Part shown: piece by piece, positions 1 to 64,000 of the stretch | How the letters are laid out: each line of letters opens with the position of its first letter | How positions within the stretch are numbered: the stretch's first letter is position 1 | Sequence record: MK327936.1 | DNA from: Escherichia phage vB_EcoM_G2540 | Length of the DNA: 64,000 nt | Direction: 5' to 3' (one strand) | Made by a program: the position numbers and the translations under genes | The notes under the pieces: model-generated | Seen by the model: the letters and a program-made list of their open reading frames with translations, nothing else | What the model was told of the DNA's origin: nothing | The model's database searches: none

Positions 1-2178
1 TTAGGCCGCAAGGGCCTTCATAGTTTTAGCGATTTGGGAAACTTCATCATCACTTAAAGAGTTGCGATAACCGATGAAGTCGGAAACAATACGGAATTTC
101 TTGGTAAACTCAGCAACCATTTTATCACTGTTTTTTGAAGCATTATTTGATAATATATCAAAAAGATTAGTTACTGTCCAGATGTCATGACCGATGGTAT
201 CTTTTCCACCATTAAAATATACGCCGCGCAATGAACTAACTATATTAGCGAGTCGTGTATATTCTTCAGAAACTTCATCTGTACTGAAGTACTTCATCAT
301 AAAATCTAGTTCAGGATACTTGATAATTTTATCAATATATCGTTGAGCTGAACTTGAATAACCTACATACTTATCATAATCTACATCATCAAAAGCATCT
401 ACATATAAATCACGCAAAGCTTCAAAAATACATTGGCACTGACCGAGTTCTTTTACCTTTTTCTGCAAAAGCGGACGAATAACATAAAACTCATTAATGC
501 CAATAAGATTAGCCATACGAATCAAAATATTCATAGATGGATGACAAAGAGATGTAGTACCATCCATAGAGAAAATATCAGAACGATGCATATACGCTAC
601 ATACCCAGTAATTTCATCTGCTTCTGATGTGAGCGTAAATAATTCCTCTTTTTCCCAGCGCCCGTCTTTAATTTCAAACTTAAATGCTGTAGCAGCTTTA
701 GGACGAGGAGCTTTACTTTTAACTACCTTTGGAATATAGCTTTTAACTAAAGCTTCAATTTCTGACAAATAATGAATGTTAACTTCATCACTTTCAAACA
801 TCGCCATAATATCAGGAAGCAAATCAATCTGCGATTCTACTTCTGGATTAATAAACAGAAGGCGTTCGTTGTGATGAATATTCAAAGTGTTATTAAATTC
901 ACTATCATCTAACGCATGTGCTAATCCACGGACAATATTAACACGATTTTTAATATTATCAATAACGATATTAATTTTTGTTGCATTAATACCAAACAGA
1001 CGATAACTTGATGCAACGGCTGAAGTTTCATGACTTTGCTTAATGCGCTTCAGTCGAGGGTCAAGATTTACTTCATACACAACTCCTGCATTGCATAACT
1101 TACTGTCAGGTTCAAACATGCTCTGCATCTTTTTATATGACAGATTTTTAGTCGTAAATTTGACTGAATTACTAATCATATAATCTCGAGCAGAATACCC
1201 CATCTTCATCAATTCACGATATGTATGACGGGGAGATGTGGATTCTTTAAATCGTTTTACATCTTCATTAAATGCTTTCTCACTGAGTTCTTTAACTCGT
1301 TCAATAATATTTTTACGAGTACGATCATCCAGTGAAAGAGCCTCGCGAGATGGAGCAATATCAAGTGAACCCATTGGAAACTTAATGTAATTCACTTCAT
1401 TGCGAATGCTTAGCCAGTTACGGTCTCTAATAACACCATCGATAGGATAAACAATACCGCCATAGATAGCATATAATCCACCACGATCAGGCCAGTATCT
1501 TTCTGGATTTACACCGTAATAGTCATTAAAATCCGGAAAATAATCAATTTCGCGGTCAAGACCATTAATGATAGCCAAATCTTTGAATGGTCGCATGATA
1601 TAAGAAACTTCATAAGCAAAGTTTCTAAAGTCTTTTTCTTCAACTGGAACTACGATTTCAATACCAGTTTTATCATCTGGACCCATTTCTTTTACGAATG
1701 TAGGTTTAATCTGTGGACCATCACCATCCATGTAAGCTACATAACCACGAATTTCACCTTTATGATACGAAGTAATACTAAATGTATCAGTATAACTAAA
1801 CGGAGATTTAGAACCTAAACCAAACCCGCCAATAAAGTCATTAGATTCAGCCTTAGATGAACTGAAGTATGAATTATATAACCCAGGAGAATTATCATCA
1901 CCCTGAATATCAAAATCACTCATACCCGGACCAAAATCTCGACAAACAAATCGCGGATCTAATCGTCCTGGAACTTGTATGATAAATTTTTCAGGATTTC
2001 CATTAAGTGCATGGGCATCAATCATATTAGTAATTAATTCACGGACTACTGCACGAATCTTGTTTGTATACAAATCAGATGACAGAATTTTAAATACTTT
2101 AGGAGATGCTGTGATGCTAAATGCTTTTGATTTAGAACCATTGCCAAGAATTGTTTCTTTTTCAGTGGTGATAATCAT
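1..2178 (-). CDS. rIIA: rIIA protein, 725 aa
   Basis: 725-aa ORF ending at window position 1; length and N-terminus ([14 protein letters not shown]...) match recalled T4 rIIA. Confidence 0.85.
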
Positions 2179-2188
2179 AATTTCCTCA

Positions 2189-2392
2189 TTAATTCATATT
2201 ACGCTTAATAACTTCAGCAACTTCTAGTAATTCATCTTTAGTTGCAGTGTCGGATTGAATTTTATCTCTAATATCTTTAAAGCGGTTTTTAAATTCTTCG
2301 GCTTCTCCCATATCGAAAAAGCGTTGAATGATTCTATATTCTCGATGAACTGCTTTATCAAAAAGTTCTAAATTTACTTTATATGATTTCAT
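2189..2392 (-). CDS. small conserved protein downstream of rIIA (rIIA.1 position)
   Basis: 67-aa ORF in the rIIA.1 position by synteny. Confidence 0.55.
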
Positions 2393-2417
2393 TTCAATAT
2401 CCTCATTTGCCCAATTA

Positions 2418-2447
2418 ATTATACCACATCCTTGTGGTAAAGTAAAC
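2418..2447 (-). promoter_or_regulatory. T4-type early promoter
   Basis: minus-strand -35 GTTTAC (plus gtaaac 2442-2447), 18-bp spacer, -10 TATAAT (plus attata 2418-2423) preceded by GTGG; upstream of rIIA.1/rIIA. Confidence 0.6.
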
Positions 2448-4267
2448 TACTGGCTCATCCATTCTTTACGAAGGTCAGCATTATCTCCCATGAGCATTTC
2501 AAAAAGCTCTTTCCAGTTCTCAGGAAGTTTAACAACATCATATACTGGATTTTGAATCATCTCACGATATTCAGATTTTTCCAAAGAGCCAAGTCCTTTA
2601 ATATAACGGATGCTATGTTTAGGTAGAGCATCTTTAGCACTCTCATATTCAGCGACTGTATAAAACCATTCTTGTTTTTTACCAATCTGTGCGATGATTA
2701 CAGGAGTTTTGACAAAGCGAATTCGTCCTTGCTCAAACAGTTCTGGCCAATTACTAAAAAATCCAAGCAGAGAAGGATAAATGCTTCCTAGACCATCATG
2801 GTCAGCATCAGTCATAATAGCAATATTATGATAATTCAAGTTTTCAGCTTTTTCACCGAGAACTAATCCAGTGATTGCGCAAATATCAAACAGTTCTTTG
2901 TTTTTAAGCATGTCAGCATATGACATACCCCAACTGTTGAGAACTTTACCACGTAATGGATAACCACCGTGAAGTTCTTTATCACGAACATCAATAAGAT
3001 ATCCGATAGCCGAATCACCCTCAGTCAAGAAAAGAGTAGTATCAGCATCTTTACCACAAAGATTCGCTTTAATATGTTTATGAACCTTAGCTTTAGAAGC
3101 CTTTTTAGCTGCTTTAGTTTCTGCTGCTTTTTCTGCCGCTAATTTACGAGCCAAAGCAGCTTCAATAATCGGCATTAGAATTGCTTCATTATTTAGAATA
3201 GCACGTGAAATCTTTTTAGCATCAAGTTGAATATGACTACGGATTTCACCAAATGGAGAAGTCAAACGCTCTTTAGTTTGAGAATCAAATCGCATGTTTT
3301 TCATATCACGGACAAACATAACGATAGTCAAACATTCTTTAACGCGTGCTTTAGTCACATCAATTTTGAACTTACGTTTGATTTGTGGAATAAGGTCTTC
3401 ACAAATATCATCCATAACACAGTCAATGTGATGGCCACCATTCTTAGTGTGAATGTTATTCACATAAGTTAATTGACGAAAACCATCCGGTGAACGACCA
3501 ACCGCAATAGAGCAATTTTCTTGTTCTTGAACGATAGCATGCTCATCATATTGGCGTGCATATTTCTTAAAATTGCCCTGAACCTTTTTACCATTAAAGG
3601 TAAATTGAATATCAGGATAAACTACTGCAAGTGTCTGGAGACGATCTAGTGTAATGTCAAGATAAACTTGGGACAGCTCATTAGTTTCAAATGACATAAA
3701 ATCAGGAATGAAAGTAACGCGAGTTCCTTTCCATTTTCCTGGAATAGTTTCCCATGATTTATTTTCCATGCCATTTGAACAACGAACTACAATATTATTT
3801 TGACCATCACCAGTTTCACCGACAAACATCACAGAAAAAATGTTTGTCAAACTAGAACCAACACCATTCATACCACCGGTGACGCGTTCTTTATCATCAC
3901 CGAAGTTACCACCTGCTTTTGGAATAGTCCAGGCAGCAACAGGACCAGGAATTTCTTCACCAGTAGGTGTTTTGACCATCGCTTGTGGAATACCGCGACC
4001 GTTATCTTCAACTGTTACTTGATTGTTTTTAATAGTAATATTAATTTTATTTGCGAATTTAAACTTAGTACGAATACCTTCATCTACTGAGTTATCGATA
4101 ATTTCATCAATAAGCTTAACAAGACCAGGTACATACTGAACACTTTCCCATTTACCAAACAGAAAGCGCTCATGCATTTCATTAGCAGAAGAGCCAATAT
4201 ACATGCCGCTACGCTTTTTGATATGTTCAATATCGCTCAGAATTTTAATTTCATTCTTAATCATCAC
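2447..4267 (-). CDS. 39: DNA topoisomerase II large subunit (GyrB-like ATPase), unsplit 606-aa form
   Basis: N-terminus MMIKNEIKILSDIEHIKKRSGMYIGS..., GHKL ATPase motifs (EDNGRGIP); single ORF covers what T4 splits into genes 39 and 60. Confidence 0.85.
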   Translation of the reverse strand: MMIKNEIKILSDIEHIKKRSGMYIGSSANEMHERFLFGKWESVQYVPGLVKLIDEIIDNSVDEGIRTKFKFANKINITIKNNQVTVEDNGRGIPQAMVKTPTGEEIPGPVAAWTIPKAGGNFGDDKERVTGGMNGVGSSLTNIFSVMFVGETGDGQNNIVVRCSNGMENKSWETIPGKWKGTRVTFIPDFMSFETNELSQVYLDITLDRLQTLAVVYPDIQFTFNGKKVQGNFKKYARQYDEHAIVQEQENCSIAVGRSPDGFRQLTYVNNIHTKNGGHHIDCVMDDICEDLIPQIKRKFKIDVTKARVKECLTIVMFVRDMKNMRFDSQTKERLTSPFGEIRSHIQLDAKKISRAILNNEAILMPIIEAALARKLAAEKAAETKAAKKASKAKVHKHIKANLCGKDADTTLFLTEGDSAIGYLIDVRDKELHGGYPLRGKVLNSWGMSYADMLKNKELFDICAITGLVLGEKAENLNYHNIAIMTDADHDGLGSIYPSLLGFFSNWPELFEQGRIRFVKTPVIIAQIGKKQEWFYTVAEYESAKDALPKHSIRYIKGLGSLEKSEYREMIQNPVYDVVKLPENWKELFEMLMGDNADLRKEWMSQ

Positions 4268-4316
4268 TTATCCTCGTTTGGTTTCGGGAATATTATACTC
4301 CGGTAATCATAAAGCT

Positions 4317-4334
4317 AAAGGCCCGAAGGCCTTT
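4317..4334 (-). terminator. intrinsic terminator hairpin
   Basis: aaaggcc-cgaa-ggccttt stem-loop (UUCG tetraloop on the transcript) immediately 3' of the 4334..4603 ORF. Confidence 0.5.
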
Positions 4335-4603
4335 TATTTAAAACGAATAGTCGAATCCTTGAAGAATAGTCCAGAACATACTGTTCCTTCTACTTTCTGC
4401 CCAGTAGGTCCAATAGCACGAAATCCAGTATGCTGGAAATCATTTTCAGAGCAACCGAACCAATTATATCCAGTGATTTCAATATTAGTAAAACCACTTG
4501 AAGACAAAACTTTGGTTGCATTATCAGCATCAGTACATCCTATTAAAGACACTGCTAATACTAATGCTGCGATAGAACGATTAATATATTTCATAATTTT
4601 CAC
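4334..4603 (-). CDS. putative lipoprotein, 89 aa
   Basis: signal peptide with lipobox-like LIGC motif (MKIMKYINRSIAALVLAVSLIGC). Confidence 0.5.
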   Translation of the reverse strand: MKIMKYINRSIAALVLAVSLIGCTDADNATKVLSSSGFTNIEITGYNWFGCSENDFQHTGFRAIGPTGQKVEGTVCSGLFFKDSTIRFK

Positions 4604-4971
4604 TTAAATTTAATGGCTTGAAGAAGACTAATAATTCTCAAGCGACTTCCTTCATCTTTAACTGTAAAAGAAAGAGGGTCACCAGATTTCATAGTGATAG
4701 TGCATTCAAAAGCAAAACCTTCGGGAACTTCTTCGAAGAAGTCAAATTCTTCATCATAAATTAGAACATTACTCTGAAAACTGTGAAGAATTTTTCCGTC
4801 ATTTCCAGATGCTGTACTAATCATTGTAACATTATTACCTTTCATATCTTCAACGATAAATTCGCTTGTAGATATTACAGCATTAATAGAACCATTCCTA
4901 TAAATAGCAGAAAATAGATATTTCTTTTCTTCACCTTCGCGAATGCGATATTTCTTACCGATTTTAAACAT
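4600..4971 (-). CDS. hypothetical protein, 123 aa
   Basis: ORF tightly packed with neighbours (start overlaps stop of upstream ORF). Confidence 0.45.
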   Translation of the reverse strand: MFKIGKKYRIREGEEKKYLFSAIYRNGSINAVISTSEFIVEDMKGNNVTMISTASGNDGKILHSFQSNVLIYDEEFDFFEEVPEGFAFECTITMKSGDPLSFTVKDEGSRLRIISLLQAIKFK

Positions 4972-4973
4972 AA

Positions 4974-5150
4974 TTACCCTTTAAGTAAGTCGTAAAATCC
5001 GCCATTCACATGCTTAGGGGCAGAGACTAACCGAATAGCAATCCGATGACAATCAGGACATACATCAGTATCTCTTTCAGAAATTTTCTTGATTTTTTCG
5101 TATTCTTTTGCGCAGTCTTTTGATTGACATTTATAATCATAAAGCGGCAT
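4974..5150 (-). CDS. small zinc-ribbon protein, 58 aa (below the ORF-track size cut-off)
   Basis: hand translation MPLYDYKCQSKDCAKEYEKIKKISERDTDVCPDCHRIAIRLVSAPKHVNGGFYDLLKG; two CxxC pairs; fills the gap between flanking ORFs. Confidence 0.45.
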   Translation of the reverse strand: MPLYDYKCQSKDCAKEYEKIKKISERDTDVCPDCHRIAIRLVSAPKHVNGGFYDLLKG

Positions 5151-5152
5151 AA

Positions 5153-5566
5153 TTATTCCTTAAAGTGAGCTTTCAACATCTGATACAAGGACCATGCCTG
5201 TTCATCATTTTCAATAGTAACTTTCATTACAGGGAATTTAGATTGATCAGTTATCGGTGCAGATTCTTCCTGCTCTTCAGCTGCCTGGTATGGATTTTCA
5301 ACTTCATTAAAGAATTCAGCTTCATTCGATGAAAGCCAAATAAAATCTTCATCCAAAATATCTTTACCAGAAGATAGTACTAAATTTCCAGCAAATGACA
5401 TAATTTTAATAGGACGCCCAAGAGCATCCACATCTAAAATTTTAAAAGGATGCATACCTAAACGGCGTGCATAGATTCCGTTATCAGTATGGTCTTTAAT
5501 AAAATTTTCTTGAGCTTGTTTATTTTTAAACTGATACCATTTATTAACTTCAAATTTAATAGCCAT
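5153..5566 (-). CDS. hypothetical protein, 137 aa (goF position by synteny)
   Basis: ORF in the position and approximate size of T4 goF; no motif recognised. Confidence 0.4.
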
Positions 5567-5781
5567 TAATAAATTTCCTTCCAGTAAGTTGTACCATCTT
5601 CAGTGATTTCACGAAATACACCGTAAATTGGTTGTTTATCCCCAACCTTTTCATACACATAAACCGAAGTCAAGTGAGTAAACTTAGCAGTGTGTTCCTT
5701 TTGAACTACTACCAAATCTGGATCGAATAACACATCTTCAAATTCGTCATTAGTGCAGTTCTGAACAATTTTACGTTTCAT
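5566..5781 (-). CDS. hypothetical protein, 71 aa (cef position by synteny)
   Basis: 71-aa ORF, size and position consistent with T4 cef; sequence identity not verified. Confidence 0.35.
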
Positions 5782-5953
5782 TACAATTTCCTCGTTAATT
5801 GAACATTGGAGCGATGCGTTTCAGAAGAGTAGCAGCACCTTTGGCAAATTTTCCATTTTATTCTCCAAATTATTTTCTATATCAGTAGTTGATATTGATA
5901 TAGTACCATAATCAACTACTGATGTATATAGTTTTATGAAAAAATTTTAAACT

Positions 5954-6445
5954 TTATGCATAGCGAGCTTTGCTGTAGTGTTTAATCCAACTTTCAGGAA
6001 TGACTTTGTATGTTCCTAAAAATACCGCGTTGTATAACTTAACGCCATCTTCTACCCATTGATCAGTAATGTATGCACACATAGCGCGAGTACGCTGAGG
6101 AAGTGGTTGTCCACCTTCGGTAAATTCAAACTCATAAGGAGCAATGAACTTGATAGCTTGACCAAGTTTCCACTTAAAGTCTACACCTACATGCGAAGTA
6201 TCAATCGTTTCAATTCCTTTAGCAGGAACAGCTTTCAAAAACGCAGGCTCAAGAAATTTCCATCGAACATAACCAAACTGGGGCTTAGACATTCCATCTT
6301 TAGCAATGATACGTACTTTTACTTCAGAATCTTCATCTTTAACACCATGTTTAAGCTGAATGCTTACAACTTCGACCAATTTTCCTGCTGCTTTAGAACG
6401 GGATTTATCAGATACACGAGCAATTTCACCGATATTAATATTCAT
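5954..6445 (-). CDS. motB: MotB-like protein, 163 aa
   Basis: size (T4 MotB 162 aa) and position; a frameshifted paralogue with a similar C-terminus lies immediately upstream. Confidence 0.5.
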   Translation of the reverse strand: MNINIGEIARVSDKSRSKAAGKLVEVVSIQLKHGVKDEDSEVKVRIIAKDGMSKPQFGYVRWKFLEPAFLKAVPAKGIETIDTSHVGVDFKWKLGQAIKFIAPYEFEFTEGGQPLPQRTRAMCAYITDQWVEDGVKLYNAVFLGTYKVIPESWIKHYSKARYA

Positions 6446-6489
6446 AATTATCTCTCACTTGTTAAAAAGATTTTATACTCCACAGGACC

Positions 6490-6519
6490 ATTATACTCTG
6501 GTCCCAAGAGTTTGTAAAC
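6490..6519 (-). promoter_or_regulatory. T4-type early promoter
   Basis: plus gtaaac 6514-6519 (-35 GTTTAC), 18-bp spacer, plus attata 6490-6495 (-10 TATAAT); upstream of motB. Confidence 0.5.
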
Positions 6520-7066
6520 TAGCTTAAACGAACATTAATCACTGCGCTACGAGGAACTACAGAGTATTCTCCAGCATGAACTACGTTCAGAAGTTCAACG
6601 CCATCTTCAATCCACTGGTCTGTTACCCAACCACAGATAGGATTATCAAAAGGACGACGGATAGACACAGCAGCACACAACAGGTCTGTAGGGTCTTGTT
6701 CTTCAACTTCTTGGAACAGGATGAACTCATCTTCATAAACCAGGTTTTCTTTATTTTGTTATTATCTAACCGGCGACCGTGGATGACGTAAGATTTGTCA
6801 AACCACTCACTTTTGGCAAATTCTTCAACAATAAATTCGCCTTCGCCAAAAACATCAGTCAGAGTTTTATGACCAGAAATCAAGGCATTAGTTTTAATTT
6901 TAGGTTCAACCAGTTTGTAGGTTTTGCCGATTTCAATAGCGGTAGTCATAATAGGTTCCTTAATTTCCAGTGGTTTAACAGGGCATACATAAGTGCTTAC
7001 AACATCAAAATCAATCAGTTTAGCTACCGGATTTGGTATGTATTCAGGATTATAATTAAATTTCAT
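6519..7066 (-). pseudogene. motB-family paralogue interrupted by a frameshift
   Basis: N-terminal frame (6623..7066) runs into a junk tail; a second frame (6519..6758) with no Met encodes ...CGWVTDQWIEDGVELLNVVHAGEYSVVPRSAVINVRLS, matching the MotB C-terminus; frames switch in an A/T-rich tract near 6745-6775. Confidence 0.5.
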
Positions 7067-7068
7067 AA

Positions 7069-7569
7069 TTATCTCATTTCAATAAAATCTACGAGTTCAG
7101 CATGCGATTTGCGGAACATTACTTGGTGCCCACCAATGATAACTTCATCTTCAGGAACTTCGTATACAGCGAGATAAAATCCTTTAGAAGATAATTCTTC
7201 CCGCTCTTCTCGTGTGAACCATCTCATCATATCATATTCACTAGCGAAAGCAAAATGATAAAGACCTATAAACCATCCTGGAATATGATATTCTACTCCA
7301 ACATAATCTTTCTTGAACTTAGTATTAATTACTATATTAGCGTTTTTAACTAATAGTTTATCTTCGTGTGGTAAAGGAATTCTTTTATTATTATCGCTAT
7401 GATGCATAAAATTAGGTCTGTCATAACCTACGTGTAATAGCCACTCTTCGCTCCATGAATCTATTATACTCCTGTACGGCGTTATTTGAACACAAAGATT
7501 TCGACGTATTGTTATAGCATCTTCATAATCAAGAATACTAAACGATGATTCAACACGATAAATTTTCAT
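7069..7569 (-). CDS. hypothetical protein (~166 aa from internal Met)
   Basis: ORF 7069..7608; start placed at MKIYRVESS (GAGGA Shine-Dalgarno upstream) because the ORF-track start overlaps the promoter. Confidence 0.45.
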   Translation of the reverse strand: MKIYRVESSFSILDYEDAITIRRNLCVQITPYRSIIDSWSEEWLLHVGYDRPNFMHHSDNNKRIPLPHEDKLLVKNANIVINTKFKKDYVGVEYHIPGWFIGLYHFAFASEYDMMRWFTREEREELSSKGFYLAVYEVPEDEVIIGGHQVMFRKSHAELVDFIEMR

Positions 7570-7596
7570 TTTATTATCCTCAGTAGCTATGGTGTT

Positions 7597-7626
7597 ATAA
7601 TACCACAACTAACCGAGGAAGTAAAC
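7597..7626 (-). promoter_or_regulatory. T4-type early promoter
   Basis: plus gtaaac 7621-7626, 18-bp spacer, plus ataata 7597-7602 with GTGG context. Confidence 0.5.
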
Positions 7627-7632
7627 AACTTT

Positions 7633-8316
7633 TTATCGTTTTGTTGTAAGAGATAGAGGATCGCAATCTTCCTCTGACGGAGCATCTTCAAGACCCATAG
7701 CATATCGCAAAGCATACTTCATCATCAGAATATCTTTCGCACAGTCATGAATAGAATCATGCGCAACGAATCCATCTAAAGTTCCTTTTGGAAGAGGACA
7801 CGTGGTCATATCACGAACAAGCAGAAGTGCTTCAATTCTGGTACGAATATCACGCTGATTCCAGAATTTACATGGTTCTAACTTAAATGTGTCAAGCTCA
7901 TTCTCAGAAACACCATTAAGACGTTGAATATCACGAATGAGATCGACTAAAATTGGAAAATCAAACGACATTCCACGGCACCAGCCTTGAGATTTCCAAG
8001 GATCGATATTATGTGCATTGATGTAATCATTAAATTTTGCAATACCATCGATGGTGCTTACATCTTCATCTGATGGTGCAATATTTTTTCGAGCTTCAGG
8101 AGACTGATTTTTCCACCATTCGATAGTGCTTTTAGTAAAAAGACGATGTCCTTTTTGGCTTTTTAAATCAAATTTGATTTTAATGCCGCGTGAAACTAAT
8201 TCATCAAATGTTTCAACTACTTCTGGGTTAGGGTCAAAAGCAATTACAGCTAAATCAATAACAGCTGCTTTTTCACCACTTCCCATTGTTTCAAAATCTA
8301 TAATAAAATCAAACAT
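7633..8316 (-). CDS. dexA: exonuclease A (DEDD 3'-5' exonuclease), 227 aa
   Basis: 227 aa as in T4 DexA; N-terminal acidic exonuclease motif (FDFIIDFETMG); synteny upstream of dda. Confidence 0.75.
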   Translation of the reverse strand: MFDFIIDFETMGSGEKAAVIDLAVIAFDPNPEVVETFDELVSRGIKIKFDLKSQKGHRLFTKSTIEWWKNQSPEARKNIAPSDEDVSTIDGIAKFNDYINAHNIDPWKSQGWCRGMSFDFPILVDLIRDIQRLNGVSENELDTFKLEPCKFWNQRDIRTRIEALLLVRDMTTCPLPKGTLDGFVAHDSIHDCAKDILMMKYALRYAMGLEDAPSEEDCDPLSLTTKR

Positions 8317-8591
8317 TAAATTTTCCTTGCTAAATCGCGAATTTGACCTACAGTATAGTCTTGAATATAAACTTTATTAATAGGTTCATCAATAAATTTT
8401 GCCATAGATTCAATATCTTTTTGCATCTCTTCAAGACTGTATATTATCTTTAAAGCTTTTTCGCGAATAGTAATATTTTCAGGACCAGAATTTTTCTCAA
8501 TGACAGCTTTAACATTTGTCATAAGAGATTTAAACTGACACCAACTTAATTCAATCATTAATAACCGCCTTATAAAGATGGCTAATTTCAC
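8316..8591 (-). CDS. small hypothetical protein (start uncertain)
   Basis: one of three small tandem ORFs between dexA and dda; C-terminus resembles the next ORF. Confidence 0.35.
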   Translation of the reverse strand: MKLAIFIRRLLMIELSWCQFKSLMTNVKAVIEKNSGPENITIREKALKIIYSLEEMQKDIESMAKFIDEPINKVYIQDYTVGQIRDLARKI

Positions 8592-8811
8592 CTAAAATGT
8601 AATCACTGATTGTAACAGTTTTTACTTCACCACAAAAGAATTCTAACGCAATCAAATCTCGTTCAATTTCTTCCAATTGAAGCATTAACTTGCCTGATTC
8701 AATTTTCACGTTTTTGCGATTTTTACTATAAGCTATTTCATAAATTTCGCTAACTTTATCCTGAAGAAGATAAAACTGATCTTTAGTTATTTCCACGAAT
8801 AGCTTCCTCAA
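8551..8811 (-). CDS. small hypothetical protein (start uncertain)
   Basis: C-terminal motif ...ISDYILGEI resembles ...IQDYTVGQI of the downstream ORF. Confidence 0.35.
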   Translation of the reverse strand: MRKLFVEITKDQFYLLQDKVSEIYEIAYSKNRKNVKIESGKLMLQLEEIERDLIALEFFCGEVKTVTISDYILGEISHLYKAVIND

Positions 8812-9043
8812 ATTTAATTAGTAATTTACAGACACTTTCATCTAGTGTAATTACCGTATCTGTATTACTGTGATATGATTGTTTTTCAATTCGTTTAATT
8901 GCTAATATAGTATCACTTATAAGATAAAGCTTATGAAGGAGCTCAGCTCCTGTTACCATAACATTAAGATTATCTTGCTTATTAGTATGCTTCCTTATAC
9001 CATCTATTAGACGATTTAAATATTTTGAATTGATGTTAATCAT
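8783..9043 (-). CDS. small hypothetical protein
   Basis: 86-aa ORF in tandem array. Confidence 0.35.
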   Translation of the reverse strand: MININSKYLNRLIDGIRKHTNKQDNLNVMVTGAELLHKLYLISDTILAIKRIEKQSYHSNTDTVITLDESVCKLLIKFEEAIRGNN

Positions 9044-9049
9044 ATAGCC

Positions 9050-10369
9050 TCACACATAAAACACATCATAACGACCACGGGTAACACCAACATAAAGAAG
9101 TTGTTGGGCCAATTCAGCATCTGCATAATGAATACAAGGCGTATAAATGAAAGCACGGTCTACAGACATACCCTGAGCTTTATGGAATGTTGATGCAGGA
9201 AGTGCTTTCACTTTACTAAACTGTGATTTAGCATCCCAAAAATCACTCCATGGAGCTTTTCCGCCTTTGTTCCAATTTTTATAAGTTTCTGCCGTTTTAC
9301 CTAAAAATAGGTTAAACTTATATAACTCTTCATCAGATGAAATTATTTTAATCTTTTCACGATAATATTCATCATCGCCGTAAGTTTCTACTGTTAAATC
9401 CCAATGACGAATTAAGTATTCTCCAGGAACACCACGAGCTTTAACAAACGTCGATGTATACTCTGCTTCTATAATACGAACTAATTGTCCGTTATTAAAA
9501 ATAATTTCTGACACAGGCTTTCCATCAATTTTATATGTTTTAATTAATGGTTCCTGCATTACAATAATTTCACCGACAATAAAATCTTTATCAGTTTCAA
9601 AAATCTTTTTACGAATAATGCTATTTAACTTGTCAACAGATTTATTCGTAAATGCCATTACGCGATTTTCAAACAAATCATCTAGTGATTTTACGATTGA
9701 AAAATAATTTACCATAAAATCGCGTAAAGCGGTATCACCAGTAAATCCACGTACTCCATGCCCGTCAACAATTTTATCATAAATCCACTTACCGTTACGA
9801 ACGTCAGTAGCTACATCAATAATAGGAGCATTACTGCGTTTAACTTCAGTGAGTTCACACTGATAAAAATCTTTGTGTGTAAAGAATGGACTGATATAAG
9901 CAGTGTTTTCTCCTGGGTCAACAGGTCTAATCTGCTTATTATCACCTATTCCAATTATAGTACACCACGGCGGGATAGTTGAAAGCAAAATTTTGAAGAG
10001 CTTTCTATCATACATTGACACTTCGTCGCAGATTAATACCCTGCATTTAGCTAAATCTGGTACTTCTTTTTGTTCAAAAAGAACGTTTTCTTCATACGTA
10101 ACTGGGTTAATTTTAAGAATACTATGAATAGTACTCGCTTCTTTCCCTGACAGTTTTGAAAGAATCTTTTTAGCCGCATGCGTAGGAGCTGCTAAAATAA
10201 TACCAGTTTCACCCGTAGATATTAAAGCTTCAATGATGAACTTAGTAAGAGTAGTCTTACCAGTACCGGCAGGTCCATTAATAGTTACATGGTGTTTCTT
10301 TTCTTTAATAGCCTTCATAACAATGTTAAAGGCATTTTTCTGGCCTTCGGTCAAATCATCAAATGTCAT
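9050..10369 (-). CDS. dda: Dda DNA helicase (SF1B), 439 aa
   Basis: 439 aa as in T4; Walker A GPAGTGKTT; N-terminus MTFDDLTEGQKNAF. Confidence 0.85.
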   Translation of the reverse strand: MTFDDLTEGQKNAFNIVMKAIKEKKHHVTINGPAGTGKTTLTKFIIEALISTGETGIILAAPTHAAKKILSKLSGKEASTIHSILKINPVTYEENVLFEQKEVPDLAKCRVLICDEVSMYDRKLFKILLSTIPPWCTIIGIGDNKQIRPVDPGENTAYISPFFTHKDFYQCELTEVKRSNAPIIDVATDVRNGKWIYDKIVDGHGVRGFTGDTALRDFMVNYFSIVKSLDDLFENRVMAFTNKSVDKLNSIIRKKIFETDKDFIVGEIIVMQEPLIKTYKIDGKPVSEIIFNNGQLVRIIEAEYTSTFVKARGVPGEYLIRHWDLTVETYGDDEYYREKIKIISSDEELYKFNLFLGKTAETYKNWNKGGKAPWSDFWDAKSQFSKVKALPASTFHKAQGMSVDRAFIYTPCIHYADAELAQQLLYVGVTRGRYDVFYV

Positions 10370-10677
10370 CGTAAATTCCCTGCAATTGGTATACTAACAA
10401 TACGCCCAGTATCTAAAATTCGCTGATATAATCTTTGCGTGTCTACGTCAGGCTTAACATGTTTAACTTCTATTTTATTAAACCAAAACTTGCGTGGAGT
10501 CTCAACTAATCTTGGAATTCCCTTACCTAAAGCTAGTCGATACTGCTCTTTAAGAGTAGTAAATACTTTATCAGCAATATTCCATTCAAAAAATACAGCA
10601 GGACGATGTTCATCAAGCGGAACTGGCGCCGTAAATCCGTCTTTGTCTCGGTAAACTATCGCATATACATAAACCAT
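10366..10677 (-). CDS. hypothetical protein (dda.1 position)
   Basis: 103-aa ORF overlapping dda start; synteny. Confidence 0.5.
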   Translation of the reverse strand: MVYVYAIVYRDKDGFTAPVPLDEHRPAVFFEWNIADKVFTTLKEQYRLALGKGIPRLVETPRKFWFNKIEVKHVKPDVDTQRLYQRILDTGRIVSIPIAGNLR

Positions 10678-10678
10678 A

Positions 10679-11425
10679 TTATCCTCGGATAAGTTTAAAA
10701 ATTGAACAATTTAGCGGGTATCCTCTTTTCAGTTTAAGTTTATCAATAAAAGACAAATTTTGATACCGCTCTACACCTTGAATAATTTTATCACACATAT
10801 CATATTGCATTTCTGCTTCTGACAGCTTTTTCACAATTTTCCAATCCGAGCCTTTAAGAAGAACGTTCAATTTAACAACTTCAGCGCCTTCTGCTATGCG
10901 AGAACCATCAATACGTGCTTTAAGTGCTATAATCCTTAGCTTAATGTCAGAGGTCTGTTTTGATTTAGAAAGCTGAGAAATGTGTTCAATTCGGTTTTCA
11001 CGTTTTTTCTGTATAGCTTTAATTTGATTATAAGTCTTTTTGATTTTAGCCCATTTCTTTTCATCTAAATTTAGTTTATGAACTTTTTTCGCAGATGAAC
11101 GACCAATTCGCAAAGCAAATAAATCACGCTTTTCGATCAACTCTTCTAAAGTATAATCAGAACGAAATGTATTATACTTTTTCTTTACTGCAATAACATT
11201 CCCTTTAATGTATCCAACGTTATTATCAAAACGTTCTAATGATAATTTCTCTCCTTCAATACGATTATCAAAAGGTTCTCCTGAATAGGCACAAACTTTT
11301 TGATCTAAAATATTCTTAATATAATTGAAGTCTAAGTTAAAATCTTTAGAACGTCTTTTTGCAGATGCCTGAGTATGCTCTAGACGACGTTTAATTTTAC
11401 GAATTTGGTTATTAGACAGCTTCAT
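10679..11425 (-). CDS. srd: Srd-position protein, 248 aa
   Basis: between dda.1 and modA as srd is in T4, similar size; assigned by synteny only. Confidence 0.45.
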   Translation of the reverse strand: MKLSNNQIRKIKRRLEHTQASAKRRSKDFNLDFNYIKNILDQKVCAYSGEPFDNRIEGEKLSLERFDNNVGYIKGNVIAVKKKYNTFRSDYTLEELIEKRDLFALRIGRSSAKKVHKLNLDEKKWAKIKKTYNQIKAIQKKRENRIEHISQLSKSKQTSDIKLRIIALKARIDGSRIAEGAEVVKLNVLLKGSDWKIVKKLSEAEMQYDMCDKIIQGVERYQNLSFIDKLKLKRGYPLNCSIFKLIRG

Positions 11426-11451
11426 ATTTTTCTCACATCTTACGGACGGTT

Positions 11452-11481
11452 AACTACTTATACTATAACATTTTTACCTTA
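11452..11481 (-). promoter_or_regulatory. candidate T4-type early promoter
   Basis: plus gtaaac 11476-11481; weaker -10 (plus actata region 11452-11458). Confidence 0.35.
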
Positions 11482-11548
11482 ACTTGTAAACAACTTTATG
11501 TAAAAATGCTTTAAAACTTTCATGGTATAATGAATCTAAGTCCTTCCA

Positions 11549-12151
11549 TTATAGATTAAATCCTTCAAAATCAAGAGTATAGATAGTGTATGTTGAATAC
11601 TTTTTGTACTCATATCTATCTGCAATTCTAAATACACTTCCAGCTGGTATCATTACTTCTTGTTCATCTGAAACTAATTCCATATTACGATAACGATGGC
11701 TATCCGGAAACTTAAAGTTTGGATTGTATTCTTTACAACGTAGAGCTTTTATAGCATACTCCTGGAAATTGAATACCATAGGAGCTTTGAATTCAAAAAT
11801 AACTTGTGTGTTATACTCTAAACCGGAAGCAAAATGTAGAGCTATATTTTTATCATATGAAGCTGATACGACTTTATCAAATGTAATAATATCAATTCCT
11901 TGATTTAATACTTGCTTAGTCTCAGCTGGAACACCTCTCCAAAGAGGTTTATCGTTTGGTTCCAAACGAGATTTGATTATTTCATTTAACCAAGTATGGT
12001 CATCTGGTTTATTAGTAATACAATGAATTAAAAGTTCAATTTCAGATAAATTAAACCCTTCAGAAAGTAATTCTTCACGAATAGAAGCACGCACCGATGC
12101 ATCCATTGATTTTATTTTAAAATCTTTTAGTTGCATTACTGAGTATTTCAT
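11549..12151 (-). CDS. modA: ADP-ribosyltransferase ModA, 200 aa
   Basis: 200 aa as in T4 ModA; adjacent paralogue of 207 aa (ModB); start overlaps modB stop. Confidence 0.7.
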   Translation of the reverse strand: MKYSVMQLKDFKIKSMDASVRASIREELLSEGFNLSEIELLIHCITNKPDDHTWLNEIIKSRLEPNDKPLWRGVPAETKQVLNQGIDIITFDKVVSASYDKNIALHFASGLEYNTQVIFEFKAPMVFNFQEYAIKALRCKEYNPNFKFPDSHRYRNMELVSDEQEVMIPAGSVFRIADRYEYKKYSTYTIYTLDFEGFNL

Positions 12152-12771
12152 TCAACTACCTCAATATCATAAACTTTAAATGTTCCAAATGAATCGTGTA
12201 ATTTTTCTTTTGAAATAGAAGTTATTCTATACTTTCCAATTGGAATCATCCATTCTTGTTCACGCACAATCATCATTAAGTTATCAGTACGCTCTGAATC
12301 TAGCCCATCAGTATCTTCATACGTGTACTTAAACTCAGTATTAGGAGAAGAAAGTATAATATCGCTGATATGGTCAGAATAATTAAAAGCTTTATCAGTT
12401 TTTAAGCGAAATATTATTTCAGTGAAATACTCAACATAAGAAAAACCACATGCTGTGTGCAAACTAGTAGTAAATGAATCTACCCTATTCGTTGAAAACA
12501 CTTCTCCAACTTGTAAATCTTTAATGAGTTCTTTTGTCGATTTTGATATACCACGATATAACTGATAAGGTGATTTAGTTAAATGCTTTTTAACGATTTT
12601 ATTCAACTGCCGATGAAGAGCTTCATTCTTTTTAGCTTCCATACATTGCCAAAGAATTGACTGCTCAAAGTCAGTAAATTTTTCACAGACTTTTTTATAC
12701 ATATCATATTGAAAATCAACGCTTTCAGCTTTTATAGATAACTGTTCAACATCTGCAAGATTAATAATCAT
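12148..12771 (-). CDS. modB: ADP-ribosyltransferase ModB, 207 aa
   Basis: 207 aa as in T4 ModB; paralogous to the downstream 200-aa ORF. Confidence 0.7.
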   Translation of the reverse strand: MIINLADVEQLSIKAESVDFQYDMYKKVCEKFTDFEQSILWQCMEAKKNEALHRQLNKIVKKHLTKSPYQLYRGISKSTKELIKDLQVGEVFSTNRVDSFTTSLHTACGFSYVEYFTEIIFRLKTDKAFNYSDHISDIILSSPNTEFKYTYEDTDGLDSERTDNLMMIVREQEWMIPIGKYRITSISKEKLHDSFGTFKVYDIEVVE

Positions 12772-12797
12772 GATAGCCTCCGTATACTTCAGAAGCT

Positions 12798-12827
12798 ATC
12801 ATATCATCGTTAGAAAGGAAAGTAAAC
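12798..12827 (-). promoter_or_regulatory. T4-type early promoter
   Basis: plus gtaaac 12822-12827, 18-bp spacer, plus atcata 12798-12803 (-10 TATGAT). Confidence 0.5.
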
Positions 12828-12838
12828 AACTTTTTGAA

Positions 12839-13021
12839 TTATTTTGCCCAGGGAGCCCAAGGCGGAGGGTCAAGATGGTATGAAGCTAGTTCTTCTAGAA
12901 GAGCATCTGGGGCTTCAATTCCATAATTCTGTAATACTATACGGTATTCTTTCTTATAATCACTAGAATCATTCTGGATATTCGTAGAATGATTATCTTC
13001 TAACATCTCAAATAAATCCAT
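12839..13021 (-). CDS. small hypothetical protein, 60 aa
   Basis: ORF in the modB-soc variable block. Confidence 0.35.
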   Translation of the reverse strand: MDLFEMLEDNHSTNIQNDSSDYKKEYRIVLQNYGIEAPDALLEELASYHLDPPPWAPWAK

Positions 13022-13029
13022 ACTAATTC

Positions 13030-13512
13030 CTAGCGATAAAAACCAAATTGACGATTAGCTTCAATAATCTTTCTTTCTTCTTCAGATATTCTCCAGCGTA
13101 GTCCAACATCAAAATGAGCCCAGACCATCTTAACAAATGCATTTATATCTTTAATATCTTCAATAATGAATGTTTTACTTTTAGAAGGTTGACCTGCTAA
13201 ATTAAGTGCTAATTTAACTTTATCGTCTTCAAACAGGGCAAAAAGACCATATTCATGAGCTCTTTTATAGCCTTTAATAGTTAAAGCTTCAGAAGAAGAA
13301 AACGGTGAATCAGTATTCTGTAAAATATCTTCAGTATGCTTTATAATTAGAATAACATTTTCTGGATATTTTCTTTCTTTTATATCTTTAATTAAAAGAT
13401 CCGGATTTTCTGCTAAAGGAATAATTAATGAGCATTTTTTATCAAGTGCATTTACTGATTTACCTTCTTTAGACATAAATTCTATTGAATAATGTTTTGC
13501 TACTTCAATCAT
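13030..13512 (-). CDS. hypothetical protein, 160 aa
   Basis: ORF in the modB-soc variable block; no motif recognised. Confidence 0.45.
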
Positions 13513-13665
13513 GTGATTTCCTTTTGCCTACTAATGGGCCGTCAGGAATTTTGTTTTCCTGGATATATTTCTCATTTTCTTCCATCATTTTACTGCCAAT
13601 TTTAAGAAGCAAATCCAGTGCTTCATTTGCTTTTGCTTTAGCCTCTTCTAACGTTATATCTTTGT

Positions 13666-13869
13666 TCATGATTTATCACCATAGATGTCTCTCATCAATT
13701 TAAGCGCTGAGCGTTCTAATTTCTTTTCTTTCTCAGCACTAATCATTGATTTCATCCATTCTTCCGATTCGTTCTGCATTTCTTTATTTGCTTGTTCAAC
13801 CCAACCATCGTCAATATACATTGAGTTTGGTCTATTGAACCATTCAAGAATCTTCTTGGGAGCTTTCAT
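13666..13869 (-). CDS. small hypothetical protein, 67 aa
   Basis: ORF overlapping next gene by a few codons. Confidence 0.35.
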
Positions 13870-14341
13870 TTATTTTACCTAAAACAATAGTAGGAGCATC
13901 GTCAAATTTATGAATTTTTAGTAAATTTGGATTTAACTTATTCCATAAAGAGGTAATAAAATATGATAGCGCACTTTCGTCCGTAATTATAAATTTATTT
14001 CCTTTATCTATTTTCCAATCATATATTGAATCATATGAATAGAAGGATAACGGTTTATTATTATAATATGCTTCACTAACATCAATATAGTTAGATTTAG
14101 TAAATGCTTGAATTGCCATAAATGGAGAATTTTGTACAGTTTCAATAATTCCGATCTTTTTAAGTTTTATTTCAACATCTTCTGGAATTGGCATTGAAAT
14201 AAAATCTTCTACTAGATACATGTTATTGTCATATCTTTTATCAATCATTACTGCTACGGTAATTGGAACATCCTTGACAAACGCCATACTAATACTATTG
14301 ATAAACATTTCAAACAAAATTGCTTCCATAATTTTCCTCAA
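13844..14341 (-). CDS. hypothetical protein, 165 aa
   Basis: ORF; no motif recognised. Confidence 0.45.
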
Positions 14342-14679
14342 TCACAAGATGTAGATGAACAACTAGAATCACAAGAACTTCCACATGAATCACCTGCCCA
14401 TACGTGAACAGGAACATTTGTATCATATGAATCAGAACTAGACTGTGTTTTCTGTGCATTAGATGATGTAGTAGGTGTTGACCAGCGCCAAGGATTTTTA
14501 TAATATTCTTGGGCTTCTTCATAAGTCATAGTAACTGCTTCTACTGTTCCATCTCCCATATAAACATACTCAACTACAGTTAAAGGAAGGTAGTCATTTG
14601 AAATAGGAACTACACCTTCTCCGGGAGTTGTAGAGAAAAAATCTGTAAAGAAACTTTTAAACCAATTAAAGATAAACAT
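14338..14679 (-). CDS. hypothetical protein with Cys/Ser-rich C-terminal tail, 113 aa
   Basis: C-terminus ...[20 protein letters not shown] (five Cys in 18 aa). Confidence 0.45.
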
Positions 14680-14885
14680 TACAAAAAGCCTTTCTTGAAT
14701 TCGACTTGCTTCTCACCATAATCATATCGAATTTCTGCATTAAATTCGACAGAACCATCTGCGTACATCATAAATGAATGCACAACAACTTCTGTAGACC
14801 ATGGTTGTAGTTCATATTTCTTCATTACGTGTCGTGAAATGATAATATCTAAATCTTCATTCGGTTTAATCCAACGATTTAACAT
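14679..14885 (-). CDS. small hypothetical protein, 68 aa
   Basis: ORF directly downstream of an early promoter. Confidence 0.4.
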   Translation of the reverse strand: MLNRWIKPNEDLDIIISRHVMKKYELQPWSTEVVVHSFMMYADGSVEFNAEIRYDYGEKQVEFKKGFL

Positions 14886-14912
14886 AGCGCTCTCCTCTAT
14901 AAGATAATTCTA

Positions 14913-14941
14913 TTATACCATACTCATTTTGGAAAGTAAAC
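14913..14941 (-). promoter_or_regulatory. T4-type early promoter
   Basis: plus gtaaac 14936-14941, 17-bp spacer, plus attata 14913-14918. Confidence 0.5.
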
Positions 14942-14950
14942 CATTTAAAT

Positions 14951-14977
14951 GAAAAAAGGACTCCCGAAGGAGTCCTT
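14951..14977 (-). terminator. intrinsic terminator after soc
   Basis: aggactc-ccgaa-ggagtcct hairpin followed on the transcript by a U-run; lies just 3' of the soc stop. Confidence 0.6.
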
Positions 14978-14983
14978 GAATTA

Positions 14984-15229
14984 TTAACCACCAGTTACTT
15001 TCCACAAATCTTCGTTTGCAGCAATCCATTCAGTACGCTGATTTTCTTCATATACAGTAGTATATGCTGCTTTTTCTGAAGGGAACGTCTGGTAATGAGC
15101 ACCAGAAATTTTGTGAACGTCAGAATAAAGAGGGAAAGCTACTGAAATTTCCTTTCCTTCAATTTTCTTATTTCCATCTAATTTCTGCTCAAATGTTTTG
15201 ATATTAACATAACCGCGAGTACTAGCCAT
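14984..15229 (-). CDS. soc: small outer capsid protein Soc, 81 aa
   Basis: MASTRGYVNIKTFEQKLDGNKKIEGKEISVAFPLYSDVHK... matches recalled T4 Soc; late promoter upstream. Confidence 0.8.
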   Translation of the reverse strand: MASTRGYVNIKTFEQKLDGNKKIEGKEISVAFPLYSDVHKISGAHYQTFPSEKAAYTTVYEENQRTEWIAANEDLWKVTGG

Positions 15230-15259
15230 GTAATTCTCCTTTTATTTAAATTACATGAT

Positions 15260-15267
15260 TATTTATA
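15260..15267 (-). promoter_or_regulatory. late promoter (TATAAATA) for soc
   Basis: plus tatttata at 15260-15267 is the reverse complement of the T4 late consensus TATAAATA, ~30 bp upstream of the soc start. Confidence 0.6.
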
Positions 15268-15297
15268 ATAAATTCTCGCGGCTTTTAAGACGAGCTG

Positions 15298-15816
15298 TTA
15301 ATAACCTCGGTCTTGACGAGCGAAATTTTCAGCATTTTTCAGATAATAAAGTTTAAAGATTTCTTCAGCCGTAAGACCGAGGCCTTGGAACATGTTCAGA
15401 ACGAAATGAAGAATATCAATCATTTCGAATTTAATTTCCAACTGGTCTTGTGGAGACAAATCAGTAATCAGAGTTTCACGTCGTTCACCATGTTGAGCTT
15501 TCCAAGGCTTCCATACAGCAGATGCATCTTTTTCACCATTGCTCATACCACCAAGAGAAGTCAGAAGTTCGCGGAATTCATCATCAATATAATCTTTCTG
15601 ATTACGCAGCCAATCAACAACTTCACCTGCAGTAGCCAAATCATCAGGATGACGGTTATATTCAGGTTTATCTTTAGCTAAACGAATCTGCAGAGATTTC
15701 TGCATGTCAAGCATTACCTGCAGCGGGTCTTTTTCATCACCGAGAATATCCCAATATTCATTTTGAGCTTTATCAGCGCCTTCGATCAGTTGACTACATT
15801 CGTTAAAGTAAGCCAT
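15298..15816 (-). CDS. 56: dCTP pyrophosphatase (dCTPase/dUTPase, MazG-like), ~171 aa
   Basis: matches recalled T4 gp56; start placed at MAYFNE giving 171 aa (ORF track extends to 15831). Confidence 0.75.
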   Translation of the reverse strand: MAYFNECSQLIEGADKAQNEYWDILGDEKDPLQVMLDMQKSLQIRLAKDKPEYNRHPDDLATAGEVVDWLRNQKDYIDDEFRELLTSLGGMSNGEKDASAVWKPWKAQHGERRETLITDLSPQDQLEIKFEMIDILHFVLNMFQGLGLTAEEIFKLYYLKNAENFARQDRGY

Positions 15817-15876
15817 TATTTTTCCTTTCAATTCATCAATAAGTTAAATAATTATATCATTTGAGTATGTAAGCAA

Positions 15877-17216
<1,340 letters not shown>

Positions 17217-17241
17217 TATATCATCCTCAGCAATTTATTTT

Positions 17242-17271
17242 ATAATACCATAACAAGCTGAGAAAGTAAAC
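17242..17271 (-). promoter_or_regulatory. T4-type early promoter
   Basis: plus gtaaac 17266-17271, 18-bp spacer, plus ataata 17242-17247; upstream of the nuclease-like ORF and dam. Confidence 0.5.
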
Positions 17272-17315
17272 AAATTTATGAAATTTGTGATAAATATTAA
17301 TTTAAAGGAGGACAT

Positions 17316-17516
17316 ATGGCACAAAAATTAATGGCACTTGTTAATGCCATAAAAGGTAATAAAAAACGTATAGCTTTTACTATTTCTGCTATGGTAGGAA
17401 TTTTACTCTGGAACTTTATTTTATCACCAATTGCAATTGCGCATGGTGTTAATATTCCAGTAGTTACTCTTGATACATTCGTAGATCTAGCATTTGCTTT
17501 AGTTGGGTTAATTTAA
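17316..17516 (+). CDS. small hydrophobic (membrane) protein, 66 aa, plus strand
   Basis: strong Shine-Dalgarno AAGGAGG 5 nt upstream of the ATG; hydrophobic sequence; GATAAATA (one mismatch to the late consensus) at 17289-17296. Confidence 0.5.
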   Translation: MAQKLMALVNAIKGNKKRIAFTISAMVGILLWNFILSPIAIAHGVNIPVVTLDTFVDLAFALVGLI

Positions 17517-18541
17517 ATCTTGGCATATTTAGATAACCGCATTTTAGCCATTAACCCCTGGGCAATATTATTTTTCATATATTCCATAATTTGTTCAGGG
17601 GTTGCACCTTCCTTTCTAATCATATCATTAACATCTTTTGATTTCCAGGGAGATTTATCCCAAAACATAACCCTTTCTCCTGCATCAACTAATTTAGTCA
17701 TTCGCTTGATAGTGTCAGGGTGACGAGGCTCATTATCTAAAACCCACACTCGTCTATCTTTAAATGGAACAACTTCTAGGTCTAATTGACCACCCGTAAT
17801 AGCTATACCATTTTCAATAAAAAGTGAATCTATAGGTCCTTCTAGAACATATACATCACCATCTTTAACTCGTTCGACTCCATATATTTTTGTTGCCTCA
17901 GGATAAGCTTTGATGGTGATATATTTTTGAGGAGCATCTTTCTTTAATGCACGTCCTTGAAAAGACTCAGCTTTTCCATTAGCATTATAAATTGGAATAA
18001 CAAGACGAGGCTCAGAAATTTCCTTTTTGTATGTTCCCGGTGCTATGCTATTAACTAATTTAGGCCATTCGGTTGTAAACCAAAGATATTTCCATTTATC
18101 CTTTGGAATACAACGAGCTTTTACATATTTTATAATTGGATGGTCTTCCGCCAGTTTATCTAATCTAACACATGACGGAAGAGATTTAATTATTTTCTTC
18201 TCAGGATGTTTAGGAAGTTCTTTAGGTTTTTCTACTGGACGACTTTTACCTTTTTCTTTTCTTATTTCAAAGATATACTCACGATATAAATCAGGTTCAA
18301 ACTCCTTTAAATATATTCCGATTGGCGCATGATAGTTACAGTTATAACAATGAATATTTCCTTCATTATTATCACCATAATACCATCCACGCGCTTTATT
18401 TTGGTCGGTTTTTGAATCTCCACAAACTGGGCATCTAAACCGTAATTTAAAAGTTGAACTATTATTTACTTGTGTGAATTTAGGTAAATGAGCTAATGCA
18501 CGATATGCAAACTCATTATCAATCCAAGCTATTGATGACAT
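17513..18541 (-). CDS. 61: DNA primase gp61, 342 aa
   Basis: 342 aa as in T4; N-terminal zinc-binding domain (CPVCGDS...CYNCNYH) and TOPRIM-like core. Confidence 0.85.
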   Translation of the reverse strand: MSSIAWIDNEFAYRALAHLPKFTQVNNSSTFKLRFRCPVCGDSKTDQNKARGWYYGDNNEGNIHCYNCNYHAPIGIYLKEFEPDLYREYIFEIRKEKGKSRPVEKPKELPKHPEKKIIKSLPSCVRLDKLAEDHPIIKYVKARCIPKDKWKYLWFTTEWPKLVNSIAPGTYKKEISEPRLVIPIYNANGKAESFQGRALKKDAPQKYITIKAYPEATKIYGVERVKDGDVYVLEGPIDSLFIENGIAITGGQLDLEVVPFKDRRVWVLDNEPRHPDTIKRMTKLVDAGERVMFWDKSPWKSKDVNDMIRKEGATPEQIMEYMKNNIAQGLMAKMRLSKYAKI

Positions 18542-18544
18542 TCT

Positions 18545-18709
18545 TTACTCTTCTTTTTCTTTAGATTCCTCTTTTTTCTTTTTAGGAATCTGTTCAGGAC
18601 CTTTATTTACTACAGCACCTGATGTTGTTCCAGTAGAGATATTTTCAGGATTACCACCTGAATCTCCAGCAACCATATCTTCTTTAATAAATTCTTTATA
18701 TGTTTTCAT
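18545..18709 (-). CDS. small protein with internal-protein-like N-terminus, 54 aa (61.1 position)
   Basis: hand translation MKTYKEFIKEDMVAGDSGGNPENISTGTTSGAVVNKGPEQIPKKKKEESKEKEE; below the ORF-track cut-off. Confidence 0.45.
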   Translation of the reverse strand: MKTYKEFIKEDMVAGDSGGNPENISTGTTSGAVVNKGPEQIPKKKKEESKEKEE

Positions 18710-18710
18710 A

Positions 18711-19067
18711 TTAACCTCTATTCATAAAAGCATTAAAAATTTGGTCATCAATAGATGGAATAGCAACCTTTTCGGCATCATTTAGCAAATCATTAATTTC
18801 ATCAGATAGCATAACACATGTGCCTTTATTTCCTGTAATTGTTACTGCACAATTACGAACGTTTTCTTTATTAAATTTTAGGTTAATATTTTCGTAATGA
18901 AAATCCTTTAATGCTGAATATATTTTTAAAATAAAATTGTCTTTTACTACAATAAACCCAACCTCACTATTAAAACGTGGTTCATGGAAACTGTAATAAA
19001 CCTTTTCATCTATAAAATCGTATGAAATTTTTTCCATTTTTAAATATGAAAATTCAGAACTATACAT
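18711..19067 (-). CDS. hypothetical protein, 118 aa (61.2 position)
   Basis: ORF between gene 61 and sp. Confidence 0.45.
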   Translation of the reverse strand: MYSSEFSYLKMEKISYDFIDEKVYYSFHEPRFNSEVGFIVVKDNFILKIYSALKDFHYENINLKFNKENVRNCAVTITGNKGTCVMLSDEINDLLNDAEKVAIPSIDDQIFNAFMNRG

Positions 19068-19079
19068 ACTAACCTCTAA

Positions 19080-19373
19080 TTACTCACCTACCACTTCAGC
19101 GATGATATTTTTATTATTAAAGTTTTTATCGCAATACAGAACATAATTATACTGCATTACACCACCAGATTTAAGTTGTTTTTGCACTTCAGCTTTCATT
19201 TCAGGACGATCACGTTCAACGATATTCATAATATCCGCTTCAATTTGAATTTCAACTTCAGTCTGATCTGCAGTCATAGACCATTCGCACAAATCTTTGT
19301 CATAACCCGCCATAGCAGGCTGAGCAGCGCAAGAAGATAAAGCAAAAATTGCAGCAAAGATAAATTTTTTCAT
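19080..19373 (-). CDS. sp: Spackle-like periplasmic protein, 97 aa
   Basis: 97 aa with signal peptide (MKKFIFAAIFALSSCAAQPAMA); size and position as T4 sp (superinfection exclusion). Confidence 0.6.
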   Translation of the reverse strand: MKKFIFAAIFALSSCAAQPAMAGYDKDLCEWSMTADQTEVEIQIEADIMNIVERDRPEMKAEVQKQLKSGGVMQYNYVLYCDKNFNNKNIIAEVVGE

Positions 19374-19401
19374 GATAATCTCCTCAGTAGTTTATGTTTA
19401 T

Positions 19402-19431
19402 ATAGTATCTCAATTTCCAATAAAAGTAAAC
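19402..19431 (-). promoter_or_regulatory. T4-type early promoter
   Basis: plus gtaaac 19426-19431, 18-bp spacer, plus atagta 19402-19407. Confidence 0.45.
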
Positions 19432-19433
19432 AG

Positions 19434-19733
19434 TTATTTTAAAACTTCTGCATAATCACATGTTACAAACTGTTTCTCTAACTTGGCGATTTTACGAAAG
19501 TATCTTTTGCATTGACGAATCTGTCGCTTTGTAGGGCGCACAGCAAACTTAATAAATTCCACTCGACCAAATGGAGGGCTTTCTTCTGCCGGAATATCTA
19601 ATACTAATTCCCACGTATCTGCAATAAGTGCTTTGAATTGAGTATTTTTCCTGACATTATACGGAGTAGGTTTAAATAAAACGATATGCATATTATCCTC
19701 GGCAATCCACTTCACATACCTTCTTGTCATCAA
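19434..19733 (-). CDS. hypothetical protein, 99 aa (61.4 position)
   Basis: ORF between dmd and sp; overlaps dmd 3' end. Confidence 0.45.
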   Translation of the reverse strand: MMTRRYVKWIAEDNMHIVLFKPTPYNVRKNTQFKALIADTWELVLDIPAEESPPFGRVEFIKFAVRPTKRQIRQCKRYFRKIAKLEKQFVTCDYAEVLK

Positions 19734-19875
19734 TGAAAGATTTAACTAGTGCTTTATTAACTTCAGCATATTGAGTAGTAGCCCATTGAACGTCATCTTT
19801 CATCATTGTGATCTCTTTAGTAAACATGCTTTCGTTCTTAAACCACCCCATAAAAACTACCTTTACCAATTCCAT
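19693..19875 (-). CDS. dmd: Dmd-like antitoxin (inhibitor of RnlA/LsoA RNases), 60 aa
   Basis: 60 aa directly downstream of gene 41, as T4 dmd (61.5); N-terminus MELVKVVF... Confidence 0.55.
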   Translation of the reverse strand: MELVKVVFMGWFKNESMFTKEITMMKDDVQWATTQYAEVNKALVKSFIDDKKVCEVDCRG

Positions 19876-19903
19876 AACAATCTCCTCATTTAACCAACAA
19901 GAC

Positions 19904-19934
19904 TACTATACCATAGTCTTGTCAGCTTGTAAAC
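19904..19934 (-). promoter_or_regulatory. candidate early promoter
   Basis: plus gtaaac 19929-19934 overlapping the gene 41 stop; -10-like plus actata 19904-19909 (19-bp spacer). Confidence 0.4.
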
Positions 19935-21361
19935 TAAAATTTTAATTCATTTGCCAAAGCATCTAACTGAGCTCGAGCGGATTCGTTTCTTTGATAGCGA
20001 TTCTGTTCAGCCTGAATTTGCTGTGAACCTGCTACTTCGTTCACTTCAGTTGGAGTAGAATCTTGTTCAATTTCTACCCATTTCTGATTTCCTTTTTGAA
20101 CACCCATCAAAAACTTATTCCATTTATTCTTATCACCGTATCGTGATTTGATTTGCTTAATGAGTTGTTGTTCAGCAGCTGCTAGCTCCTCGGTTTCAAT
20201 GACCGCAAGCATAAAATCAGCTGTTGCTGGAAGACCGGCAGATTCTGCAATATCGCTCATGTTAACATCAGAAGAATCCCAAGCTTGTTTACCAACCTGT
20301 GCTGCAGTCCAAAGAACAGTTTCGGTTTCAACAGCAAGAGCACGTAATTCCTCTGCAATGGCTTTAACAGTTGTGTAACTATTTTCTGAGTAAACTCTAA
20401 TGCGGCAAGATTTACAAATACCCAGATAGTCGACAATAATGATTGTTGGAACAAAATTCTTCTTGAGCTTTAATTCGTTTAAAAGCGATCGAAATGTATT
20501 AGCATCTGCTCCACCAGTAGGATACTGTTTAACTATTAAACGACCGAGAGTAGATTTCTCGCGCCATTTTTCCATTTTTCCTTTATACTCAGCGTAAGAA
20601 ATATGCCCGTCATCAATGTCATCAAGAGAAACATCAAGCATATTAGCATCAATACGCTTAGCACAGACTTCTTCTGCCATTTCCATGGAAATGTAAAGAA
20701 CATTATGTCCGAGCTGCAAATAATCTGCTGCCAATGAACACAGACCTAATGACTTACCGACGTTAACACCAGCCATTAAAACGTTCAGTGTTCCAGTTTC
20801 AGCTCCACCTTTAGTAATTTTATTTAGAATTTTGAGTCTAAATGGAACCTTACGAGCTTTATTCATATAAGATAGCCAACGTGCTTCGTAGTCATCCATC
20901 CAATCATGACCAACGTAACTATCAAATGAAATTGATAATGCTTGGCGCATGATGTCAGGAATAGCACCTACATCTGGCATTTTCTTATTTCGTTTTTCCG
21001 GAGGAAGCTCAGCATTAGTTTGAATTTCGATTATTTTAGACGTAGCATTAAACATCGCCCTTTGCTGAACATATTTTTCTGTTTCTTTTATTAACCAACT
21101 GTGGTCTTCCGGAGAATCAGCCAGTTTTGAAATAAGTGTTTTTACACCAGAATATTCTGTTTCAGTAAATGAACTATTTTCTAATGCAACATTTAACGCA
21201 TTAATAGATGGAACGCTATGATACTCATTAACATGAGATTTAATTAATTTGAATGTATTTTTAGCTGGACCACTTTCAAAATATTCTGAATCCATATATG
21301 GCCAAACTTTTGAAAAATAAGCTTGATCAAATATGAGATGAGAAAGAATAATTTCTACCAC
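19934..21361 (-). CDS. 41: replicative DNA helicase gp41 (DnaB-like), 475 aa
   Basis: 475 aa as in T4; RecA-fold Walker A (MAGVNVGKSLGL). Confidence 0.85.
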   Translation of the reverse strand: MVEIILSHLIFDQAYFSKVWPYMDSEYFESGPAKNTFKLIKSHVNEYHSVPSINALNVALENSSFTETEYSGVKTLISKLADSPEDHSWLIKETEKYVQQRAMFNATSKIIEIQTNAELPPEKRNKKMPDVGAIPDIMRQALSISFDSYVGHDWMDDYEARWLSYMNKARKVPFRLKILNKITKGGAETGTLNVLMAGVNVGKSLGLCSLAADYLQLGHNVLYISMEMAEEVCAKRIDANMLDVSLDDIDDGHISYAEYKGKMEKWREKSTLGRLIVKQYPTGGADANTFRSLLNELKLKKNFVPTIIIVDYLGICKSCRIRVYSENSYTTVKAIAEELRALAVETETVLWTAAQVGKQAWDSSDVNMSDIAESAGLPATADFMLAVIETEELAAAEQQLIKQIKSRYGDKNKWNKFLMGVQKGNQKWVEIEQDSTPTEVNEVAGSQQIQAEQNRYQRNESARAQLDALANELKF

Positions 21362-21370
21362 ACTTACTCC

Positions 21371-21715
21371 TTAAAAGAATTTAAACTTTTTCTTTGACCT
21401 TTTATTGAATGCATCTTGCAGTTGCATTGTAATACATTTTTCTACATGAGGAGCTAACTCAGCTTTTCTTTCTTGGTCAAGAACAGCAAAGTCCATTACA
21501 ACCTTTCCATCAACCCAATCCAGTTTAGTTACATACACTATATGTGTAGAACCATCTTCTAGTTTAATGACAATCTCCTGGATAACATTTTCCATAGCGG
21601 ATTTAATTATCTTAAGAGACTCATTAAAAAGACGTTCTTTTCTTTCTTCTTCCCCCTCCGAAGAGGGGGATTCATCGATAATTTCTAGATCTAAATCTAA
21701 ATCATCTTTATTCAT
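21371..21715 (-). CDS. 40: gp40-position protein (~114 aa from second Met)
   Basis: uvsX-40-41 synteny; ATGAATAA overlap with the uvsX stop if started at MNKDDLD. Confidence 0.55.
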   Translation of the reverse strand: MNKDDLDLDLEIIDESPSSEGEEERKERLFNESLKIIKSAMENVIQEIVIKLEDGSTHIVYVTKLDWVDGKVVMDFAVLDQERKAELAPHVEKCITMQLQDAFNKRSKKKFKFF

Positions 21716-22883
21716 TAAATTCTTCCATATCACTTAACTGTTCGAGGTCAGTTTCTAAATCAGCAGCTGATTTACTTTTACTTTCTGGAGATTTAAATTT
21801 TTCAACCTTTGAGTTAATCAATTCATCAACTTCAGCTTCAACAATTTCATTACTATCAATAGCACCTAACTGATAAGCACGTTTAATAGCATCTCGGAAT
21901 GGTTGATGCTTAAATAAAGGACCCCAGAATGTAGTGCAGTTAGTATCTTTTGCACGCCAAGATTTTTCTTCGCGAATCATCTCGCCGGTTTCTTCATCAA
22001 GAAATTCACGAGCATACCAACCATTTTTAGGTTTTACCACAAATCCTAATTCTAGAGCCATATCTAACAATCCAGAATAAGGATCGATACCACCGTCAAA
22101 TTTAACATCAATAAAGAATTTACTTTTTTCTTTAACGGTACGAGATTTTTCTACATTTAGAACAAATTGATACCCCTGAAGATCAGAACCATCTTTAATC
22201 TGACGCTTACCGATAATGAATACGGTATCAGCCGAATACATTACGCCTGTACCACCTGTCATCACGGTTTTACTAAACATTTCAATGGTTTCAATTGTAT
22301 GGTTAACTGCAACACATGGAATATTTTTAATGCTAAAATAAGGAGTAACAATACGGAATAATGACTTCAGTGATTTAGCACGAGTCATATCTGCCACAGA
22401 TTTTTCATTCAAGGCATCTTCAGTTTCTTTCTTAGAAGCCATATTACCAATTGAATCGATGAATACAATAACTTTTTCACCACGCTCAATAGTTTCAAGC
22501 TGATTCACCATATCAATTTTCAGCTGTTCAACTGACTGGATTGGCGTATGAATTACTCGTTCTGGGTCAACTCCCATAGACTTAAGATAAGCCGGAGTGA
22601 TACCAAACTCTGAGTCATAGAACAAACAGATAGCATCAGGATACTTATTCAAATAAGCTGCTACCATTGTCAGTGACATATTAGATTTAAAATGTTTAGA
22701 AGGCCCTGCGAAAATAGTTAAACCAGACTGCATACCACCGTCCAACGCACCGCTAATTGCAATATTCAGCATTGGAATTTTAGTACGAACCACATCCTTT
22801 TCATTAAAGAACTTGCTTTTAGTAAGCTCTGCAGTCATTTTAGAAGTGGAAGCTTTAATCAAACGGGATTTTAAATCAGACAT
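21708..22883 (-). CDS. uvsX: UvsX recombinase (RecA-like), 391 aa
   Basis: 391 aa as in T4; RecA core with Walker A (FAGPSKHFKS). Confidence 0.85.
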   Translation of the reverse strand: MSDLKSRLIKASTSKMTAELTKSKFFNEKDVVRTKIPMLNIAISGALDGGMQSGLTIFAGPSKHFKSNMSLTMVAAYLNKYPDAICLFYDSEFGITPAYLKSMGVDPERVIHTPIQSVEQLKIDMVNQLETIERGEKVIVFIDSIGNMASKKETEDALNEKSVADMTRAKSLKSLFRIVTPYFSIKNIPCVAVNHTIETIEMFSKTVMTGGTGVMYSADTVFIIGKRQIKDGSDLQGYQFVLNVEKSRTVKEKSKFFIDVKFDGGIDPYSGLLDMALELGFVVKPKNGWYAREFLDEETGEMIREEKSWRAKDTNCTTFWGPLFKHQPFRDAIKRAYQLGAIDSNEIVEAEVDELINSKVEKFKSPESKSKSAADLETDLEQLSDMEEFNE

Positions 22884-22999
22884 TATATTTTTCCATAGGC
22901 AGCATTATATTTTACTCATGTTTATAATAAAGGGTATTGTTATACCCAGAGTTTAACTACATCATATTTAATAATGAGATAATTATATCACCTTATCAT

Positions 23000-23113
23000 T
23001 TAGCATTTACTTTTTGATTTCTTACTTTCATAAAGGTCATACAGATACAATCCAGCAAGACTAACTGCGGCAAATATTCCTAAGCCAGTAATGAATAATA
23101 AAGGTCCTAACAT
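23000..23113 (-). CDS. candidate small hydrophobic peptide, 37 aa
   Basis: hand translation MLGPLLFITGLGIFAAVSLAGLYLYDLYESKKSKSKC in the uvsX-bgt intergenic region. Confidence 0.3.
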   Translation of the reverse strand: MLGPLLFITGLGIFAAVSLAGLYLYDLYESKKSKSKC

Positions 23114-23125
23114 ATTAACCTCAAA

Positions 23126-24203
23126 TTAAGCGGTGATATCGAGAACGCGAAGAAGCTCTTCTTGCCATTCTGATTTTAAACTTTGATACTTAAATAGGGT
23201 TTGATGTTGTATTGTAATCAATTCCCGCCTCAAGCACTCATTGGTTTTTAACTCATTTACTAAAGTTTCAAAATCATTTTTATTCTTAACGTAGAATCTA
23301 GGGTCGTCAATAATAAGATGCTCGCTATCAAACTCTTCATCGATAAGCATCACAGCATCTGATGCCATGGCCTCCCAGACTCTAATTGTGATAAAATTAT
23401 CATTGTAATCTTTATCACCAATGACTATAGTTGCTATCGCTTGGCTATTCGTGTCAATAACCAAATTTGATGCTATTTTTTTGACTGAATGATGGAGCTA
23501 CATTCCACGGAAATTTAGGATTTTTAAACTGTTTCTCTTTAATAGTTCCAAACATTTTAATATTTAAATTGGTATCAAAAAGAAATTCAACTATTTTAGA
23601 CTCTCGTTGCCCACCTCTAAACGCGCCGCAGTACACAACGTCATATTTTTTAATAGTTTGATTCGCAGGTTTAAGTTTCTGTGAATGAATAAAATATCTA
23701 TCTACAGGAAAGTAATCATACTCAAATTCTTTACCGTATCTTTCGGTTGTTTTCTTATGAGCCTTTTTAGCAATTTCTAGATTTCTGCCCTGAGATATTA
23801 CTTTAAAGTCAGATGACACAAATAAGTCTTCATCTTTGTATTCACTTGAAAATTTCTTTCTGCGAACTACCGGAAGAACTTGCATAAATCCAAGACGGCC
23901 ATCAGTAAAAATATAATAAATTTTACTTCTATATTCAGCCATCAATTTATATGAATTTAAAACGATTGGATTTTTCTTTCCACCGAAGAAATTGATAGCG
24001 CCATTAATTACTATTAGTCTATCGTATGAATTTATATCAGTTACTACATCAAATGATATAGTGTATTCAGTATTTCGCATTGAAATTATATCAACGGAAT
24101 GCCCTAATTCAGTTAAAGACCTGCCTATTAAAATAGTTTCGGCTGATGATACTATTTTAAAATCACTCACAGTATTACTTAAATTTAGAATAGCTATTTT
24201 CAT
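23126..24203 (-). pseudogene. bgt: beta-glucosyltransferase-like gene split by a frameshift in an A7 run
   Basis: 249-aa N-terminal ORF plus 112-aa C-terminal ORF together resemble recalled T4 beta-gt (~60% identity); frames switch at the T7 run 23476-23482; removing one base restores FSQKIASNLVIDTNSQAIA, colinear with T4. Confidence 0.65.
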
Positions 24204-25057
24204 GATATTTCCGTAACTTCAACTTTGTGAATAGCATTAAACTTATGAAATGCTTCTGATTTTTCTTTACGCGAAACGCACATGCGAAGAACCTTTAATG
24301 GCTCGTCTTCTTCACCCAACGATTTTCGTTTTTCAATATTAGAAGTTTTCCAACGAGCTTGCTCTGGAAACTCTCTATTGATTTGCTCAAGCGCTCTATT
24401 ATGTTTAGAATTACTACGAATTGAACTACACCCGCCAGGAGCTTGTGCTTTTCCAGATACAACTAGATATTTGAACAAGGCCAAATGCGGATAACCTTGA
24501 TTAATTAAATTGAGAAATGCATACATATCTTCGCATAAATCAATTTTTCCATACCCAATTTGTTCTGTCGTAAGTTTTCCGAGGTCATACCATGTATTCG
24601 TGAATCCATATGAATTTTCACGATAATTACCCCAAGATGAAGTAATTTTAAAAATTGGTAGACGAGCATGACCGTGATAATACCCGCAATCCATGGCATC
24701 TTCAACATATTGAATCAATTCATAGAACTGTTCACGAGTCAATTGATTGACTTTATCTACGCAACGCCGATCATCTCTTTTTCGCATTGAACTCATACGA
24801 ATAGTAGTATCATCGTCAATCATCCAGATTCGTTGACCTGCATACATATCAGTAATTGCTTTACGAGTACCAGCAATTCCATTTACATCATCAGGAATAG
24901 TTATAATTTTAGCTCTAGACCCATAGGCATCATAATAAGCTTTTTCTTCGTGTTCACGTACTACAATATGTGGTTCATAATCAGTCGGAAACATATCAAG
25001 GGCAGAAACTGCCCCTACACGTTGATAGCTTGGAATTACGAATTGAATCATTTCCAC
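24200..25057 (-). CDS. putative GT-A-fold glycosyltransferase, 285 aa
   Basis: N-terminal QFVIPSYQR resembles the GT2 VIPTYN motif; DxD-like IWMIDDDTT ~80 aa in; sits between bgt and gene 42. Confidence 0.4.
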   Translation of the reverse strand: MEMIQFVIPSYQRVGAVSALDMFPTDYEPHIVVREHEEKAYYDAYGSRAKIITIPDDVNGIAGTRKAITDMYAGQRIWMIDDDTTIRMSSMRKRDDRRCVDKVNQLTREQFYELIQYVEDAMDCGYYHGHARLPIFKITSSWGNYRENSYGFTNTWYDLGKLTTEQIGYGKIDLCEDMYAFLNLINQGYPHLALFKYLVVSGKAQAPGGCSSIRSNSKHNRALEQINREFPEQARWKTSNIEKRKSLGEEDEPLKVLRMCVSRKEKSEAFHKFNAIHKVEVTEIS

Positions 25058-25788
25058 TCACCGTTATAATCTTTTTTCACAATATGAGTTTCGCCAGTAT
25101 TCCACCAATGATCAACCAAGTAAAAATGACGAGAATATACATGAAGACTTCCAACATTCCATATAATAGAACCTGCTTTATACTGACGAGTTGAATCGCC
25201 TGCATTCAAATCAGATACTAATTTATCTAATACGTATTTTTGCCATGCATAATCATTACGGAATCCGAAGACCACGTCATTTGAGCGCATGCTTACTACT
25301 GCATTGACTTTCTTATCACGAATCAGGTACTGTACTGTATTAGTACACATGAAATCTGACATACCATCTTTATTGTAGTCAAATTGCATGGATGGACGAG
25401 TATAAATCATGATACCACGTCGAGAATCAGGATTTTGACCAAGTTCAGCTAAACACATATCATACTGGGCATAGTTATCTTCTGACCAAATAGCCCAACC
25501 ATAATTCGAGTTAATTTCACCTTTAGAAGATGCTACCTGCTGCCAAATTTTCGGTGTTTCACCTGGAATATCTTTAACAAACAAGCTTTTAGATTTATAC
25601 CATTCAAGTTCACGCTGAATGTATTCATCATTAAGAGCGCCAAAAATAAACGGTTCATCTGCTACAAATGATGCGCCAATAATTTCAATAGTTTTAACGC
25701 CAGTTTTATCAACTACGAAATCTTTTTCTTTTAATGCAGTTCCCAAATAAAAACGGATTTCTTCAACTGTCATAGAGTCATTAATCAT
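25048..25788 (-). CDS. 42: dCMP hydroxymethylase gp42, 246 aa
   Basis: 246 aa as in T4; N-terminus ...DSMTVEEIRFYLG... matches recalled gp42. Confidence 0.85.
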   Translation of the reverse strand: MINDSMTVEEIRFYLGTALKEKDFVVDKTGVKTIEIIGASFVADEPFIFGALNDEYIQRELEWYKSKSLFVKDIPGETPKIWQQVASSKGEINSNYGWAIWSEDNYAQYDMCLAELGQNPDSRRGIMIYTRPSMQFDYNKDGMSDFMCTNTVQYLIRDKKVNAVVSMRSNDVVFGFRNDYAWQKYVLDKLVSDLNAGDSTRQYKAGSIIWNVGSLHVYSRHFYLVDHWWNTGETHIVKKDYNGEWK

Positions 25789-25941
25789 TTAAACCTCAAT
25801 TGATGCATTCATATTTAAATTGTAACAGTAATAAACCCCACCCTATGATAAGAGTTGGAATCATAGCAGGAACTGTTACGCTATAGTATATACTTATTAT
25901 AACCATCAAGATTAAAAGCAACACTGTTATAATTTTGCTTT

Positions 25942-26193
25942 TCATTCCTTCTCTCTGATGATAATTACCTGATTTGGTTGTGCAGACTTTTTAGTTTCAC
26001 CCGCAATTGACCAAATAAATGTAATAAACCAACCAATAATTGACCAGTTAAACAGTAAAGACGTGAAAAAGATTCCTACTGTAGATTTTGACCCACGCAT
26101 CAAGGCGATAAACCACGGAAGCATGTATATAATAATAGCCAACACGCCTGAAACTAAAACCATAAAAATTGAACCTGCTACTAAAGTTTCCAT
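25942..26193 (-). CDS. imm: Imm superinfection-immunity membrane protein, 83 aa
   Basis: 83 aa with two hydrophobic helices; position between 42 and 43 as in T4. Confidence 0.65.
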   Translation of the reverse strand: METLVAGSIFMVLVSGVLAIIIYMLPWFIALMRGSKSTVGIFFTSLLFNWSIIGWFITFIWSIAGETKKSAQPNQVIIIREKE

Positions 26194-26208
26194 CTTTTCC
26201 TCACTTAG

Positions 26209-26580
26209 TCAAATTTTTACGCATGAATTATAAGAATTCACTACATACTCCATCGGAGCATTTTTACCAGTACGCCATTGGTAATTATTAGCCCAATTAG
26301 CCCAAAGCTCGGCGCAGTAGTTTTCAATTTTTTCTTCGCGTGTAATTACATCCGAATTACGATATGCTTGAGCAGATTCATCTGGACGAATAGCTTCGTC
26401 AAAATTCGCCTGCATTTGTTCTACTGTTTGCTTTGGAGCTTCTTTATAACACTTGACATTAGGATTATAAAATTTGCTTGAACAGTTTACAATTTTTCCT
26501 ACATCAGACTGATTTACTACCGGTCCTTGAGCTACACAACCAGTAAGACCTAATGCAATAACCAAAATAGCGATTTTCAT
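26209..26580 (-). CDS. putative lipoprotein, 123 aa
   Basis: signal peptide with lipobox (MKIAILVIALGLTGC). Confidence 0.5.
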   Translation of the reverse strand: MKIAILVIALGLTGCVAQGPVVNQSDVGKIVNCSSKFYNPNVKCYKEAPKQTVEQMQANFDEAIRPDESAQAYRNSDVITREEKIENYCAELWANWANNYQWRTGKNAPMEYVVNSYNSCVKI

Positions 26581-26590
26581 AATAATTTCC

Positions 26591-26827
26591 TCAAATGCAA
26601 GTAGTAATTACTCCAGTAGTGCTTATGCAGGTATTACCCATTTGCACACCTAAAGATCCATTGGTATTCACATGAAGATTATCATCAATTTTAACTGATA
26701 TTTTACCATTAGTGTGAATAACGGTGCTAGATTCAATCACAGGTTGAGTATCATTTTCAACACTAACAAATGGAACTGCTGCTAATGCAACTAAACAAAC
26801 TGCTAAGCATCCCATAACAATTTTCAT
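26591..26827 (-). CDS. small secreted protein (~78 aa from internal Met)
   Basis: signal-peptide-like MKIVMGCLAVCLVALAAVPFVSVE; the ORF-track N-terminal extension overlaps the promoter so start is trimmed. Confidence 0.4.
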   Translation of the reverse strand: MKIVMGCLAVCLVALAAVPFVSVENDTQPVIESSTVIHTNGKISVKIDDNLHVNTNGSLGVQMGNTCISTTGVITTCI

Positions 26828-26864
26828 TTTATTCTCCAAATCTGTATCAGTAGTTGATAGTTGT

Positions 26865-26894
26865 ATAGTACCATGGAAGAACAGTCTTGTAAAC
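26865..26894 (-). promoter_or_regulatory. T4-type early promoter (repeated cassette family)
   Basis: plus gtaaac 26889-26894, 18-bp spacer, plus atagta 26865-26870; shares the gatagttgtatagtacca block with promoters at 53.3, 55.2 and 58.8 kb. Confidence 0.5.
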
Positions 26895-26974
26895 AGTTTT
26901 GTGAAATTTTTTAGGGAATCCAAAGGGTCCAGAATCATCTGTTTTTCATAAGTATAGATTTATATTACTTGTAT

Positions 26975-26998
26975 GAAAAAGGGACCCGGAGGTCCCTA
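26975..26998 (-). terminator. intrinsic terminator after gene 43
   Basis: agggacc-cgga-ggtccct hairpin followed on the transcript by UUUUUC; 3' of the gene 43 stop. Confidence 0.6.
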
Positions 26999-27009
26999 GA
27001 TTTATTCTA

Positions 27010-29706
27010 TCAGCCAAACAGGAAGTCTAACGAAGCTTTTTCTTCATAGTCCATACCAGCCGATTCACACATACCCGCAAGCGGTTTAACAAACGATTTT
27101 TGGAACAAAGTTGAGTAGTCAATCCAAGACAGTACGTCAGAACGAATTTCTTTTGGAAGTTCTGTTCCCGACGGCCAAGCAATGCACTTGTCACCAAATG
27201 GATTTCCTTCACGCAATGGAAGAACCATTACCTTATTTCCATCCAAAATTGGAGCTACACCTAAACCGCTAACAGCTCGACGATAAGTTAGCACACCACG
27301 AATATGGAACGGACATTTAAATCCTGGCCAACCTTTATCATCATATTTCGCTATATCGTTCGCAGTTTTTACTTCAGCAATAACTTTATAGTCAAGCTGA
27401 CGATATTCTTTCTCGAAGTTTTTGTAATATTCTTGGACAGACTCTTCACCTTCCTGAAGAATACGACGAATACTTTCTTCGAGAGCTTCTTGCACTGCTT
27501 TTGGTGTTGAACTCTGCTGAGTTTCCATACCCATGATTTTTAGATGCGGTTCAGCAAATCGCTTATCTTCCATATCATAAACGTTCAGAGCATAACGCTT
27601 TTTCGCTTTCCAAAATCCGCCAACGCCCTTTGAACCAAGCGGAGGACAAGAAATAGCTTCACGGTCCATATGCATCAGATGCTCGCGGTTATTCATATAA
27701 TCACATAACTCACGATATGCAACATCAATCATAGGTTCCATCTTTTTCTTACCGAACTGATTCATAAATTCAACTAAATCGTTCTGCTCTTTGAATCGGT
27801 CAAGACCAACTTTTTCAATAACTTTATCTACACAAACATATACCGAATCAGTATCACCTGCTGCAATGAAATCTTCGCCATTAGTTCCGCATACTTTATT
27901 CAGATATTCATTAATTTTACGAGCAATCCACTGAATACCAACTTGGCCGAAAATTGTGATAGCAGTAGCATTTCGCAAATCATAGTAACGGAAATGAATA
28001 TTACCAAGAGCACCGTAAAGGCTGTTAATAAGAATTTTACGGTTCAGCTGATTTGTATTAGCAAGTGTAGCCGCTTTTTCACATTCTTCAATCAAACTAT
28101 TGAGAACAGATTCAGTATAATTCGATAGTTCATTTAAGAAATCATCACTGAACTTAACATATCGTTCAACTTCAGGTTTAGTTGAACAAGACCCTGCGCC
28201 TTTCATAATAATCTTTTTAATAGCTTCGGCATTCATTTCTTCAGCGAACATTTTCTTTTTCCAGTCTTTACGCTGGAAAAATACTTTAGCGATTTCCTTT
28301 GGAATGATACCTTCTTGATGCTTATCGTACATCCATCCATTCGGAGAACAAGAATATTCATCACTCGGTTTAGGAGCTGTTCCTGCGATATATTCATGAA
28401 TTGGATGAACTTTAAACTGACCACGAATAGTCTCAGGACTAATGTTAACCTGACGAATAATGCTCGGATACAGAGACGTCAAGTCAAAACTCATAATATA
28501 TCGACGAGCAATTGGTTTAGGTTCAAATACAAATGCACCCGGAAAACTTTGTTTAACGTGCGAACCTTGTTGAGGAATAACCTTGTGTTCACTTTTCAGT
28601 GAGTTAAAAATAATAGCATCCCAAGTTTTAATAGGACTCATTACACCAGAAAAAGGCATTTTAGCGTAATAAGACATACTTAAAACTAGATCGATAAACC
28701 CGCGAATTTTATCAATTGCTTGAACTGATTCTACGTCAATGATGTTATAACTGATGTATCGTTGATGATTAGTCTCACGAAGTTTATTAATAGGACCGTC
28801 GTATGGTAATTTGCCCTTTTTGGTTTCATGTTGAGCAACTGATTCCAAAGAGAATGACGGCAAATTAGTAAATGCGAATTTCTTGTACAAATCTAAATAA
28901 TCAAGAATAGATACGCCATCAATAGAATAAATTTCTTTGCTACCGTACACATTTTGAATTAGTTTAGATTTTACCCGACCGATTGGAGAGAAGCGTTTCA
29001 TACTGCGTTCACCAAGAACCATTTTAACGCGATTCATGATATACGGAACGTCAAATCCCTCAATATTCCAACCAGTAAAAATAGCAGGTCGTTTCTGTTC
29101 CCAGAGATTGATATATTCCATGAGCATATCACGCTCATTATCGAATGGCATATAAATTACTCGGTCAAGAATTTCTTGAGGAACTTCATCACCACCTTCA
29201 CAGTCAAGCTTAGCAGCTAACTTTGCATCCCATTTTGATACTGAACCATACATTGAATTCAAAAGGTCGAAAACATAAAAACGATCATCAATTGAATCGT
29301 AATGAGTGATAGCATCAATTTCATATTCAGCTTTCATTGGGTCAGGAAATTTATCACCAGTAACCTCAATGTCACAGTTAGCTACACGAACAAATTTTCG
29401 GTCATAAACAATTTCTGAACCGTATGTATCACTGATATAAGCGAGTTTAAAATCGTTCATACCGAGAGCTTCGAGACCGATGTCTTCCATTCGTTTCATC
29501 CAATCTCGAGCATCTTTCATTGATGGAAATTTTTGAGGAGCGCAGTTTTTACCATAGATGTCTTTGTACTTTGACTCTTCCTTACAATGCCTAAACATAG
29601 TTGGAAGATATTCTACTTCACGAGTACGTTCCTTTCCGTTTTCATCAATATAACGTTCAACAATGTTATTTCCGACTGTTTCGATAGAGATATAAAATTC
29701 TTTCAT
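27010..29706 (-). CDS. 43: DNA polymerase gp43 (family B), 898 aa
   Basis: 898 aa as in T4; exonuclease and polymerase motifs (YGDTDS-type AAGDTDSVYV). Confidence 0.9.
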   Translation of the reverse strand: MKEFYISIETVGNNIVERYIDENGKERTREVEYLPTMFRHCKEESKYKDIYGKNCAPQKFPSMKDARDWMKRMEDIGLEALGMNDFKLAYISDTYGSEIVYDRKFVRVANCDIEVTGDKFPDPMKAEYEIDAITHYDSIDDRFYVFDLLNSMYGSVSKWDAKLAAKLDCEGGDEVPQEILDRVIYMPFDNERDMLMEYINLWEQKRPAIFTGWNIEGFDVPYIMNRVKMVLGERSMKRFSPIGRVKSKLIQNVYGSKEIYSIDGVSILDYLDLYKKFAFTNLPSFSLESVAQHETKKGKLPYDGPINKLRETNHQRYISYNIIDVESVQAIDKIRGFIDLVLSMSYYAKMPFSGVMSPIKTWDAIIFNSLKSEHKVIPQQGSHVKQSFPGAFVFEPKPIARRYIMSFDLTSLYPSIIRQVNISPETIRGQFKVHPIHEYIAGTAPKPSDEYSCSPNGWMYDKHQEGIIPKEIAKVFFQRKDWKKKMFAEEMNAEAIKKIIMKGAGSCSTKPEVERYVKFSDDFLNELSNYTESVLNSLIEECEKAATLANTNQLNRKILINSLYGALGNIHFRYYDLRNATAITIFGQVGIQWIARKINEYLNKVCGTNGEDFIAAGDTDSVYVCVDKVIEKVGLDRFKEQNDLVEFMNQFGKKKMEPMIDVAYRELCDYMNNREHLMHMDREAISCPPLGSKGVGGFWKAKKRYALNVYDMEDKRFAEPHLKIMGMETQQSSTPKAVQEALEESIRRILQEGEESVQEYYKNFEKEYRQLDYKVIAEVKTANDIAKYDDKGWPGFKCPFHIRGVLTYRRAVSGLGVAPILDGNKVMVLPLREGNPFGDKCIAWPSGTELPKEIRSDVLSWIDYSTLFQKSFVKPLAGMCESAGMDYEEKASLDFLFG

Positions 29707-29764
29707 AGATATTCCTTAGTTTATAGCCCGAGTTATTAGGCTCTTGATATATTATACTCCAAAT

Positions 29765-29782
29765 AAGGGGCCGAAGCCCCTT
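29765..29782 (-). terminator. intrinsic terminator after regA
   Basis: ggggc-cgaa-gcccc hairpin directly 3' of the regA stop. Confidence 0.55.
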
Positions 29783-29784
29783 GC

Positions 29785-30153
29785 TTAATTACCAATCGTA
29801 TATTTAGGAACGAGTTTCCATTCATGTTTTTGTTTAAAAGAAATAACTCGGAAGTTATTAGTTAAATCTTTCATAAAAGTTCTTTGACCAGGAACGATTT
29901 CAATCAGTCCCCAATCTTCTAATAGCCATGCAATCGAATCACGACGAACTTCATCTTCTTCTGTCATTTCAACTTGGCGACCATCCATACGAAGCATTTC
30001 TTTAAAATGAACGATATAGTATAGTCCTTTTTTCTGAAGAATATGACAGGACTGATACAGAACTTTATCTTTATTATTAGCAATTCCCATACGAGTCAAA
30101 GTTTCTTTTACTTTCAGAAAATCTTCAGGTTTTTTAAGAGTAATTTCAATCAT
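29785..30153 (-). CDS. regA: translational repressor RegA, 122 aa
   Basis: 122 aa as in T4; position between 62 and 43. Confidence 0.8.
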   Translation of the reverse strand: MIEITLKKPEDFLKVKETLTRMGIANNKDKVLYQSCHILQKKGLYYIVHFKEMLRMDGRQVEMTEEDEVRRDSIAWLLEDWGLIEIVPGQRTFMKDLTNNFRVISFKQKHEWKLVPKYTIGN

Positions 30154-30154
30154 T

Positions 30155-30718
30155 TTACCATTCCAATGCTAGTTTTTTGAGTTGTTTCTGTTCTTTTACG
30201 TTCTTAGTCACTTCTTTCAAAAAATCATCCGTGACTAATCCTTTAAGTTCTTTTAATACTAAAGGTAGTTTTCCATTTTTAGTAAGAATTGATTTATAGT
30301 TAATTGCATCATTTGTATTAACTTGATACCGCTTAGCAAGTAACTTAATAATCAATACTTCGGTGGAATCTTCAACTAGTTTTGCCCATTTACCATATCT
30401 TTTACCACGAGGAACTGCAGCCATTAGATAATTAAAATGAGCTTCATCACTTAAACCTGATCCAATTAAATTCATAGCATATACAGCTGGCATGCACTCT
30501 GGAAATTGTGATAATGCATTTTCAACCATGAATTTTGAATAATCCTTTTGAGCAATAGAGCATTTAGTTTTATTATTAATAGCTCCAATTATTTCAAAAA
30601 ATTCATTTTCAGCTTTTTCTTTAAAAGAATCAGCAGCGGATTGGACAGCTGTCCAATCTTTTGAATACCAAGCAACTTGATGCTCGTTTAATTGAATATC
30701 ATCTTCAAATAAGCTCAT
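30155..30718 (-). CDS. 62: clamp loader small subunit gp62, 187 aa
   Basis: 187 aa as in T4; synteny with gene 44. Confidence 0.8.
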
Positions 30719-30719
30719 A

Positions 30720-31679
30720 TCACTTCCACTGCATTTCGCATGCTAATTGAATGAAAAGATAAGCTAAATGTAATTCAGTATTAGCTGCAATACCATGATA
30801 CTGATTATTTTCACCGACAATTTCGTACATACGAATAATACTCTGTGGTGTTACACGTGAATAGATTTCTTCGGCAAGTTTACCAATAAACCAAGAATAA
30901 TCTGCTGCATATTTTGGTGCTAAAGCTCTGAGTTGTTTAACATCTTTATTTTTGAGAGACTCAAGAACATCATCAATAGCACCACGATCGTTAGTAACCA
31001 GTGATAAAATACCAGCATCCAAAACACCTTTAGATGAATAACTATCGAGTTCGCCAATAGTTTTACGAAAATCAGGAAAATTCTTTTTAACCAAAGCTGC
31101 TACAACTTTCATATCAGCTATAGCAATTCCTTCATGCTTGCAGATTTCAGTCAATCGACGAATCATCTGCTTCATCATTTCAATTTTATCTTCATCAGTC
31201 GGTTGACCGAATGTAATAACTCGGCAGCGTGACTGAAGCGGTTTAATAATACCATCAATATTGTTAGCAGTAATAATAATACTACAGTTTGAACTATAAG
31301 CTTCCATAAAGGAACGAAGATGTCGCTGAGACTCTGCTAACCCTGAGCGGTCAAATTCATCAATAACGATTACTTTTTGACGACCATCAAATGAAGCTGC
31401 ACTAGCAAAATTAGTCAAAGGACCACGAACGAAATCAATTTTACAATCTGAACCATTCACAAACATCATATCAGCATTTACATCATGACACAATGCTTTT
31501 GCTACAGTTGTTTTACCTGTTCCTGGAGAAGGAGAATGAAGAATAATATGTGGAATCTTACCTTTACTTGTAATAGATTTAAAGGTTTCTTTATCAAAGG
31601 CGGGAAGAATACATTCATCGATAGTAGATGGACGATATTTCTGTTCAAGAATGTGTTCTTTTTCATTTACGGTAATCAT
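30720..31679 (-). CDS. 44: clamp loader ATPase gp44 (AAA+), ~319 aa
   Basis: Walker [11 protein letters not shown]; start placed at [17 protein letters not shown] (T4 length 319). Confidence 0.85.
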
Positions 31680-31711
31680 AATTTCCTCATTCAAGTTTTA
31701 GTGTAAATTAT

Positions 31712-31729
31712 AAAGGGCCGAAGCCCTCT
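31712..31729 (-). terminator. intrinsic terminator after gene 45
   Basis: agggc-cgaa-gccct hairpin directly 3' of the gene 45 stop. Confidence 0.55.
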
Positions 31730-31730
31730 A

Positions 31731-32417
31731 TTAAAAATCGTGGGTAGAATCAGCTTCAAGAGCTACCACATAATTCGCGTGTTCACCTTCAAATTTAGCA
31801 GCACCTTGTTTACCTTTTGCCCAGAGCAGAAGTTTATAATTTCCTGGTTGCATTTTCATATTTGCCATATTGATAATGAAATTAAATGTGTTTTCACCAT
31901 CATAATCACCAAGAGTCAAAGAATATTTAACACGAGTCAAAGCAGAATCTTCTACTTTATTAAAACCGTTAATTACGATTTTACCTTCTTTTACTGTGAT
32001 AGCAATTGTATCAATCTGCAGACCGCGAGATACACGCAACAGCTGTTGAAGGTCTTCAGCTTTAATTTCGGTAACAACAGATGCTACCGGGAATGGAATT
32101 GGTTTATTAGGAGCAACTACTGTACTCGGATCGGCTGCTGGCCAAAAAATTGTTGAACGGGCATCAGCAATTTTAATATTTCCATCTTCTGACTGGGAAA
32201 TTTCTGCATCATCATTAACTAGAGACAGAATACCGAGAAAACCGTTCAAATCGTAAATTGCTACATCAAAATCAATAGTGTCAGAAATATTTGCTTCCGC
32301 GTAAGTTGTACCATTAACTGCGCGAGTCATAATAAATTGACCGGATTTAAGCATAATACCAGAGTTAATAGTAGCGAAATTTTTGAGCAGAGCAGTAGTA
32401 TCTTTAGACAGTTTCAT
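31731..32417 (-). CDS. 45: sliding clamp gp45, 228 aa
   Basis: 228 aa as in T4; synteny 45-44-62. Confidence 0.85.
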   Translation of the reverse strand: MKLSKDTTALLKNFATINSGIMLKSGQFIMTRAVNGTTYAEANISDTIDFDVAIYDLNGFLGILSLVNDDAEISQSEDGNIKIADARSTIFWPAADPSTVVAPNKPIPFPVASVVTEIKAEDLQQLLRVSRGLQIDTIAITVKEGKIVINGFNKVEDSALTRVKYSLTLGDYDGENTFNFIINMANMKMQPGNYKLLLWAKGKQGAAKFEGEHANYVVALEADSTHDF

Positions 32418-32440
32418 GTAATTTCCTTCAATTCAAATGA

Positions 32441-32473
32441 GATTTAATTTTATAACTAATTTAATAAAGCAAT
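32441..32473 (-). promoter_or_regulatory. candidate MotA-dependent middle promoter for gene 45
   Basis: MotA-box-like TTGCTTTAT (plus aaagcaa 32466-32472) ~50 bp upstream of gene 45 with an A/T-rich -10. Confidence 0.35.
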
Positions 32474-32862
32474 TAACGATTAAAATCAGCCGCAATTGTT
32501 TCCGCAACAATTTGAGCAGCAACAATTAGACGTTCATCTGCATTACCGCAATAATCATCTTCAAGACGTTCACCACATGAAGTCATAATAAATTTAGCAC
32601 CGGCGTTTAGGGATTCTGTAGTATGTTTGCGCATTAGTTCAATCCATTTATTACTTACTTCACGATCGATAGCTTCATAATACGCATGACGAGCAGGTGC
32701 AGATTTAATTTTGTTCTGAATAACTTCCATTGCGTTATCAGAAAGAGACAAAACCCATGCTCGACGAATTTTATTTTGGTTTTGTGGATTTGATTCAGAA
32801 CGCACGTGTTTTGGCTGAATATCTTTTACATCAACAGTATAATTCACAGTAATTTTAGTCAT
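32473..32862 (-). CDS. rpbA: RNA polymerase-binding protein RpbA, 129 aa
   Basis: 129 aa as in T4; synteny upstream of gene 45. Confidence 0.7.
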
Positions 32863-32871
32863 AATACACCT

Positions 32872-33063
32872 TTAGTCATAATAATCAGTAACAGTCCAAG
32901 CTTCATTTCTATTGGACATTATTTTTGTATATTCTGCTTTAAATGCATTCCTAAGCATAGATTCAGTAACTATATGCTCTTCATTAGAAAAATTATTTCT
33001 CAGAATATATCGTTTTATTTCAGGAATAGTTAATAGATGCTGTCCGGTTGAATATTCTGCCAC
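32872..33063 (-). CDS. small conserved protein (45.2 position), 63 aa
   Basis: size and position. Confidence 0.5.
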   Translation of the reverse strand: MAEYSTGQHLLTIPEIKRYILRNNFSNEEHIVTESMLRNAFKAEYTKIMSNRNEAWTVTDYYD

Positions 33064-33073
33064 AGTTCCTCCG

Positions 33074-33081
33074 TATAAATA
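33074..33081 (+). promoter_or_regulatory. late promoter TATAAATA on the plus strand
   Basis: exact TATAAATA at 33074-33081, 34 bp upstream of the HNH ORF start, followed by an AAAGGA Shine-Dalgarno. Confidence 0.55.
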
Positions 33082-33114
33082 TGTTTATCACTCGCTGTAT
33101 CAAAAGGATATGTT

Positions 33115-33831
33115 ATGAATTATAAACTAATTTATGAAAAGTTAATCTCTAATGCTAAATCTCGAAAACTTGATTGTTATACTGAATCTCATCACATTAT
33201 ACCACGCTGTTTAAATGGCAGCGATGATGCTTCAAACTTAGTAGATTTAACACCAGAAGAGCACTATGTAGCTCATCAACTTTTAGTAAAAATTTATCCT
33301 TCTGAACCAAAATTAGTCTATGCTGCTAACATGATGACAGTTTCTACGAAATACGCTAAACGCAACAATAAAACTTTCGGTTGGATTCGTCGTAAACTCT
33401 GGGAAATAGAAAAGAATAAAGAATTCTCCCAGGAGACACGAAAGAAAATGTCTGATGCAGTAGCTAATAAAGCAAGACTAACTTGTCCTCATTGCGGTAA
33501 GTCTGGATTAAGCGGGAATATGAATCGTTGGCATTTTGATAACTGCCCAAATCACCCTAATCCTAAAGTTAGACCACCAATGTCTAAAGAACACAGAAAT
33601 AATATCTCAAACGGGCTTAAAGCAATCGTTCTTGAAGAAACATCCTGCGAATTCTGCGGAATGATAGGCAAGAAATGCGTTATCGCAGCGCATAGAAATT
33701 TCTGCAAGAAAAATCCAAATGGACGCAAGAAAACTGAAAAGACTGGTACTTGCGTCCATTGTGGTAAAGTTACCACTTTCGGAAATTTATCAAGATGGCA
33801 TAATGATAACTGTAAATATAAACTTAGCTAA
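33115..33831 (+). mobile_element. free-standing HNH homing endonuclease, 238 aa, with three C-terminal zinc-ribbon repeats
   Basis: HNH motif ESHHIIPRCLNGSDDASNLVDLTPEEHYVAHQ; three Cys-rich repeats (CPHCGK...RWHFDNC, CEFCG...AAHRNFC, CVHCGK...RWHNDNC); opposite strand to neighbours. Confidence 0.8.
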
Positions 33832-35512
33832 TCTTAGCTAAACTAAATCTACCAACTTTTTCCATCTGAATATGCTGACCATATTCTTGTGGGTCATGGT
33901 CTTTATGTGAAATTATGAAGAAGTTGGTATCCTTCAAACCATCTAAAATTTTAGCTACATTTTTAATACCTTCAGCATCAAATGCACCGTCATACACTTC
34001 ATCAAGAAATAAACAACTTATTTTAACACCTGAAACTTTTTCAGCAATATCACGCCAAGTAAATAAAAGAGCAATATCAATTCGTGCTTTTTCACCTTGA
34101 CTGAATGAAGCATAACTAAAATCTTCACGACCACGGGATTTAATTGTCTCATTAAATTCTTCATCTAATGTAAACACATAATCCGCTTCCATTATTTTAA
34201 GATAATGGTTAATCTGCTTATTAAATAATGGAATGTACTTTTTAATAATAGCACCTTTAATACCAGAATCTTTGAGCATATCAGTCAAAATTCCTCGGTG
34301 GTATTTTTCCATTACTAAATTAGTTTTTGTCTTAACAATTTTATCAAGTTCTTCTTGAAGCAGTGCTATTTCATCAGCATGGTCAATAAACTCAGAAGAT
34401 GCTTTTTCTATAGCCGCTTTAACTTTTTTAGCTTTATCTACCGTCGTGATTAGAGATTGCTTTTTATTGCGAATATCATTTGCCAGCGACTGCTGGGTTT
34501 TAATATTATCTCGGTATTCATCAACAAGAACTTTTAAATTATCACGATGTGTTGAAAGCTGTTCAAACGAATGCGTGCATTCAGAAACTTTATCTTTAAT
34601 TTTAGAAACAACTTTATCACCGGAACTTAATTGTGACAAACAGGTTGGACATAATCCACCTTCGTGATACATATTAATGACTTTATTATATGAGTCAATT
34701 TTTGATTTAATTAAAACTGCTTCTTGACCGATTTTATTAAATGCATCAGTCGGGTCTTCATCCAAAACAATATTAACTAATCTTTCATTAGCTTCTTCTA
34801 TTTCCGATTTTAGCGTTCTAGCTTCTTTTGCCAAATCATCGTACATATTTTGCAGACGAGTAAGGTTGTCACCCGTTAATTTTTTCTGGCGTTCAACGTT
34901 ATCATTATATATTTTAATTTGTTGGATAATACTATCTTTTTTAACATCAAGCACTTGGTTCTGCGAATTTAATTCACGTATTAGTGCTTTATTAAGCTTA
35001 TCCATTTCAGCTAATGTTCCTACCTCGAGCAGGTCTTCCACAAGCTTTCTTCGCGCAGGGGTCGACAAACCCATGAAAGGGGTATACCCTGCTGTACCAA
35101 GGACAACAATCTGCTTGAAACTGGCATATGACATTCCGATAAGCTGTTCAAATTCTGCTTGGAAATCTTTACTGCTGGCAGATTCATTAAGACGTGTACC
35201 GTTAACGGTGATTTCGAAAACGTTTGGTTTTTGTCCTCTTTTGATATAGTACTTTTTCTCATCATATTCCATCCACAGTTCAACTAAAAGTTCTTTCTTA
35301 TTTGTGCTGTTTATTAATTGACCTTTCTTTACATCACGGAATGGCTTGCCAAAAAGCCCAAATGTGATGGCTTCTAACATAGTAGACTTACCACCGCCAT
35401 TTCGTCCAGTAATAAGAGTTTTTTGAACCTTATCTAATTGAATGTCAATAGGATTTCCACCTACTGACATTATATTTTGATACCTAACTCGGTTTAGTTT
35501 AAAATTCTTCAC
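33824..35512 (-). CDS. 46: recombination nuclease subunit gp46 (Rad50/SbcC-like ATPase), 562 aa
   Basis: Walker A GRNGGGKST, long coiled-coil middle, signature/Walker B at C-terminus; T4 length ~560. Confidence 0.85.
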   Translation of the reverse strand: MKNFKLNRVRYQNIMSVGGNPIDIQLDKVQKTLITGRNGGGKSTMLEAITFGLFGKPFRDVKKGQLINSTNKKELLVELWMEYDEKKYYIKRGQKPNVFEITVNGTRLNESASSKDFQAEFEQLIGMSYASFKQIVVLGTAGYTPFMGLSTPARRKLVEDLLEVGTLAEMDKLNKALIRELNSQNQVLDVKKDSIIQQIKIYNDNVERQKKLTGDNLTRLQNMYDDLAKEARTLKSEIEEANERLVNIVLDEDPTDAFNKIGQEAVLIKSKIDSYNKVINMYHEGGLCPTCLSQLSSGDKVVSKIKDKVSECTHSFEQLSTHRDNLKVLVDEYRDNIKTQQSLANDIRNKKQSLITTVDKAKKVKAAIEKASSEFIDHADEIALLQEELDKIVKTKTNLVMEKYHRGILTDMLKDSGIKGAIIKKYIPLFNKQINHYLKIMEADYVFTLDEEFNETIKSRGREDFSYASFSQGEKARIDIALLFTWRDIAEKVSGVKISCLFLDEVYDGAFDAEGIKNVAKILDGLKDTNFFIISHKDHDPQEYGQHIQMEKVGRFSLAKIS

Positions 35513-35772
35513 AAAAGATTCCTTTTAATGTATCTTTTAGACCATTCTATCATATCATCATAATCTAAAAAGTATTCATCAAATTCAGCCATGCAAACAA
35601 CACCTTGTGCTGCTTTTGATGTGATATAAATTATTCCAACATATCTAGAATCTTCTTCGGTATAATCAATATTTGCTATGAATTCATCATTAATGTCAAA
35701 TGTCGAAAACTTCACAGTATGCATCCTTAATACAAGATACAGCCATATCTTGTAATGATTTAGGTGTGTCAT
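35509..35772 (-). CDS. small hypothetical protein (46.1 position)
   Basis: 87-aa ORF between 47 and 46. Confidence 0.4.
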   Translation of the reverse strand: MTHLNHYKIWLYLVLRMHTVKFSTFDINDEFIANIDYTEEDSRYVGIIYITSKAAQGVVCMAEFDEYFLDYDDMIEWSKRYIKRNLL

Positions 35773-35959
35773 TATCTAAAATGTTGAAGTTAAAAGATAC
35801 AGCCCAGTCAGTGCAGACCGTAACCTTTTTAATACAATTATCTTCAACCTCTAACGGTTCAAACCAATATTCAATAATTTCTTTATGACCAATATCATCT
35901 TTTACTTCGCATTCAAAATGCTGACTCATCATAACATTTTTAAATTCATCAAAAGTCAT
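35696..35959 (-). CDS. small hypothetical protein (46.2 position)
   Basis: 87-aa ORF overlapping the previous one; start uncertain. Confidence 0.4.
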   Translation of the reverse strand: MTFDEFKNVMMSQHFECEVKDDIGHKEIIEYWFEPLEVEDNCIKKVTVCTDWAVSFNFNILDNDTPKSLQDMAVSCIKDAYCEVFDI

Positions 35960-36975
35960 TGTGTTGCCTCTACATATAACTGATTTGCATATTGAATAAG
36001 TGCTTCACGGTCAGAATCAGTGATGTCTGGAATTGCATTAATGTATTCTTCCATCAACGTCTGAAGAGATTGAACTTCAACTTCTTCACTTTCATCTGAC
36101 TCGACAGAGTTATCAATCTTTGACACAACTCGTAATGAATGCACAACTTTTTCTAGTTCAGATTCGAACTTCGTTAGATTTTTGTCTACTTCAGTTACTA
36201 TAACACGTACTGATAGATTTGTAAAATCTTTATAGTCAATTTTTCCTTTAAATGGATAATGAATTCTGCGATGCCAAGTAGTGTTGTTTGGAATAAATTC
36301 CATTCGTTCTGTTTCTGTATCAAACATCCAGAACCCGCGAGGGTCATTCTCGTCACCTGCAGTTAGTGTCCATGGTGTCCCAATATATCTGACATTTGCA
36401 GCCTCAGAGATAGTATGGAAGTGACCAGACCACACTTCTTTATAAGTCTTAAGGAAATCAGGTTCAAGACCGTGAGATTTCATTCCTTTATAAAAATAAA
36501 ATCCATTCAGTTCCCAGTGACCAACACAAAAAGAAGCAGATGAAGTTTTGATGTGTTCAAGAATTTCACCAGTATTTTCTTCGCACATCCAAGGAATCAA
36601 ATCAATCAAACATCCGTCAAAATCTACTGTAGTAGGCTTATCATATACTTTAACATTAGGATATTTAGCCAAAAGCTCAGTAGAGGCATTTGGATGCATT
36701 ACATTTTTGTAGTGGAGATCGTGATTTCCTACAATAGTATGTAATGTGATTCCAGCGTCATCAAGCATTTGAACTATTTCACGGGCAAACTCCATAGTTT
36801 TATGCGTGATTGCTTTTCGCACATCAAAAATATCACCATATTGAATCCATACAGTAATTCCATTTTTCTTAGAATATTCTATCGCTTGCTTAATTCCATC
36901 AATTTGAATACCGCGAATCCACTCATCATCAGCTTTAACGCCTAAATGCCAATCACCCAAGTTTAGTATTTTCAT
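35956..36975 (-). CDS. 47: recombination nuclease subunit gp47 (Mre11/SbcD-like), 339 aa
   Basis: 339 aa as in T4; phosphoesterase motifs (LGDWHLG, GNHD). Confidence 0.85.
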   Translation of the reverse strand: MKILNLGDWHLGVKADDEWIRGIQIDGIKQAIEYSKKNGITVWIQYGDIFDVRKAITHKTMEFAREIVQMLDDAGITLHTIVGNHDLHYKNVMHPNASTELLAKYPNVKVYDKPTTVDFDGCLIDLIPWMCEENTGEILEHIKTSSASFCVGHWELNGFYFYKGMKSHGLEPDFLKTYKEVWSGHFHTISEAANVRYIGTPWTLTAGDENDPRGFWMFDTETERMEFIPNNTTWHRRIHYPFKGKIDYKDFTNLSVRVIVTEVDKNLTKFESELEKVVHSLRVVSKIDNSVESDESEEVEVQSLQTLMEEYINAIPDITDSDREALIQYANQLYVEATQ

Positions 36976-37576
36976 GGTGTCTTTTCCATCCTAATTTAGC
37001 TGCTTTTGAAACCAGTTCTTTAATTTTTCCTTTTGTCCATTCAGGACCAGGAGGTTCATGACATAACATTTGCTTAACTCCGTTATTATACCATTTTTTA
37101 CCTTTATTATGTGATGAAGCTTTAAATTTATTTGACCTTCCTTTTACATAACCTTCTGGAATATAAGGCAAAAAGGCAGATTTTCCTGTTAATGGATCAT
37201 GTGAATGTATATTTCCTTTACAATTATGAGAACCATATAATGGATGATTTTGTCCTTTATTATCTCTTCCAAATGAACCTTTTGGAGCAGCATATGACAT
37301 ATTAAAGAATAATGGATTTTTAACTGCATCATGCAATCGTTGATAATATAACTCGCATTTAATAGCTTCTTCACGCGTATCAAATTCAGCTAAAATGCAT
37401 GAATCAAATAAGTGAGGATTATCTGAAAGCTCTTTATTATAAATTTTCTTATACTTTTTAGATAAAACTGAACCATGATATCCAGCTAAATGCCTATCTA
37501 AAGACGTAGATCCAATATAAAAAGGAGGAAGTTTATCTCCACTATATATTGTTAAATAAGTTATATATTTTTTCAT
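36953..37576 (-). mobile_element. GIY-YIG (Seg-like) homing endonuclease, 207 aa
   Basis: GIY-YIG module YITYLTIY...FYIGSTS with downstream Arg and Glu; basic C-terminal region; 3' end overlaps the gene 47 start by 23 nt. Confidence 0.7.
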
Positions 37577-37736
37577 ATATCAAGAACCGTCATTGAAATG
37601 CAAAATAAAATTATTGAAATAAACCCATCTGGTGTGCTAAAGAACCCAATCCAACATGCTTTAGTGAATAGATAAAATGCAAGAAAAAGTATCACATATC
37701 CAAGAAATATCATTATATCAAACTCCGTATAAAGCT

Positions 37737-37754
37737 AAAGGGCCGAAGCCCTTT
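37737..37754 (-). terminator. intrinsic terminator after alpha-gt
   Basis: aaaggg-ccgaa-gcccttt hairpin overlapping/adjacent to the alpha-gt stop. Confidence 0.5.
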
Positions 37755-38955
37755 ATTTTGTAATAATGTCAAACTGTTCTTTAAAGCAGAAGCTTGAATC
37801 TTGATGCTGATACAAAAATTCATATGCTTTTTCACGCTCACGGTCATAAAGAGCTCGGTCAGATGACAGTTCTTTAATACGTTCAAATGTTGATTCCATA
37901 TCATTTTCATCAAACCAAATGATACCGCTATCATGCGAGGTCAAAGGAGTATTATCAACACGGAATTTTAAATTTTCGCCAGTAGATTTCCAAAATACCG
38001 GAATTGTTCCACATGCACCAAGCTCGAGATGAGTATATTCTAAAGAGCGCTGTAGATATTTTTTATCCAACTTACTCAACTGATAACCAAATCCGGATTT
38101 ACTCATACGTTCAAGCATTTCGCTATTTACATAACGATCGAGAATTTGCGTTGGTAAATTAGGAGCAATTTTAATTTGGTCTACTTGATGAAGACGATAA
38201 TACTCGTATGGAATTCCTTTTTCTTTAATAGGAATGAACGCTGGAGAACGTTCCAGACCTTCCATAATAGTACTTAGTCCTGCAGGTTTAAGATGTTTTT
38301 CGTGAAAATCAAACATCTGATAAAAACCTTTCCATGTAGTCGTACGACCAATCCAACGGTTGACATTCATGTTAATTTCAGAAACATCTTTCCAGTAGGT
38401 TGACCGAACCTTCGCAATATCCATAGGAGGCTGAAAGTTATATACGGTCGGCGCTTCTTCAATATCATCAAACAGAGAAACAGTTTCTGGATACCATTCT
38501 TTCATCAGAACTTTATTAAAATCACCATTATCAGAATGGCTAAAAATAACATCAGCTCGACGAACAGTTTCTTCTAATCCCAAATTTCGACGCAAAGAAA
38601 GAGAAGAATGGTCATGTTGATAAACTACAACACGAACCGAAGGTTTAATGTTATCAATAATTTTTTTATAGTTATTAATAGTGTCTTCTTCAACTGAAGT
38701 AGCAGGAACTGAATTGATAATTAGAATATCACAATCATTTACCAGCTTAAGTGTTTTATCGTATTCTTTTGCCAATAAAACCGGAATTGAAAATGATTTA
38801 TAATCATGCGCACAGTTACGAGTAAATGATTTATCTTTGGCATAAACCAAAGTTACTTCATGACCATTTTTAATAAACCAATCACGTTGCTCGAGTGAGA
38901 ATTTTGTTACACCACAACCTTCAAGACCTCGAGCCATAAAAATACATACTTTCAT
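37753..38955 (-). CDS. agt: DNA alpha-glucosyltransferase, 400 aa
   Basis: 400 aa; N-terminus M.VCIFMARGLEGCGVTKFSLEQRDWFIKNGHEVTLVYAKDKSF closely matches recalled T4 alpha-gt. Confidence 0.85.
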   Translation of the reverse strand: MKVCIFMARGLEGCGVTKFSLEQRDWFIKNGHEVTLVYAKDKSFTRNCAHDYKSFSIPVLLAKEYDKTLKLVNDCDILIINSVPATSVEEDTINNYKKIIDNIKPSVRVVVYQHDHSSLSLRRNLGLEETVRRADVIFSHSDNGDFNKVLMKEWYPETVSLFDDIEEAPTVYNFQPPMDIAKVRSTYWKDVSEINMNVNRWIGRTTTWKGFYQMFDFHEKHLKPAGLSTIMEGLERSPAFIPIKEKGIPYEYYRLHQVDQIKIAPNLPTQILDRYVNSEMLERMSKSGFGYQLSKLDKKYLQRSLEYTHLELGACGTIPVFWKSTGENLKFRVDNTPLTSHDSGIIWFDENDMESTFERIKELSSDRALYDREREKAYEFLYQHQDSSFCFKEQFDIITK

Positions 38956-39004
38956 TTAATATCCTCTTTGTTTTGGTTTATTTTACCAAAAATTTATAAA
39001 GCAA

Positions 39005-39024
39005 TATAGGAGCCGAAGCTCCTA
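39005..39024 (-). terminator. intrinsic terminator
   Basis: ataggagc-cgaa-gctcctat hairpin upstream of alpha-gt. Confidence 0.5.
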
Positions 39025-39198
39025 TCCGCATAATACGCCATACAAAGGCTCATTAGAACTTCTAAATTTTATGCGCTTATATGTTATAGTTCCTTCTGCT
39101 TTAGCTTTATCATAAGACTCTTTAAAGCGTCTCATCATTTCCTCTTTAGAGGAACGAATTTTATTATAATCTATTTCAGAAGTCTGGATGTTCATCTT

Positions 39199-39405
39199 TC
39201 ATAACTGCCACCATTTTTTGACTTGATAAGAATCAACCCACACTTTCATATTAGGGTCTGCTCTTACAATAGGAGGATTAACTTCTTTAATTGAACTATC
39301 ATGGTATTCTTTTTCAGAAATTTTCACACAAAGATGACCATTCAAAGATTCAGTAAATCCTGCATTAATTTTAAGACGCTTGAATTTTACGTGTGTAAGC
39401 ATCAA
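39199..39405 (-). CDS. small hypothetical protein, 68 aa
   Basis: ORF in the 55/alpha-gt interval. Confidence 0.35.
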   Translation of the reverse strand: MMLTHVKFKRLKINAGFTESLNGHLCVKISEKEYHDSSIKEVNPPIVRADPNMKVWVDSYQVKKWWQL

Positions 39406-39688
39406 TCATATCCTCAATTTGCGATCTAGTAGTCTTCCAAAGAATACTGATGAGTTCATCGTTATATGGCTGTTTTAGAATATCCCGACTTTTCTTGATA
39501 GCATATTCGTATTGAGCAAAATTATTATTTTCAGCCGCAATCTGAGCATACTTATAAAGACGATTCAGTTCGCGTTTGTTTTTAGACAATAACTTATTTG
39601 CTTTTCTTTCTGCTTCAAGACGGTTCTTTTCTTCAATAGAAGAAATAAGCTTTTCCACTTCATCATTAATTTCGGGTTTATCAGTCAT
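39371..39688 (-). CDS. hypothetical protein, 105 aa
   Basis: ORF; helical, charged. Confidence 0.4.
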   Translation of the reverse strand: MTDKPEINDEVEKLISSIEEKNRLEAERKANKLLSKNKRELNRLYKYAQIAAENNNFAQYEYAIKKSRDILKQPYNDELISILWKTTRSQIEDMIDAYTRKIQAS

Positions 39689-39689
39689 A

Positions 39690-39908
39690 TTATTTCTCTA
39701 ATATAAAATAAAAATCATCATCTGTTAAATGATACCTGTAATTTAATTCTACACCATTAGATTTAAAAGCGGTATCATACGGATTTTCTGGATCAATATC
39801 AATGTCAAGAGCTAAAACTTCCCTGAGATACATTTTAAGTAAATAGGGAATAGCTTCAACTTCAGGTATTTCTTCCAAGAATCCGGAGAGGTTAATCGTT
39901 AGCCTCAT
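39690..39908 (-). CDS. small hypothetical protein, 72 aa
   Basis: ORF directly downstream of gene 55. Confidence 0.4.
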
Positions 39909-40455
39909 ATAAAAAATCCAAACTAGGAGAATCGTCTACAACACTTTTCTTTTCAGCCCCCGGTGTTCTATAGGTTGATTCTTCGTAATGCGTCATTTTA
40001 TCGTAGATGTCTTGAATAAAAGTTTCATCTACTAACGCAACCATATCGTCGTCACGGCTGTCATAGACATTGTGAACGAAGTAACTATATTTCTTTGCAA
40101 CTTCCTTACGTTCTTTTTTAATACGTTGGACGAATGCATTAAAACAAGCTTGAGTTATATACGCATGTGGGTTTTTATATTTCGTTTCATCAAAATTATG
40201 AAGCCCCTTAATAGAAGCTTCTATACCATCTGCAATCATTTCTTGTTTCCAAGACTGGGTGTATCCTGAAAAGTTGAAACGTTTAGATAAGCCTTCTGCA
40301 ATAAGCATAATGGCTAATCCGATAGTATCATTTTGACGAACTACTTTATTTGGGTCTTTATTATTTGCTAATTCTGTTTTCCAATCAATAATAGCTTGTA
40401 AAAGCTCTTTATTGTTTACGTAATTATATTTAGGCTTAGTTTCTGACATTTTCAC
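39892..40455 (-). CDS. 55: late-transcription sigma factor gp55, ~187 aa
   Basis: size (T4 185 aa) and N-terminus [26 protein letters not shown]... Confidence 0.8.
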
Positions 40456-40527
40456 CTCTTAGCTCAATTCATAGATCTATTATATCATAATATTTGAAGA
40501 TCTATCTTAAAGCATAGAGGATATCAG

Positions 40528-40734
40528 TTATCTAAGTAAGCAGTATGCTTGGAACACTTTCTCCATCATCTTTTTAAATTCATGAATATCTATATAATGA
40601 CTAGTTAAATCAGCATGATATAAAAAGTCTAAAAACTTTTCATGTGTGCTAACATATTCACTTTCATTTAATTCAGAAACATGACTTTCCCAATATCCAA
40701 CACCAGTCTTATTTGGGAAAAATGAAATTTTCAT
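40528..40734 (-). CDS. small hypothetical protein, 68 aa
   Basis: ORF in the 55-nrdH variable block. Confidence 0.35.
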   Translation of the reverse strand: MKISFFPNKTGVGYWESHVSELNESEYVSTHEKFLDFLYHADLTSHYIDIHEFKKMMEKVFQAYCLLR

Positions 40735-40793
40735 GCATTAATCAACATAGAAAATGCCATAATTTTCAATAGTAATAGAAATATTAATAAATT

Positions 40794-41015
40794 TCATACA
40801 TTCATCAACTTAGCCGCTTCAAGAGCTGCATCTAGTGAATCAAATTGGTCAACATATTCAATCAATTCGCCATAATTGGCATATAACCACCATTGGCTAA
40901 ATTCATACTCAAGGATGAATCCGTTTCCTTCAATTTGAGTTAAACCAATGCCATTTGTATTTACTTCATATCCAGCAAGACGCAAATCGTTAATAAGAGC
41001 TTCGTTCATATTCAT
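40794..41015 (-). CDS. small hypothetical protein, 73 aa
   Basis: ORF. Confidence 0.4.
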   Translation of the reverse strand: MNMNEALINDLRLAGYEVNTNGIGLTQIEGNGFILEYEFSQWWLYANYGELIEYVDQFDSLDAALEAAKLMNV

Positions 41016-41338
41016 ACCTTAGCAATTTTCAGGTCAGCAAATTTTTTCTTGCGTTGATTTTTCATACGACGAATAGTTTTATCGGAAATTTCATGCTTTT
41101 GATAAGCTTTAGATTCTACGCCAAAAGCTTTAACATCAAATTCCGACAAGATATATTGAACCAGCAATTCACGGACAGTATTACGTCCAATTTTCTGATC
41201 ATTCTGTTTCATCGTCTGATGAAGCTCTTTTTCCCATTTATCCAAAATTTGAGGAGTTACAATATCGCCTTTTTCTAGCAAAGAAACTACTTTATCATAT
41301 GCGTAAGAATTGATGGCGTTTTTAATTTGAATAGTCAT
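41012..41338 (-). CDS. hypothetical protein, 108 aa
   Basis: ORF with basic C-terminus. Confidence 0.4.
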   Translation of the reverse strand: MTIQIKNAINSYAYDKVVSLLEKGDIVTPQILDKWEKELHQTMKQNDQKIGRNTVRELLVQYILSEFDVKAFGVESKAYQKHEISDKTIRRMKNQRKKKFADLKIAKV

Positions 41339-41375
41339 ACATTATCCTCAATTGCGTTAAAATTTTATTATCCAA

Positions 41376-41392
41376 AAAGGGCCGAAGCCCTT
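41376..41392 (-). terminator. intrinsic terminator
   Basis: gggc-cgaa-gccc hairpin flanked by A/T runs. Confidence 0.45.
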
Positions 41393-41591
41393 AGCTAAAC
41401 TTTTTGGCACCCTTCCAGCCTTCATACATCATTGCGGCTGATATTAATATTGCTCCTGAGCAACTTGAATATTTGTGATTCCAAAACCAGTTTAGAAAAA
41501 CTTCGTCATCAATACCTTGTGCTATCATATTTTCAAAGAACTGACGACGAGCTTCGGCAATTCGCTGCGATAATTTAGATTCAGGATTCAT
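41391..41591 (-). CDS. small hypothetical protein, 66 aa
   Basis: ORF. Confidence 0.35.
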   Translation of the reverse strand: MNPESKLSQRIAEARRQFFENMIAQGIDDEVFLNWFWNHKYSSCSGAILISAAMMYEGWKGAKKFS

Positions 41592-41723
41592 TTAAATTTT
41601 CCAATTACCGTTTTCATCAATGAATTTAATCCAGTCATTTACTGACCACTTAGTTGTATCGCCTTTTGGAGTAACATTTAAAGTATATAGCCCTTGCTTA
41701 AAAAGCATTCGTTTGATATTCAT
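41592..41723 (-). CDS. small hypothetical protein (~43 aa from internal Met)
   Basis: ORF 41592..41807 trimmed to an internal Met to avoid overlap. Confidence 0.3.
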   Translation of the reverse strand: MNIKRMLFKQGLYTLNVTPKGDTTKWSVNDWIKFIDENGNWKI

Positions 41724-41730
41724 AATTTCC

Positions 41731-42024
41731 TCAGCTGTAACGATAGCACTCGTTTGATTTACGTTTAGCAACTCGTTGAGAAGTATTATAATCAAAATCA
41801 TCGTCAATGTAAACTGATTTTTTCAACTTTCTTACTTCACCACGTAATTGGCGATTTAGCTCATCTTTAACTTCTGAATCAATACCTTTCATTCTACGCC
41901 ATTTATCTGAGCGAAAAATGTTTTCAACCATATCTTTATGACTTACCCCATCAGGAGCTTTACGCTTTCCGAAATAGTCATAATCACGCACTTTTAAGTC
42001 TTTACGACGATACGTTTTACCCAT
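41731..42024 (-). CDS. basic hypothetical protein (~97 aa from internal Met)
   Basis: ORF 41731..42063 trimmed to MGKTYRRKD...; Lys/Arg-rich. Confidence 0.35.
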   Translation of the reverse strand: MGKTYRRKDLKVRDYDYFGKRKAPDGVSHKDMVENIFRSDKWRRMKGIDSEVKDELNRQLRGEVRKLKKSVYIDDDFDYNTSQRVAKRKSNECYRYS

Positions 42025-42199
42025 GGAGTTTAATTTCCTTAGCAACTGAACTAAATGCAGCACGATCGCAAATCATGCGTTTATGTAACTTGAGTATAAT
42101 ATAGCAAACTTCAAAACTATTTACATGAGTAACACGAACAGCATTACCATTAATGAGATAATACTGTCCCTTTTTAATTTCTTTATCAACCATAACCAT
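42017..42199 (-). CDS. small hypothetical protein, 60 aa
   Basis: ORF downstream of an early promoter. Confidence 0.35.
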   Translation of the reverse strand: MVMVDKEIKKGQYYLINGNAVRVTHVNSFEVCYIILKLHKRMICDRAAFSSVAKEIKLHG

Positions 42200-42228
42200 A
42201 TCAATTCCTCAAAGGTAATTCATATGTT

Positions 42229-42259
42229 AATAATACCACGGTTTGAACTTGTTGTAAAC
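42229..42259 (-). promoter_or_regulatory. candidate T4-type early promoter
   Basis: plus gtaaac 42254-42259; -10-like plus ataata 42229-42234 with GTGG context (19-bp spacer). Confidence 0.4.
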
Positions 42260-42336
42260 AACTTTGTGAAAAATATTTCAGGGAATGATAAGAAAGGAAC
42301 GATAGCTTAGAATGGTAATATACAGAATGTAAGAAA

Positions 42337-42356
42337 GAAAGGCCCAGAGGGCCCAT
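42337..42356 (-). terminator. intrinsic terminator
   Basis: ggccc-agag-gggcc hairpin followed on the transcript by a UUUCUUUCUU tract; 3' of the glutaredoxin-like ORF. Confidence 0.55.
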
Positions 42357-42357
42357 C

Positions 42358-42681
42358 TTAGTCTTCTATGATATCTCTATCATATCCAAGTGAAATGAGA
42401 GTTTCTTTGAAGTGTTTAATGTTCTTTTGTCTGGAATCATTAATGAAAATGACTGGATAACGAATGTTAAGAGATGTGAATCCAGCGCGTTTAGCAAGAG
42501 ATACAATCAGTTGACGATCATACTCAATCTTACCATTATTAGTAAGAACTTTATAAAAAGTAAAAGGAACATTGAGCTCCTTTAGAAGTTTTGTAACTGA
42601 TTGACATCCAGGACAACGACCTACTTCATCTGGAATTCCATAGACTTCAATCTTATTCTTTAAGTTCGAGTTTTGTTCCAC
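42358..42681 (-). CDS. nrdH: glutaredoxin-like protein (NrdH position), start uncertain
   Basis: CPGC active-site motif; no in-frame ATG after the upstream stop, so a GTG start is assumed. Confidence 0.5.
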   Translation of the reverse strand: MEQNSNLKNKIEVYGIPDEVGRCPGCQSVTKLLKELNVPFTFYKVLTNNGKIEYDRQLIVSLAKRAGFTSLNIRYPVIFINDSRQKNIKHFKETLISLGYDRDIIED

Positions 42682-42964
42682 GAGAAATAATTCCTTGGTA
42701 AGCCCAATAAGGAGGATTAACAGAATCCTCACCAGAGTTTTCTTCAGGAAAATAAACCTGGATAACGAAGCCGGATTCATCAAAGGTAAAATAAACCGTA
42801 GGCAGTTCACCTAACAAATCGGCACGAGCGTTGATTTCGTCGAGGTCTTGTTCACGTCCAGCCCAGAAGCTTGGGTTCAGACTACATTCATAGAAATAAT
42901 AGTCATTACCGAACATATCAAAACCATTCCAACTCTCTACTACATACCGCTCAAAACTAATCAT
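42653..42964 (-). CDS. hypothetical protein, 103 aa
   Basis: ORF whose stop abuts the glutaredoxin domain. Confidence 0.4.
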   Translation of the reverse strand: MISFERYVVESWNGFDMFGNDYYFYECSLNPSFWAGREQDLDEINARADLLGELPTVYFTFDESGFVIQVYFPEENSGEDSVNPPYWAYQGIISRGTKLELKE

Positions 42965-42966
42965 AA

Positions 42967-43182
42967 TTAATCCTTTTTATCAAGAACCGCATTCAGCTTG
43001 TTAGTAATTTTATCCAGACGCTCATTGAACTCACTAGAAGATAAGCCCTTTTCTGGAGAAATTAAACTAATCACGAAAAATACAACAATAAAAGGAATAA
43101 GAAAAATAGCTCCAACCGCCATAAACAGAAAGAACGTTACAGTTGTAAGAAAATCAGCTAAACCTTTACGAAATTTATACAT
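42967..43182 (-). CDS. small membrane protein, 71 aa
   Basis: one long hydrophobic helix (TTVTFFLFMAVGAIFLIPFIVVFFVISLI). Confidence 0.4.
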   Translation of the reverse strand: MYKFRKGLADFLTTVTFFLFMAVGAIFLIPFIVVFFVISLISPEKGLSSSEFNERLDKITNKLNAVLDKKD

Positions 43183-43297
43183 ATTTTACCCTTAATTGAT
43201 TAACCAAGCATTGATAAGCACTAAACTATATTGCGAATAAAATTCTGGACCAAAATGAAAAATCATATCATTTATAGTGTCCATAATATAATTCAAT

Positions 43298-43768
43298 TTA
43301 ATCATGTTTCCACACCCCATCGGTATTTGACCAAAGTCGCTGATTATCTGATCCTCGCCACAGCTTTTTAGTCGGAAGATTTTTCTCATACTTCCCATCA
43401 ATAATAACATCAACATATTTAAGCATTTCTAGTTGTTTAATATCTTCAAACTTATATCCTGTCCACAACCAAATGCTTTTATTGGGATAAAGATTTTTTA
43501 CTGTTTGAACCACAGAGTGAATCACGTCTCTGTTATCAGGATAAAGAGGGTCACCTCCGGTTATAGTTAATCCTTCTATATAATCATTATTCAAACATTC
43601 AATTAATTGTTCTAGTGTTTCACCAGTGAATGGAATACCATTTCTAGCATTCCATGTTGATTTATTATAACACCCTTCGCATTTATGCAAACAACCTGTA
43701 ACGAAAAGAACGACCCTGCATCCAGGGCCATTCACAAAATCGCAAGGATAAAATCTATCATAATTCAT
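43298..43768 (-). CDS. nrdG: anaerobic ribonucleotide reductase activating protein NrdG, 156 aa
   Basis: 156 aa as in T4; radical-SAM-type Cys cluster (CxxxCxxC in GCLHKCEGCYN). Confidence 0.8.
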   Translation of the reverse strand: MNYDRFYPCDFVNGPGCRVVLFVTGCLHKCEGCYNKSTWNARNGIPFTGETLEQLIECLNNDYIEGLTITGGDPLYPDNRDVIHSVVQTVKNLYPNKSIWLWTGYKFEDIKQLEMLKYVDVIIDGKYEKNLPTKKLWRGSDNQRLWSNTDGVWKHD

Positions 43769-45582
43769 TGGTGTTTAACCCTATGCATGATTTCTTTATT
43801 TTTACCGAGATTAAATCCGCGTTCGTTCGGATTTCCCAAATAACCACATGTTCTTCTTATTGTGTTCATCTTTTTAGGATCAGTTTCTCCACAAATAGAA
43901 CAAACAAATCCGTTTTCAGTAGGAGTCATTTCATGGGTACTTCCACATGTAAAACATTTATCTACTGGCATATTAACACCAAAATAATCTAAATGTTGTG
44001 CAGCATAATCCCATACGGCCTCAAGGCCTTTCAAGTTATTTTTCATATCAGGAAGTTCAACATAAGAAATGTGACCACCTGTCGCAATGAAATGATATGG
44101 CGCTTCACGAGAAATCTTTTCAAACGGAGTAATATTTTCTTCTACTGAAACGTGGAAACTGTTAGTGTACCAGCCTTTATCGGTAACATCTTTTACACTT
44201 CCATATTTTTCTGTATCAAGTTTACAGAAGCGATAACAAAGGTTTTCAGCAGGAGTAGAATACAAACTAAAAGCAAACTCAGTTCTTTCAGTCCACTGTT
44301 TAAGACGAGCATTCATTTTAGTTAAAATTTCTCGTCCAATATCACGACCGACAAGAATATTCAATTCGTGAATACCAATGTATCCTAGAGACACTGAACT
44401 TCTACCATTTTTAAATAACTCAATTATATCGTCATCAGGTTTAAGACGAACCCCGAATGCACCTTCTTGGTAAAGAATAGGAGCAACAGTCGCTTTAACT
44501 CCTTTTAAGGAACTAATTCTACACATCAATGCTTCAAAACATAAATCCATTCGTTCATTGAACAATTCAACAAATTTCTGTTCATTGAATTGTGTTCCAA
44601 TATAAGAATCTAACGCGATACGAGGAAGATTCAGTGTTACAACACCGAGATTATTACGTCCATCAAGAATTTCATTACCAGTCGAATCTTTCCATACGCT
44701 CAAGAAACTACGGCAACCCATTGGAGAAACAGGAATAGATGAGCCGGTGATAGCTTTATTGTTCTTAGCTGAAATAATATCAGGATACATTCTTTTGCTT
44801 GCGCACTCTAGAGCAAGCTGTTTAATATCATAGTTCGGATCGTCTTTATAAAGATTAACACCTTCTTCAACAAACATAACAAGCTTAGGGAAAATAGGAG
44901 TTATCCCATCACGACCAAGACCTTTAATACGATTTTTCAGAATTGCTTTCTGAATCATTCGTTCAGTCCAGTCAGTTCCTGTACCAAATGTAATTGTTAC
45001 AAAAGGTGTTTGTCCGTTTGAACTAAAGAGAGTATTTACTTCATATTCATAAGCTTGGAATGCATCGTATACATCTTTTTCTGTTTTAGATTGAGCATAA
45101 TTCAACGCATCAGCGATTTGCCATTTTTCTGCATCCTCAATATGTTTTGCATAGGTGCGTTTAACATAAGGAGAAAGTACTTTATCTACATTAGCAAAAG
45201 TCGTTCCGCCGTATTGATGGGAAGCAACCTGTGCAGTAATTTGTGCCATAATTGCAGTAGCAACACCGATTGATTTAGGAGTTTCAATCTGTGCATTACC
45301 AAGCTTAAATCCATTCTCAAGCATTCCTTTTAAATCTACTAAACAACAATTAGTAAATGGAAGAGCAGGGGAATAATCAATATCGTGGAAATGAATAATT
45401 CCGCTTTCATGCGCTTTCATAATAAAAGACGGGACCATATTTTTGGCAATGTGTTTAGACACAATACCAGCCATAAGGTCCCGTTGAGTTGGAAAAACAC
45501 GAGAATCTTTATTAGCATTCTCGTTTAAAAGGTCTTTATTAGTTTTATGAATCAATCCTTCAATTTCTTTTTCAATTGTCAT
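43765..45582 (-). CDS. nrdD: anaerobic ribonucleoside-triphosphate reductase NrdD, 605 aa, uninterrupted
   Basis: 605 aa; C-terminal glycyl-radical region (...RTCGYLG) and Zn-ribbon CxxC...CxxC; no intron in the ORF. Confidence 0.85.
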   Translation of the reverse strand: MTIEKEIEGLIHKTNKDLLNENANKDSRVFPTQRDLMAGIVSKHIAKNMVPSFIMKAHESGIIHFHDIDYSPALPFTNCCLVDLKGMLENGFKLGNAQIETPKSIGVATAIMAQITAQVASHQYGGTTFANVDKVLSPYVKRTYAKHIEDAEKWQIADALNYAQSKTEKDVYDAFQAYEYEVNTLFSSNGQTPFVTITFGTGTDWTERMIQKAILKNRIKGLGRDGITPIFPKLVMFVEEGVNLYKDDPNYDIKQLALECASKRMYPDIISAKNNKAITGSSIPVSPMGCRSFLSVWKDSTGNEILDGRNNLGVVTLNLPRIALDSYIGTQFNEQKFVELFNERMDLCFEALMCRISSLKGVKATVAPILYQEGAFGVRLKPDDDIIELFKNGRSSVSLGYIGIHELNILVGRDIGREILTKMNARLKQWTERTEFAFSLYSTPAENLCYRFCKLDTEKYGSVKDVTDKGWYTNSFHVSVEENITPFEKISREAPYHFIATGGHISYVELPDMKNNLKGLEAVWDYAAQHLDYFGVNMPVDKCFTCGSTHEMTPTENGFVCSICGETDPKKMNTIRRTCGYLGNPNERGFNLGKNKEIMHRVKHQ

Positions 45583-46052
45583 TTTAAACTCTTTCTAAGC
45601 TGCTTCTTAAATGAAGCTATTAATTGTGTTTTGGTGTCAGATTCATTATATTCAAATCCTCTTTGAAGCATCTCGGCCATCATTTCCTCTTTTCCTAAAC
45701 GAGAAAATTCCTTTGATTTATCTCCAACGAAGTTAGGGTGAATATTATTTTGGGTGTAATCGGATTTTAAATAAGTAAGTAAATTTTCTAACCATTCAAG
45801 ATAATCAACGCCTTGTCCCTTTAAACCAGAGCGATTAAATTTATGTTTCATTTGACCTTCTGCAGCATTGCAGAGATTACAAAGCAATCCACGTACCTTT
45901 CCTGCTTTTGGTCCATTTAATTCATGGTCATGATCGAGGTGATTAGCTTGAACATCAGGATTTAGTTCTCGTTGGCAAATTAAGCATTTACCGTTTTGTG
46001 CATCATAAAATTTCTGTTTTTCTTCTTTATATAATTTGCCAGTCAATAACAT
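45579..46052 (-). CDS. 49: endonuclease VII gp49 (Holliday-junction resolvase), 157 aa
   Basis: 157 aa as in T4; Zn-binding CLICQ...CNLCN and HDHE motif. Confidence 0.8.
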   Translation of the reverse strand: MLLTGKLYKEEKQKFYDAQNGKCLICQRELNPDVQANHLDHDHELNGPKAGKVRGLLCNLCNAAEGQMKHKFNRSGLKGQGVDYLEWLENLLTYLKSDYTQNNIHPNFVGDKSKEFSRLGKEEMMAEMLQRGFEYNESDTKTQLIASFKKQLRKSLK

Positions 46053-46094
46053 AATAAAACCCTTACCTTAAATAGATAAGGGTATTTATTATTT

Positions 46095-46598
46095 TCAAGT
46101 ATTGTAAAACATTTGATGCAATCGCTTATATTGCCGAATCATTTGGTCAGAAAAAGAAATTTGAGTTTCAAGCCATTCAATGTATTCTGCGGCAGCTTGC
46201 ATCAGGTTACCTTCATAGCCATCGTTATTTTCTTGTGCAGCTAATTTAGCTAATGCGTATGAAATACGTTCACCTTGAAAATCGGCTTTAGGCTTCTGAA
46301 CAACTTGATTAGTTCGCTCTACAACTTCTTCAATTTCGCCATTTTCGACTGATTCAGTATTCCACAAACACCAATACGTAATTGGCTTATCGTAGATGTT
46401 AATAATCTTTCCATCAGAAAGTTCAATTTCAATAATTCCAGTATCAGGTTCTATATCATCTTCACATTCTTTTGCAAGTTCACGAACTTTAAAGACAGTA
46501 CCTGCACTAAGTTCCGGCCAGTAATTACACAGCCCTGTATCAGCACGATTAATTCTAAACCACTTATCTACTGTAATCATGTCCCATCTCCATATCAA
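46095..46598 (-). CDS. hypothetical protein, 167 aa (pin position by synteny)
   Basis: ORF adjacent to gene 49; identity as pin not verified. Confidence 0.35.
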   Translation of the reverse strand: MIWRWDMITVDKWFRINRADTGLCNYWPELSAGTVFKVRELAKECEDDIEPDTGIIEIELSDGKIINIYDKPITYWCLWNTESVENGEIEEVVERTNQVVQKPKADFQGERISYALAKLAAQENNDGYEGNLMQAAAEYIEWLETQISFSDQMIRQYKRLHQMFYNT

Positions 46599-46703
46599 TT
46601 AAGTCATTTATCGTTGGTTCATTATACACCGTTTCTTCATCAGTGTAAACCGGTTCTTCCGGCTCTGGCTCTACAGTTTCCCATCTAGCCGCCCACCAAG
46701 GTT

Positions 46704-47024
46704 TTATAGCGTAATCCATTCTCTTACTGTCTGAGTTACTACACGTTCTCGAAGCTCAACCAGTTCAACGGTAGGAACTGCATAATACCAATCAGAATGG
46801 TAAGAACCTGAGCGAGATTCATTTACAGCCACATGTACATTATGTTTTGGACTAAAATAAACACACTGACGATATTGGCATTTACCATCTTGCACCCAGT
46901 CTTCTATTTCGACAGGTTTAAGATAATCGGAAAAATCGAAATCATAGTTTTCTGAAAATGCATCATGGTCTTCAATGATTTCACTCAGAACTGCATCAAC
47001 ATCTAATTTATTTTCAATAGTCAT
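46704..47024 (-). CDS. hypothetical protein, 106 aa
   Basis: ORF. Confidence 0.4.
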   Translation of the reverse strand: MTIENKLDVDAVLSEIIEDHDAFSENYDFDFSDYLKPVEIEDWVQDGKCQYRQCVYFSPKHNVHVAVNESRSGSYHSDWYYAVPTVELVELRERVVTQTVREWITL

Positions 47025-47034
47025 TTTTCACCAA

Positions 47035-47244
47035 TTAATTTCGCAATTTATTAAGTTCTTCATAATCAATCCAGGATTCTAATCCTGATGGCAAATCAGA
47101 TTCAATTTCCCAAAGAAGTTCTTCAATTTTATGAAGACGATCTAGTTCTTCAGCAGGAATAGTAACCATTGACGGAGCTCTTGCTACATTAATATCGTAA
47201 ATCATATTTACCCCAGTTTGACCATACAATCGCCGTATTTCCAC
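47035..47244 (-). CDS. small hypothetical protein, 69 aa
   Basis: ORF. Confidence 0.35.
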   Translation of the reverse strand: MEIRRLYGQTGVNMIYDINVARAPSMVTIPAEELDRLHKIEELLWEIESDLPSGLESWIDYEELNKLRN

Positions 47245-47423
47245 TTAGAAATAGACTTTTCACCGTTAGAATAATAAACTTCAAGTTTAGCACGATTATT
47301 TTTAATTTGAATAACCTTTGCTGTCATCAAAGTTCCATACCCATAATAAACTGCAACTTCATCACCTACATATACCGCGCTTCCGCGGTAATCGTGAATA
47401 TAGTCAGTTCCTTCGAGCATCAT
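47208..47423 (-). CDS. small hypothetical protein, 71 aa
   Basis: ORF downstream of nrdC. Confidence 0.35.
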   Translation of the reverse strand: MMLEGTDYIHDYRGSAVYVGDEVAVYYGYGTLMTAKVIQIKNNRAKLEVYYSNGEKSISKWKYGDCMVKLG

Positions 47424-47683
47424 TTAAAATATTCTCGCAGTTGGTCAAATCCACCAATATGACTTCCATCAGGAGCAAATACTTGTGGCATTGTCAAACC
47501 AATTTGAGTATCACGACCTAGTTTAGCCAGAAGCTCAGCGATTTTCTCATCATCAAAAACACCTTTTTCCGGCATAATGTTGATAAATTCAAACGGCTGT
47601 TTCTTCACGGTCAAAAGACGTTTTGCATTATCGCAATACACACATTTATGAATGTTGCTATCATAACCATATACTTTAAACAT
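47420..47683 (-). CDS. nrdC: thioredoxin/glutaredoxin NrdC, 87 aa
   Basis: 87 aa as in T4; CVYC active site. Confidence 0.8.
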   Translation of the reverse strand: MFKVYGYDSNIHKCVYCDNAKRLLTVKKQPFEFINIMPEKGVFDDEKIAELLAKLGRDTQIGLTMPQVFAPDGSHIGGFDQLREYFK

Positions 47684-47684
47684 A

Positions 47685-47927
47685 TTATTCCTTAATTCCT
47701 AGTACTCGTTTAAAAGTCTCGTCGTAATCAAGACTTTGGCCCGTTTGTTCTTTATGTTTGTATATAATATCACTTACTTCTGATAGCATATTTTTATATG
47801 AACGAGTTAAAGCAGATTTAAGCACGCTGTATCTATCAGGAAATTTACCATGTTCATTATAATACGCTATTGCTAATTCACGGACTGCCTTTTCAGCAGT
47901 CTCCATATATTCTTTACGCTTTGTCAT
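47685..47927 (-). CDS. small hypothetical protein, 80 aa
   Basis: ORF. Confidence 0.4.
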
Positions 47928-47929
47928 TT

Positions 47930-48319
47930 TTAATCCAAAATATTATTAGGCATTGGTTGAACACTCACAAGTTCTTTAAAGAACTCAGTAGAATCAGGCA
48001 ATTTAACCATTTCCGGAGCATGCTTACTGAATTTATGTTTACATTGACGGCATTTATATTCAAGCTCTGGTTTACGCCAGTTAATCAATTGAACTTGTTC
48101 AGTACCGCATTCAGGGCAATTAGGAACGTTTTTAGAAGCTCTTTCACGTCGTTCAACCATAGCCATAATAGCATCCCATGCTGGAGGTTTAAAATCTAAA
48201 TCGTCGCAGCCGTGAATCTTTCCACGCATTTCCATATCATCTTCCTCACCAGCCATAATAATTTTAATTAAACTGGAATTACTTGAAGCTGCAATGTCTT
48301 CTAATAAACGCTTTTTCAT
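47930..48319 (-). CDS. zinc-ribbon protein, 129 aa
   Basis: CPECG...CRQCKH four-Cys motif. Confidence 0.45.
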
Positions 48320-49245
48320 TTCAATACCTCAATAGCATTACGTAAACCATTTGCTTTTGCATTAAGAGCTTTTAACAATTTGGTGTGTTCTGCAATTTGG
48401 GCTTCAACTCCAATCAAACGGGCATTGAGATATTCACGTTCTTCACTCAGATTATCAACCTTTTCTACTTTAGGCTCTTTTACAACTGTCTTATATGTAT
48501 TAGGGTTCTTCAGTTTAATTAGAATGCGTGAACTGTATAACATTGAATCATTATCTTCGGTTTCGTCATACATTTCTACTACATCCATAATTTTTAACAT
48601 CATGCGGAGTTTATAAGACAACGAACGAATAGTTTTGTTGTGCTTATTAATTTCTTTAGCTGTCATGGTGCCGAGATTACGTGAGTAATAATAAGGAACC
48701 TGGATATTAATTAATACTGATGAACCACCTGGCTTGTGTGTTACTTCATCAGCAATAACCCAGTCCTTAACATGAACTGTATTTGTACGGTCATCACCCG
48801 CGGTAAACAGTTTGCGAGCATGCTTAAAAAGCATATTCACTTGGTCATTGAATTGACAAGCAAATTTATCAGCAAATTTAGTTTCAGGAATGGTAGATAA
48901 CCAATCAGCCAAATGAGTCTTTTTAACATCGTTAACAATAGTAAATTCAACCAAATCGGTTATAGATGTCTCAGATTTAATAAAGCTCGGCTTCATAAAG
49001 TTTTTAATGTTATCGTGAGCTACAGTAGAAGATAACATACGAGAACGTTTAAACCATTCAAGCAAATTACCTAACGAATGAGAATAAGCGTTTTGAGTAT
49101 CTTTACAGATATGATTTTCCTGGCCAACATATTGAAGGAAATCACGAAGAATATTATTGATTACTGCTCTGTGTCCTATCTGATAATTACGGTGTTTAGT
49201 AATAAGACTGTCAAAATAATCAATATAATGTTTACGAGTTTTCAT
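48316..49245 (-). CDS. paralogue family member 1 (C-terminal coiled coil), 309 aa
   Basis: N-terminus MKTRKH...; C-terminal heptad-like ...[42 protein letters not shown]. Confidence 0.5.
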   Translation of the reverse strand: MKTRKHYIDYFDSLITKHRNYQIGHRAVINNILRDFLQYVGQENHICKDTQNAYSHSLGNLLEWFKRSRMLSSTVAHDNIKNFMKPSFIKSETSITDLVEFTIVNDVKKTHLADWLSTIPETKFADKFACQFNDQVNMLFKHARKLFTAGDDRTNTVHVKDWVIADEVTHKPGGSSVLINIQVPYYYSRNLGTMTAKEINKHNKTIRSLSYKLRMMLKIMDVVEMYDETEDNDSMLYSSRILIKLKNPNTYKTVVKEPKVEKVDNLSEEREYLNARLIGVEAQIAEHTKLLKALNAKANGLRNAIEVLK

Positions 49246-49297
49246 GTTCTTCTCACTTGGTTAATGGTTTATACTCCGAGCCATCCTTGGCTTTAAA

Positions 49298-50299
49298 TTA
49301 CTTAATTAACTGTAAAGCTTGTTCAAGACGATCAAGACGATTAACGGATTCTTCCCAAATCTTTTTAGCCTGCTCATATTCTTTCTGCGCTTTATTAGAA
49401 ATTTCTAGAACTTCTTTATAAGCTTTTTCTAGTGCAATAACTTCTGGACGAATTTCTACCGGTTCAGGAGAATCATCAAGATTATCCATTAGTTCCTCAA
49501 GGGTAGTTTCTTCTTTAGGAGTATTCACAATTTCATCACATTTTTGTTGGTAAATTTCTTTATCAGTCGGTGAGTACGCACACTTTACTTCACGAAGACT
49601 AATTATAATTTTATATCCTTCCCATCCACACATATTTTTGAAAGGATATGTATGAATACTTTTTACAGTTTCCATACAGCCCAAAGCCGTCTCTAATTGA
49701 TGAGTTATAGTGCTAGCAATTGAGAAAAATTTATTAATGTTCTTTTGGTTAGTTTCTGGTGTAAAAAATCCATAATTCACAAAAATAGCTACTTTATTTT
49801 TATCAAGTTCATATTCTTTTATGATAATCATATCAGAAGCCAAAGGATGAATTTGACGATAATCGCCATAGCATAATTTAGAAGCTGATTTTAGAATTTG
49901 CTTCTTAAAAAGTCTGAAATTACTAATCCAACGACGAGTAAAAATATTCTCAGGGTCTTCTTTATTATTAAGATGATAAGAATTAACATCACCGAACCAA
50001 TTATATCCTACTACATCTTTGGTTCGTTTAATTTCTTTCCCAAAATTACCAAGAATATCCCGATTAACCAAATATGAAAGAAGACGAGACTCTTTAAAGG
50101 TTTTCTTGATAACATCTTTATCTACACGGCTAGAAATTTTACGAATTTCATGAATAAATTTAGTAGAAGAAACAATACTTGCATCAACACTATTGAGCCA
50201 TTGATTGATAATAGAAAGAACGATATTTTGACCAAACATCGGTATAGCTTTATCATCAATAACGCTATTGAATGATTTGATATATTCGTTACGAGTCAT
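49298..50299 (-). CDS. paralogue family member 2, ~333 aa
   Basis: start trimmed to MTRNEYIKSF (GAGGAGA Shine-Dalgarno) because the ORF-track start overlaps the promoter; motif FRLFKKQILKSASKL; C-terminal coiled coil. Confidence 0.5.
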   Translation of the reverse strand: MTRNEYIKSFNSVIDDKAIPMFGQNIVLSIINQWLNSVDASIVSSTKFIHEIRKISSRVDKDVIKKTFKESRLLSYLVNRDILGNFGKEIKRTKDVVGYNWFGDVNSYHLNNKEDPENIFTRRWISNFRLFKKQILKSASKLCYGDYRQIHPLASDMIIIKEYELDKNKVAIFVNYGFFTPETNQKNINKFFSIASTITHQLETALGCMETVKSIHTYPFKNMCGWEGYKIIISLREVKCAYSPTDKEIYQQKCDEIVNTPKEETTLEELMDNLDDSPEPVEIRPEVIALEKAYKEVLEISNKAQKEYEQAKKIWEESVNRLDRLEQALQLIK

Positions 50300-50327
50300 A
50301 TTAATCTCCTCATTAGAAAGTAAGAAC

Positions 50328-50357
50328 ATTATACCACATCCTTGTGGCGAAGTAAAC
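50328..50357 (-). promoter_or_regulatory. T4-type early promoter (near-identical to the one at 2418-2447)
   Basis: plus gtaaac 50352-50357, 18-bp spacer, plus attata 50328-50333; block ataccacatccttgtgg..agtaaac shared with the rIIA.1 promoter. Confidence 0.55.
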
Positions 50358-51382
50358 TAGTTTAGTGCATTTAGTGCATTGTTCAGTTTAGAACGTTGCT
50401 TTGTCAGATTTTGAACCCTTGACTGAGCTTGTTCTAACACCTTTTCAGCTTCTAGCACTTCATTGGTCGCTTTAACGAGTTCATCATCTACTGCCTTAAG
50501 AGACTTCTCAATCGCGCCAGCGTGCCATTTTTCTACAGGTTTAAGACTCGGATTTTCAACAGGAAGAAAATTCACTTTATTGAATTTCCATGCATCATTA
50601 TTACCTGAACTATACATCCAAAATTTAGAATCGTTTGATGAGCAATTGGATAAATTTAAATTTAAGTTATCTTGCACTTCTTGCTTTTTCTCTTGCGGGA
50701 CTTCGTCCTTTCTCAAAAAATCGTATTTAAATGAAACAATCATATCAAGTTCATATGTTGTCGTATCTAACTTAAATCGTTCAAAACGAGGTAAAATCTT
50801 AGATTGAACAGCAGCAACAACATCCATATACTTAAATGCTTCTGTCAACTGTGATTTAAGGCATTCACAAATTGAAAGAGAATTTTTTGTATTAGGTTTA
50901 AAGCTAATTCGTGCAGTTCTGTTATTTTCTTTTAATGGTCTTACTTCCATCTGAAGAGTATAACCATCAAATTTCAGATTCTTTAAGTTAATATCAGAAC
51001 CTTTTAATCGACTAGCCGTCGACAAAATTTGCTTTAATTGTTTACGGAATAGAGCAATAAATCTCCACTCAATACGATAATGATTTGGATTAAAAAATCC
51101 TGTTGATAAATCAACCTTACTCTGACCAACGCCTTGAACAAATAGAGGATTTTTATAATCAATAGTTTTACAGAAATCGGTGAGCTGCTCACGAGCCGTC
51201 ATTTGTGTAATATACCCCGCTTTACTAAAATGACGTAACCATTCACTGCTATTCATATATTTAAAGTGAATATCACGATTAACTTTATCAGGGTCTAAAT
51301 TATTTTGGCACAAAAATGTCATAACATCACGAGTATAACTGGCATTACGAACCATATCTTCAATTTGAGAACGAGTTTTCAT
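50357..51382 (-). CDS. paralogue family member 3, 341 aa
   Basis: N-terminus MKTRSQ...; motif FIALFRKQLKQILSTASRL; C-terminal coiled coil ...VLEAEKVLEQAQSRVQNLTKQRSKLNNALNALN. Confidence 0.5.
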   Translation of the reverse strand: MKTRSQIEDMVRNASYTRDVMTFLCQNNLDPDKVNRDIHFKYMNSSEWLRHFSKAGYITQMTAREQLTDFCKTIDYKNPLFVQGVGQSKVDLSTGFFNPNHYRIEWRFIALFRKQLKQILSTASRLKGSDINLKNLKFDGYTLQMEVRPLKENNRTARISFKPNTKNSLSICECLKSQLTEAFKYMDVVAAVQSKILPRFERFKLDTTTYELDMIVSFKYDFLRKDEVPQEKKQEVQDNLNLNLSNCSSNDSKFWMYSSGNNDAWKFNKVNFLPVENPSLKPVEKWHAGAIEKSLKAVDDELVKATNEVLEAEKVLEQAQSRVQNLTKQRSKLNNALNALN

Positions 51383-51390
51383 GGTGTTCC

Positions 51391-52293
51391 TTAAAATTTA
51401 AGTAAATCAACGATTTTAATTAATTTTTCACGCTCAGATTTAGCTTTACTACTCAATCCAGATAGTCTGAAAATTTCATCATCATATTGCTGAATAGAAA
51501 TATTTAGCTCTTCAATCTGTTTATTAAAATAATCAATTTGTTCAGAATGTTTTTCGTTACTACGAACTGGTACAGGTTTTGTAGGCAATTTAGTTGAACT
51601 GGATTCATCCGGGCGATAAATTAAAATACAACTTGAACCAATAGGGCATTTTGCACCAGATGAATATTCTAATGTTCCGGCTTCTTTTAAAACTTCAAAA
51701 GCTAAACAGAGATGATGCCCCATATTGACATAATCTGTAGAGTGAGCTCTGATGTAATAATCATCTCCACGAGTACTAAATTTAAAGCATTTAAGGTCTT
51801 CTGTATTATTGGTCTTAAAAATCATTTGTTTATCTAGACCTTTAGCTAATCGAGCGCCTAATGCTAATAATCGTCGTTGATTTTCCCACAAATCCGCAAT
51901 CATTTGGTCAAATGATAATTTCGGCATTAGTCGACCATAAAGGTCATATCCTTTATTATAATTGCGAAGGATTTCACTCGCATTAATACGAGACAACGCT
52001 CCAATTTTATTAAGGGCTTTCATGATGCGATTAGATAAACCCATTCCAGATCCGTTTGTTCGTTGCAAATGTTTATCTAATCCAAACCCAATATCAACTT
52101 TAAATTTATCTAAAATTTCAGCATGAACATCTCTGTCAATAACATTCAAATCCAAAGTTGGGTTAAATCTATGAAAAAATTTATCTGGCTCTCCACGACG
52201 AAGTACAGTCCATTCATTTAATTTTTTATTAACTAAAGATTTAATTACTGCATTGACATTATTAATTACTACTGACATATTTTTCTCACTCAA
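51391..52293 (-). CDS. paralogue family member 4, 300 aa
   Basis: C-terminal coiled coil ...IEELNISIQQYDDEIFRLSGLSSKAKSEREKLIKIVDLLKF; weaker internal similarity. Confidence 0.45.
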   Translation of the reverse strand: MSEKNMSVVINNVNAVIKSLVNKKLNEWTVLRRGEPDKFFHRFNPTLDLNVIDRDVHAEILDKFKVDIGFGLDKHLQRTNGSGMGLSNRIMKALNKIGALSRINASEILRNYNKGYDLYGRLMPKLSFDQMIADLWENQRRLLALGARLAKGLDKQMIFKTNNTEDLKCFKFSTRGDDYYIRAHSTDYVNMGHHLCLAFEVLKEAGTLEYSSGAKCPIGSSCILIYRPDESSSTKLPTKPVPVRSNEKHSEQIDYFNKQIEELNISIQQYDDEIFRLSGLSSKAKSEREKLIKIVDLLKF

Positions 52294-52694
52294 TTTTCAA
52301 TTTTACTAAATACACAGAATATGATGGAAAAGACTATATAAGCACCGCATACAGATTGAACTAATACCATTCCAAAGAACCAAACAATATTATCAAACAA
52401 TGTCTGTTTTACGTCGAAAGGACGTAAACTTACAGTAATATTATCACCTTTTTCTATTGAAGAATACATCTCTGGGGAAATATATTCACTAAATCTATAA
52501 CCGTCTTTGAGTTCATATACAGCAATAAACGATAAACTAGACCCCTTTCCTTGAGTTCCTGTAAAGGTATTAACTACAGTAACATCATAATCTTTATAAT
52601 GCATATAATCATTAATTGCGTAATAACCATATGCAACTACTACACATAAACAACATATCAATAAATTCAATCTTTTAATTATCAACTGTTTCAT
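52290..52694 (-). CDS. membrane protein, 134 aa
   Basis: hydrophobic N- and C-terminal helices; stop overlaps the next start. Confidence 0.45.
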   Translation of the reverse strand: MKQLIIKRLNLLICCLCVVVAYGYYAINDYMHYKDYDVTVVNTFTGTQGKGSSLSFIAVYELKDGYRFSEYISPEMYSSIEKGDNITVSLRPFDVKQTLFDNIVWFFGMVLVQSVCGAYIVFSIIFCVFSKIEN

Positions 52695-52749
52695 AATAAT
52701 CTCAATTAAAAGGGCTTAGAACCATTATACCATCCTTGGTATAAAGCGG

Positions 52750-53277
52750 TTATGCGAGTACCGTCTTTAACCGTTCTTCAAACTTCCGAAGAGTATTCTG
52801 GCGTTCAGCTCTTTGCTTTTTGTAAGTTTCAATACGCTCTGAAATGAGAGTGTATCGTTCATTTACTGATTCTTTCATAAAATCAGGAATTTCACGAGAA
52901 GCTTTAATCTCGTCAAATTTATCAATAACTGCTTGCTCTTCAGCAATTAAGTTATCATACATCAAAATATCTTTCTTGATGAACTCAATATCTTCTTGAG
53001 TTACACGAGATAATTTAGATGCTTTATCCTTTTTGTACTGTTCGTTAGTATCACGAGACCAGTGTAATGTACGATTTTTATTCGTATTCTTGTAAATTTC
53101 TACAATACCAATCTCATCGATAATAACGATCCAATTCCAACGAGATTTGTAAATTTGTCCTCCGTCAACCGTGATTTCACCTCCGATTGAGATGTCATTA
53201 AAGAACTTGCTTTGTGCTTCAGATTTAAATTTACCATCGTTGTAATTTACCAGGTTGAAAATATCTTTAGCGTTCAT
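52750..53277 (-). CDS. hypothetical protein, 175 aa
   Basis: ORF with GGAGG Shine-Dalgarno; helical, charged C-terminus. Confidence 0.45.
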   Translation of the reverse strand: MNAKDIFNLVNYNDGKFKSEAQSKFFNDISIGGEITVDGGQIYKSRWNWIVIIDEIGIVEIYKNTNKNRTLHWSRDTNEQYKKDKASKLSRVTQEDIEFIKKDILMYDNLIAEEQAVIDKFDEIKASREIPDFMKESVNERYTLISERIETYKKQRAERQNTLRKFEERLKTVLA

Positions 53278-53305
53278 TTTGTGTTCCTCCGTAGTTGATA
53301 GTTGT

Positions 53306-53335
53306 ATAGTACCACAGAGGAACAGTCTTGTAAAC
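53306..53335 (-). promoter_or_regulatory. T4-type early promoter (repeated cassette family)
   Basis: plus gtaaac 53330-53335, 18-bp spacer, plus atagta 53306-53311; shares the gtagttgatagttgtatagtacca block. Confidence 0.5.
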
Positions 53336-53337
53336 CA

Positions 53338-53652
53338 CTAAAAGAAACTTCTTTCACAATTTTTTCCACTGAACCATGCGCTTACCGCTTTCTTAGTCTC
53401 AGGAGCAGTGTTATCCATAAACCATTCAAAGGCAGCCTTTTTATGATTCTGGAGGGCTTCTCGGGCTTTAATCTGCTCACGGTCTATTAACACTAACATA
53501 TGAGCCTTTCTTGTCACCATGGGCTTCTTATGATTTTTTGAATACTCCCAGTCATTTGTCCATCGCATTGTCGTTGCGAACTTAAATACTGCTTCTTTAA
53601 TTTTAGTTTCGTAAATTTCACGAGCCTTTGAGTATAACATCATTACCTCCAT
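53338..53652 (-). CDS. hypothetical protein, 104 aa
   Basis: ORF. Confidence 0.4.
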   Translation of the reverse strand: MEVMMLYSKAREIYETKIKEAVFKFATTMRWTNDWEYSKNHKKPMVTRKAHMLVLIDREQIKAREALQNHKKAAFEWFMDNTAPETKKAVSAWFSGKNCERSFF

Positions 53653-53742
53653 TCACCAGTTTAATTCTAGTCATCTTTTTAATGGCAGTCCATATAATCT
53701 ATTTCTGAACTGCCTTTTTGTCATAGAAGTCCTCTTATGAAT

Positions 53743-54711
53743 TTATTTCAGAAGAGTAACCTCAGCGATTTCTTCCCAACCGTTTTTGTCGGTCATAATA
53801 AAGTCAGCAAGATAAAGAGCAGTACGCAGTGAAACATTGCGTAAACGATTAACATTAACTTTCATCCATGATAATGCTTTATAAGTTTCTTCATCAGAAA
53901 GACCGCGCTTTTGCATCATGTCGGTTGAAAGAATAACATCTTCAACCCTGACCATAATTTCTTCATTAGTGTGAACACCCAAATCTAAATAAACTGAGCG
54001 GGACACTAATGCTTGTAAATGTGGAGCAAGTTTAGTACCGCGGTCTAATTCGCGGTCAATGTCAACGTTTGTGATAAAAACAATCGTTCCTTTAAATTCA
54101 AACTCACGGTCAATGCCTTTTTCTTCTAAGTAAGAAGATGCAGTGCTCCAGCAGACTTTACGGGTCTCTCCAGTGTCCAGAGCAGCTTTTAGAAGATTAA
54201 GAATGTCCATATCAGAGAAAACATCCACATCATCAATCAAAAGGACAGAGTTCTCTTCACGATTATACCAAAGCTGCTCATAAAGACCAATACCAGAGAT
54301 TTTACCATTAATGCTTTTATATTCAATGTATCCAATATCGTTTGCTTTATTTAAAGCTTTATCTAAAGAATACGTTTTACCAATACCTGCTGCGCCAGAG
54401 ATAATTAATGAACGAATATTTCCATTAATAATACCATTCGTCATCATTCCCATAACATTAAATCTTTTATTAATGCGGGTTTTCATATCTTCATATGATT
54501 CTTTAACTTCTTCAACTTTTACACCATCATATGAAATATCTGATTTGTAAACCCAAACACCACGACGTTTACCGTCAATTTCAACAAAAACTTTACCATC
54601 TCCTTGTGCATCTACCGGAGCATTATCTGGGAACCATTCGCCTAAGAGCTCAAAAGTTCCAGAGATTTCTTTACCGAAGTAGATACCCTTATTGATAGTT
54701 ACAGTTTTCAT
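53743..54711 (-). CDS. P-loop AAA+-type ATPase, ~322 aa
   Basis: Walker A SGAAGIGKTYSL and Walker B VLLIDDVD; start placed at MKTVTINKG (GGAGAA Shine-Dalgarno). Confidence 0.55.
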   Translation of the reverse strand: MKTVTINKGIYFGKEISGTFELLGEWFPDNAPVDAQGDGKVFVEIDGKRRGVWVYKSDISYDGVKVEEVKESYEDMKTRINKRFNVMGMMTNGIINGNIRSLIISGAAGIGKTYSLDKALNKANDIGYIEYKSINGKISGIGLYEQLWYNREENSVLLIDDVDVFSDMDILNLLKAALDTGETRKVCWSTASSYLEEKGIDREFEFKGTIVFITNVDIDRELDRGTKLAPHLQALVSRSVYLDLGVHTNEEIMVRVEDVILSTDMMQKRGLSDEETYKALSWMKVNVNRLRNVSLRTALYLADFIMTDKNGWEEIAEVTLLK

Positions 54712-54747
54712 TTTATTCTCCAATCTCACATTTGTTTTGATAGGGTA

Positions 54748-54777
54748 ATAGTATCACACTACTACCCTTTTGTAAAC
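54748..54777 (-). promoter_or_regulatory. T4-type early promoter
   Basis: plus gtaaac 54772-54777, 18-bp spacer, plus atagta 54748-54753. Confidence 0.5.
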
Positions 54778-54780
54778 AAT

Positions 54781-55044
54781 TTATTTTAACGTTCGCCAAA
54801 TTTTTACTGCTTCACGGCGAGATACTTCTACAGCTCCAAGTTCTACAGCTTTTTGGCGTCGGCGAGCGTGTAAGTCATAATGTTTAATGCGTTTATCTTG
54901 AAACCAAGAACGTTTCATTCCTATTGCTTCTGCCATTTCATGAAGCTCTTCAATATCTCCATCAGTGAACATATGACAATTTTTAGTTGGATGACCGCGA
55001 AGTTTCCATCCATGATTCATTAAAACATCTACGTAAACTGTCAT
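54781..55044 (-). CDS. hypothetical protein, 87 aa
   Basis: ORF; His/Arg-rich. Confidence 0.4.
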   Translation of the reverse strand: MTVYVDVLMNHGWKLRGHPTKNCHMFTDGDIEELHEMAEAIGMKRSWFQDKRIKHYDLHARRRQKAVELGAVEVSRREAVKIWRTLK

Positions 55045-55190
55045 TGATTCTTCTCCAAATAAGTTTCGATAATTTTCTGAGCGAGATAAACTGCATTATC
55101 TTCAGTTGCATCTTCTAAGAAACTTTCAAAACACTCTGAAATTTCTTCTGTATCAATCAACTTTTTTACTTCAATTGGTGTAATTTTCAT
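55041..55190 (-). CDS. small hypothetical protein (~49 aa from internal Met)
   Basis: ORF 55041..55361 trimmed to MKITPIEVKK because upstream sequence is promoter/terminator. Confidence 0.3.
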   Translation of the reverse strand: MKITPIEVKKLIDTEEISECFESFLEDATEDNAVYLAQKIIETYLEKNQ

Positions 55191-55227
55191 TTTGTTTTTC
55201 CGTTTAAGTGTTTGTTTTGATAGTTGT

Positions 55228-55257
55228 ATAGTACCATAAAGCTTTATGCTTGTAAAC
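55228..55257 (-). promoter_or_regulatory. T4-type early promoter (repeated cassette family)
   Basis: plus gtaaac 55252-55257, 18-bp spacer, plus atagta 55228-55233. Confidence 0.5.
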
Positions 55258-55282
55258 AATTTTGTGAAAAATTTTTGAAATA

Positions 55283-55308
55283 AAAAAAGGGAGCCCGAAG
55301 GCTCCCTA
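55283..55308 (-). terminator. intrinsic terminator
   Basis: agggagc-ccgaa-ggctccct hairpin followed on the transcript by UUUUUUUAUUU; 3' of the 328-aa ORF. Confidence 0.6.
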
Positions 55309-56295
55309 TCATTTATAATAACTTCGGTGGTTTTCAAGATAAACCCTCTCAAGGAAGTCATCCCAAAAACCCATGTCTACTTTTTGCTGCATACCGTTCT
55401 TAGAAGCTTCAGTAGATGCTGCTTCTACTTGATCGACCACATCTTCCAAAAACTCTTGAACCGTTTTAAATGGATGTTTACCCAACTTCACGTCGAGAAT
55501 AAATGGAGCATCTTGGAGTGGATAAACCAAGTCACCAGTTTTGTAAATTTCCAATAGTTGGAGTCCACCACGGCAAGCATGACTCAGAGCTTTCCAGTCA
55601 ATACCTTCATTGGCTTCGGCCTTACGAGCACGTTCACCGTATTCAGCATCTAATTTGTTCAGTGACTGCTTAAGCTCAATAAGAGAAAGCGTTGTCTGAT
55701 ATTTACGACCCAACACTGTGTAGAACGTCTGTGGGCCTGTTTTCTCATGATTATGGAACACCCATTCACAGAATTCGTTTTCTGGAAGACGATGCTTAAT
55801 ATCTTCAACTTTAGTACGACGCTGCTTAATAGAACCATCTTCTTGGTAATCAACCCATTGCTCAGGGATTTGATTAACTACTTTCAATACATCACGTAAT
55901 GCAGCCAAACGAGAACCCTTAACGCCGTATTTAGAAGCTTGCTTACGGACATATCCTAAATAGGATTTCATGTTAGTCGTATAAAAACGAGAACGGTTGT
56001 CTTGAATAAACTTCCACACATCAGGCAAATCAGATTTAACCACTAGTTCAGGTGGAGTGTGAAGCATATCTAACGCTACAGTTTCACCATCTGCTGCTAA
56101 TTTAAAGAAATATTTAAGACTGTATAGTTCATGGTCAATATCATCTTTAGTGTTTTTAGATGATGTGTTGTTAGTGTTTTTACTCATGTGCTCTTTAACA
56201 TTTCCGATAAGAATATCACGAGCAGGAGGAACAAAGATTTCTTTAAAATCTACATCAGATTCTGGGGGTAGAAGTTCCATAAAGATGACTACCAA
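55309..56295 (-). CDS. hypothetical protein, 328 aa
   Basis: large ORF with no motif I can name; directly upstream of the AAA+ ATPase block. Confidence 0.5.
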   Translation of the reverse strand: MVVIFMELLPPESDVDFKEIFVPPARDILIGNVKEHMSKNTNNTSSKNTKDDIDHELYSLKYFFKLAADGETVALDMLHTPPELVVKSDLPDVWKFIQDNRSRFYTTNMKSYLGYVRKQASKYGVKGSRLAALRDVLKVVNQIPEQWVDYQEDGSIKQRRTKVEDIKHRLPENEFCEWVFHNHEKTGPQTFYTVLGRKYQTTLSLIELKQSLNKLDAEYGERARKAEANEGIDWKALSHACRGGLQLLEIYKTGDLVYPLQDAPFILDVKLGKHPFKTVQEFLEDVVDQVEAASTEASKNGMQQKVDMGFWDDFLERVYLENHRSYYK

Positions 56296-56319
56296 AATAG
56301 CTTTTCATTACTGTTTTCA

Positions 56320-56781
56320 TCATTCAGCCTTATATTCAATAACAGGACATACTTTAGCTTTACGAGCTTTTAAAAATTCAACGATAATCGATTTCTTGGG
56401 TTGAATAGGAGGTAAACCTTTATACGCCCTATCAATATTTTCTACGTGTAAAGCATAATCCTTTTTCCATTTATAATCTTTATATTTTTCACGCAGTTGT
56501 GCAGGAATAACAAATGAACCGATAATAAGTAAAACAAGCAAAATGGCAAGTATAAATGCTGATGGAATAAGAGTCCATAAACTACCAAAAATAAGCCATT
56601 TCTGTATGATTTCTGCGCAGATGATAGTTAGACCTACGAGTATAGTACATCCGAAAAAAGAAACGAAAAATGTAGGAATAACAATAGACCAAAAATACGC
56701 GCACAGTGTCTTAGGTCGTTTCCATTCATCATTAAACATTTTGAATAATTTATAATGCCAAGAGTTTTCATTAATAATCAT
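56320..56781 (-). CDS. membrane protein, 153 aa
   Basis: two to three predicted TM helices. Confidence 0.45.
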   Translation of the reverse strand: MIINENSWHYKLFKMFNDEWKRPKTLCAYFWSIVIPTFFVSFFGCTILVGLTIICAEIIQKWLIFGSLWTLIPSAFILAILLVLLIIGSFVIPAQLREKYKDYKWKKDYALHVENIDRAYKGLPPIQPKKSIIVEFLKARKAKVCPVIEYKAE

Positions 56782-56783
56782 AA

Positions 56784-57305
56784 TTATCCTTTCATTGAAG
56801 GTGTAACAGTTGTTAAATACTTAATCATAGCTTCAGCTTCTGATTTTGATAATGAAATTTCTCCATTGTTTTGACGAATAGAAATAAAATCCGGATGACG
56901 GTCACCACCAGCTTTTAAAACACACATATAAGTATCAGTTTCATCTTCAATATTTGAAATGATTGAAGCAGTTCCACATGAATGTGGTTTTTGATAAATC
57001 AATACAGCTTTTCTTCCACCGTTTGACTGTTCATAAACTTTTAACACATCAAACAAATCACTTCTTTTATCAATAGCTAAGATGTTGTTTTCATCTTCAA
57101 TGTTAAATCCTTCGGATACTTCATAAAGCGTTACCCATAAATCACCTATATCGATAGTAGCATTTTCCTTTCCATGACTTTCAAGAGCATGACAAATTTT
57201 CTTGATTTCATCATAACTCATTTTAATAATATCATCTCCTTGAATAAGGAAGATGTCATTTTTAAATTCAACACGAATTAAACCGCTTCCACTTGAAATA
57301 AACAT
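56784..57305 (-). CDS. hypothetical protein, 173 aa (paralogue pair)
   Basis: C-terminus ...SKSEAEAMIKYLTTVTPSMKG resembles that of the adjacent 188-aa ORF. Confidence 0.45.
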   Translation of the reverse strand: MFISSGSGLIRVEFKNDIFLIQGDDIIKMSYDEIKKICHALESHGKENATIDIGDLWVTLYEVSEGFNIEDENNILAIDKRSDLFDVLKVYEQSNGGRKAVLIYQKPHSCGTASIISNIEDETDTYMCVLKAGGDRHPDFISIRQNNGEISLSKSEAEAMIKYLTTVTPSMKG

Positions 57306-57311
57306 ATTTCC

Positions 57312-57878
57312 TCACTTTGAAATCATAGTTGGAATGGCAGAATCAAGATAAGTCTTTAGCGCAATAGCTTCGTCTTTTGTAAATGTAACAATATGTGCTC
57401 GAAAATCGTCAATTTGGCGAATAGTTAAGACATCTCCTTCTTCATAACATTTTGATACATTTAAAACAGTTTCATCATTCTGATCGCACTGATCGCAAGC
57501 GTTAGTAATAATAGCATTGCAATTTTTGAGCCATTTTAAACTATGTTTTCTTTCATTAGAATAATAAAAATATTTAATCTTAGCTATAAAACTATCCCAA
57601 TGGATAACTGATAAACACATTGACTCACTTTTAATATTAAATCCTGGGCATGAAGAATAAAAATGAATTTTGTGCTCATCATTGATGCTTACTATTTTAT
57701 CAGTATAAGGATATTCAATTTGGATTAAATGAACGATTTCACTAGGCGTAAAATATAGCATATCGTCTTCTTGCGTCAAACGATACATGTTATTTACTTT
57801 TTCTATAGCCAATTCACCAAAAAGCGGACTAACTTCTAATACTAATCGTTTCATATTGATTCTCTTCGACTCACTCAC
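57312..57878 (-). CDS. hypothetical protein, 188 aa (paralogue pair)
   Basis: C-terminus ...TKDEAIALKTYLDSAIPTMISK; probable GTG start with AAGGAG Shine-Dalgarno. Confidence 0.45.
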   Translation of the reverse strand: MSESKRINMKRLVLEVSPLFGELAIEKVNNMYRLTQEDDMLYFTPSEIVHLIQIEYPYTDKIVSINDEHKIHFYSSCPGFNIKSESMCLSVIHWDSFIAKIKYFYYSNERKHSLKWLKNCNAIITNACDQCDQNDETVLNVSKCYEEGDVLTIRQIDDFRAHIVTFTKDEAIALKTYLDSAIPTMISK

Positions 57879-58013
57879 AATTACATACTCCTTTGAATAA
57901 TATCAATAATGTTGTTCACCAGATTATAAGTAAACATTGGGTAATTATATTGAATCATCACATACACAACAAACAAAACTTTCATTCTCTTCTCCTTGAC
58001 CGTTGACAAGATT

Positions 58014-58043
58014 ACTATACCATAACCTTGTCAACTTGTAAAC
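58014..58043 (-). promoter_or_regulatory. T4-type early promoter
   Basis: plus gtaaac 58038-58043, 18-bp spacer, plus actata 58014-58019. Confidence 0.45.
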
Positions 58044-58208
58044 CATTAAATGACGTTTTCAATAAAATTCTGAAGCTTTGTGTGAGCATCAACCATAATT
58101 TTCATTTCTTCCTTTGCGAAAGCTGTACCTCTTTCCCGAGCAGAATACTCATAGTCAGAAACTGCATTAGCATATTCTTCAATTAGCTTCATTAAAAACA
58201 TTTGCTTT

Positions 58209-58439
58209 TCAGTTTTCATTATTCCACCTAATCATTTCAAGATATTGAACTAACTTAGCTTTGGATTTATCCAAATCCTTTTTAGCTGCTTCTATACCGT
58301 CGTATGAATATCCTTCACAGTGCTCAACTGCCAATTGATATGAATCTATTTCAATATCACGTGCTAATTTAATGATTTTTTCAAACTGTTCACGTGTTAG
58401 CATACTAAACTCTCGTATTATGATCAATAATTTCATCAA
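58209..58439 (-). CDS. small hypothetical protein, 76 aa
   Basis: ORF. Confidence 0.35.
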   Translation of the reverse strand: MMKLLIIIREFSMLTREQFEKIIKLARDIEIDSYQLAVEHCEGYSYDGIEAAKKDLDKSKAKLVQYLEMIRWNNEN

Positions 58440-58644
58440 GAAACATATCTAACGCTTCTAAAGCATTATCAACTTTAGCTTCAAATTTTTCAATACCTTT
58501 ATTTGCAATGCCTGCCGAAAACCAAGCAAAGTCACTAAGTTCCTCATCTGCTTTGCGAATTAAAGCTACCAATTCTTTAATTTTATCTGCTTGTTCAATT
58601 CTAGTCATTATTCCACCACATATGAAAGAGAGAATATTGCACAC
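58405..58644 (-). CDS. small hypothetical protein, 79 aa
   Basis: ORF. Confidence 0.35.
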
Positions 58645-58796
58645 GCCATATGAGTTGCAGCTTCATCACACATATCATAACGTTTCTTAAGAAGTTCTAC
58701 AAGTTCTTCACTAGTAACTTCATCCATGTCGACGAAAAAATCACCATTAATGATGACGTAGATATTTCCTTCTTGATTGAGTGCTTCAATTTTCAT
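58608..58796 (-). CDS. small hypothetical protein (~62 aa from internal Met)
   Basis: ORF 58608..58841 trimmed to MKIEALNQ (GGAG Shine-Dalgarno) because the upstream part overlaps the promoter. Confidence 0.35.
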
Positions 58797-58824
58797 GATG
58801 TTCTCCTCTTTATCCGATAGTTGT

Positions 58825-58854
58825 ATAGTACCACAGCTCAAACGGAAAGTAAAC
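58825..58854 (-). promoter_or_regulatory. T4-type early promoter (repeated cassette family)
   Basis: plus gtaaac 58849-58854, 18-bp spacer, plus atagta 58825-58830. Confidence 0.5.
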
Positions 58855-58864
58855 CGGCAAAATG

Positions 58865-58888
58865 AAAAAAGTCTCCCGAAGGAGACTA
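58865..58888 (-). terminator. intrinsic terminator
   Basis: agtctc-ccgaa-ggagact hairpin followed on the transcript by UUUUUUC; 3' of the 128-aa ORF. Confidence 0.6.
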
Positions 58889-58891
58889 ATG

Positions 58892-59278
58892 TTATTCGAG
58901 GGAAAGAAGATACTTACTCTGGTAAAACATTCCAGTAATATCATCTATCGTGCTTTGAATGGCTGGAGGCATTTCTTTATAAATGCTGTTAGATTGATCT
59001 AGTATGCGATCAATCATTTTAATTGTGTCGGTAGGAAGTTTACTGGCATCTGGAATTGAAGGCGTGTATTTTCTACCAGAATACCCCAAATATTGCTCAC
59101 CAAATTTATCAATCAAATCTGGCAACTCGGAGAAAATAAAATCGTATGCTTTGTGTCTAGCATAACTTTTAGTTTCAAAATGTGCAGAATGAAAATAAGC
59201 TTGTGCAGCCATTAATAAACCTAAGTATTCATCTGCCTTTGAAGGTTTTCCACTTTGTGAAAAGTCGCTGAATTTCAT
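58892..59278 (-). CDS. hypothetical protein, 128 aa (rI.-1 position)
   Basis: ORF directly downstream of rI. Confidence 0.45.
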
Positions 59279-59568
59279 TCAGTCTCCAATTTAATGTTCA
59301 TAATTCTAGCGTATGATTGTGCCATCTCCGCGCCTCGCTCTATACATTCAAAATCGGAAGAGCACGGGTCATTTTTATAAGTCGTTCGCATAAAACTATA
59401 GAACTGTTCAGATGATTCTACGCTTTTGTTTTCAAAAAGCATATAAACGTGTCTAATACCAGATTCCATAAATTTATCAAAATGAGAATCGACATTCGCT
59501 TCAATTGGTGGAGATAAAGCAAATGCTAATCCTAGCATGGCAAATAGTGCCGTTGCTTTTAAGGCCAT
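59275..59568 (-). CDS. rI: lysis-inhibition regulator RI, 97 aa
   Basis: 97 aa; MALKATALFAMLGL...[69 protein letters not shown] matches recalled T4 RI. Confidence 0.8.
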   Translation of the reverse strand: MALKATALFAMLGLAFALSPPIEANVDSHFDKFMESGIRHVYMLFENKSVESSEQFYSFMRTTYKNDPCSSDFECIERGAEMAQSYARIMNIKLETE

Positions 59569-59580
59569 AAAGGCCTCCTA

Positions 59581-59793
59581 TCATTTTTGTCCTGTATTTA
59601 CTTTATGCCGATGCACGGCCTTAACTTTATCAAGGTATTTTTCAAAATTTCGCAATCTAGTATAGTCTGCCGGAGATTGGTTGAGTGATACTTCTCGACG
59701 CAAAGCTGAAATGATATTTCCAACTTCCCTACGAATTTCATCTAATTGAAGAACAGTAAGATTGCGAAGTTGCTTTTCAGTTAATTGTAGCAT
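59581..59793 (-). CDS. small hypothetical protein, 70 aa (rI.1 position)
   Basis: ORF between the late promoter and rI. Confidence 0.4.
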
Positions 59794-59818
59794 ATATACC
59801 CCTTTAGTTAGATAAACC

Positions 59819-59826
59819 TATTTATA
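59819..59826 (-). promoter_or_regulatory. late promoter (TATAAATA)
   Basis: plus tatttata 59819-59826 is the reverse complement of TATAAATA; lies in the tk-rI.1 intergenic region. Confidence 0.5.
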
Positions 59827-59835
59827 ACTTTTGCA

Positions 59836-60417
59836 CTAACCGAGCTTTTTAGTTAATTCATTCCAATGTTTTCTACACAAAGAAACATAAATTTCATCAC
59901 CAATACAGATTTGATTACCTTCTTTAACTGGTGTTCCATCTTCCATTAATCGAGCTGTTATAATAGCTTTTTTACCACAATGACAAACTGCCTTTAGTTC
60001 AATAAGTTTATCTGCAATCGCCAAAAGTTCTTTAGAACCTTCAAATAATTTTCCAGCGAAATCAGTCCTTAGCCCATAAGCCATAACAGGAACATTATAT
60101 GTATCAACAATTCGACTTAATTGATGCACCTGTTCAGTTTTTAAAAACTGAGCTTCATCTACAAATACACAATGAATATCTTTTTGTGCTTCAGCCCATT
60201 TATAGAACTCAAAAATATCCATATCATCCGTAATAATATTCGCTTCCTGCTTAATTCCAATGCGAGAAACGACTTCACAGACAGAATCGCGAGTATCAAT
60301 AGCAGGCTTAAGAACTAATACACCCATTCCGCGTTCTTTATAATTATGTGCAGCAGTCAAAAGAGAAGCAGATTTTCCAGCATTCATTGCTGCGTAAGTA
60401 AAAATTAAACTCGCCAT
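59836..60417 (-). CDS. tk: thymidine kinase, 193 aa
   Basis: 193 aa as in T4; P-loop (AAMNAGKS) and C-terminal Zn-binding Cys pairs. Confidence 0.8.
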   Translation of the reverse strand: MASLIFTYAAMNAGKSASLLTAAHNYKERGMGVLVLKPAIDTRDSVCEVVSRIGIKQEANIITDDMDIFEFYKWAEAQKDIHCVFVDEAQFLKTEQVHQLSRIVDTYNVPVMAYGLRTDFAGKLFEGSKELLAIADKLIELKAVCHCGKKAIITARLMEDGTPVKEGNQICIGDEIYVSLCRKHWNELTKKLG

Positions 60418-60426
60418 ATCACCTTC

Positions 60427-60612
60427 TTAAAGCATATTCACATAAGCTATTAATTCGTTTTCTTTCTTATCAAACCGATCAGCAAATTCTTCTTGCTGTT
60501 CGGGAGATAGCGGGCCGTATTCATCATAAAAGGTGTTTGCTTCTGTATGCTCATCTAGAAGTTCATGGATAAGCTCAAACAATTTATCTTTTTGTTCTTT
60601 ACTCAGACTCAT
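60427..60612 (-). CDS. small acidic protein, 61 aa
   Basis: ORF immediately downstream... positioned next to tk. Confidence 0.4.
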   Translation of the reverse strand: MSLSKEQKDKLFELIHELLDEHTEANTFYDEYGPLSPEQQEEFADRFDKKENELIAYVNML

Positions 60613-60778
60613 ATATTAATTTCCAGGAGTTTTAAAATAATTCGCTTTTGCTTAAATATTTCCATAGTTAAATGACCAGTATCTTTTTGACCGATTCCAA
60701 TGGCAAAACCTTTATTGACAGCGAGTTCAATTAAATTATCAAGCTCACGTAACACTTCATACTGTAACTCAAAACTAT

Positions 60779-60991
60779 TCATTTCGGTTTACCTTCTTTA
60801 ACGAAATCTGGATAAGGATAAAATCCCGAATAAAATCCTTCACCTTTATGATTGATGCATCCTTTATTAGAACAATAGCACCAATAATCGAAATCACAAG
60901 CCATTTCATCGTTGCATAAAGCAAAAACAACTGGCCATTTACACTTTTCACAATGGGCATTTTTAAGAATACTAGTTTGGCTCATAACCAT
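60779..60991 (-). CDS. small Cys-rich protein, 70 aa
   Basis: ten Cys (CEKCKW...CNDEMACDFDYWCYCSNKGC); preferred over the overlapping alternative frame. Confidence 0.35.
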   Translation of the reverse strand: MVMSQTSILKNAHCEKCKWPVVFALCNDEMACDFDYWCYCSNKGCINHKGEGFYSGFYPYPDFVKEGKPK

Positions 60992-61209
60992 GTAACCTTT
61001 AAGCAGTATTCTTCTACATGCTGTTTACGACCTTTCTTATCAATAAAGGTATATTCAACGAATGTTCCAATGTAGTCTTTATCTACATCATGCGGACTAT
61101 TAATTGGACATTTAGTACGGCAAATGCGTTCCCATTGACGAATAATTACTGCCTTATTCTTTGGGTCATATGGATGTGGATAATGTATATTCATAATAAC
61201 GGTTCCCAA
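60982..61209 (-). CDS. small hypothetical protein, 75 aa
   Basis: ORF. Confidence 0.35.
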   Translation of the reverse strand: MGTVIMNIHYPHPYDPKNKAVIIRQWERICRTKCPINSPHDVDKDYIGTFVEYTFIDKKGRKQHVEEYCLKVTWL

Positions 61210-61658
61210 TCAACAATCACAATTTCTAATTTAGAGGAATATGTATCTAAAATCCCCTCAATAATATCCCAGTTCCCTTTACCTATGCCTGCACCAATCC
61301 TAGGCATATAGATTGTAGGTTTAATCAGTTTATTTTCACCAAACTCATTTAATTCTAACATACAATTCATTAAAGCGGAATACTCAAAATTTGGCCCTGG
61401 TTGAAATTGAGTATAAAGGTTGAAGCAATACGCTTTATGAGTCCTAAAATATTTTTCATAGACTGAGTAAGAACCGAGTTTAGTTACATCACCCCATTCA
61501 GTCTGTAATTTATCAGCTTCCAAAATTTTAGGGAAAGCTTTGGTTAATTGACCCGCTACGCCTGAACCCATAGTATGAAAACAATTGCATCCATGCGCAA
61601 TATTTTTACCTTCAGCGAAAAGGGCGACAATATCGCCCTTGATATATTTTACAATCAT
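61191..61658 (-). CDS. macro-domain protein (candidate ADP-ribose binding/hydrolase), 155 aa
   Basis: macro-domain-like motifs: IAHGCNCFHTMGSGVAGQL (cf. NAAN...GGGV loop) and PRIGAGIGKGNW (cf. PAISTGIYG). Confidence 0.5.
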   Translation of the reverse strand: MIVKYIKGDIVALFAEGKNIAHGCNCFHTMGSGVAGQLTKAFPKILEADKLQTEWGDVTKLGSYSVYEKYFRTHKAYCFNLYTQFQPGPNFEYSALMNCMLELNEFGENKLIKPTIYMPRIGAGIGKGNWDIIEGILDTYSSKLEIVIVDWEPLL

Positions 61659-61996
61659 CTAGTACTCAATCCTCGATTATAAGAATCTACCAAACGGTCA
61701 ACCATTGAATGACAAGCGGCTTTATCTTTCTCCTCCGCAACTGAACATTCTAAGGTATTCCACTTTTTAGCATATCGTTTTAACAATGTATCATTTTTAT
61801 ATCTGCTTGATTTATCTCTTTCTCCGTCTTTATATGCATATATTAATTTCTGCGCAAATTCAGCTTGGCATGCTTTATTTTTCCCGCAATAATCCGCGGC
61901 AGTACGGTTTACATACTCTCTAATTTCAGTATATGATGTATCTGCTAACGCAGAAAATGAAATTAATCCTATACATAAAACCAAAATTTTAGTCAT
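61655..61996 (-). CDS. secreted protein, 113 aa
   Basis: signal peptide MTKILVLCIGLISFSALA; several Cys. Confidence 0.45.
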   Translation of the reverse strand: MTKILVLCIGLISFSALADTSYTEIREYVNRTAADYCGKNKACQAEFAQKLIYAYKDGERDKSSRYKNDTLLKRYAKKWNTLECSVAEEKDKAACHSMVDRLVDSYNRGLSTR

Positions 61997-62534
61997 TTAC
62001 TATTTCCAAAAGTTTATTATTTTTAAGGTAATTAGCCTTTTCTAGGACTTCAGAAGCATATTTAGAACCTGCTTTAACATTCCATCCCGAATTATAAGAG
62101 GATATTGCTTTTCTTATATCGCCCTTATGTATATTTAACCAATAAGAAAGTTCAATGTACGCCCAGGAAGCTGAATTGGACCGTTTATTCAACATTCTTT
62201 TTATTTCTGCATCGGTCATATTATAACCAAGTTCCTTAACTCTTGCTCGCATAGTAGGCAAATAATTTTGGAACATTCCGTAGGCGTGATGCTTTGGTTT
62301 AGATTTTAAATTAACTCCGCCAGAGCTTTCTTGCCATAAAATAGCAGCCATTATATGACCTAATCCGCTCTTATGGATATTTTTGTGTGTTTTATATTTT
62401 CCATCCTTAGAAAATTGTTCCCCGAATTGATACGCGTAACGCATGTTATCGAGTTGGACATTACTGAAAGTATGCTCGGAGCTATGTGCCATCATTGAAA
62501 TGGCCAATAGACCAGCGAGTAGTGCTTTTCTCAT
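61989..62534 (-). CDS. periplasmic lytic transglycosylase (SLT domain), 181 aa
   Basis: signal peptide MRKALLAGLLAISMMAHS; catalytic-Glu motif AAILWQESSGG and downstream YN.G-type motif. Confidence 0.55.
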   Translation of the reverse strand: MRKALLAGLLAISMMAHSSEHTFSNVQLDNMRYAYQFGEQFSKDGKYKTHKNIHKSGLGHIMAAILWQESSGGVNLKSKPKHHAYGMFQNYLPTMRARVKELGYNMTDAEIKRMLNKRSNSASWAYIELSYWLNIHKGDIRKAISSYNSGWNVKAGSKYASEVLEKANYLKNNKLLEIVND

Positions 62535-62541
62535 GCTTACC

Positions 62542-63003
62542 TCATTGAGTTTTAATTACTGCTTTAGAAGCCTTTCCTGGTAAACGACGACTGTTGATAA
62601 TTGCCATCCTGCATTGAAGTGACGGGTTTTTGAACTTCTCATTAGGCTTACAAACCGTAAATCCAAGCCAAAGATTTCCATCTGTGATTTCTAAACGTCC
62701 AGGACGATATTCAACCCCATCAATAAAATCCTCGTCAATGTCAGGACGCGGAGGCATACTCAGGAATTCATTAACTTCTAAAACATGGTCTTTTATTTTA
62801 TGGAATAATTCAAAAACATATGTCTCATCAATCTCCCGTTGAATTGCACGATCAAGAAGATGCTGAGAATATTTTAGATGAAACGATGAGACTCCTGCTG
62901 CTTTTGATGCCTCACGAATCTCATTGTTAATTTGACGAAACTCCGACTCAAAGTGACGACGAAGCTTATTTCGACGGATAAAAACTTCTGTATTGATAGT
63001 CAT
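62542..63003 (-). CDS. regB: endoribonuclease RegB, 153 aa
   Basis: 153 aa as in T4; position between the vs block and denV. Confidence 0.75.
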   Translation of the reverse strand: MTINTEVFIRRNKLRRHFESEFRQINNEIREASKAAGVSSFHLKYSQHLLDRAIQREIDETYVFELFHKIKDHVLEVNEFLSMPPRPDIDEDFIDGVEYRPGRLEITDGNLWLGFTVCKPNEKFKNPSLQCRMAIINSRRLPGKASKAVIKTQ

Positions 63004-63030
63004 GTTATTCTCCTCTTAACTGATAGAAAA

Positions 63031-63060
63031 ATTATACCACAGTCAAGAGGAAAAGTAAAC
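63031..63060 (-). promoter_or_regulatory. T4-type early promoter
   Basis: plus gtaaac 63055-63060, 18-bp spacer, plus attata 63031-63036; upstream of regB. Confidence 0.5.
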
Positions 63061-63062
63061 AG

Positions 63063-63650
63063 TTATTCTTTAAATCTAATCAATTTATTCATAGACTTTG
63101 AAACTTCTGCACGAACCTCATGTAAGTTTTTAAGCTGTTCAAGACGCTGCTCATAGTAAGCAATTTCATCTTCTTCGAGACAGTCCTGTGAATCTTCTTT
63201 AAGATAACGTGCATAGTCCTGAAAAGCTTTACGGACTACTTCCTGGAAGTCATCAAGACTTTGAATTTTCTTAGGAGCGGCAGATACACGACGAGGTGCA
63301 GTATAATACTCATAACCAAACCCTGCACTTAATTGAGCCATTAGTATTTTTCCTCTGGTTGGAATATCGCTGATGTCAGGAACTTCAGTATCTTTTATAC
63401 TAAACCCACGTTTTAAGCATTCCGTTATAATGTCTGATTGACGCTTTCGCAAAAATTCTAACTTATCGTAAAAGAACGTAACATGACCAGAGCCTAAAAT
63501 AAACTCGGAAGATATTTTAAAATCTTTAACCCGCTTACCATTTGCCACATGTTTACGAACTATACCAAAAACACGCGGCAATTCACGATACTCAGCCATA
63601 AGATGTTGGTCGGTCAGTTCAGAAACAAGTGTTAAATTGATACGAGTCAT
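63063..63650 (-). CDS. denV: endonuclease V (pyrimidine-dimer DNA glycosylase) homologue with divergent, extended C-terminus, ~195 aa
   Basis: first ~100 aa match recalled T4 DenV ([12 protein letters not shown]...[10 protein letters not shown]); T4 is 138 aa; start placed at MTRINL after a GGAGGA Shine-Dalgarno. Confidence 0.7.
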
Positions 63651-63677
63651 AATTTCCTCCAAGTAGTTGATGAATGT

Positions 63678-63707
63678 ATAGTATCAAAGTCCTTGGAGGA
63701 AGTAAAC
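63678..63707 (-). promoter_or_regulatory. T4-type early promoter
   Basis: plus gtaaac 63702-63707, 18-bp spacer, plus atagta 63678-63683; upstream of denV. Confidence 0.45.
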
Positions 63708-63708
63708 A

Positions 63709-63990
63709 CTATTTTTCTGAAGCGCCTGAAATATATTTTTCAAGACGTTGTTTCATTAGCGAGCCGTTCTTAGCGATTTCTTCTGGTTTATCGCACATAC
63801 GCAACAAGGCTTCAAGCTTAACGATATCGCTGGTACGTTCAAATTTGCGAGTATCTATCTTACTAGCAAGTTCAGAAATACGTGCTAATAGACTTTCAGC
63901 TTCAACCAAAGCTGCACCTAGCTTAGTTGCAAATGTGTCAGTAGCTTCGTTAAGAATAGATTCTGATAAAAATTCACTATATGTTTTCAT
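63709..63990 (-). CDS. internal protein (IPII-like) with capsid-targeting N-terminus, 93 aa
   Basis: N-terminus MKTYSEFLSE resembles the T4 internal-protein capsid-targeting sequence (MKTYQEFIAE); position next to denV. Confidence 0.55.
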   Translation of the reverse strand: MKTYSEFLSESILNEATDTFATKLGAALVEAESLLARISELASKIDTRKFERTSDIVKLEALLRMCDKPEEIAKNGSLMKQRLEKYISGASEK

Positions 63991-64000
63991 ATATACGCTT

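Follow-up and report, generated by a model that had tools for sequence, protein, structure and literature searches.

Immediately upstream of the primase gene in the 64,000-nt stretch of Escherichia phage vB_EcoM_G2540 DNA analysed here (sequence record MK327936.1; hereafter the window), there is an open reading frame of only 54 codons. Given its place among replication genes and the look of its first ten residues, the question that this locus raises is whether the ORF encodes a replication factor or, as an earlier note on this DNA proposed, a small peptide that is packaged into the phage head and injected. The window is that of a Tequatrovirus, a T4-like coliphage.

A small gene upstream of primase and its family

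The ORF list and the translation place the ORF on the minus strand at 18545..18709, with its ATG at 18709..18707 and its TAA stop at 18547..18545. The protein reads MKTYKEFIKEDMVAGDSGGNPENISTGTTSGAVVNKGPEQIPKKKKEESKEKEE, identical to the sequence in the earlier note, whose report of an unlisted 54-codon ORF between a 118-aa ORF and primase was reproduced exactly, coordinates included. The ORF was absent from the supplied ORF track because it lies below the length cut-off used at that first stage. In Escherichia phage vB_EcoM-fFiEco06 the same sequence is annotated as the CDS KMC06_gp034, 'hypothetical protein'. Across 17400-19500 the window shows 100% identity to five records, vB_EcoM-fFiEco06 among them, and 95-99% identity to several hundred more. 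Position and name identify the ORF as orthologous to T4 gene 61.1, and we refer to its product as gp61.1. The features used below are as follows; sources are given in parentheses.

18545..18709, minus strand: gene 61.1 orthologue, 54 codons plus TAA (ORF list, translation, annotated CDS, PHROG 1823)
18715..18718, minus strand: GAGG Shine-Dalgarno sequence, 5 nt 5' of the ATG, overlapping the last codons of the upstream ORF (read from the sequence)
18680..18709, minus strand: residues 1-10, MKTYKEFIKE, a propeptide resembling the capsid-targeting sequence (CTS) and ending in I8-K9-E10 (translation, CTS match)
18680 to 18679, minus strand: predicted cut by the prohead protease gp21, between E10 (18680) and D11 (18679)
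18596..18679, minus strand: residues 11-38, DMVAGDSGGNPENISTGTTSGAVVNKGP, homologue of gp23 residues 66-93 (N-fist, 66-91) (BLASTP, hhalign, hmmsearch)
18548..18595, minus strand: residues 39-54, EQIPKKKKEESKEKEE, a mixed-charge, lysine-rich tail (translation, hhalign columns)
17513..18541, minus strand: primase gene 61, directly 3' of 61.1 after a 3-nt spacer (ORF list, annotation)
18711..19067, minus strand: 118-aa 61.2-like ORF, the 5' neighbour of 61.1 (ORF list, Pfam match, sequence)
63709..63990, minus strand: internal head protein gene at the ipII position, starting MKTYSEFLSE, used as comparator (ORF list, PHROG 3499)

The TAA of the 61.2-like ORF ends 1 nt ahead of the 61.1 ATG, and with this gap on the 5' side and the 3-nt spacer on the 3' side the gene is tightly packed between its neighbours. 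Opposite 61.1, the window ORF list has no overlapping ORF of at least 30 aa. The order on the same strand is gene 41 helicase, dmd, 61.4, sp, the 118-aa 61.2-like ORF, 61.1 and gene 61 primase; the 118-aa ORF matches the C-terminal half of the Pfam family AdfA (anti-DarT factor), and the cluster also contains head gene 40, according to the annotation of vB_EcoM-fFiEco06.

PHROG 1823 matches gp61.1 end to end (residues 1-54 of 54, E 7e-34). A further match covers the C-terminal 46 positions of PHROG 2086, a family of longer forms (E 2.6e-16), and Pfam gave no match at E <=1. By tblastn the gene was present in 1,432 T4-like phage records, mostly annotated as hypothetical, from phages of Escherichia, Klebsiella, Acinetobacter, Aeromonas, Vibrio and other hosts, to which the long-form records add a Sinorhizobium phage. 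An exhaustive HMM search yielded 52 representatives at the 50% identity level, in which the motif is kept at the protein level through deep DNA divergence. We conclude from these searches that conservation of this small protein extends across the T4-like phages (family Straboviridae). That the ORF arose by chance, or is a vestige without function, is refuted by this conservation. Such an ORF would be as short as this one, its T4 product could well escape detection and its knock-down would have no fitness effect, as was indeed the case (see below); against this stand the end-to-end PHROG match, the 1,432 records and the 52 HMM representatives, together with a good ribosome site and a homologue seen by mass spectrometry.

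The 52 representatives fall into short forms of 50-70 aa and long forms, which mostly have about 120-185 aa and in a few cases around 240 aa; in every form the conserved module is followed by a K/R-rich tail, the net charge of which has a median of +4.5 in the family and is only +1 in this phage. The module of the long forms sits after a roughly 100-aa helical N-domain, so that the cleavage-type site described below is internal. The N-domain was found in 613 phage records, including those of RB69-type phages, CC31, KP27, Acinetobacter, Aeromonas and Vibrio phages and Sinorhizobium phiM12. No Tequatrovirus was among the 60 matches listed of these 613, and the 148 Escherichia records are too few to take in the several hundred T4-type genomes. 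Neither the N-domain nor a second copy of the 61.1 module was found elsewhere in the 64-kb window. Since the N-domain is absent from the window and no Tequatrovirus was seen among the listed matches, the short form of the T-even phages is probably derived. The long forms (PHROG 2086; KVP40, phiR1-RT and RB69-type) resemble the short ones in their C-terminal module, their basic tail and their position upstream of primase. One contig (L041), in which the ORF next to the N-domain ORF resembled the module by eye, was considered as a case of a split 61.1 and rejected: the family HMM matched its N-domain ORF only (E 6.5e-16), the neighbouring ORF scoring at E about 1.

In an AF2 model of the 54-aa protein (pLDDT 61), helices were present only at residues 4-13 and 21-26, and the remainder was predicted to be disordered. 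In the model of a long form the module was likewise disordered (pLDDT below 50) and the N-domain was confidently helical; no structural relatives of this N-domain model were found.

A leader that resembles the capsid-targeting sequence

The published CTS of T4 is MKTYQEFIAE; internal proteins are cut once beside it, and it suffices to package foreign proteins (PMC8442874). The gp61.1 leader, MKTYKEFIKE, is identical to the CTS at 8 of 10 positions and ends in I-K-E. When the 828 ATG-initiated ORFs of at least 30 aa in the window were scanned with the strict N-terminal pattern M[KRA][TSK][YFI]x[ED][FLVIM][ILVM]xE, only two matched, the 61.1 ORF and the ORF at 63709..63990, and the resemblance to the CTS is therefore not a chance match. 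The earlier note was thus right that the first ten residues are CTS-like, and also that the IPII-like gene at 63709..63990 carries the same signature: its N-terminus, MKTYSEFLSE, fits the strict pattern, and its product matches PHROG 3499, 'internal head protein', with E 1e-46.

The N-termini of the two proteins weakly match PHROGs 3966 and 15565, two families without assigned function, in common, and gp61.1 weakly matches the 'internal virion protein' PHROG 5341 over residues 1-25. All of these weak matches of gp61.1 start at residue 1 (15565, residues 1-16; 3966, residues 1-47; E 0.02-0.08), and the PHROG search found no similarity to internal-protein families beyond the first 10-25 residues. 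At the DNA level, 24 of the first 30 nt are identical between the two genes, and all six non-Met leader residues that they have in common use identical codons. Recent DNA exchange between the two leaders might produce this, but codon bias alone gives such an outcome with P about 0.055. Many unrelated short forms in the family alignment also start MK[TS][FYI]x[ED][FL]..E.

With the T4 internal proteins, gp61.1 therefore has in common the 10-residue leader MKTY.EF..E with its I-x-E end, and both are non-essential in the laboratory (the internal proteins, PMC8442874; gp61.1, by CRISPRi-ART knock-down). They differ in that the bodies of the internal proteins are hypervariable whereas the gp61.1 core is conserved, in that the processed internal proteins (IP*) are basic and the predicted mature gp61.1 peptide of this phage is not, and in that the gp61.1 family includes long forms with an internal cleavage-type site. 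A second likeness is to the propeptide of gp24, MAKINELLRE/S (here and below a slash marks the cut), which has the same length, hydrophobic residues at positions 4, 7 and 8, and Glu at position 10. The gp21 cut in gp24 follows residue 10, and mature gp24* is numbered from aa 11 (PMC9546572). However, gp24 is a full HK97-fold capsid protein without an N-fist, whereas gp61.1 consists essentially of a leader and an N-fist-like segment.

Similarity to the maturation site and N-fist of gp23

BLASTP of gp61.1 against the capsid protein gp23 of an identical-type phage gave an ungapped alignment (E 1e-8) of residues 2-38 with gp23 residues 57-93, 16 of the 37 positions being identical. In this register F7-I8-K9-E10 falls on F62-L63-T64-E65, the gp23 maturation site, and DMVAGDSGGNPENISTGTTSGAVVNKGP falls on AEIGGDHGYNATNIAAGQTSGAVTQIGP of gp23. 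When the 56-member gp61.1 profile was compared by hhalign with a gp23 N-terminal alignment drawn from six phage genomes, the match had a probability of 97.2% (E 3.3e-11) over 41 columns and placed gp61.1 residues 7-47, free of gaps, on gp23 residues 62-102; here residues 39-47 still match gp23 94-102, the start of the N-arm. The pattern common to the two proteins is hydrophobic-x-E, x-x-hydrophobic-[AG]-G-D-x-G ... N-I-[AS]-x-G-x-T-S-G-A-V ... G-P. A search of all PDB sequences with the family profile (hmmsearch) returned only T4 gp23/gp23*, at E 1.6e-11 to 9e-9, the next-best match being at E 0.25. Across six genera, the 61.1 module was identical to gp23 at 14-21 of 39 positions, and the 61.1 modules were identical among themselves at 20-25 of 39, so that the likeness to gp23 is almost as strong as that within the family. 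We conclude that the conserved core of gp61.1 is a free-standing copy of the maturation-site and N-fist segment of gp23; in T-even phages nothing stands ahead of this core but the 10-residue leader, which is close to identical with the CTS.

By eye, co-variation of the module with the gp23 of its own phage looked convincing in KP27, SW69-9 and MP1, yet a permutation test over the six genera ruled it out (diagonal sum 108 versus a mean of 106.5; 232 of 720 as high). The similarity is therefore family-wide and does not track lineage.

gp61.1 differs from gp23 in several respects. It has no HK97-fold body (54 aa, no match to PF07068), a lysine-rich tail takes the place of the N-arm of gp23, the gene belongs to the early helicase-primase cluster, and the 55 upstream propeptide residues of gp23 are missing. 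Some database records name gp61.1 'major capsid domain-containing protein', so automated pipelines have already picked up the gp23 similarity; these names reflect N-terminal similarity only. In the searched literature we found no paper that interprets this similarity or treats the function of gp61.1, which appears there in two genome tables only and is not mentioned in a T4 core-genome review.

Residues 66-91 of gp23* form the 'N-fist' (PMC7136217), which spans 25 residues, makes contact with four subunits and contributes to the Soc site (PMC9958956, PMC9546572). Before expansion the N-terminal region of gp23 is internal to the prohead and probably lies on the scaffolding core (PMC9546572); the N-fist itself is disordered there, probably also on the core, and is externalised upon expansion (PMC9958956, PMC9546572), so that it finally lies on the outer capsid surface and not in the DNA (PMC9958956). 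Disorder until binding, predicted or observed, is a property of both the gp61.1 and the gp23 segments. The gp23 mutations A66D, A94V and G97S alter head length (PMC9546572), and all three map within the segment of gp23 that 61.1 copies.

A prohead protease-type site

The prohead protease gp21 cuts after the Glu of I/L-x-E (PMC12991175). All 56 family members have Glu at P1, and 51 have a hydrophobic residue at P3, which is I or L in 35 of them; P2 varies. The conserved Glu stands 2-3 residues ahead of a [MV][VIT]AGD motif in 56/56 members, and the hydrophobic-x-Glu pattern holds whether the module is N-terminal, as in the short forms, or follows the ~100-aa domain of the long forms. On the evidence of the alignment, this site matches the recognition pattern of gp21 and stands where gp23 is cut. 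Upon maturation, the residues of gp23 upstream of A66 are discarded, and similarity in that part can therefore serve precursor functions only, such as recognition by the protease or the scaffold.

The peptide that would follow from a cut after Glu10 has a net charge of -2 in this phage and so is not basic, although the predicted mature peptide is net positive in 47 of the 56 members, with a median of +3. This bears on the proposal that gp61.1 is an effector like the internal proteins, which would be packaged with the DNA, injected, and active in the next host cell. The CTS-like leader speaks for this, a basic peptide, as predicted for most members (47/56), is what one expects of a DNA-associated peptide inside the head, and a homologue has been found in phiR1-RT particles (see below). 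However, the peptide of this phage is net -2, the homology to the internal-protein families stops at the leader, and the N-fist, its counterpart in gp23, ends on the outer capsid surface rather than in the DNA. Furthermore, the core is near-invariant across very different hosts, the opposite of the hypervariable, host-specific internal proteins (PMC3012670). We therefore regard an injected effector as improbable. Of the earlier claim of a packaged peptide, the link to the head found support, through the CTS-like leader, the gp23 homology, the hydrophobic-x-Glu site and the phiR1-RT particles, while the likeness to internal proteins did not extend past the leader.

Locus, expression, particle and fitness data

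In 24 of 26 IMG/VR loci the primase gene follows gene 61.1 directly, as it does in T4 coordinates, where both are on the same strand, and in DP45, VH7D, CC2, SW69-9 and MP1; in the last four records 61.1 lies between helicase and primase. In RB49 and KP27, two small ORFs separate it from primase. The T4 61.1 transcript is classed as 'early', and the protein was not detected in the time-resolved proteome of infected cells (PMC9697503 Table S2). No late promoter (TATAAATA) was found upstream of 61.1, the nearest on the minus strand being at 15260 and 59819; a sigma-70-like site is present 5' of dmd at 19933..19905, and a MotA-box-like site at 23211..23236.

These observations would suit an accessory replication protein that works with the gp61 primase and the gp41 helicase, for example as a lysine-tailed adaptor for DNA or protein. 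Besides the primase directly 3' in 24/26 loci and the helicase-primase setting in VH7D, CC2, SW69-9 and MP1, the 3-nt spacer to gene 61, the early transcript class and the K/R-rich tail speak for such a role, which would have to treat the likeness to gp23 as an evolutionary leftover; we hold it to be quite unlikely. In T4, ipII and ipIII have 'early' RNA but 'late' protein (PMC9697503 Table S2), and with these early transcripts and with head gene 40 in the cluster, neither the early class nor the locus of 61.1 excludes a role in the head. That the product is not a replication factor, as the earlier note suggested, cannot be concluded, given the primase linkage in nearly all lineages, the early T4 transcript and the lack of a late promoter. 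Our own assessment is that gp61.1 probably associates with the head as a small peptide processed by a protease, and that it is probably not a replication factor.

The particle data come from Yersinia phage phiR1-RT, whose 160-aa gp61.1 (Gp036) was found in purified particles by LC-MS/MS (PMC6893735). It was represented by 9 unique peptides with 61.9% coverage and was re-annotated as structural (PMC6893735 Tables S3, S4), ranking beside gp2 and gp12 among bona fide structural proteins (PMC6893735). Coverage of some 62% of the 160 aa implies that the N-domain was in these particles too. The same particle list also has gp32, lysozyme, DNA polymerase and other likely carry-over (PMC6893735), and carry-over of Gp036 is therefore possible. 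As a weak negative, the terms 'unassigned' and 'extra density' are absent from the T4 head cryo-EM papers PMC9546572 and PMC7136217, and 'unidentified' is absent from one of them.

CRISPRi-ART knock-down of T4 61.1 had no fitness effect (score -0.84, p 0.93), and neither did knock-down of gene 61 (PMC11879866). A lack of effect on the laboratory host is usual for accessory genes, and it would accord with gp61.1 being a cytoplasmic mimic of gp23, made early and never packaged, that competes with gp23 for a partner. One candidate partner is stray active gp21, which such a decoy would buffer before proheads form, thereby blunting host sensors that are tripped by the protease; gp21 activates a CBASS CD-NTase by cutting it at a loop that carries an LPE motif (PMC12991175). 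The scaffold protein gp22 is another, with an effect on shell nucleation or head length, and the head-length mutations A66D, A94V and G97S lie inside the copied gp23 segment (PMC9546572). A third is a host factor able to recognise the N-terminus of gp23. A decoy would fit the homology of gp61.1 to gp23 and its hydrophobic-x-Glu site, a transcript that precedes gp23 and gp21, and neighbours that are counter-defence or exclusion genes (dmd, sp and the AdfA-like 61.2). However, 61.1 is conserved far more broadly than typical counter-defence genes, from Escherichia to Sinorhizobium phages, and persists while the flanking genes come and go; moreover, a decoy has no need of a CTS-like leader, and the phiR1-RT homologue was detected in purified particles. 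We consider a decoy unlikely.

A possible role in the prohead

The reading that we prefer, to which we give a probability of roughly 0.5, is that gp61.1 is a prohead-targeted substrate of gp21 that yields a 44-residue N-fist-like peptide. The protein would enter the assembling prohead through the contacts with the scaffolding core that are used by the gp23 N-terminus and the internal-protein leader. There gp21 would cut it after Glu10, at IKE/DMVAGD, as it cuts gp23 at LTE65/AEIGGD, and the 44-residue product would comprise the N-fist-like segment and the lysine-rich tail. This product may stay with the DNA, dock on the lattice or, as the scaffold fragments are, be expelled; the basic mature peptide of most members would suit retention with the DNA.

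In favour of the prohead-targeted substrate we count, besides the gp23 homology, the conserved hydrophobic-x-Glu site, the CTS-like leader and the phiR1-RT particle data, that the disorder of the lone module in the AF2 model parallels the disorder of the N-fist before expansion. We count against it the early T4 transcript and undetected protein, the missing late promoter and the linkage to primase, as well as the net charge of -2 of the mature peptide in this phage, the failure to track the phage's own gp23, possible carry-over in the phiR1-RT particles and the implied presence of the N-domain in them, and, as weak evidence, the wording of the two cryo-EM papers.

A more specific and, in our estimate, rather improbable version is that gp61.1 acts as an N-fist in trans, docked on the expanding lattice, or as an occupant of the scaffold-binding sites of gp23. 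As an N-fist in trans it would be a detachable copy of the gp23 'staple', delivered into the prohead by its CTS-type leader and released by gp21. It might then dock at places that receive no N-fist from a neighbouring subunit, next to the gp24 vertices or the portal, where N-fists are absent or disordered. Alternatively, by occupying the scaffold-binding sites of gp23, gp61.1 would set head length.

Implications

Leader-targeted head proteins that are processed by gp21 are classic T4 biology, and gp61.1 does not represent a new kind of system. What appears to be new is a stand-alone paralogue of the N-terminal staple of the capsid protein, conserved over T4-like phages whose hosts are very different. 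Gene 61.1 belongs to the few functionally uncharacterised small genes that essentially every T4-like phage in the sample has kept. Its gp23-like core and protease-type site give this anonymous ORF a precise hypothetical part in the assembly of T4 heads, in which the protein would be cut after Glu10, be present in proheads and heads, and affect the length or stability of the head. The comparison suggests that the internal proteins' targeting sequence, the leader of gp24 and the last part of the gp23 propeptide are variants of a single recognition element; in that case it would bear on the engineering of T4 heads to carry cargo. Should gp61.1 prove to be a decoy for gp21 or for sensors of the capsid protein, it would represent a broadly conserved means of countering immunity that senses the protease or the capsid. 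If it is instead an N-fist in trans or an occupant of scaffold-binding sites, it would constitute a capsid accessory factor of a new kind, and one conserved over the sampled T4-like phages.

The gp61.1 tail and other variable loci in the window

We compared the C-terminal end of gp61.1, the product of the T4 gene 61.1 orthologue, with that of T6-type gp61.1 (62 aa), using the family proteins P0002 and P0004. The T6-type protein ends in KKKKRNLKKKKSKNVINTLD, whereas its counterpart in this phage is KKKKEESKEKEE. As judged from the sequence, this difference is consistent with a 1-nt frame change within an A-rich run, and such a change would give T6-type gp61.1 its strongly basic tail, a property seen in the rest of the family, and would carry the T6-type 61.1 ORF across the start of the primase gene. 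This difference and the neighbouring ORFs considered here are located as follows.

about 18555..18590, minus strand: difference in the gp61.1 tail relative to P0002/P0004 (sequence comparison)
18711..19067, minus strand: 61.2-like ORF, 118 aa, with a Pfam AdfA match
15877..16656: dam methyltransferase gene
16656..17216, minus strand: 186-aa ORF, overlapping dam stop-to-start

The 61.2-like ORF matched the Pfam model for AdfA (anti-DarT factor A) at positions 113-211 only. Set against T4 61.2, which is 627 nt, the 118-aa ORF appears to be an anti-DarT gene that has been truncated or re-started. For the ORF beside dam, the best Pfam indication was a weak match below threshold (E 0.0045; 16.8 bits, cut-off 23) to DpnII, a restriction endonuclease specific for GATC. 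Its product may be a nuclease that partners the phage's Dam. From the T4 coordinates, T4 has only about 300 nt at this place.

Pfam and megablast analyses pointed to an apparent rearrangement at denV.

63063..63662, minus strand: chimeric-looking denV ORF, junction near 63364

Only the N-terminal part of DenV is kept (Pfam Pyr_excise, residues 1-86), followed by an unrelated C-terminus, and megablast placed a break in similarity within the ORF near 63364. By megablast, no phage record spanned at least 80% of the region 62500-64000. The T4 vs.3-vs.8 region appears to have been deleted in the window, resulting in the chimeric denV. The arrangement differs in the otherwise identical phage fFiEco06, in which denV is intact and is followed by the lysozyme gene e, without the ipII-like gene.

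Longer proteins matching gp61.1 and a contig with small, possibly leader-bearing ORFs

The model of long-form gp61.1, which carries a helical N-domain ahead of the N-fist module, matched parts of much longer viral proteins in BFVD (E 9e-9 to 1.6e-3).

A0A411BBR2: 672 aa
A0A7S5R3P1: 387 aa
A0A6J7WVK5: 396 aa
A0A1B1IT15: 913 aa

These four could be fusions, for instance to a helicase or a primase, or they could be artefacts of gene calling. Among metagenomic family members, P0037, P0053, P0056, and P0057 (237-251 aa and 149 aa) contain, after the module and basic tail, a second segment that opens with the leader-like motif M..[DNG]FK[QA]F[VM]E.LE and is followed by ~100 further residues. This layout is either a true tandem architecture or the result of reading through from one leader-bearing gene into an adjacent one.

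A homologue of the long-form N-domain was also found on the IMG/VR contig L041 (IMGVR_UViG_3300029448_000260).

4001..4486 of L041: long-form N-domain homologue (HMM E 6.5e-16)

It is present without the N-fist module, and no primase or helicase gene lies nearby. Around it, at 2975..5816, is a run of small ORFs with the starts MKTFKTY.., MKSFKQHIKE.., MPKSFKEFEE.., and MKTFKEYMNY.., and in this region an uncultivated phage may encode a group of head proteins that carry leaders.

Follow-up and report, generated by a model that had tools for sequence, protein, structure and literature searches.

The window is the whole stretch of 64,000 nucleotides of Escherichia phage vB_EcoM_G2540 (MK327936.1) that was analysed, and all positions below refer to it. 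The segment 21300-22000 belongs to a Tequatrovirus (T4-like) genome; its identity is 100% to vB_EcoM_Shinka and 98.9% to T4, and at least 90% identity is reached by 502 phage records. The upstream cistron of the locus is uvsX (22883..21708, minus strand), which was assigned from its open reading frame and the T4T and T4 annotation, encodes a RecA-like recombinase and ends with a TAA stop codon at 21710-21708. It is followed by gene 40 (21371..21715, minus strand), an open reading frame for a head vertex assembly chaperone of 114 aa, whose ATG at 21715 overlaps the end of uvsX (AUGAAUAA) and has only the weak Shine-Dalgarno-like sequence GGAAGA. The downstream cistron is gene 41 (19934..21361, minus strand), the open reading frame of the replicative helicase, with a GTG start codon at 21361. 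A strict MotA-box promoter match was absent between uvsX and gene 41, and a gene 41 promoter within gene 40 was rejected on this ground; the absence fits a dependence of gene 41 on read-through past the stem described below. The PF11113 domain of gp40 covers residues 44-99 only, and the N-terminal extension of the protein is acidic and varies in length in multiples of three among the relatives compared.

In the 5' part of gene 40, the minus strand reads ...gaugaaU CCCCCUC UUCG GAGGGGG Aagaagaaagaaaag..., and the sequence and RNAfold together define an RNA hairpin, U-CCCCCUC-UUCG-GAGGGGG-A, at 21670-21651. The 5' arm extends from 21670 to 21663, the loop from 21662 to 21659, and the 3' arm from 21658 to 21651. 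The 8-bp stem consists of 7 bp (21669-21663 with 21658-21652) and the additional pair U21670-A21651, and six of its eight pairs are G-C, which gives it the GC-rich stem-loop of an intrinsic terminator. With its UUCG loop, closing C-G pair and Watson-Crick stem, it is also a C(UUCG)G tetraloop hairpin. The stem begins 38 nt past the uvsX stop codon, at nt 46-47 of gene 40, and the hairpin codes for S16 P17 S18 S19 E20 G21 E22 of gp40, residues that lie outside the PF11113 domain. The local fold has a free energy of −16.7 kcal/mol, and the hairpin was present in both the MFE and the centroid structures in contexts of 101 nt and 358 nt. The sequence-only reading had described a 7-bp hairpin, CCCCCUC-UUCG-GAGGGGG, at about 40 nt past the uvsX stop inside gene 40, together with its encoded peptide and a tetraloop shared with intergenic terminators. 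All four points were borne out: the minus-strand sequence extends the stem to 8 bp, the distance is 38 nt, the position is that of codons 16-22 (S16-E22 of gp40), and eight other UUCG hairpins directly follow stop codons.

The purine-rich tract AGAAGAAAGAAAAGAACGUCUUUUUAA (21624..21650, minus strand) lies directly 3' of the stem, and the 3' end reported for T4, discussed below, would fall within it. The stem is followed by AGAAGAAAGAAAAG, and the tail AGAAGAAA contains 0 U in its first 8 nt. The T4-type hairpin thus lacks the U-run of a Rho-independent terminator, and a terminator scan of 19000-24500, with a threshold of at least 5 U in the 8 nt directly 3' of the stem, made no call at the hairpin site. 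By eye, the 45 nt upstream of the stem are rich in A, U and G and contain little C, and purines prevail in the tract downstream. No Rfam covariance model matched either strand of 20800-23200 at E ≤ 1, and the GenBank T4 records (NC_000866, K03113 and T4T) carry no annotated regulatory feature at the hairpin site.

The window contains nine perfect UUCG-loop hairpins, all on the minus strand, at 58887, 55307, 41392, 39025, 37755, 29782, 21670, 14977 and 4334. Two further hairpins have UCCG loops, and the plus strand of the window has no perfect hairpin with a TTCG loop. The other eight UUCG hairpins occupy non-coding gaps directly after stop codons, which indicates that this type of hairpin marks gene ends in the genome. 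The hairpin at 21670 does not lie between cistrons and is read as gene 40 codons 16-22; it falls within the following gene solely because the start of gene 40 precedes the end of uvsX. Tuerk and colleagues are said to have described extra-stable C(UUCG)G tetraloop hairpins of T4 mRNA in 1988. The hairpin in the window resembles these in its UUCG loop, its C-G closing pair and its GC-rich stem; it differs from the other members of the class in the window, which are non-coding, in being translated as part of gene 40. The T4 origin of the UUCG motif has been described (PMC4371310).

The occurrence of such hairpins by chance was evaluated with 200 dinucleotide shuffles of the window. Perfect tetraloop hairpins with a stem of at least 7 bp and at least 5 GC pairs numbered 6 in the window compared with 0.045 ± 0.21 in the shuffled sequences, and those with a stem of at least 8 bp and at least 6 GC pairs numbered 2 compared with 0.005. 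The hairpin is real, and chance is excluded as its source. The codons that form the stem are rare in the phage (TCC 4.5%, CCC 1.6%, TCG 4.6%, GAG 16.5% and GGG 6.8%), and their joint probability given the peptide is 1e-7, where the codon usage was taken from 48 long ORFs of the window. When the segment was recoded synonymously with weights according to this usage, only 1 of 20000 recodings reached the observed MFE (null distribution −7.2 ± 2.7 kcal/mol, observed −16.7 kcal/mol). Because the rarest codons are used and only 1/20000 recodings fold as well, the hairpin is kept at the nucleotide level; selection keeps the hairpin nucleotides rather than the peptide. In 13 lineage representatives, the MFE also lay in the lower tail of the synonymous-recoding null of each sequence, with fractions of 0-0.078, and the departure from the null was weakest for the Dhakavirus-type stems (0.03-0.08). 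Within Tequatrovirus, the hairpin is invariant, as are the next 27 nt, in a comparison that has low power, with 18 distinct gene 40 sequences and about 7% variable sites.

Gene 40 loci of relatives were drawn from IMG/VR, metagenomes and GenBank phages. The scans anchored on gp40 provided few loci (15-17 in IMG/VR and 16 in metagenomes), and the broad alignment A2 was too divergent for searching; the IMG/VR and metagenome loci with listed hairpins are L006, L008, L010, L042 and L043. The T4 hairpin is UCCCCCUC-UUCG-GAGGGGGA, and that of T4T is identical to the hairpin of the window. The stems of the relatives differ in sequence, yet each of these loci has a strong hairpin: Mosigvirus has UCCCCUUC-UUCG or UUUG-GAAGGGGA; Gelderlandvirus, L008 and L010 have CCCCCUC-UCAG-GAGGGGG; and L042 has CCUCCCC-UUCG-GGGGAGG. 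The hairpin of a Klebsiella phage is UCUCCCUC-GGAA-GAGGGAGA, and that of Marfavirus is AAGCUCCCCUU-GAAG-AAGGGGAGUUU. In Gaprivervirus, the purine-rich arm comes first, UGCGGAGGGAGC-UAAG-GCUCCUUCUGUA, and the encoded peptide is EGAKAPS in place of PS..EG. Dhakavirus has GAGGGUC-CUAGU-GACCCUC, L043 has GAGGGCC-CUAGU-GGCCCUC, and L062 and L076 have further unrelated stems at the same place. The earlier reading had named conservation of the stem with compensatory changes in related phages as a check; in other genera, entirely different hairpins lie at the same place. In the class in which the hairpin lies in the gene 40 frame, the stem lies 39-61 nt past the gene 40 start. The loops are often other than UUCG (UCAG, GGAA, GAAG, UAAG and CUAGU), so the UUCG tetraloop itself is not the conserved feature.

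Compensatory changes were found among these stems. Double changes from C-G to U-A occur in Mosigvirus, a Klebsiella phage and L042; the one that separates Mosigvirus from T4 is synonymous. In the Dhakavirus-type stems, one pair forms the series U-A (Bp7), U.G (L071) and C-G (L043 and L070), where L071, with its U.G pair, stands midway between the stems of Dhakavirus and L043. The step from GAC to GGC in this series replaces Asp with Gly and is a non-synonymous compensation; because of this replacement, it is the protein that yields to the pairing. The alignment A6, an unfitted MAFFT alignment of 16 class-A sequences, was used to quantify the covariation. In A6, 89% of the cells pair, both sides change in 4 of the 8 pairs, and the covariation score is 0.213 compared with 0.148 in shuffled alignments, a score reached in 0 of 500 shuffles; controls slid by +2 and +3 match this score in class A because the class-A arms are runs of C and G. 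G.U pairs in the sense strand occur three times in the Gaprivervirus stem, once in Marfa and once in L071. Such pairs would be A.C mismatches on the other strand, which indicates that the sense RNA, rather than the DNA or an antisense RNA, is the conserved structure.

A second survey was anchored on UvsX and presupposed no hairpin. From 80 IMG/VR loci, 72 non-redundant loci were obtained, and the best 34-nt fold within 145 nt past the uvsX stop was compared with equal-sized segments inside uvsX. The best fold past the stop had a median of −14.05 kcal/mol over the 72 loci, and the controls inside uvsX gave −8.26 ± 2.0 kcal/mol with a 1st percentile of −13.6 kcal/mol. A gp40 match was found in 29 loci, and gene 40 adjoins uvsX in 28 of these; every one of the 28 has a hairpin of −12.1 kcal/mol or stronger. 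Of the 28 loci, 20 have their hairpin within the gene 40 frame, at 32-78 nt past the uvsX stop. The gp40 match in these 20 loci begins mostly at profile positions 1-4, and at 8 and 14 in L062 and L076, which indicates that the N-terminal extension is present. In the remaining eight, which are more distant loci, the hairpin is intergenic, 2-9 nt past the uvsX stop and often with a U-tail; gene 40 starts 36-78 nt downstream, and gp40 is without the N-terminal extension. The twenty-ninth locus, L073, has an intergenic hairpin 7 nt past the uvsX stop, with gene 40 about 500 nt further on. The Krischvirus FL20 and the Pseudotevenvirus CfP1 also have the intergenic arrangement, and a terminator is annotated there in CfP1. 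A strong hairpin just past the uvsX stop is therefore present throughout the T4-like phages in which gene 40 follows uvsX. Among the more distant UvsX loci that lack gene 40 as a neighbour, some have no strong hairpin.

The uvsX terminators of FL20, CfP1, L061, L072 and L074 share with the window the gene order and the place relative to the uvsX stop. The distant uvsX terminators have GC-rich stems of a strength similar to that of the window, several with UUCG loops. However, these terminators are intergenic, 2-9 nt past the stop and often U-tailed, whereas the stem in the window lies 38 nt past the stop, inside gene 40 and without a U-tail. The simplest reading of these relations is that an ordinary intergenic terminator of uvsX was engulfed by an N-terminal extension of gene 40 that begins before the uvsX stop, that the engulfed stem has since been kept under both coding and structural constraints, and that the T4-type versions have lost the U-tail.

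The region has an experimental history in T4. Kim et al. (2025; PMC12152347) employed the 358 nt that precede T4 gene 41 as the leader of a reporter. Within this −358 to −1 region, a stem-loop is described that has an RNA 3' end directly behind it in vivo (PMC12152347). In rho mutants, more RNA ends at the site and the gene 41 mRNA and protein fall, and GoF(D25Y) restores RNA extension into gene 41 (PMC12152347, citing Hinton 1989). The data of Kim et al. themselves show that GoF(D25Y) acts post-transcriptionally with a longer RNA half-life, that the full 358-nt leader gives the largest stabilisation by GoF(D25Y), and that growth on rho alleles is rescued by Rop, which is no antiterminator (PMC12152347). 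In the window, the 358-nt interval corresponds to 21719-21362 and spans both the stop codon of uvsX and the start codon of gene 40. The hairpin described here is the sole perfect hairpin in this interval with a stem of at least 6 bp and a 4-nt loop, and it is the most prominent local stem-loop in the fold of the 358 nt. From this uniqueness and prominence, we infer that the published T4 stem-loop is very probably the hairpin of the window, CCCCCUCUUCGGAGGGGG.

The T4 stem-loop upstream of gene 41 (Hinton 1989, via PMC12152347) is found among the same genes and in the same interval as the hairpin of the window; the mapped 3' end follows it directly, and the amount of gene 41 mRNA depends on read-through (PMC12152347). 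Since the T4 element and its 3' end have already been published, the element as such is most likely known. A literature search for other descriptions of the hairpin site or T4 3'-end maps gave nothing useful, and a review on T4 post-transcriptional control does not mention uvsX. The new detail added here is modest: the conservation across genera with covariation, the intergenic terminators as counterparts, and a stem that dictates a stretch of gp40. In the available portion of Kim et al. (PMC12152347), cross-genus conservation, covariation and a link to the gp40 extension are not mentioned. The sequence-only reading had proposed an intragenic attenuator or processing site that tunes the expression of genes 40 and 41 relative to uvsX, and had named transcript 3' ends at the site and compensatory covariation in relatives as tests. 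The covariation is present, in the C-G to U-A double changes and the U-A/U.G/C-G series; for the T4 stem-loop, a 3' end is reported (PMC12152347), with the match to this hairpin drawn as above; and the two together support the proposal.

The hairpin is probably a functional structure of the sense-strand uvsX-40-41 mRNA that marks where the uvsX message ends distally. It would mainly block 3'-to-5' exonucleases, a role suggested by the absence of a U-tract in the T4-type hairpin, and it may also serve as a weak or factor-assisted signal for pausing or termination. Transcripts cut or terminated downstream would be trimmed back to the stem, and this trimming would leave a stable uvsX mRNA with the 40-41 part lost, such that a single transcription unit gives a higher expression of uvsX than of genes 40 and 41. 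Located inside gene 40, the stem would be too far downstream to be reached by a ribosome halted at the uvsX stop codon. Translation of gene 40 would require ribosomes to melt the stem and should consequently oppose the formation of the 3' end.

Intercistronic stem-loops, such as the REP elements in malE-malF, stabilise the upstream part of a polycistronic mRNA. The hairpin of the window can be likened to elements of this type, in which a stable stem that lacks a U-tract and has 3' ends located at it separates a strongly expressed cistron upstream from more weakly expressed cistrons downstream; uvsX, as the upstream cistron, likewise has a stable stem-loop at its distal end. The REP-type elements are non-coding, whereas the hairpin of the window is translated, so ribosomes could oppose its action.

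A true transcription attenuator, with an inefficient intrinsic or a NusA- or Rho-assisted termination of RNA polymerase at the hairpin and a 3' end that arises in the course of transcription and not from trimming, would be consistent with the hairpin-plus-U-tail terminators that follow uvsX in the distant relatives FL20 (GCCCCUUUUUC), L061, L072 and L074, with the annotated terminator of CfP1 at the corresponding place, and with the partly U-rich tails that several in-frame versions obtain via Phe and Tyr codons (e.g., GUUAUUAUG and AAUUUGA). The larger number of RNA ends at the site in rho mutants can also be read in this manner (PMC12152347). However, the T4-type tail AGAAGAAA has 0 U in 8 nt and the terminator scan was silent, a C-rich, G-poor tract is not evident by eye upstream of the stem, and, according to Kim et al., the effect of GoF(D25Y) is post-transcriptional and raises the RNA half-life, and the rescue of growth on rho alleles comes from Rop, which does not act as an antiterminator (PMC12152347). 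Considering these points together, we regard termination by RNA polymerase at the hairpin as rather unlikely to be its main function. The constant position of the stem, always 39-61 nt past the gene 40 start in the in-frame class, and the overlap of this start with the uvsX stop, with its weak Shine-Dalgarno-like GGAAGA only, would suit a roadblock about 45 nt into gene 40 that slows or limits the ribosomes from a coupled start, with the mRNA ends as a side effect. Such a regulation of translation is improbable, since stems of 8 bp are normally unwound by elongating ribosomes and, in eight loci of the same gene order as well as in FL20 and CfP1, the hairpin adjoins the uvsX stop and precedes the start of gene 40, which indicates that the conserved relation is to uvsX and not to the gene 40 frame.

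The hairpin might instead protect the 5' end of the downstream message, if an endonucleolytic cut occurred between uvsX and the stem and the hairpin then shielded the gene 41 message from 5'-end-dependent decay. A stable stem is indeed present upstream of gene 41, and the largest stabilisation by GoF(D25Y) is obtained with the full 358-nt leader (PMC12152347). The reported end, however, is a 3' end downstream of the stem-loop (PMC12152347), a cut of this kind would also detach the start of gene 40, and the hairpin of the distant relatives has the form of a terminator with a U-tail; this function is very improbable. It is hardly credible that the hairpin is an incidental by-product of selection for the peptide SPSSEGE, or for a DNA palindrome that serves, for instance, in protein binding or as a cruciform. 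The closer relatives all have P17, S18, E20, G21 and E22, and the DNA is a perfect palindrome, yet the stem is written in the rarest codons on offer, its fold stands at the extreme of the synonymous recodings, and the segment lies outside the conserved Pfam domain. Other genera encode EGAKAPS, EEGPSDPR, AGETQP and EAPKGAS at this place and retain a hairpin, one compensatory change alters an amino acid, G.U pairs occur in the sense strand only, and the loop sequences are not conserved.

Three further identities were considered for the site and rejected. In the case of a RegB site, the GGAG in UUCG-GAGG is base-paired in the stem, and it is GGAA in Mosigvirus and absent in the other classes. For an RNase III site, the stem has 8 bp compared with the about 20 bp of double-stranded RNA needed. 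A terminator on the plus strand would have the tail UUCAUCGA, and the wobble pairs exist only in the sense strand.

A more specific view can be offered tentatively, namely that the gp40 extension of Tevenvirinae overprinted an old uvsX terminator, that the stem dictates the protein sequence, and that the hairpin acts as a translation-gated attenuator. On the overprinting view, a stem with the pyrimidine-rich arm first would give PS..EG and one with the purine-rich arm first EG..PS. If the hairpin is translation-gated, by the need of the ribosomes on gene 40 to melt the stem, efficient coupling from uvsX to gene 40 would preserve the 40-41 message, and with poor coupling the stem would fold and the message would end at uvsX.

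The hairpin would explain how a single transcription unit provides much UvsX but less gp40 and gp41 helicase, and it is proposed as the physical basis of the long-standing rho(nusD)/goF phenotype of T4, on which work continues. Selection on the element extends over many genera, so it is no oddity of T4. It provides an example of an RNA structure that constrains, and even writes, a stretch of protein sequence. If gene 40 is recoded in genome engineering, a disturbed expression of uvsX and gene 41 is to be expected, and annotation pipelines that seek terminators only between genes will miss hairpins of this kind.

Across 18 distinct Tequatrovirus gene 40 sequences, not one variable site was found in the hairpin (21670-21651, minus strand) or in the next 27 nt (AGAAGAAAGAAAAGAACGUCUUUUUAA). 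This invariant segment (21624-21672, minus strand) corresponds to nt 43-92 of gene 40, and variable sites flank it on either side in the Tequatrovirus gene 40 sequences. The purine tract after the hairpin may belong to the hairpin element, where it may serve, for example, as the site of the 3' end or as a protein-binding site. Just upstream of the hairpin, codons 4-11 of gene 40 form a GATTTA (Asp-Leu) repeat (21706-21683, minus strand), the copy number of which differs between Tequatroviruses; a 6-nt deletion is present in SP1, HY01 and the relative's locus L005, and a 6-nt insertion is present in G4498, all of these length changes being in frame.

At the same place after uvsX, the different, Dhakavirus-type hairpin reads GAGGGUC-CUAGU-GGCCCUC in the IMG/VR locus L071 (3300045988_154884), where a U.G wobble lies midway between the U-A pair of the Bp7-like form and the C-G pair of two other relatives' loci, L043 and L070. 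L071 is a natural snapshot of a stepwise compensatory path.

Perfect GC-rich hairpins with C(UUCG)G or UCCG loops form a family in the window, which is confined to the minus strand. UUCG-loop members lie directly past stop codons at 58887-58870, 55307-55288 and 14977-14956, each with a U-tail, at 41392-41377, with a partial U-tail, and at 39025-39006, 37755-37736, 29782-29765 and 4334-4317, where the U-tail is absent; these last four, like the hairpin in gene 40, may therefore be stabilisers rather than terminators. One UCCG-loop hairpin (26997-26980) also directly follows a stop codon and carries a U-tail, so that about half of the family is tailed, and the other (29859-29842) lies close to the end of a putative open 122-aa frame.

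In T4 and the T4-type record T4T, the homing endonuclease gene segA is located immediately upstream of uvsX, whereas the window has ORFs of 112 aa (23464..23126, minus strand) and 249 aa (24203..23454, minus strand) in its place, and is therefore unlike T4 in this mobile-element slot (22884-24203, minus strand). The strict MotA-box-plus-minus-10 pattern, TGCTTNA-N10-14-TANNNT, has no match from uvsX to gene 41 on either strand; over the whole window and both strands, it occurs 21 times versus 8.4 ± 3.1 in shuffles, an excess that fits the many middle promoters of T4. Upstream of uvsX, at a distance of about 50 nt from its start, the minus strand carries a terminator-like hairpin (22947-22932) with the sequence GGGUAUAACAAUACCC, after which comes UUUAUUAUAA.

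Follow-up and report, generated by a model that had tools for sequence, protein, structure and literature searches.

A single added A splits the T4-type beta-glucosyltransferase gene in the genome record of Escherichia phage vB_EcoM_G2540

The genome record of Escherichia phage vB_EcoM_G2540 (here G2540) contains a homologue of the DNA beta-glucosyltransferase (beta-gt) gene of phage T4 that is interrupted by one added A in a run of six, so that the gene is deposited as two open reading frames (ORFs) in different frames. We analysed this gene within a 64,000-nucleotide stretch of the 168,886-bp genome, referred to as the window, which starts at rIIA and runs colinear to the genomes of other Tequatrovirus members. 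The insertion is found in the G2540 record only, it falls inside the part of the enzyme that holds the UDP-glucose site, and the neighbouring genes of the DNA modification pathway are intact. We suggest that the extra A is a real slippage mutation that has knocked out a dispensable gene, a reading to which we give a probability of about one half. That the seventh A is present in the phage itself, and not only in the assembly, is to our minds only slightly the likelier case. The first-pass annotation of this DNA had offered a sequencing error and a true inactivation as its first two alternatives, and these are the two explanations that survive the present analysis.

The split itself is plain. 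Both the sequence and the ORF list bear out the earlier description of a beta-gt-like gene in two frames with the switch at 23476-23482: the 249-aa and 112-aa ORFs differ in frame and overlap just 3' of the run of seven T (Table 1). It had also been claimed that six A would restore the frame, and indeed, when one A is removed, a single ORF of 1077 nt and 358 aa results, reading ...FSQKIASNLVIDTNSQAIA... where T4 beta-gt at the aligned position reads ...FTGKIPMNMVSEKNSQAIA...; the peptide that spans the junction in the repaired frame is ...SFSQKIASNLVIDTNSQ... A continuous chain of ~350 aa extending over both Rossmann-like domains is absent from the sequence as deposited and present after the deletion of one A, and the protein repaired in this way is identical to the intact 358-aa protein QZI80263.1 and to others.

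The assignment to the T4 beta-gt family, also proposed in the first-pass annotation, is confirmed by three comparisons. The Pfam family PF09198 (T4-Gluco-transf) matches the 5' ORF with E = 8.5e-62 (208 bits, with a cut-off of 27), and the profile of PHROG 7922 (beta-glucosyltransferase; E = 4.5e-94) is divided between the two pieces, with profile positions 1-243 on the 5' ORF and 249-357 (of 358) on the 3' ORF. The repaired protein aligns with PDB 1bgt at E = 7.5e-124, residues 1-355 corresponding to residues 1-350 of 351. Its measured identity to T4 beta-gt is 55%, slightly below the ~60% that had been estimated by eye. The colinearity of the two ORFs with T4 beta-gt is far beyond chance, and judged by its sequence the locus is an ordinary orthologue of the T4 enzyme. 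By its family, the intact protein would be of the GT-B type and would glucosylate 5-hydroxymethylcytosine (HMC) in DNA, with UDP-glucose as the donor.

The gene sits between gene 42 and uvsX, as it does in T4, in the order 42 / beta-alpha-gt / beta-gt / 37-aa ORF / uvsX, and the stop codon of beta-alpha-gt overlaps the start codon of beta-gt (ATGA). Of the C-terminal piece, only the last 80 aa are annotated in GenBank, as the hypothetical protein QBO63284.1. Gene 42 supplies the HMC substrate. The adjacent beta-alpha-gt gene is 98% identical to T6 ggt and belongs to Pfam TAGT (PF20691) and to PHROG 842 (beta-glucosyl-HMC-alpha-glucosyltransferase; E = 6e-89); it is present at 95-99% identity in 471 phage records. 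The 37-aa ORF gave no family match and no PHROG match; it travels with the beta-gt-like gene, and both are missing from T6, from fFiEco06, which is of the same species as G2540, and from the sibling isolate G2540-3. G2540 is thus a T2/T6-type Tequatrovirus that additionally carries a T4-type beta-gt. The presence of three transferase genes in G2540 is already known from published work (Nikulin and Zimin 2021, PMC8056088), in which the frameshift goes unmentioned, and at least 11 later genomes have the three-gene set intact.

Table 1. Features of the split gene and of the surrounding DNA-modification genes; coordinates are those of the window.
Feature	Coordinates	Strand	Remarks
Whole beta-gt homologue	23126..24203	(-)	1078 nt as deposited; 1077 nt / 358 aa minus one A
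5' ORF, 249 aa	23454..24203	(-)	Residues 1-242 of beta-gt, then out-of-frame NSIKFGY and TGA; QBO63285.1
A7 tract (T7 on the + strand)	23476..23482	(-)	Site of the +1 insertion, between K237 and I238 (T4 numbering)
3' ORF, 112 aa, +1 frame	23126..23464	(-)	TTG start from a mechanical ORF call; beta-gt residues 247-358
beta-alpha-gt, intact, gentiobiose-forming, T2/T6-type	24200..25051	(-)	Pfam TAGT, PHROG 842, identity to T6 ggt
Gene 42, dCMP hydroxymethylase, intact, 246 aa	25048..25788	(-)	From the ORF list; T6 and T4 counterparts are annotated so
alpha-Glucosyltransferase, intact, 400 aa	37753..38955	(-)	PDB 1xv5 (T4 DNA alpha-glucosyltransferase), E = 7.7e-258
Small hydrophobic ORF, 37 aa, MLGPLLFITGLGIFAAVSLAGLYLYDLYESKKSKSKC	23000..23113	(-)	Between the beta-gt-like gene and uvsX; annotated CDS in relatives
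uvsX recombinase	21708..22883	(-)	Downstream boundary of the locus

Where the gene is broken bears directly on the expected activity. Residues E22, D100, R191, R195, I238, Y261, R269 and E272 of T4 BGT are all aligned and conserved in the repaired protein; in the crystal-structure literature on T4 BGT, the first two mark the catalytic base region, with D100 as the base, and the other six are contacts to UDP-glucose. The break lies between K237 and I238, and all residues from I238 on are out of frame in the deposited sequence, so that the 249-aa product keeps the N-terminal domain together with R191 and R195 and loses I238, Y261, R269 and E272. Because these four residues of the UDP-glucose site are lost, the product, left with half of that site, would be unable to bind the sugar donor and should be inactive, while the 3' ORF probably has no independent function. 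We also considered whether the two ORFs could act together as a functional split enzyme, and rejected this, since the break is inside the UDP-binding domain and the presumed binding residues are found on both sides of it.

Eleven other Tequatrovirus phage records carry the same allele (CHD2BS1, CHD16UKE1, G3F6, G3F8, G3F9, G3G6, G3G7, PM123, PM136, vB-Eco-KMB26 and UPWr_E2). All of them match over 1130 nt at 99.9%, and each encodes one intact 358-aa protein. When the gene was aligned base by base with that of vB_EcoM-CHD2BS1, nothing but the extra A differed in 1131 nt, and the blast alignment of KMB26 has A6 at the same place. In a protein-cluster database the exact 249-aa product is found on one contig and intact 358-aa forms on dozens; a look-up of this exact protein in assemblies gave none on record, and thus no independent assembly of the A7 allele, while a search of IMG/VR viral contigs gave no related loci. 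The event is unique to the G2540 record: it is either very recent or not biological at all.

In the explanation that we favour, one A was added to the A6 tract by replication slippage, a classic type of T-even frameshift. The enzyme would then be truncated at residue 242, and what is written in the record would be a null allele, of very recent origin, of an accessory gene that the phage can do without. T4 beta-gt single mutants grow normally, and it is only the total loss of glucosylation that exposes the DNA to host restriction, which is directed at HMC DNA without glucose; beta-gt is therefore dispensable, and its loss comes cheap. An engineered beta-gt deletion of T4 exists as a viable, sequenced phage, and many Tequatrovirus records have beta-alpha-gt without beta-gt (471 records with beta-alpha-gt vs 11 with the G2540-type beta-gt allele). 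The DNA of G2540 would accordingly be expected to be modified as in T2 and T6, with alpha-glucosyl and gentiobiosyl groups and some of the HMC bare, and in relatives with an intact beta-gt the rest of the HMC is presumably beta-glucosylated as well.

Split beta-gt genes are not rare in the databases, and independent 1-nt indels recur in the beta-gt genes of five different assemblies. Within the cluster that contains the G2540 allele, the protein pair WP_213058425/WP_213058426 results from a change of A6 to A5 at codons 186-187, and a second pair (P0012/P0015) from a change of A6 to A7 at the same codons together with a change of A5 to A4 near the end of the gene. Two other natural T4-type isolates bear separate lesions in beta-gt, which likewise speak for its dispensability: in Pu-Krd-SF6 the gene has T7 in place of T6 at nt 634, and in 236Ecol005PP a single C is missing at a site that is not part of a homopolymer.

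The strongest competitor is an error of assembly or consensus, by which the phage itself has A6 and an intact, functional 358-aa beta-gt, and the seventh A is a homopolymer miscall. We regard this as a serious possibility, if somewhat short of even odds. It would account well for an A7 that is unique to one record in an otherwise identical 1.13-kb sequence, and for an exact truncated protein that is seen on one contig only. Artefacts do strike beta-gt, as the P0012/P0015 copy shows, with two homopolymer indels within 1 kb that look like an assembly error. Consensus sequences made from PacBio reads alone typically err in homopolymers. The paper that describes the sequencing states that each phage was processed either by PacBio RSII and HGAP3 or by MiSeq and SPAdes, and the platform used for G2540 is unspecified in the paper and its supplements; the published methods thus allow for an RSII-only assembly without short-read polishing, whereas with MiSeq reads a consensus miscall to A7 would be very unlikely.

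To weigh these two explanations, the homopolymers of the window were audited. Runs of at least 4 nt (727 in total) were compared across four genomes, with orthologous runs placed by their exact flanks in at least two of the three relatives. Three of the 727 runs have a length that is unique to the G2540 window, namely the beta-gt tract, a run in motB.1 (A5 to A4 at 6745-6748, a frameshift in the middle of the gene) and a run in imm.1 (A6 to A5 at 26214-26218, which alters only the last few residues). Of the other genomes, CHD2BS1 has two unique changes, both intergenic, and the remaining two have none. Runs of seven are themselves uncommon, with only three in the window and none longer.

The low rate of such differences in itself argues against a generally poor consensus, and so does the finding of no split among the large conserved replication genes in the window. 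Further evidence comes from the sibling G2540-3. The two genomes differ in their mosaic make-up and have 94-97% identity across most of the window; two blocks (1919-8664 and 57338-61783) are 100% identical, and in these 11.1 kb no indel sets them apart. The motB.1 frameshift is also present in the separately assembled G2540-3, where the 121 nt around it are 100% identical, while 104 other records (at least 99% identity) carry a longer tract, which is A5 in the copies that were directly aligned. Since this frameshift is common to both assemblies, and since the 11.1 kb shows no indel discrepancy, at least one homopolymer frameshift in the lineage is therefore reproducible. The imm.1 change, by comparison, is a second coding homopolymer difference unique to this window for which independent support is missing, and on this point the consensus-error explanation gains. 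G2540 also has a lesion of another kind: denV is truncated by a deletion of ~1.96 kb, after which its first 101 codons run on into an ORF of unrelated sequence (63063-63662). The junction of this deletion was found in none of 523 related records, and a deletion of this size cannot be a homopolymer miscall.

Four further indels that at first seemed specific to the window, at 39188, 52294, 26904 and 29789, were set aside, as they proved to occur in a relative too, to lie in intergenic DNA or where two genes meet, or to stem from the end of an alignment.

We next consider the view that the tract is functional, either as a recoding site (by +1 frameshifting or transcriptional slippage) or as a contingency switch for beta-glucosylation, which we find very improbable. 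The first-pass annotation had raised a version of it, namely a slippery tract that gives low-level full-length enzyme. Runs of A are known slippage sites for polymerases, the beta-gt genes show recurrent independent 1-nt indels (the A6 to A5 and A6 to A7 changes at codons 186-187, and T6 to T7 in Pu-Krd-SF6), and a stable hairpin is predicted ~10 nt 3' of the tract (-20.3 kcal/mol, z = -3.7). The hairpin is nonetheless found in the same form in intact A6 genes, and T4 has at the corresponding place a sequence that cannot fold into it; an Rfam scan of 22800-25200 gave no match other than a meaningless, sub-threshold fungal U3. Conservation also speaks against a functional site, as A7 and the split occur in none of the 11 genome records and in none of the remaining full-length members of the cluster, and even the A6 run is unconserved: other alleles of the same 90% cluster read SFSPKIAS or CCAAAAATA at this place, and T4 reads GGAAAAATT.

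The mechanics are equally unfavourable. Programmed -1 frameshifting was rejected, since after a -1 slip on A AAA AAU the codon that follows is UAG, so that the frame stops at once, and since the hairpin is also found in intact genes. Restoring the frame requires a +1 shift, and no stop, slow or rare codon or Shine-Dalgarno-like stimulator was seen at the site. Runs of A6 are moreover common (61 A/T runs of six in the window) and far shorter than typical phase-variable tracts. The suggestion of a designed source of full-length enzyme therefore does not stand; an incidental leakiness at the percent level, by slippage of RNA polymerase on A7, is possible in principle as a by-product. Within the T4 beta-gt family the gene is thus an ordinary one, with an unconserved one-base expansion of A6 and no designed frameshift.

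A looser version of the same idea is that the short A/T runs in beta-gt together form a crude contingency switch, driven by slippage of the T-even DNA polymerase, with the A7 of G2540 as a captured OFF state. If this were true, the third glucosyltransferase would be switched off repeatedly, and possibly back on, and populations would be mixed in the glucosylation of their HMC, which could insure them against hosts whose defences recognise certain forms of glucosyl-HMC. We give this a slighter chance still, although the recurrence of independent 1-nt indels in five assemblies is compatible with it. The states of this tract among close relatives are one OFF (G2540) vs 11 ON, the other OFF alleles are at other tracts, and the tract has a length of only 6-7 nt.

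Finally, the earlier proposal was that we have here the divergent transferase by which T2/T6-type phages add a second glucose and form gentiobiose. In its favour are the identity to T4 beta-gt of only 55% and the T2/T6-type genome. It has a practically negligible chance of being right, as a comparison of the split gene with T6 ggt shows no similarity (E = 48), and the two differ in fold family, in Pfam family and in PHROG, and the comparison with T6 points instead to the adjacent intact gene at 24200-25051.

Under the slippage mutation that we favour, G2540 would be a natural beta-gt knockout beside isogenic, intact relatives (KMB26 and CHD2BS1), and such a pair could show what a third glucosyltransferase adds, be it the complete glucosylation of HMC or protection from defences that depend on DNA modification. 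If the A7 is an artefact, the GenBank record should have one beta-gt CDS of 358 aa in place of two hypothetical proteins. Beyond annotation, the finding is otherwise of little importance.

Among the closest known systems are the intact orthologues in the 11 other genomes, which have the same locus order as G2540 but A6 and one ORF, where G2540 has A7 and two. The gene is full-length colinear with T4 beta-gt (PDB 1BGT/1JG6) at 55% identity and lies in the same neighbourhood between gene 42 and uvsX. Unlike the T4 gene, it is interrupted by a +1 A in the deposited record, and it resides together with a beta-alpha-gt gene, of which T4 has none; it also represents a separate allele lineage, since the phage collection has no match to it in the range from 60% to 99% identity. 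According to the annotations of the matches, homologues of beta-gt adjoin a beta-alpha-gt-like gene in several other Tevenvirinae genera as well. The ggt gene of T2 and T6 is similarly a T-even transferase of glucose to DNA, encoded at the same locus and intact in G2540, but unrelated to the split gene in sequence and family. The broken genes of Pu-Krd-SF6, 236Ecol005PP and WP_213058425/WP_213058426 resemble that of G2540 in that single-base indels, mostly in A/T runs, give rise to two ORFs; they differ in position and are independent events. Spontaneous frameshift hot spots of the T4 rII type, located in runs of A, are attributed to Streisinger slippage. The G2540 change differs from these in being a fixed difference in one deposited sequence only, and is like them in that a T-even genome has gained one base within six consecutive A.

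The beta-glucosyltransferase homologue (beta-gt) carries, within its coding sequence, a stable RNA hairpin that begins on the 3' side of the A tract at which the gene is split, some 10 nt away from it. The hairpin has a 10-bp inner stem and a folding energy of -20.3 kcal/mol (z = -3.7), a stability matched by 0 of 200 shuffled sequences; no such hairpin is possible from the corresponding T4 sequence. A 37-aa hydrophobic ORF without a family match was also noted (all positions are collected in the table); since it is confined to genomes with this beta-gt allele, the two appear to belong to one 1.2-kb cassette. T4-type beta-gt is split in two more Tequatrovirus records, by independent 1-nt indels: in Pu-Krd-SF6 (PQ759886.1) a T6 run has become T7 at nt 634, and in 236Ecol005PP (PP434423.1) one C is lost at codon 241.

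Features of the window discussed here
Feature	Position	Strand	Tract or junction
motB.1	6519-7078	-	6745-6748
37-aa hydrophobic ORF	23000-23113	-	
beta-gt hairpin	23433-23473	-	
imm.1	26209-26607	-	26214-26218
207-aa ORF	36953-37576	-	
Interrupted 89-aa ORF	40528-40800	-	
106-aa ORF	55041-55361	-	55282-55288
199-aa fusion ORF	63063-63662	-	near 63360-63364
Blocks identical to G2540-3	1919-8664; 57338-61783		

Between gene 47 and the alpha-glucosyltransferase gene lies a 207-aa ORF which, judged by eye from the stretch ...LPPFYIGST..., resembles homing endonucleases of the GIY-YIG (Seg) type; KMB26 has no DNA matching approximately 36975-37570. Elsewhere, an 89-aa ORF conserved in the Tequatrovirus relatives KMB26, CHD2BS1 and fFiEco06 is interrupted in the window, where base substitutions have introduced a TAA in frame following codon 19, and the remaining ORF, which starts at an internal ATG, is 68 aa long.

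A larger change is seen at denV, the endonuclease V gene, where a 199-aa fusion ORF is found. Residues 5-105 of this ORF correspond to the N-terminal part of endonuclease V (the first 101 of the 139 positions of PHROG 1183), while residues 129-199 correspond to an unrelated 72-aa family (PHROG 2037). At the junction, which shows a 5-nt overlap, ~1.96 kb of KMB26 (61883-63845) is absent from the window, comprising five small ORFs and the 3' end of denV. None of 523 related records spans this junction, and the denV of G2540 is probably inactive.

Two blocks of the window are 100% identical to the co-isolated, separately assembled sibling phage G2540-3 (MK327944.1), while outside these blocks the two phages are 94-97% identical; this pattern suggests recent recombination between phages of one manure sample and host.

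Homopolymer tracts differ in length between the window and relatives at three further ORFs. The motB.1 frame is broken by a change from A5 to A4 when compared to the near-identical, intact copies of fFiEco06 and CHD2BS1; G2540-3 has the identical frameshift within flanks of 100% identity, and the tract is longer in the 104 remaining records at 99% identity or more. In imm.1, the window has A5 where KMB26, CHD2BS1 and fFiEco06 have A6, so that the C-terminal end reads ...VKI* instead of ...VKNLTK*. Every match listed among 502 records also has one base more than the window; among these matches A5 is found in the G2540 record alone. Finally, a 106-aa ORF is intact with A7 in the window, while its counterpart in KMB26, the one comparator covering the site, has A6 and is split. 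The relation between tract length and reading frame is the opposite of that in beta-gt, where A7 splits the gene and A6 leaves it intact.

Follow-up and report, generated by a model that had tools for sequence, protein, structure and literature searches.

The closest described system is the glucosyltransferase of phages T2 and T6 (ba-gt or ggt), which adds a beta-1,6-linked glucose to alpha-glucosyl-hmC to give gentiobiosyl-hmC, a product that accounts for about 5% of the cytosines of T2 and 72% of those of T6 (PMC6024577, PMC13216743, PMC13390438). The T4-type enzymes glucosylate hmC itself, whereas the T2/T6 enzyme, of the TAGT family, glucosylates the glucose that is already attached (PMC13216743). 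Tequatrovirus phages of the Durham collection that carry alpha-gt together with a TAGT gene were found by LC-MS to contain gentiobiosyl-hmC and to lack beta-glucosyl-hmC (PMC13390438).

Here we describe a TAGT gene in a stretch of 64,000 nucleotides (the window) from Escherichia phage vB_EcoM_G2540 (MK327936.1), a T4-like coliphage of the genus Tequatrovirus. A reading of the letters alone, referred to below as the original prediction, had proposed a GT-A-like transferase at this place, lying as an extra gene between a bgt-like gene and gene 42 and possibly adding a second or alternative sugar. We identify it as the T2/T6-type beta-glucosyl-HMC-alpha-glucosyltransferase (TAGT family, PF20691) with a probability of about 0.93.

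Gene location and family membership

Every gene in this part of the window lies on the minus strand, in the order gene 43 (27010-29706), imm.1, imm, 42.1, gene 42 (25048-25788), the TAGT gene (24200-25051), the bgt-like gene (23126-24203) and uvsX (21708-22883). Gene 42, assigned from the ORF listing, Pfam and the annotation of its homologues, encodes the dCMP hydroxymethylase that makes the hmC precursor. An intact alpha-glucosyltransferase gene, also on the minus strand (37753-38955), encodes a GT-B enzyme of 400 amino acids that matches the Pfam AGT profile over its full length (E 3.9e-237) and is 100% identical to that of phage AR1. By synteny, the TAGT gene is placed between gene 42 and uvsX just as its RB14 and T6 counterparts are. 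The best match of the 2.9 kb around it, at 98.2% DNA identity, is to UPWr_E2, vB-Eco-KMB26 and nine other Escherichia phages.

The maximal ORF runs from a GTG at 25057 to 24200 and encodes 285 amino acids, the length originally given. The ORF indeed exists on the minus strand, but the real start is likely the ATG at 25051-25049, two codons further in, which would give a protein of 283 amino acids beginning MIQFVIPSYQR. This ATG is preferred because all homologues begin with MIQF or MK.IQF and because it overlaps the stop codon of gene 42 in an ATGA (25048-25051, minus), as read directly from the sequence. M1 is invariant in all aligned homologues. The ATG is preceded by GGTGAGTGG, with a Shine-Dalgarno-like GGTGAG/GAGTGG immediately 5' of it. 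The GTG at 25057 was discarded as a start, since every annotated homologue and all aligned homologues use the ATG at 25051. At the other end of the gene a second ATGA (24200-24203, minus) joins its stop codon to the start of the bgt-like gene, confirming the stop/start overlap described earlier. A promoter and terminator scan of 22700-26300 gave chance-level counts (20 against 17.4 ± 4.7 and 2 against 1.6 ± 1.3).

The family assignment was made from Pfam, PHROG and the comparison with T2 and RB14. PF20691 (TAGT, TET-associated glycosyltransferase) was matched with 38.8 bits, above the gathering cut-off of 27.5, and residues 5-209 of the protein align to profile positions 2-205 of 205. The modest score reflects the divergence of the T-even clade within the family. 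PHROG 842, 'beta-glucosyl-HMC-alpha-glucosyltransferase', was matched with an E-value of 2.2e-89. A tblastn search gave matches in 688 phage records; in 471 the identity is 95-99%, a set that includes T2, the RB3/5/6/7/9/10/14 series and many Shigella and Yersinia phages. The ggt of T2 (MH751506) shows 98.2% amino-acid identity to the window protein, and RB14 ORF041c is identical to it over residues 1-274; the latter was reported to be 99% identical to the T2 beta-alpha-glucosyltransferase Q06717 (Thomas et al. 2018, PMC6024577). The distant homologues all carry the same TAGT domain, and about 2,100 representative metagenome clusters match the family at E ≤ 0.001. T4 has no TAGT homologue; its DNA similarity to the window ends with gene 42 and resumes weakly (65%) in the bgt-like gene. 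The gene is thus already known and named, an ordinary T-even DNA-modification enzyme, which the original prediction had overlooked.

Among the relatives, codon 10 of ggt in the T6 record MH550421 (L005, 2951-2953) is an amber TAG instead of CAA, and the gene is annotated from Met21. Judged from this codon, the sequenced T6 stock may be without a functional ba-gt, although T6 is the textbook gentiobiosyl phage.

Two further ORFs were noticed elsewhere in the window. A stretch of about 0.8 kb (33058-33843), where KMB26 has 72 bp, contains the only large plus-strand ORF of the region (33115-33831, 238 amino acids), with a weak HNH match under the cut-off (E 0.007), and probably encodes a free-standing homing endonuclease. 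A minus-strand ORF of 207 amino acids (36953-37576), located between gene 47 and alpha-gt and mostly missing from KMB26, shows a weak GIY-YIG match, also under the cut-off (E 3e-4), and is probably a seg-like homing endonuclease.

Predicted fold and candidate active-site residues

A PDB sequence search with the TAGT protein returned nothing at E ≤ 1, and the family profile gave a single marginal match, to AvpGT (9jma), at E 0.09. As there is no solved relative, the fold was examined through a predicted model. The AlphaFold2 model has a mean pLDDT of 92.1 and a pTM of 0.90 and consists of a single alpha/beta/alpha domain of Rossmann-like type, whose fourth strand ends in a DxD motif. Its structural matches are exclusively GT-A enzymes, many of them inverting beta-glycosyltransferases (TarS, TarP, SpsA and AvpGT). 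Like the GT2-like inverting enzymes SpsA, TarS, TarP, K4CP, AvpGT and WrtF, the TAGT protein has a GT-A fold in which the first-strand motif and the DxD sit at the same places. No Pfam profile other than TAGT was matched at E ≤ 0.1, the GT2 profile (PF00535) included; the protein is therefore GT2-like by fold and not a sequence-level member of GT2. The T4-type GT-B profiles, alpha-gt (PF11440) and beta-gt (PF09198), were likewise both unmatched, and the model has one domain. The GT-A fold, and its distinctness from the GT-B alpha- and beta-glucosyltransferases, were thus correctly foreseen.

The two short motifs on which that forecast was built lie at residues 3-11 and 75-83. To assess them, 48 homologues, down to 13% identity, were gathered and aligned with the window protein (49 sequences). 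QFVIPSYQR (residues 3-11; 25019-25045, minus) covers the first beta strand of the model (residues 3-7) and the following loop, and is the counterpart of 'IPTYNR', the strand with which GT2 enzymes bind the nucleotide sugar, as aligned to AvpGT. IWMIDDDTT (residues 75-83; 24803-24829, minus) contains D79-D80-D81 (24809-24817), the putative DxD metal- and UDP-sugar-binding motif, which follows the strand of residues 74-78, where a DxD usually lies. The DDD, together with R11 and R63, is invariant in 49/49 sequences, while I6 is kept in 48/49 and P7 in 46/49. Both motifs are therefore conserved across the alignment and, on sequence grounds, are far above chance level. The marginal profile alignment to AvpGT pairs IPSYkR with IPTYNR and DDD with DDD. 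'ED' motifs of GT2 enzymes are the basis for assigning a catalytic base to E174-D175 (24527-24532, minus), whose D175 is found in 43/49 homologues as part of the ED dipeptide. We infer that D175 is a candidate for the base in catalysis by an inverting GT-A enzyme; the residue roles, taken from the weak alignment to GT2 enzymes (E 0.09), are putative. The last 9 residues form a low-confidence tail of the model (pLDDT about 53) and are predicted to be disordered.

The divergent beta-gt cassette

A 1.3-kb cassette (22919-24227, minus), which takes in the 3' end of the TAGT gene, replaces 61 bp of T2/RB14-type phages in the comparison with RB14. It alters the final 9 codons of that gene (24200-24227, minus), which read KVEVTEIS-stop in the window and PIAVD-stop in T2/RB14-type phages, and it brings in the bgt-like gene (23126-24203, minus), identified from the ORF listing, Pfam (T4-Gluco-transf), PHROG and homologue comparison as a GT-B enzyme. 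SegA, found in T4 between beta-gt and uvsX, is absent here. The intact protein, 358 amino acids in UPWr_E2 and KMB26, is 55% identical to T4 beta-gt; the beta-gt proteins of T4-like phages of Serratia, Salmonella, Citrobacter and Enterobacter share 44-47% identity with it, and it matches T4 BGT structures with an E-value of 7.5e-124. In the alignment it keeps the equivalents of T4 D100, R191, R195, R269 and E272, residues with roles in T4 BGT.

At ≥99% identity the bgt-like gene is found in 11 phage records only, and it is these 11 that show the tandem with the TAGT gene. They include KMB26 (OR539218), UPWr_E2, vB_EcoM-CHD2BS1, G3F6 and several vB_EcoM-CHD/G3F/G3G/PM phages. KMB26 also carries alpha-gt and, out of 753 phages, was described as the only one "encoding all three GT types" (PMC13216743). 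Given these 11 records and that mention, the three-transferase arrangement is rare yet already in print. It is the only unusual aspect of the locus, as the TAGT ORF itself is ordinary.

The window differs from these phages in an A7 run (23476-23482, minus), where the intact relatives have A6. The one extra A shifts the frame by +1 and splits the bgt-like gene into ORFs of 249 and 112 amino acids, so that the downstream bgt-like gene of the original prediction is a bgt homologue indeed, but a broken one. The remaining 1.1 kb of the gene is identical to that of UPWr_E2, and the frameshift was seen in none of the 11 tandem-carrying database phages. Between the window and KMB26 there are four 1-nt homopolymer indels in about 37 kb. 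The extra A may reflect a genuine inactivation or switch, or it may stem from a homopolymer sequencing error.

The three other single-base homopolymer differences from KMB26 lie at about 26214, 26904 and 29789. The first of them is at the 3' end of imm.1 (DUF5481), where the ORF is shortened to 123 amino acids compared with a 381-nt gene in KMB26. In another record, PP434423.1 (phage 236Ecol005PP), the beta-gt match likewise falls into two pieces, and two CDSs are annotated for it. Disruption of beta-gt may therefore recur in phages such as 236Ecol005PP.

If the frameshift is real, the DNA of the window phage would be T2/T6-like, including about 25% bare hmC. It is this share of bare hmC that renders T2, T6 and T4 delta-b-gt susceptible to Brig3, a glycosylase acting on hmC (bioRxiv 10.64898/2026.02.25.707755); with beta-gt intact, these sites would presumably be filled.

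A wider scenario is possible but doubtful. A T2/T6-type phage with alpha-gt and a TAGT gene might have given rise to the KMB26-like lineage by taking up the cassette, which became fused through the ATGA to the TAGT 3' end. Phages with the intact beta-gt would then carry alpha-glucosyl, gentiobiosyl and beta-glucosyl forms and close the gap of roughly 25% bare hmC that exposes T2/T6 to hmC-targeting defences such as Brig3, and the change in the A run of the window might be a real, reversible on/off switch and not a sequencing error.

Proposed reaction and comparison with known T-even systems

Based on the identity, family, fold, conserved motifs and gene context of the protein observed here, and with the reaction taken over by analogy from the characterised T2/T6 enzyme, we propose the following pathway. 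Gene 42 would supply hydroxymethyl-dCMP and the DNA polymerase would build hmC into DNA. The alpha-gt encoded at 37753-38955 would place an alpha-linked glucose on most hmC, forming the acceptor. With UDP-glucose as donor, the TAGT enzyme would then attach a second glucose at the 6-OH of the alpha-glucose with anomeric inversion, giving beta-1,6-glucosyl-alpha-glucosyl-hmC (gentiobiosyl-hmC) in duplex DNA. In its single GT-A domain, strand beta-1 (IPSYQR) and the DDD at 79-81 would hold UDP-glucose and a divalent cation, and D175 would be the likely catalytic base. The formation of a beta linkage from UDP-alpha-glucose is inverting, in agreement with the inverting enzymes TarS, TarP, SpsA and AvpGT as structural matches. 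The gene would form one expression unit with gene 42, with translational coupling through ATGA both to gene 42 and to the downstream gene. The amount of product in the window phage is not predictable from the protein, since T2 and T6 differ as widely as 5% and 72% despite enzymes that are about 98% identical.

Two other readings of the ORF were considered. A member of the same family might here use another acceptor or donor, acting on beta-glucosyl-hmC, on both anomers or with another sugar, so that the modification would be unlike that of T2 and T6. TAGT homologues of 64-66% identity do adjoin beta-gt genes in phages that infect other hosts, for example Enterobacter phage CC31, Citrobacter phage Merlin and Salmonella phage S16; in the window an ATGA joins the TAGT gene to the beta-gt gene; and whether TAGTs discriminate the linkage type was left undecided in PMC13216743. 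However, residues 1-274 are identical to those of RB14, a phage without beta-gt, so that the difference from RB14 is confined to the disordered 9-residue tail; moreover, the beta-gt-like gene of the window is frameshifted while its alpha-gt is intact. We therefore regard a changed specificity as improbable. An inactive remnant, or a chance ORF without a role in DNA modification, is more improbable still. The amber codon in MH550421 speaks for this reading to the extent that loss of ggt seems tolerable in a laboratory stock. Against it, the ORF of the window is full-length and intact, keeps all family-invariant residues, has near-identical copies in hundreds of phages, gives a model of high confidence and retains translational coupling on both sides.

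On the preferred reading, a T2/T6-type enzyme, the DNA of the window phage is predicted to be T2/T6-like, with alpha-glucosyl-hmC, gentiobiosyl-hmC and some bare hmC, which bears on the restriction and glycosylase defences that the phage can evade. The suggestion of a second or alternative sugar gains support, as the near-identical T2/T6 enzyme adds a second glucose and the Durham phages with alpha-gt and a TAGT gene contain the corresponding product, which answers the distribution check proposed with the original prediction. The motif-based reasoning behind it was sound, and the ORF is now re-identified as a classical T-even DNA-modification enzyme of GT-A rather than GT-B type. It is an extra transferase relative to T4, but in most T2/T6-like phages it simply occupies the slot of T4 beta-gt.

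Compared with ba-gt/ggt of T2 and T6 (Q06717, Q06718; RB14 ORF041c), the window encodes the same protein at the same place after gene 42 with the same alpha-gt partner, and differs in the tail described above; in T2-type phages uvsX follows after a short intergenic region, whereas in the window the beta-gt-like gene overlaps the TAGT stop. T4 beta-gt (GT63) and alpha-gt (GT72) share the pathway and the donor UDP-glucose with the TAGT enzyme, and T4 beta-gt sits in the syntenic slot, but both are GT-B enzymes unrelated to it in fold and sequence. KMB26 and the 10 similar records have the same order of gene 42, TAGT gene, divergent beta-gt and uvsX at 98.2% DNA identity, with an intact beta-gt-like gene (358 amino acids) where the window has the +1 frameshift. 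The coupling of the TAGT gene to a third transferase, the divergent beta-gt that is broken here, thus offers a small, testable case of how T-even phages exchange DNA-modification genes as modules.
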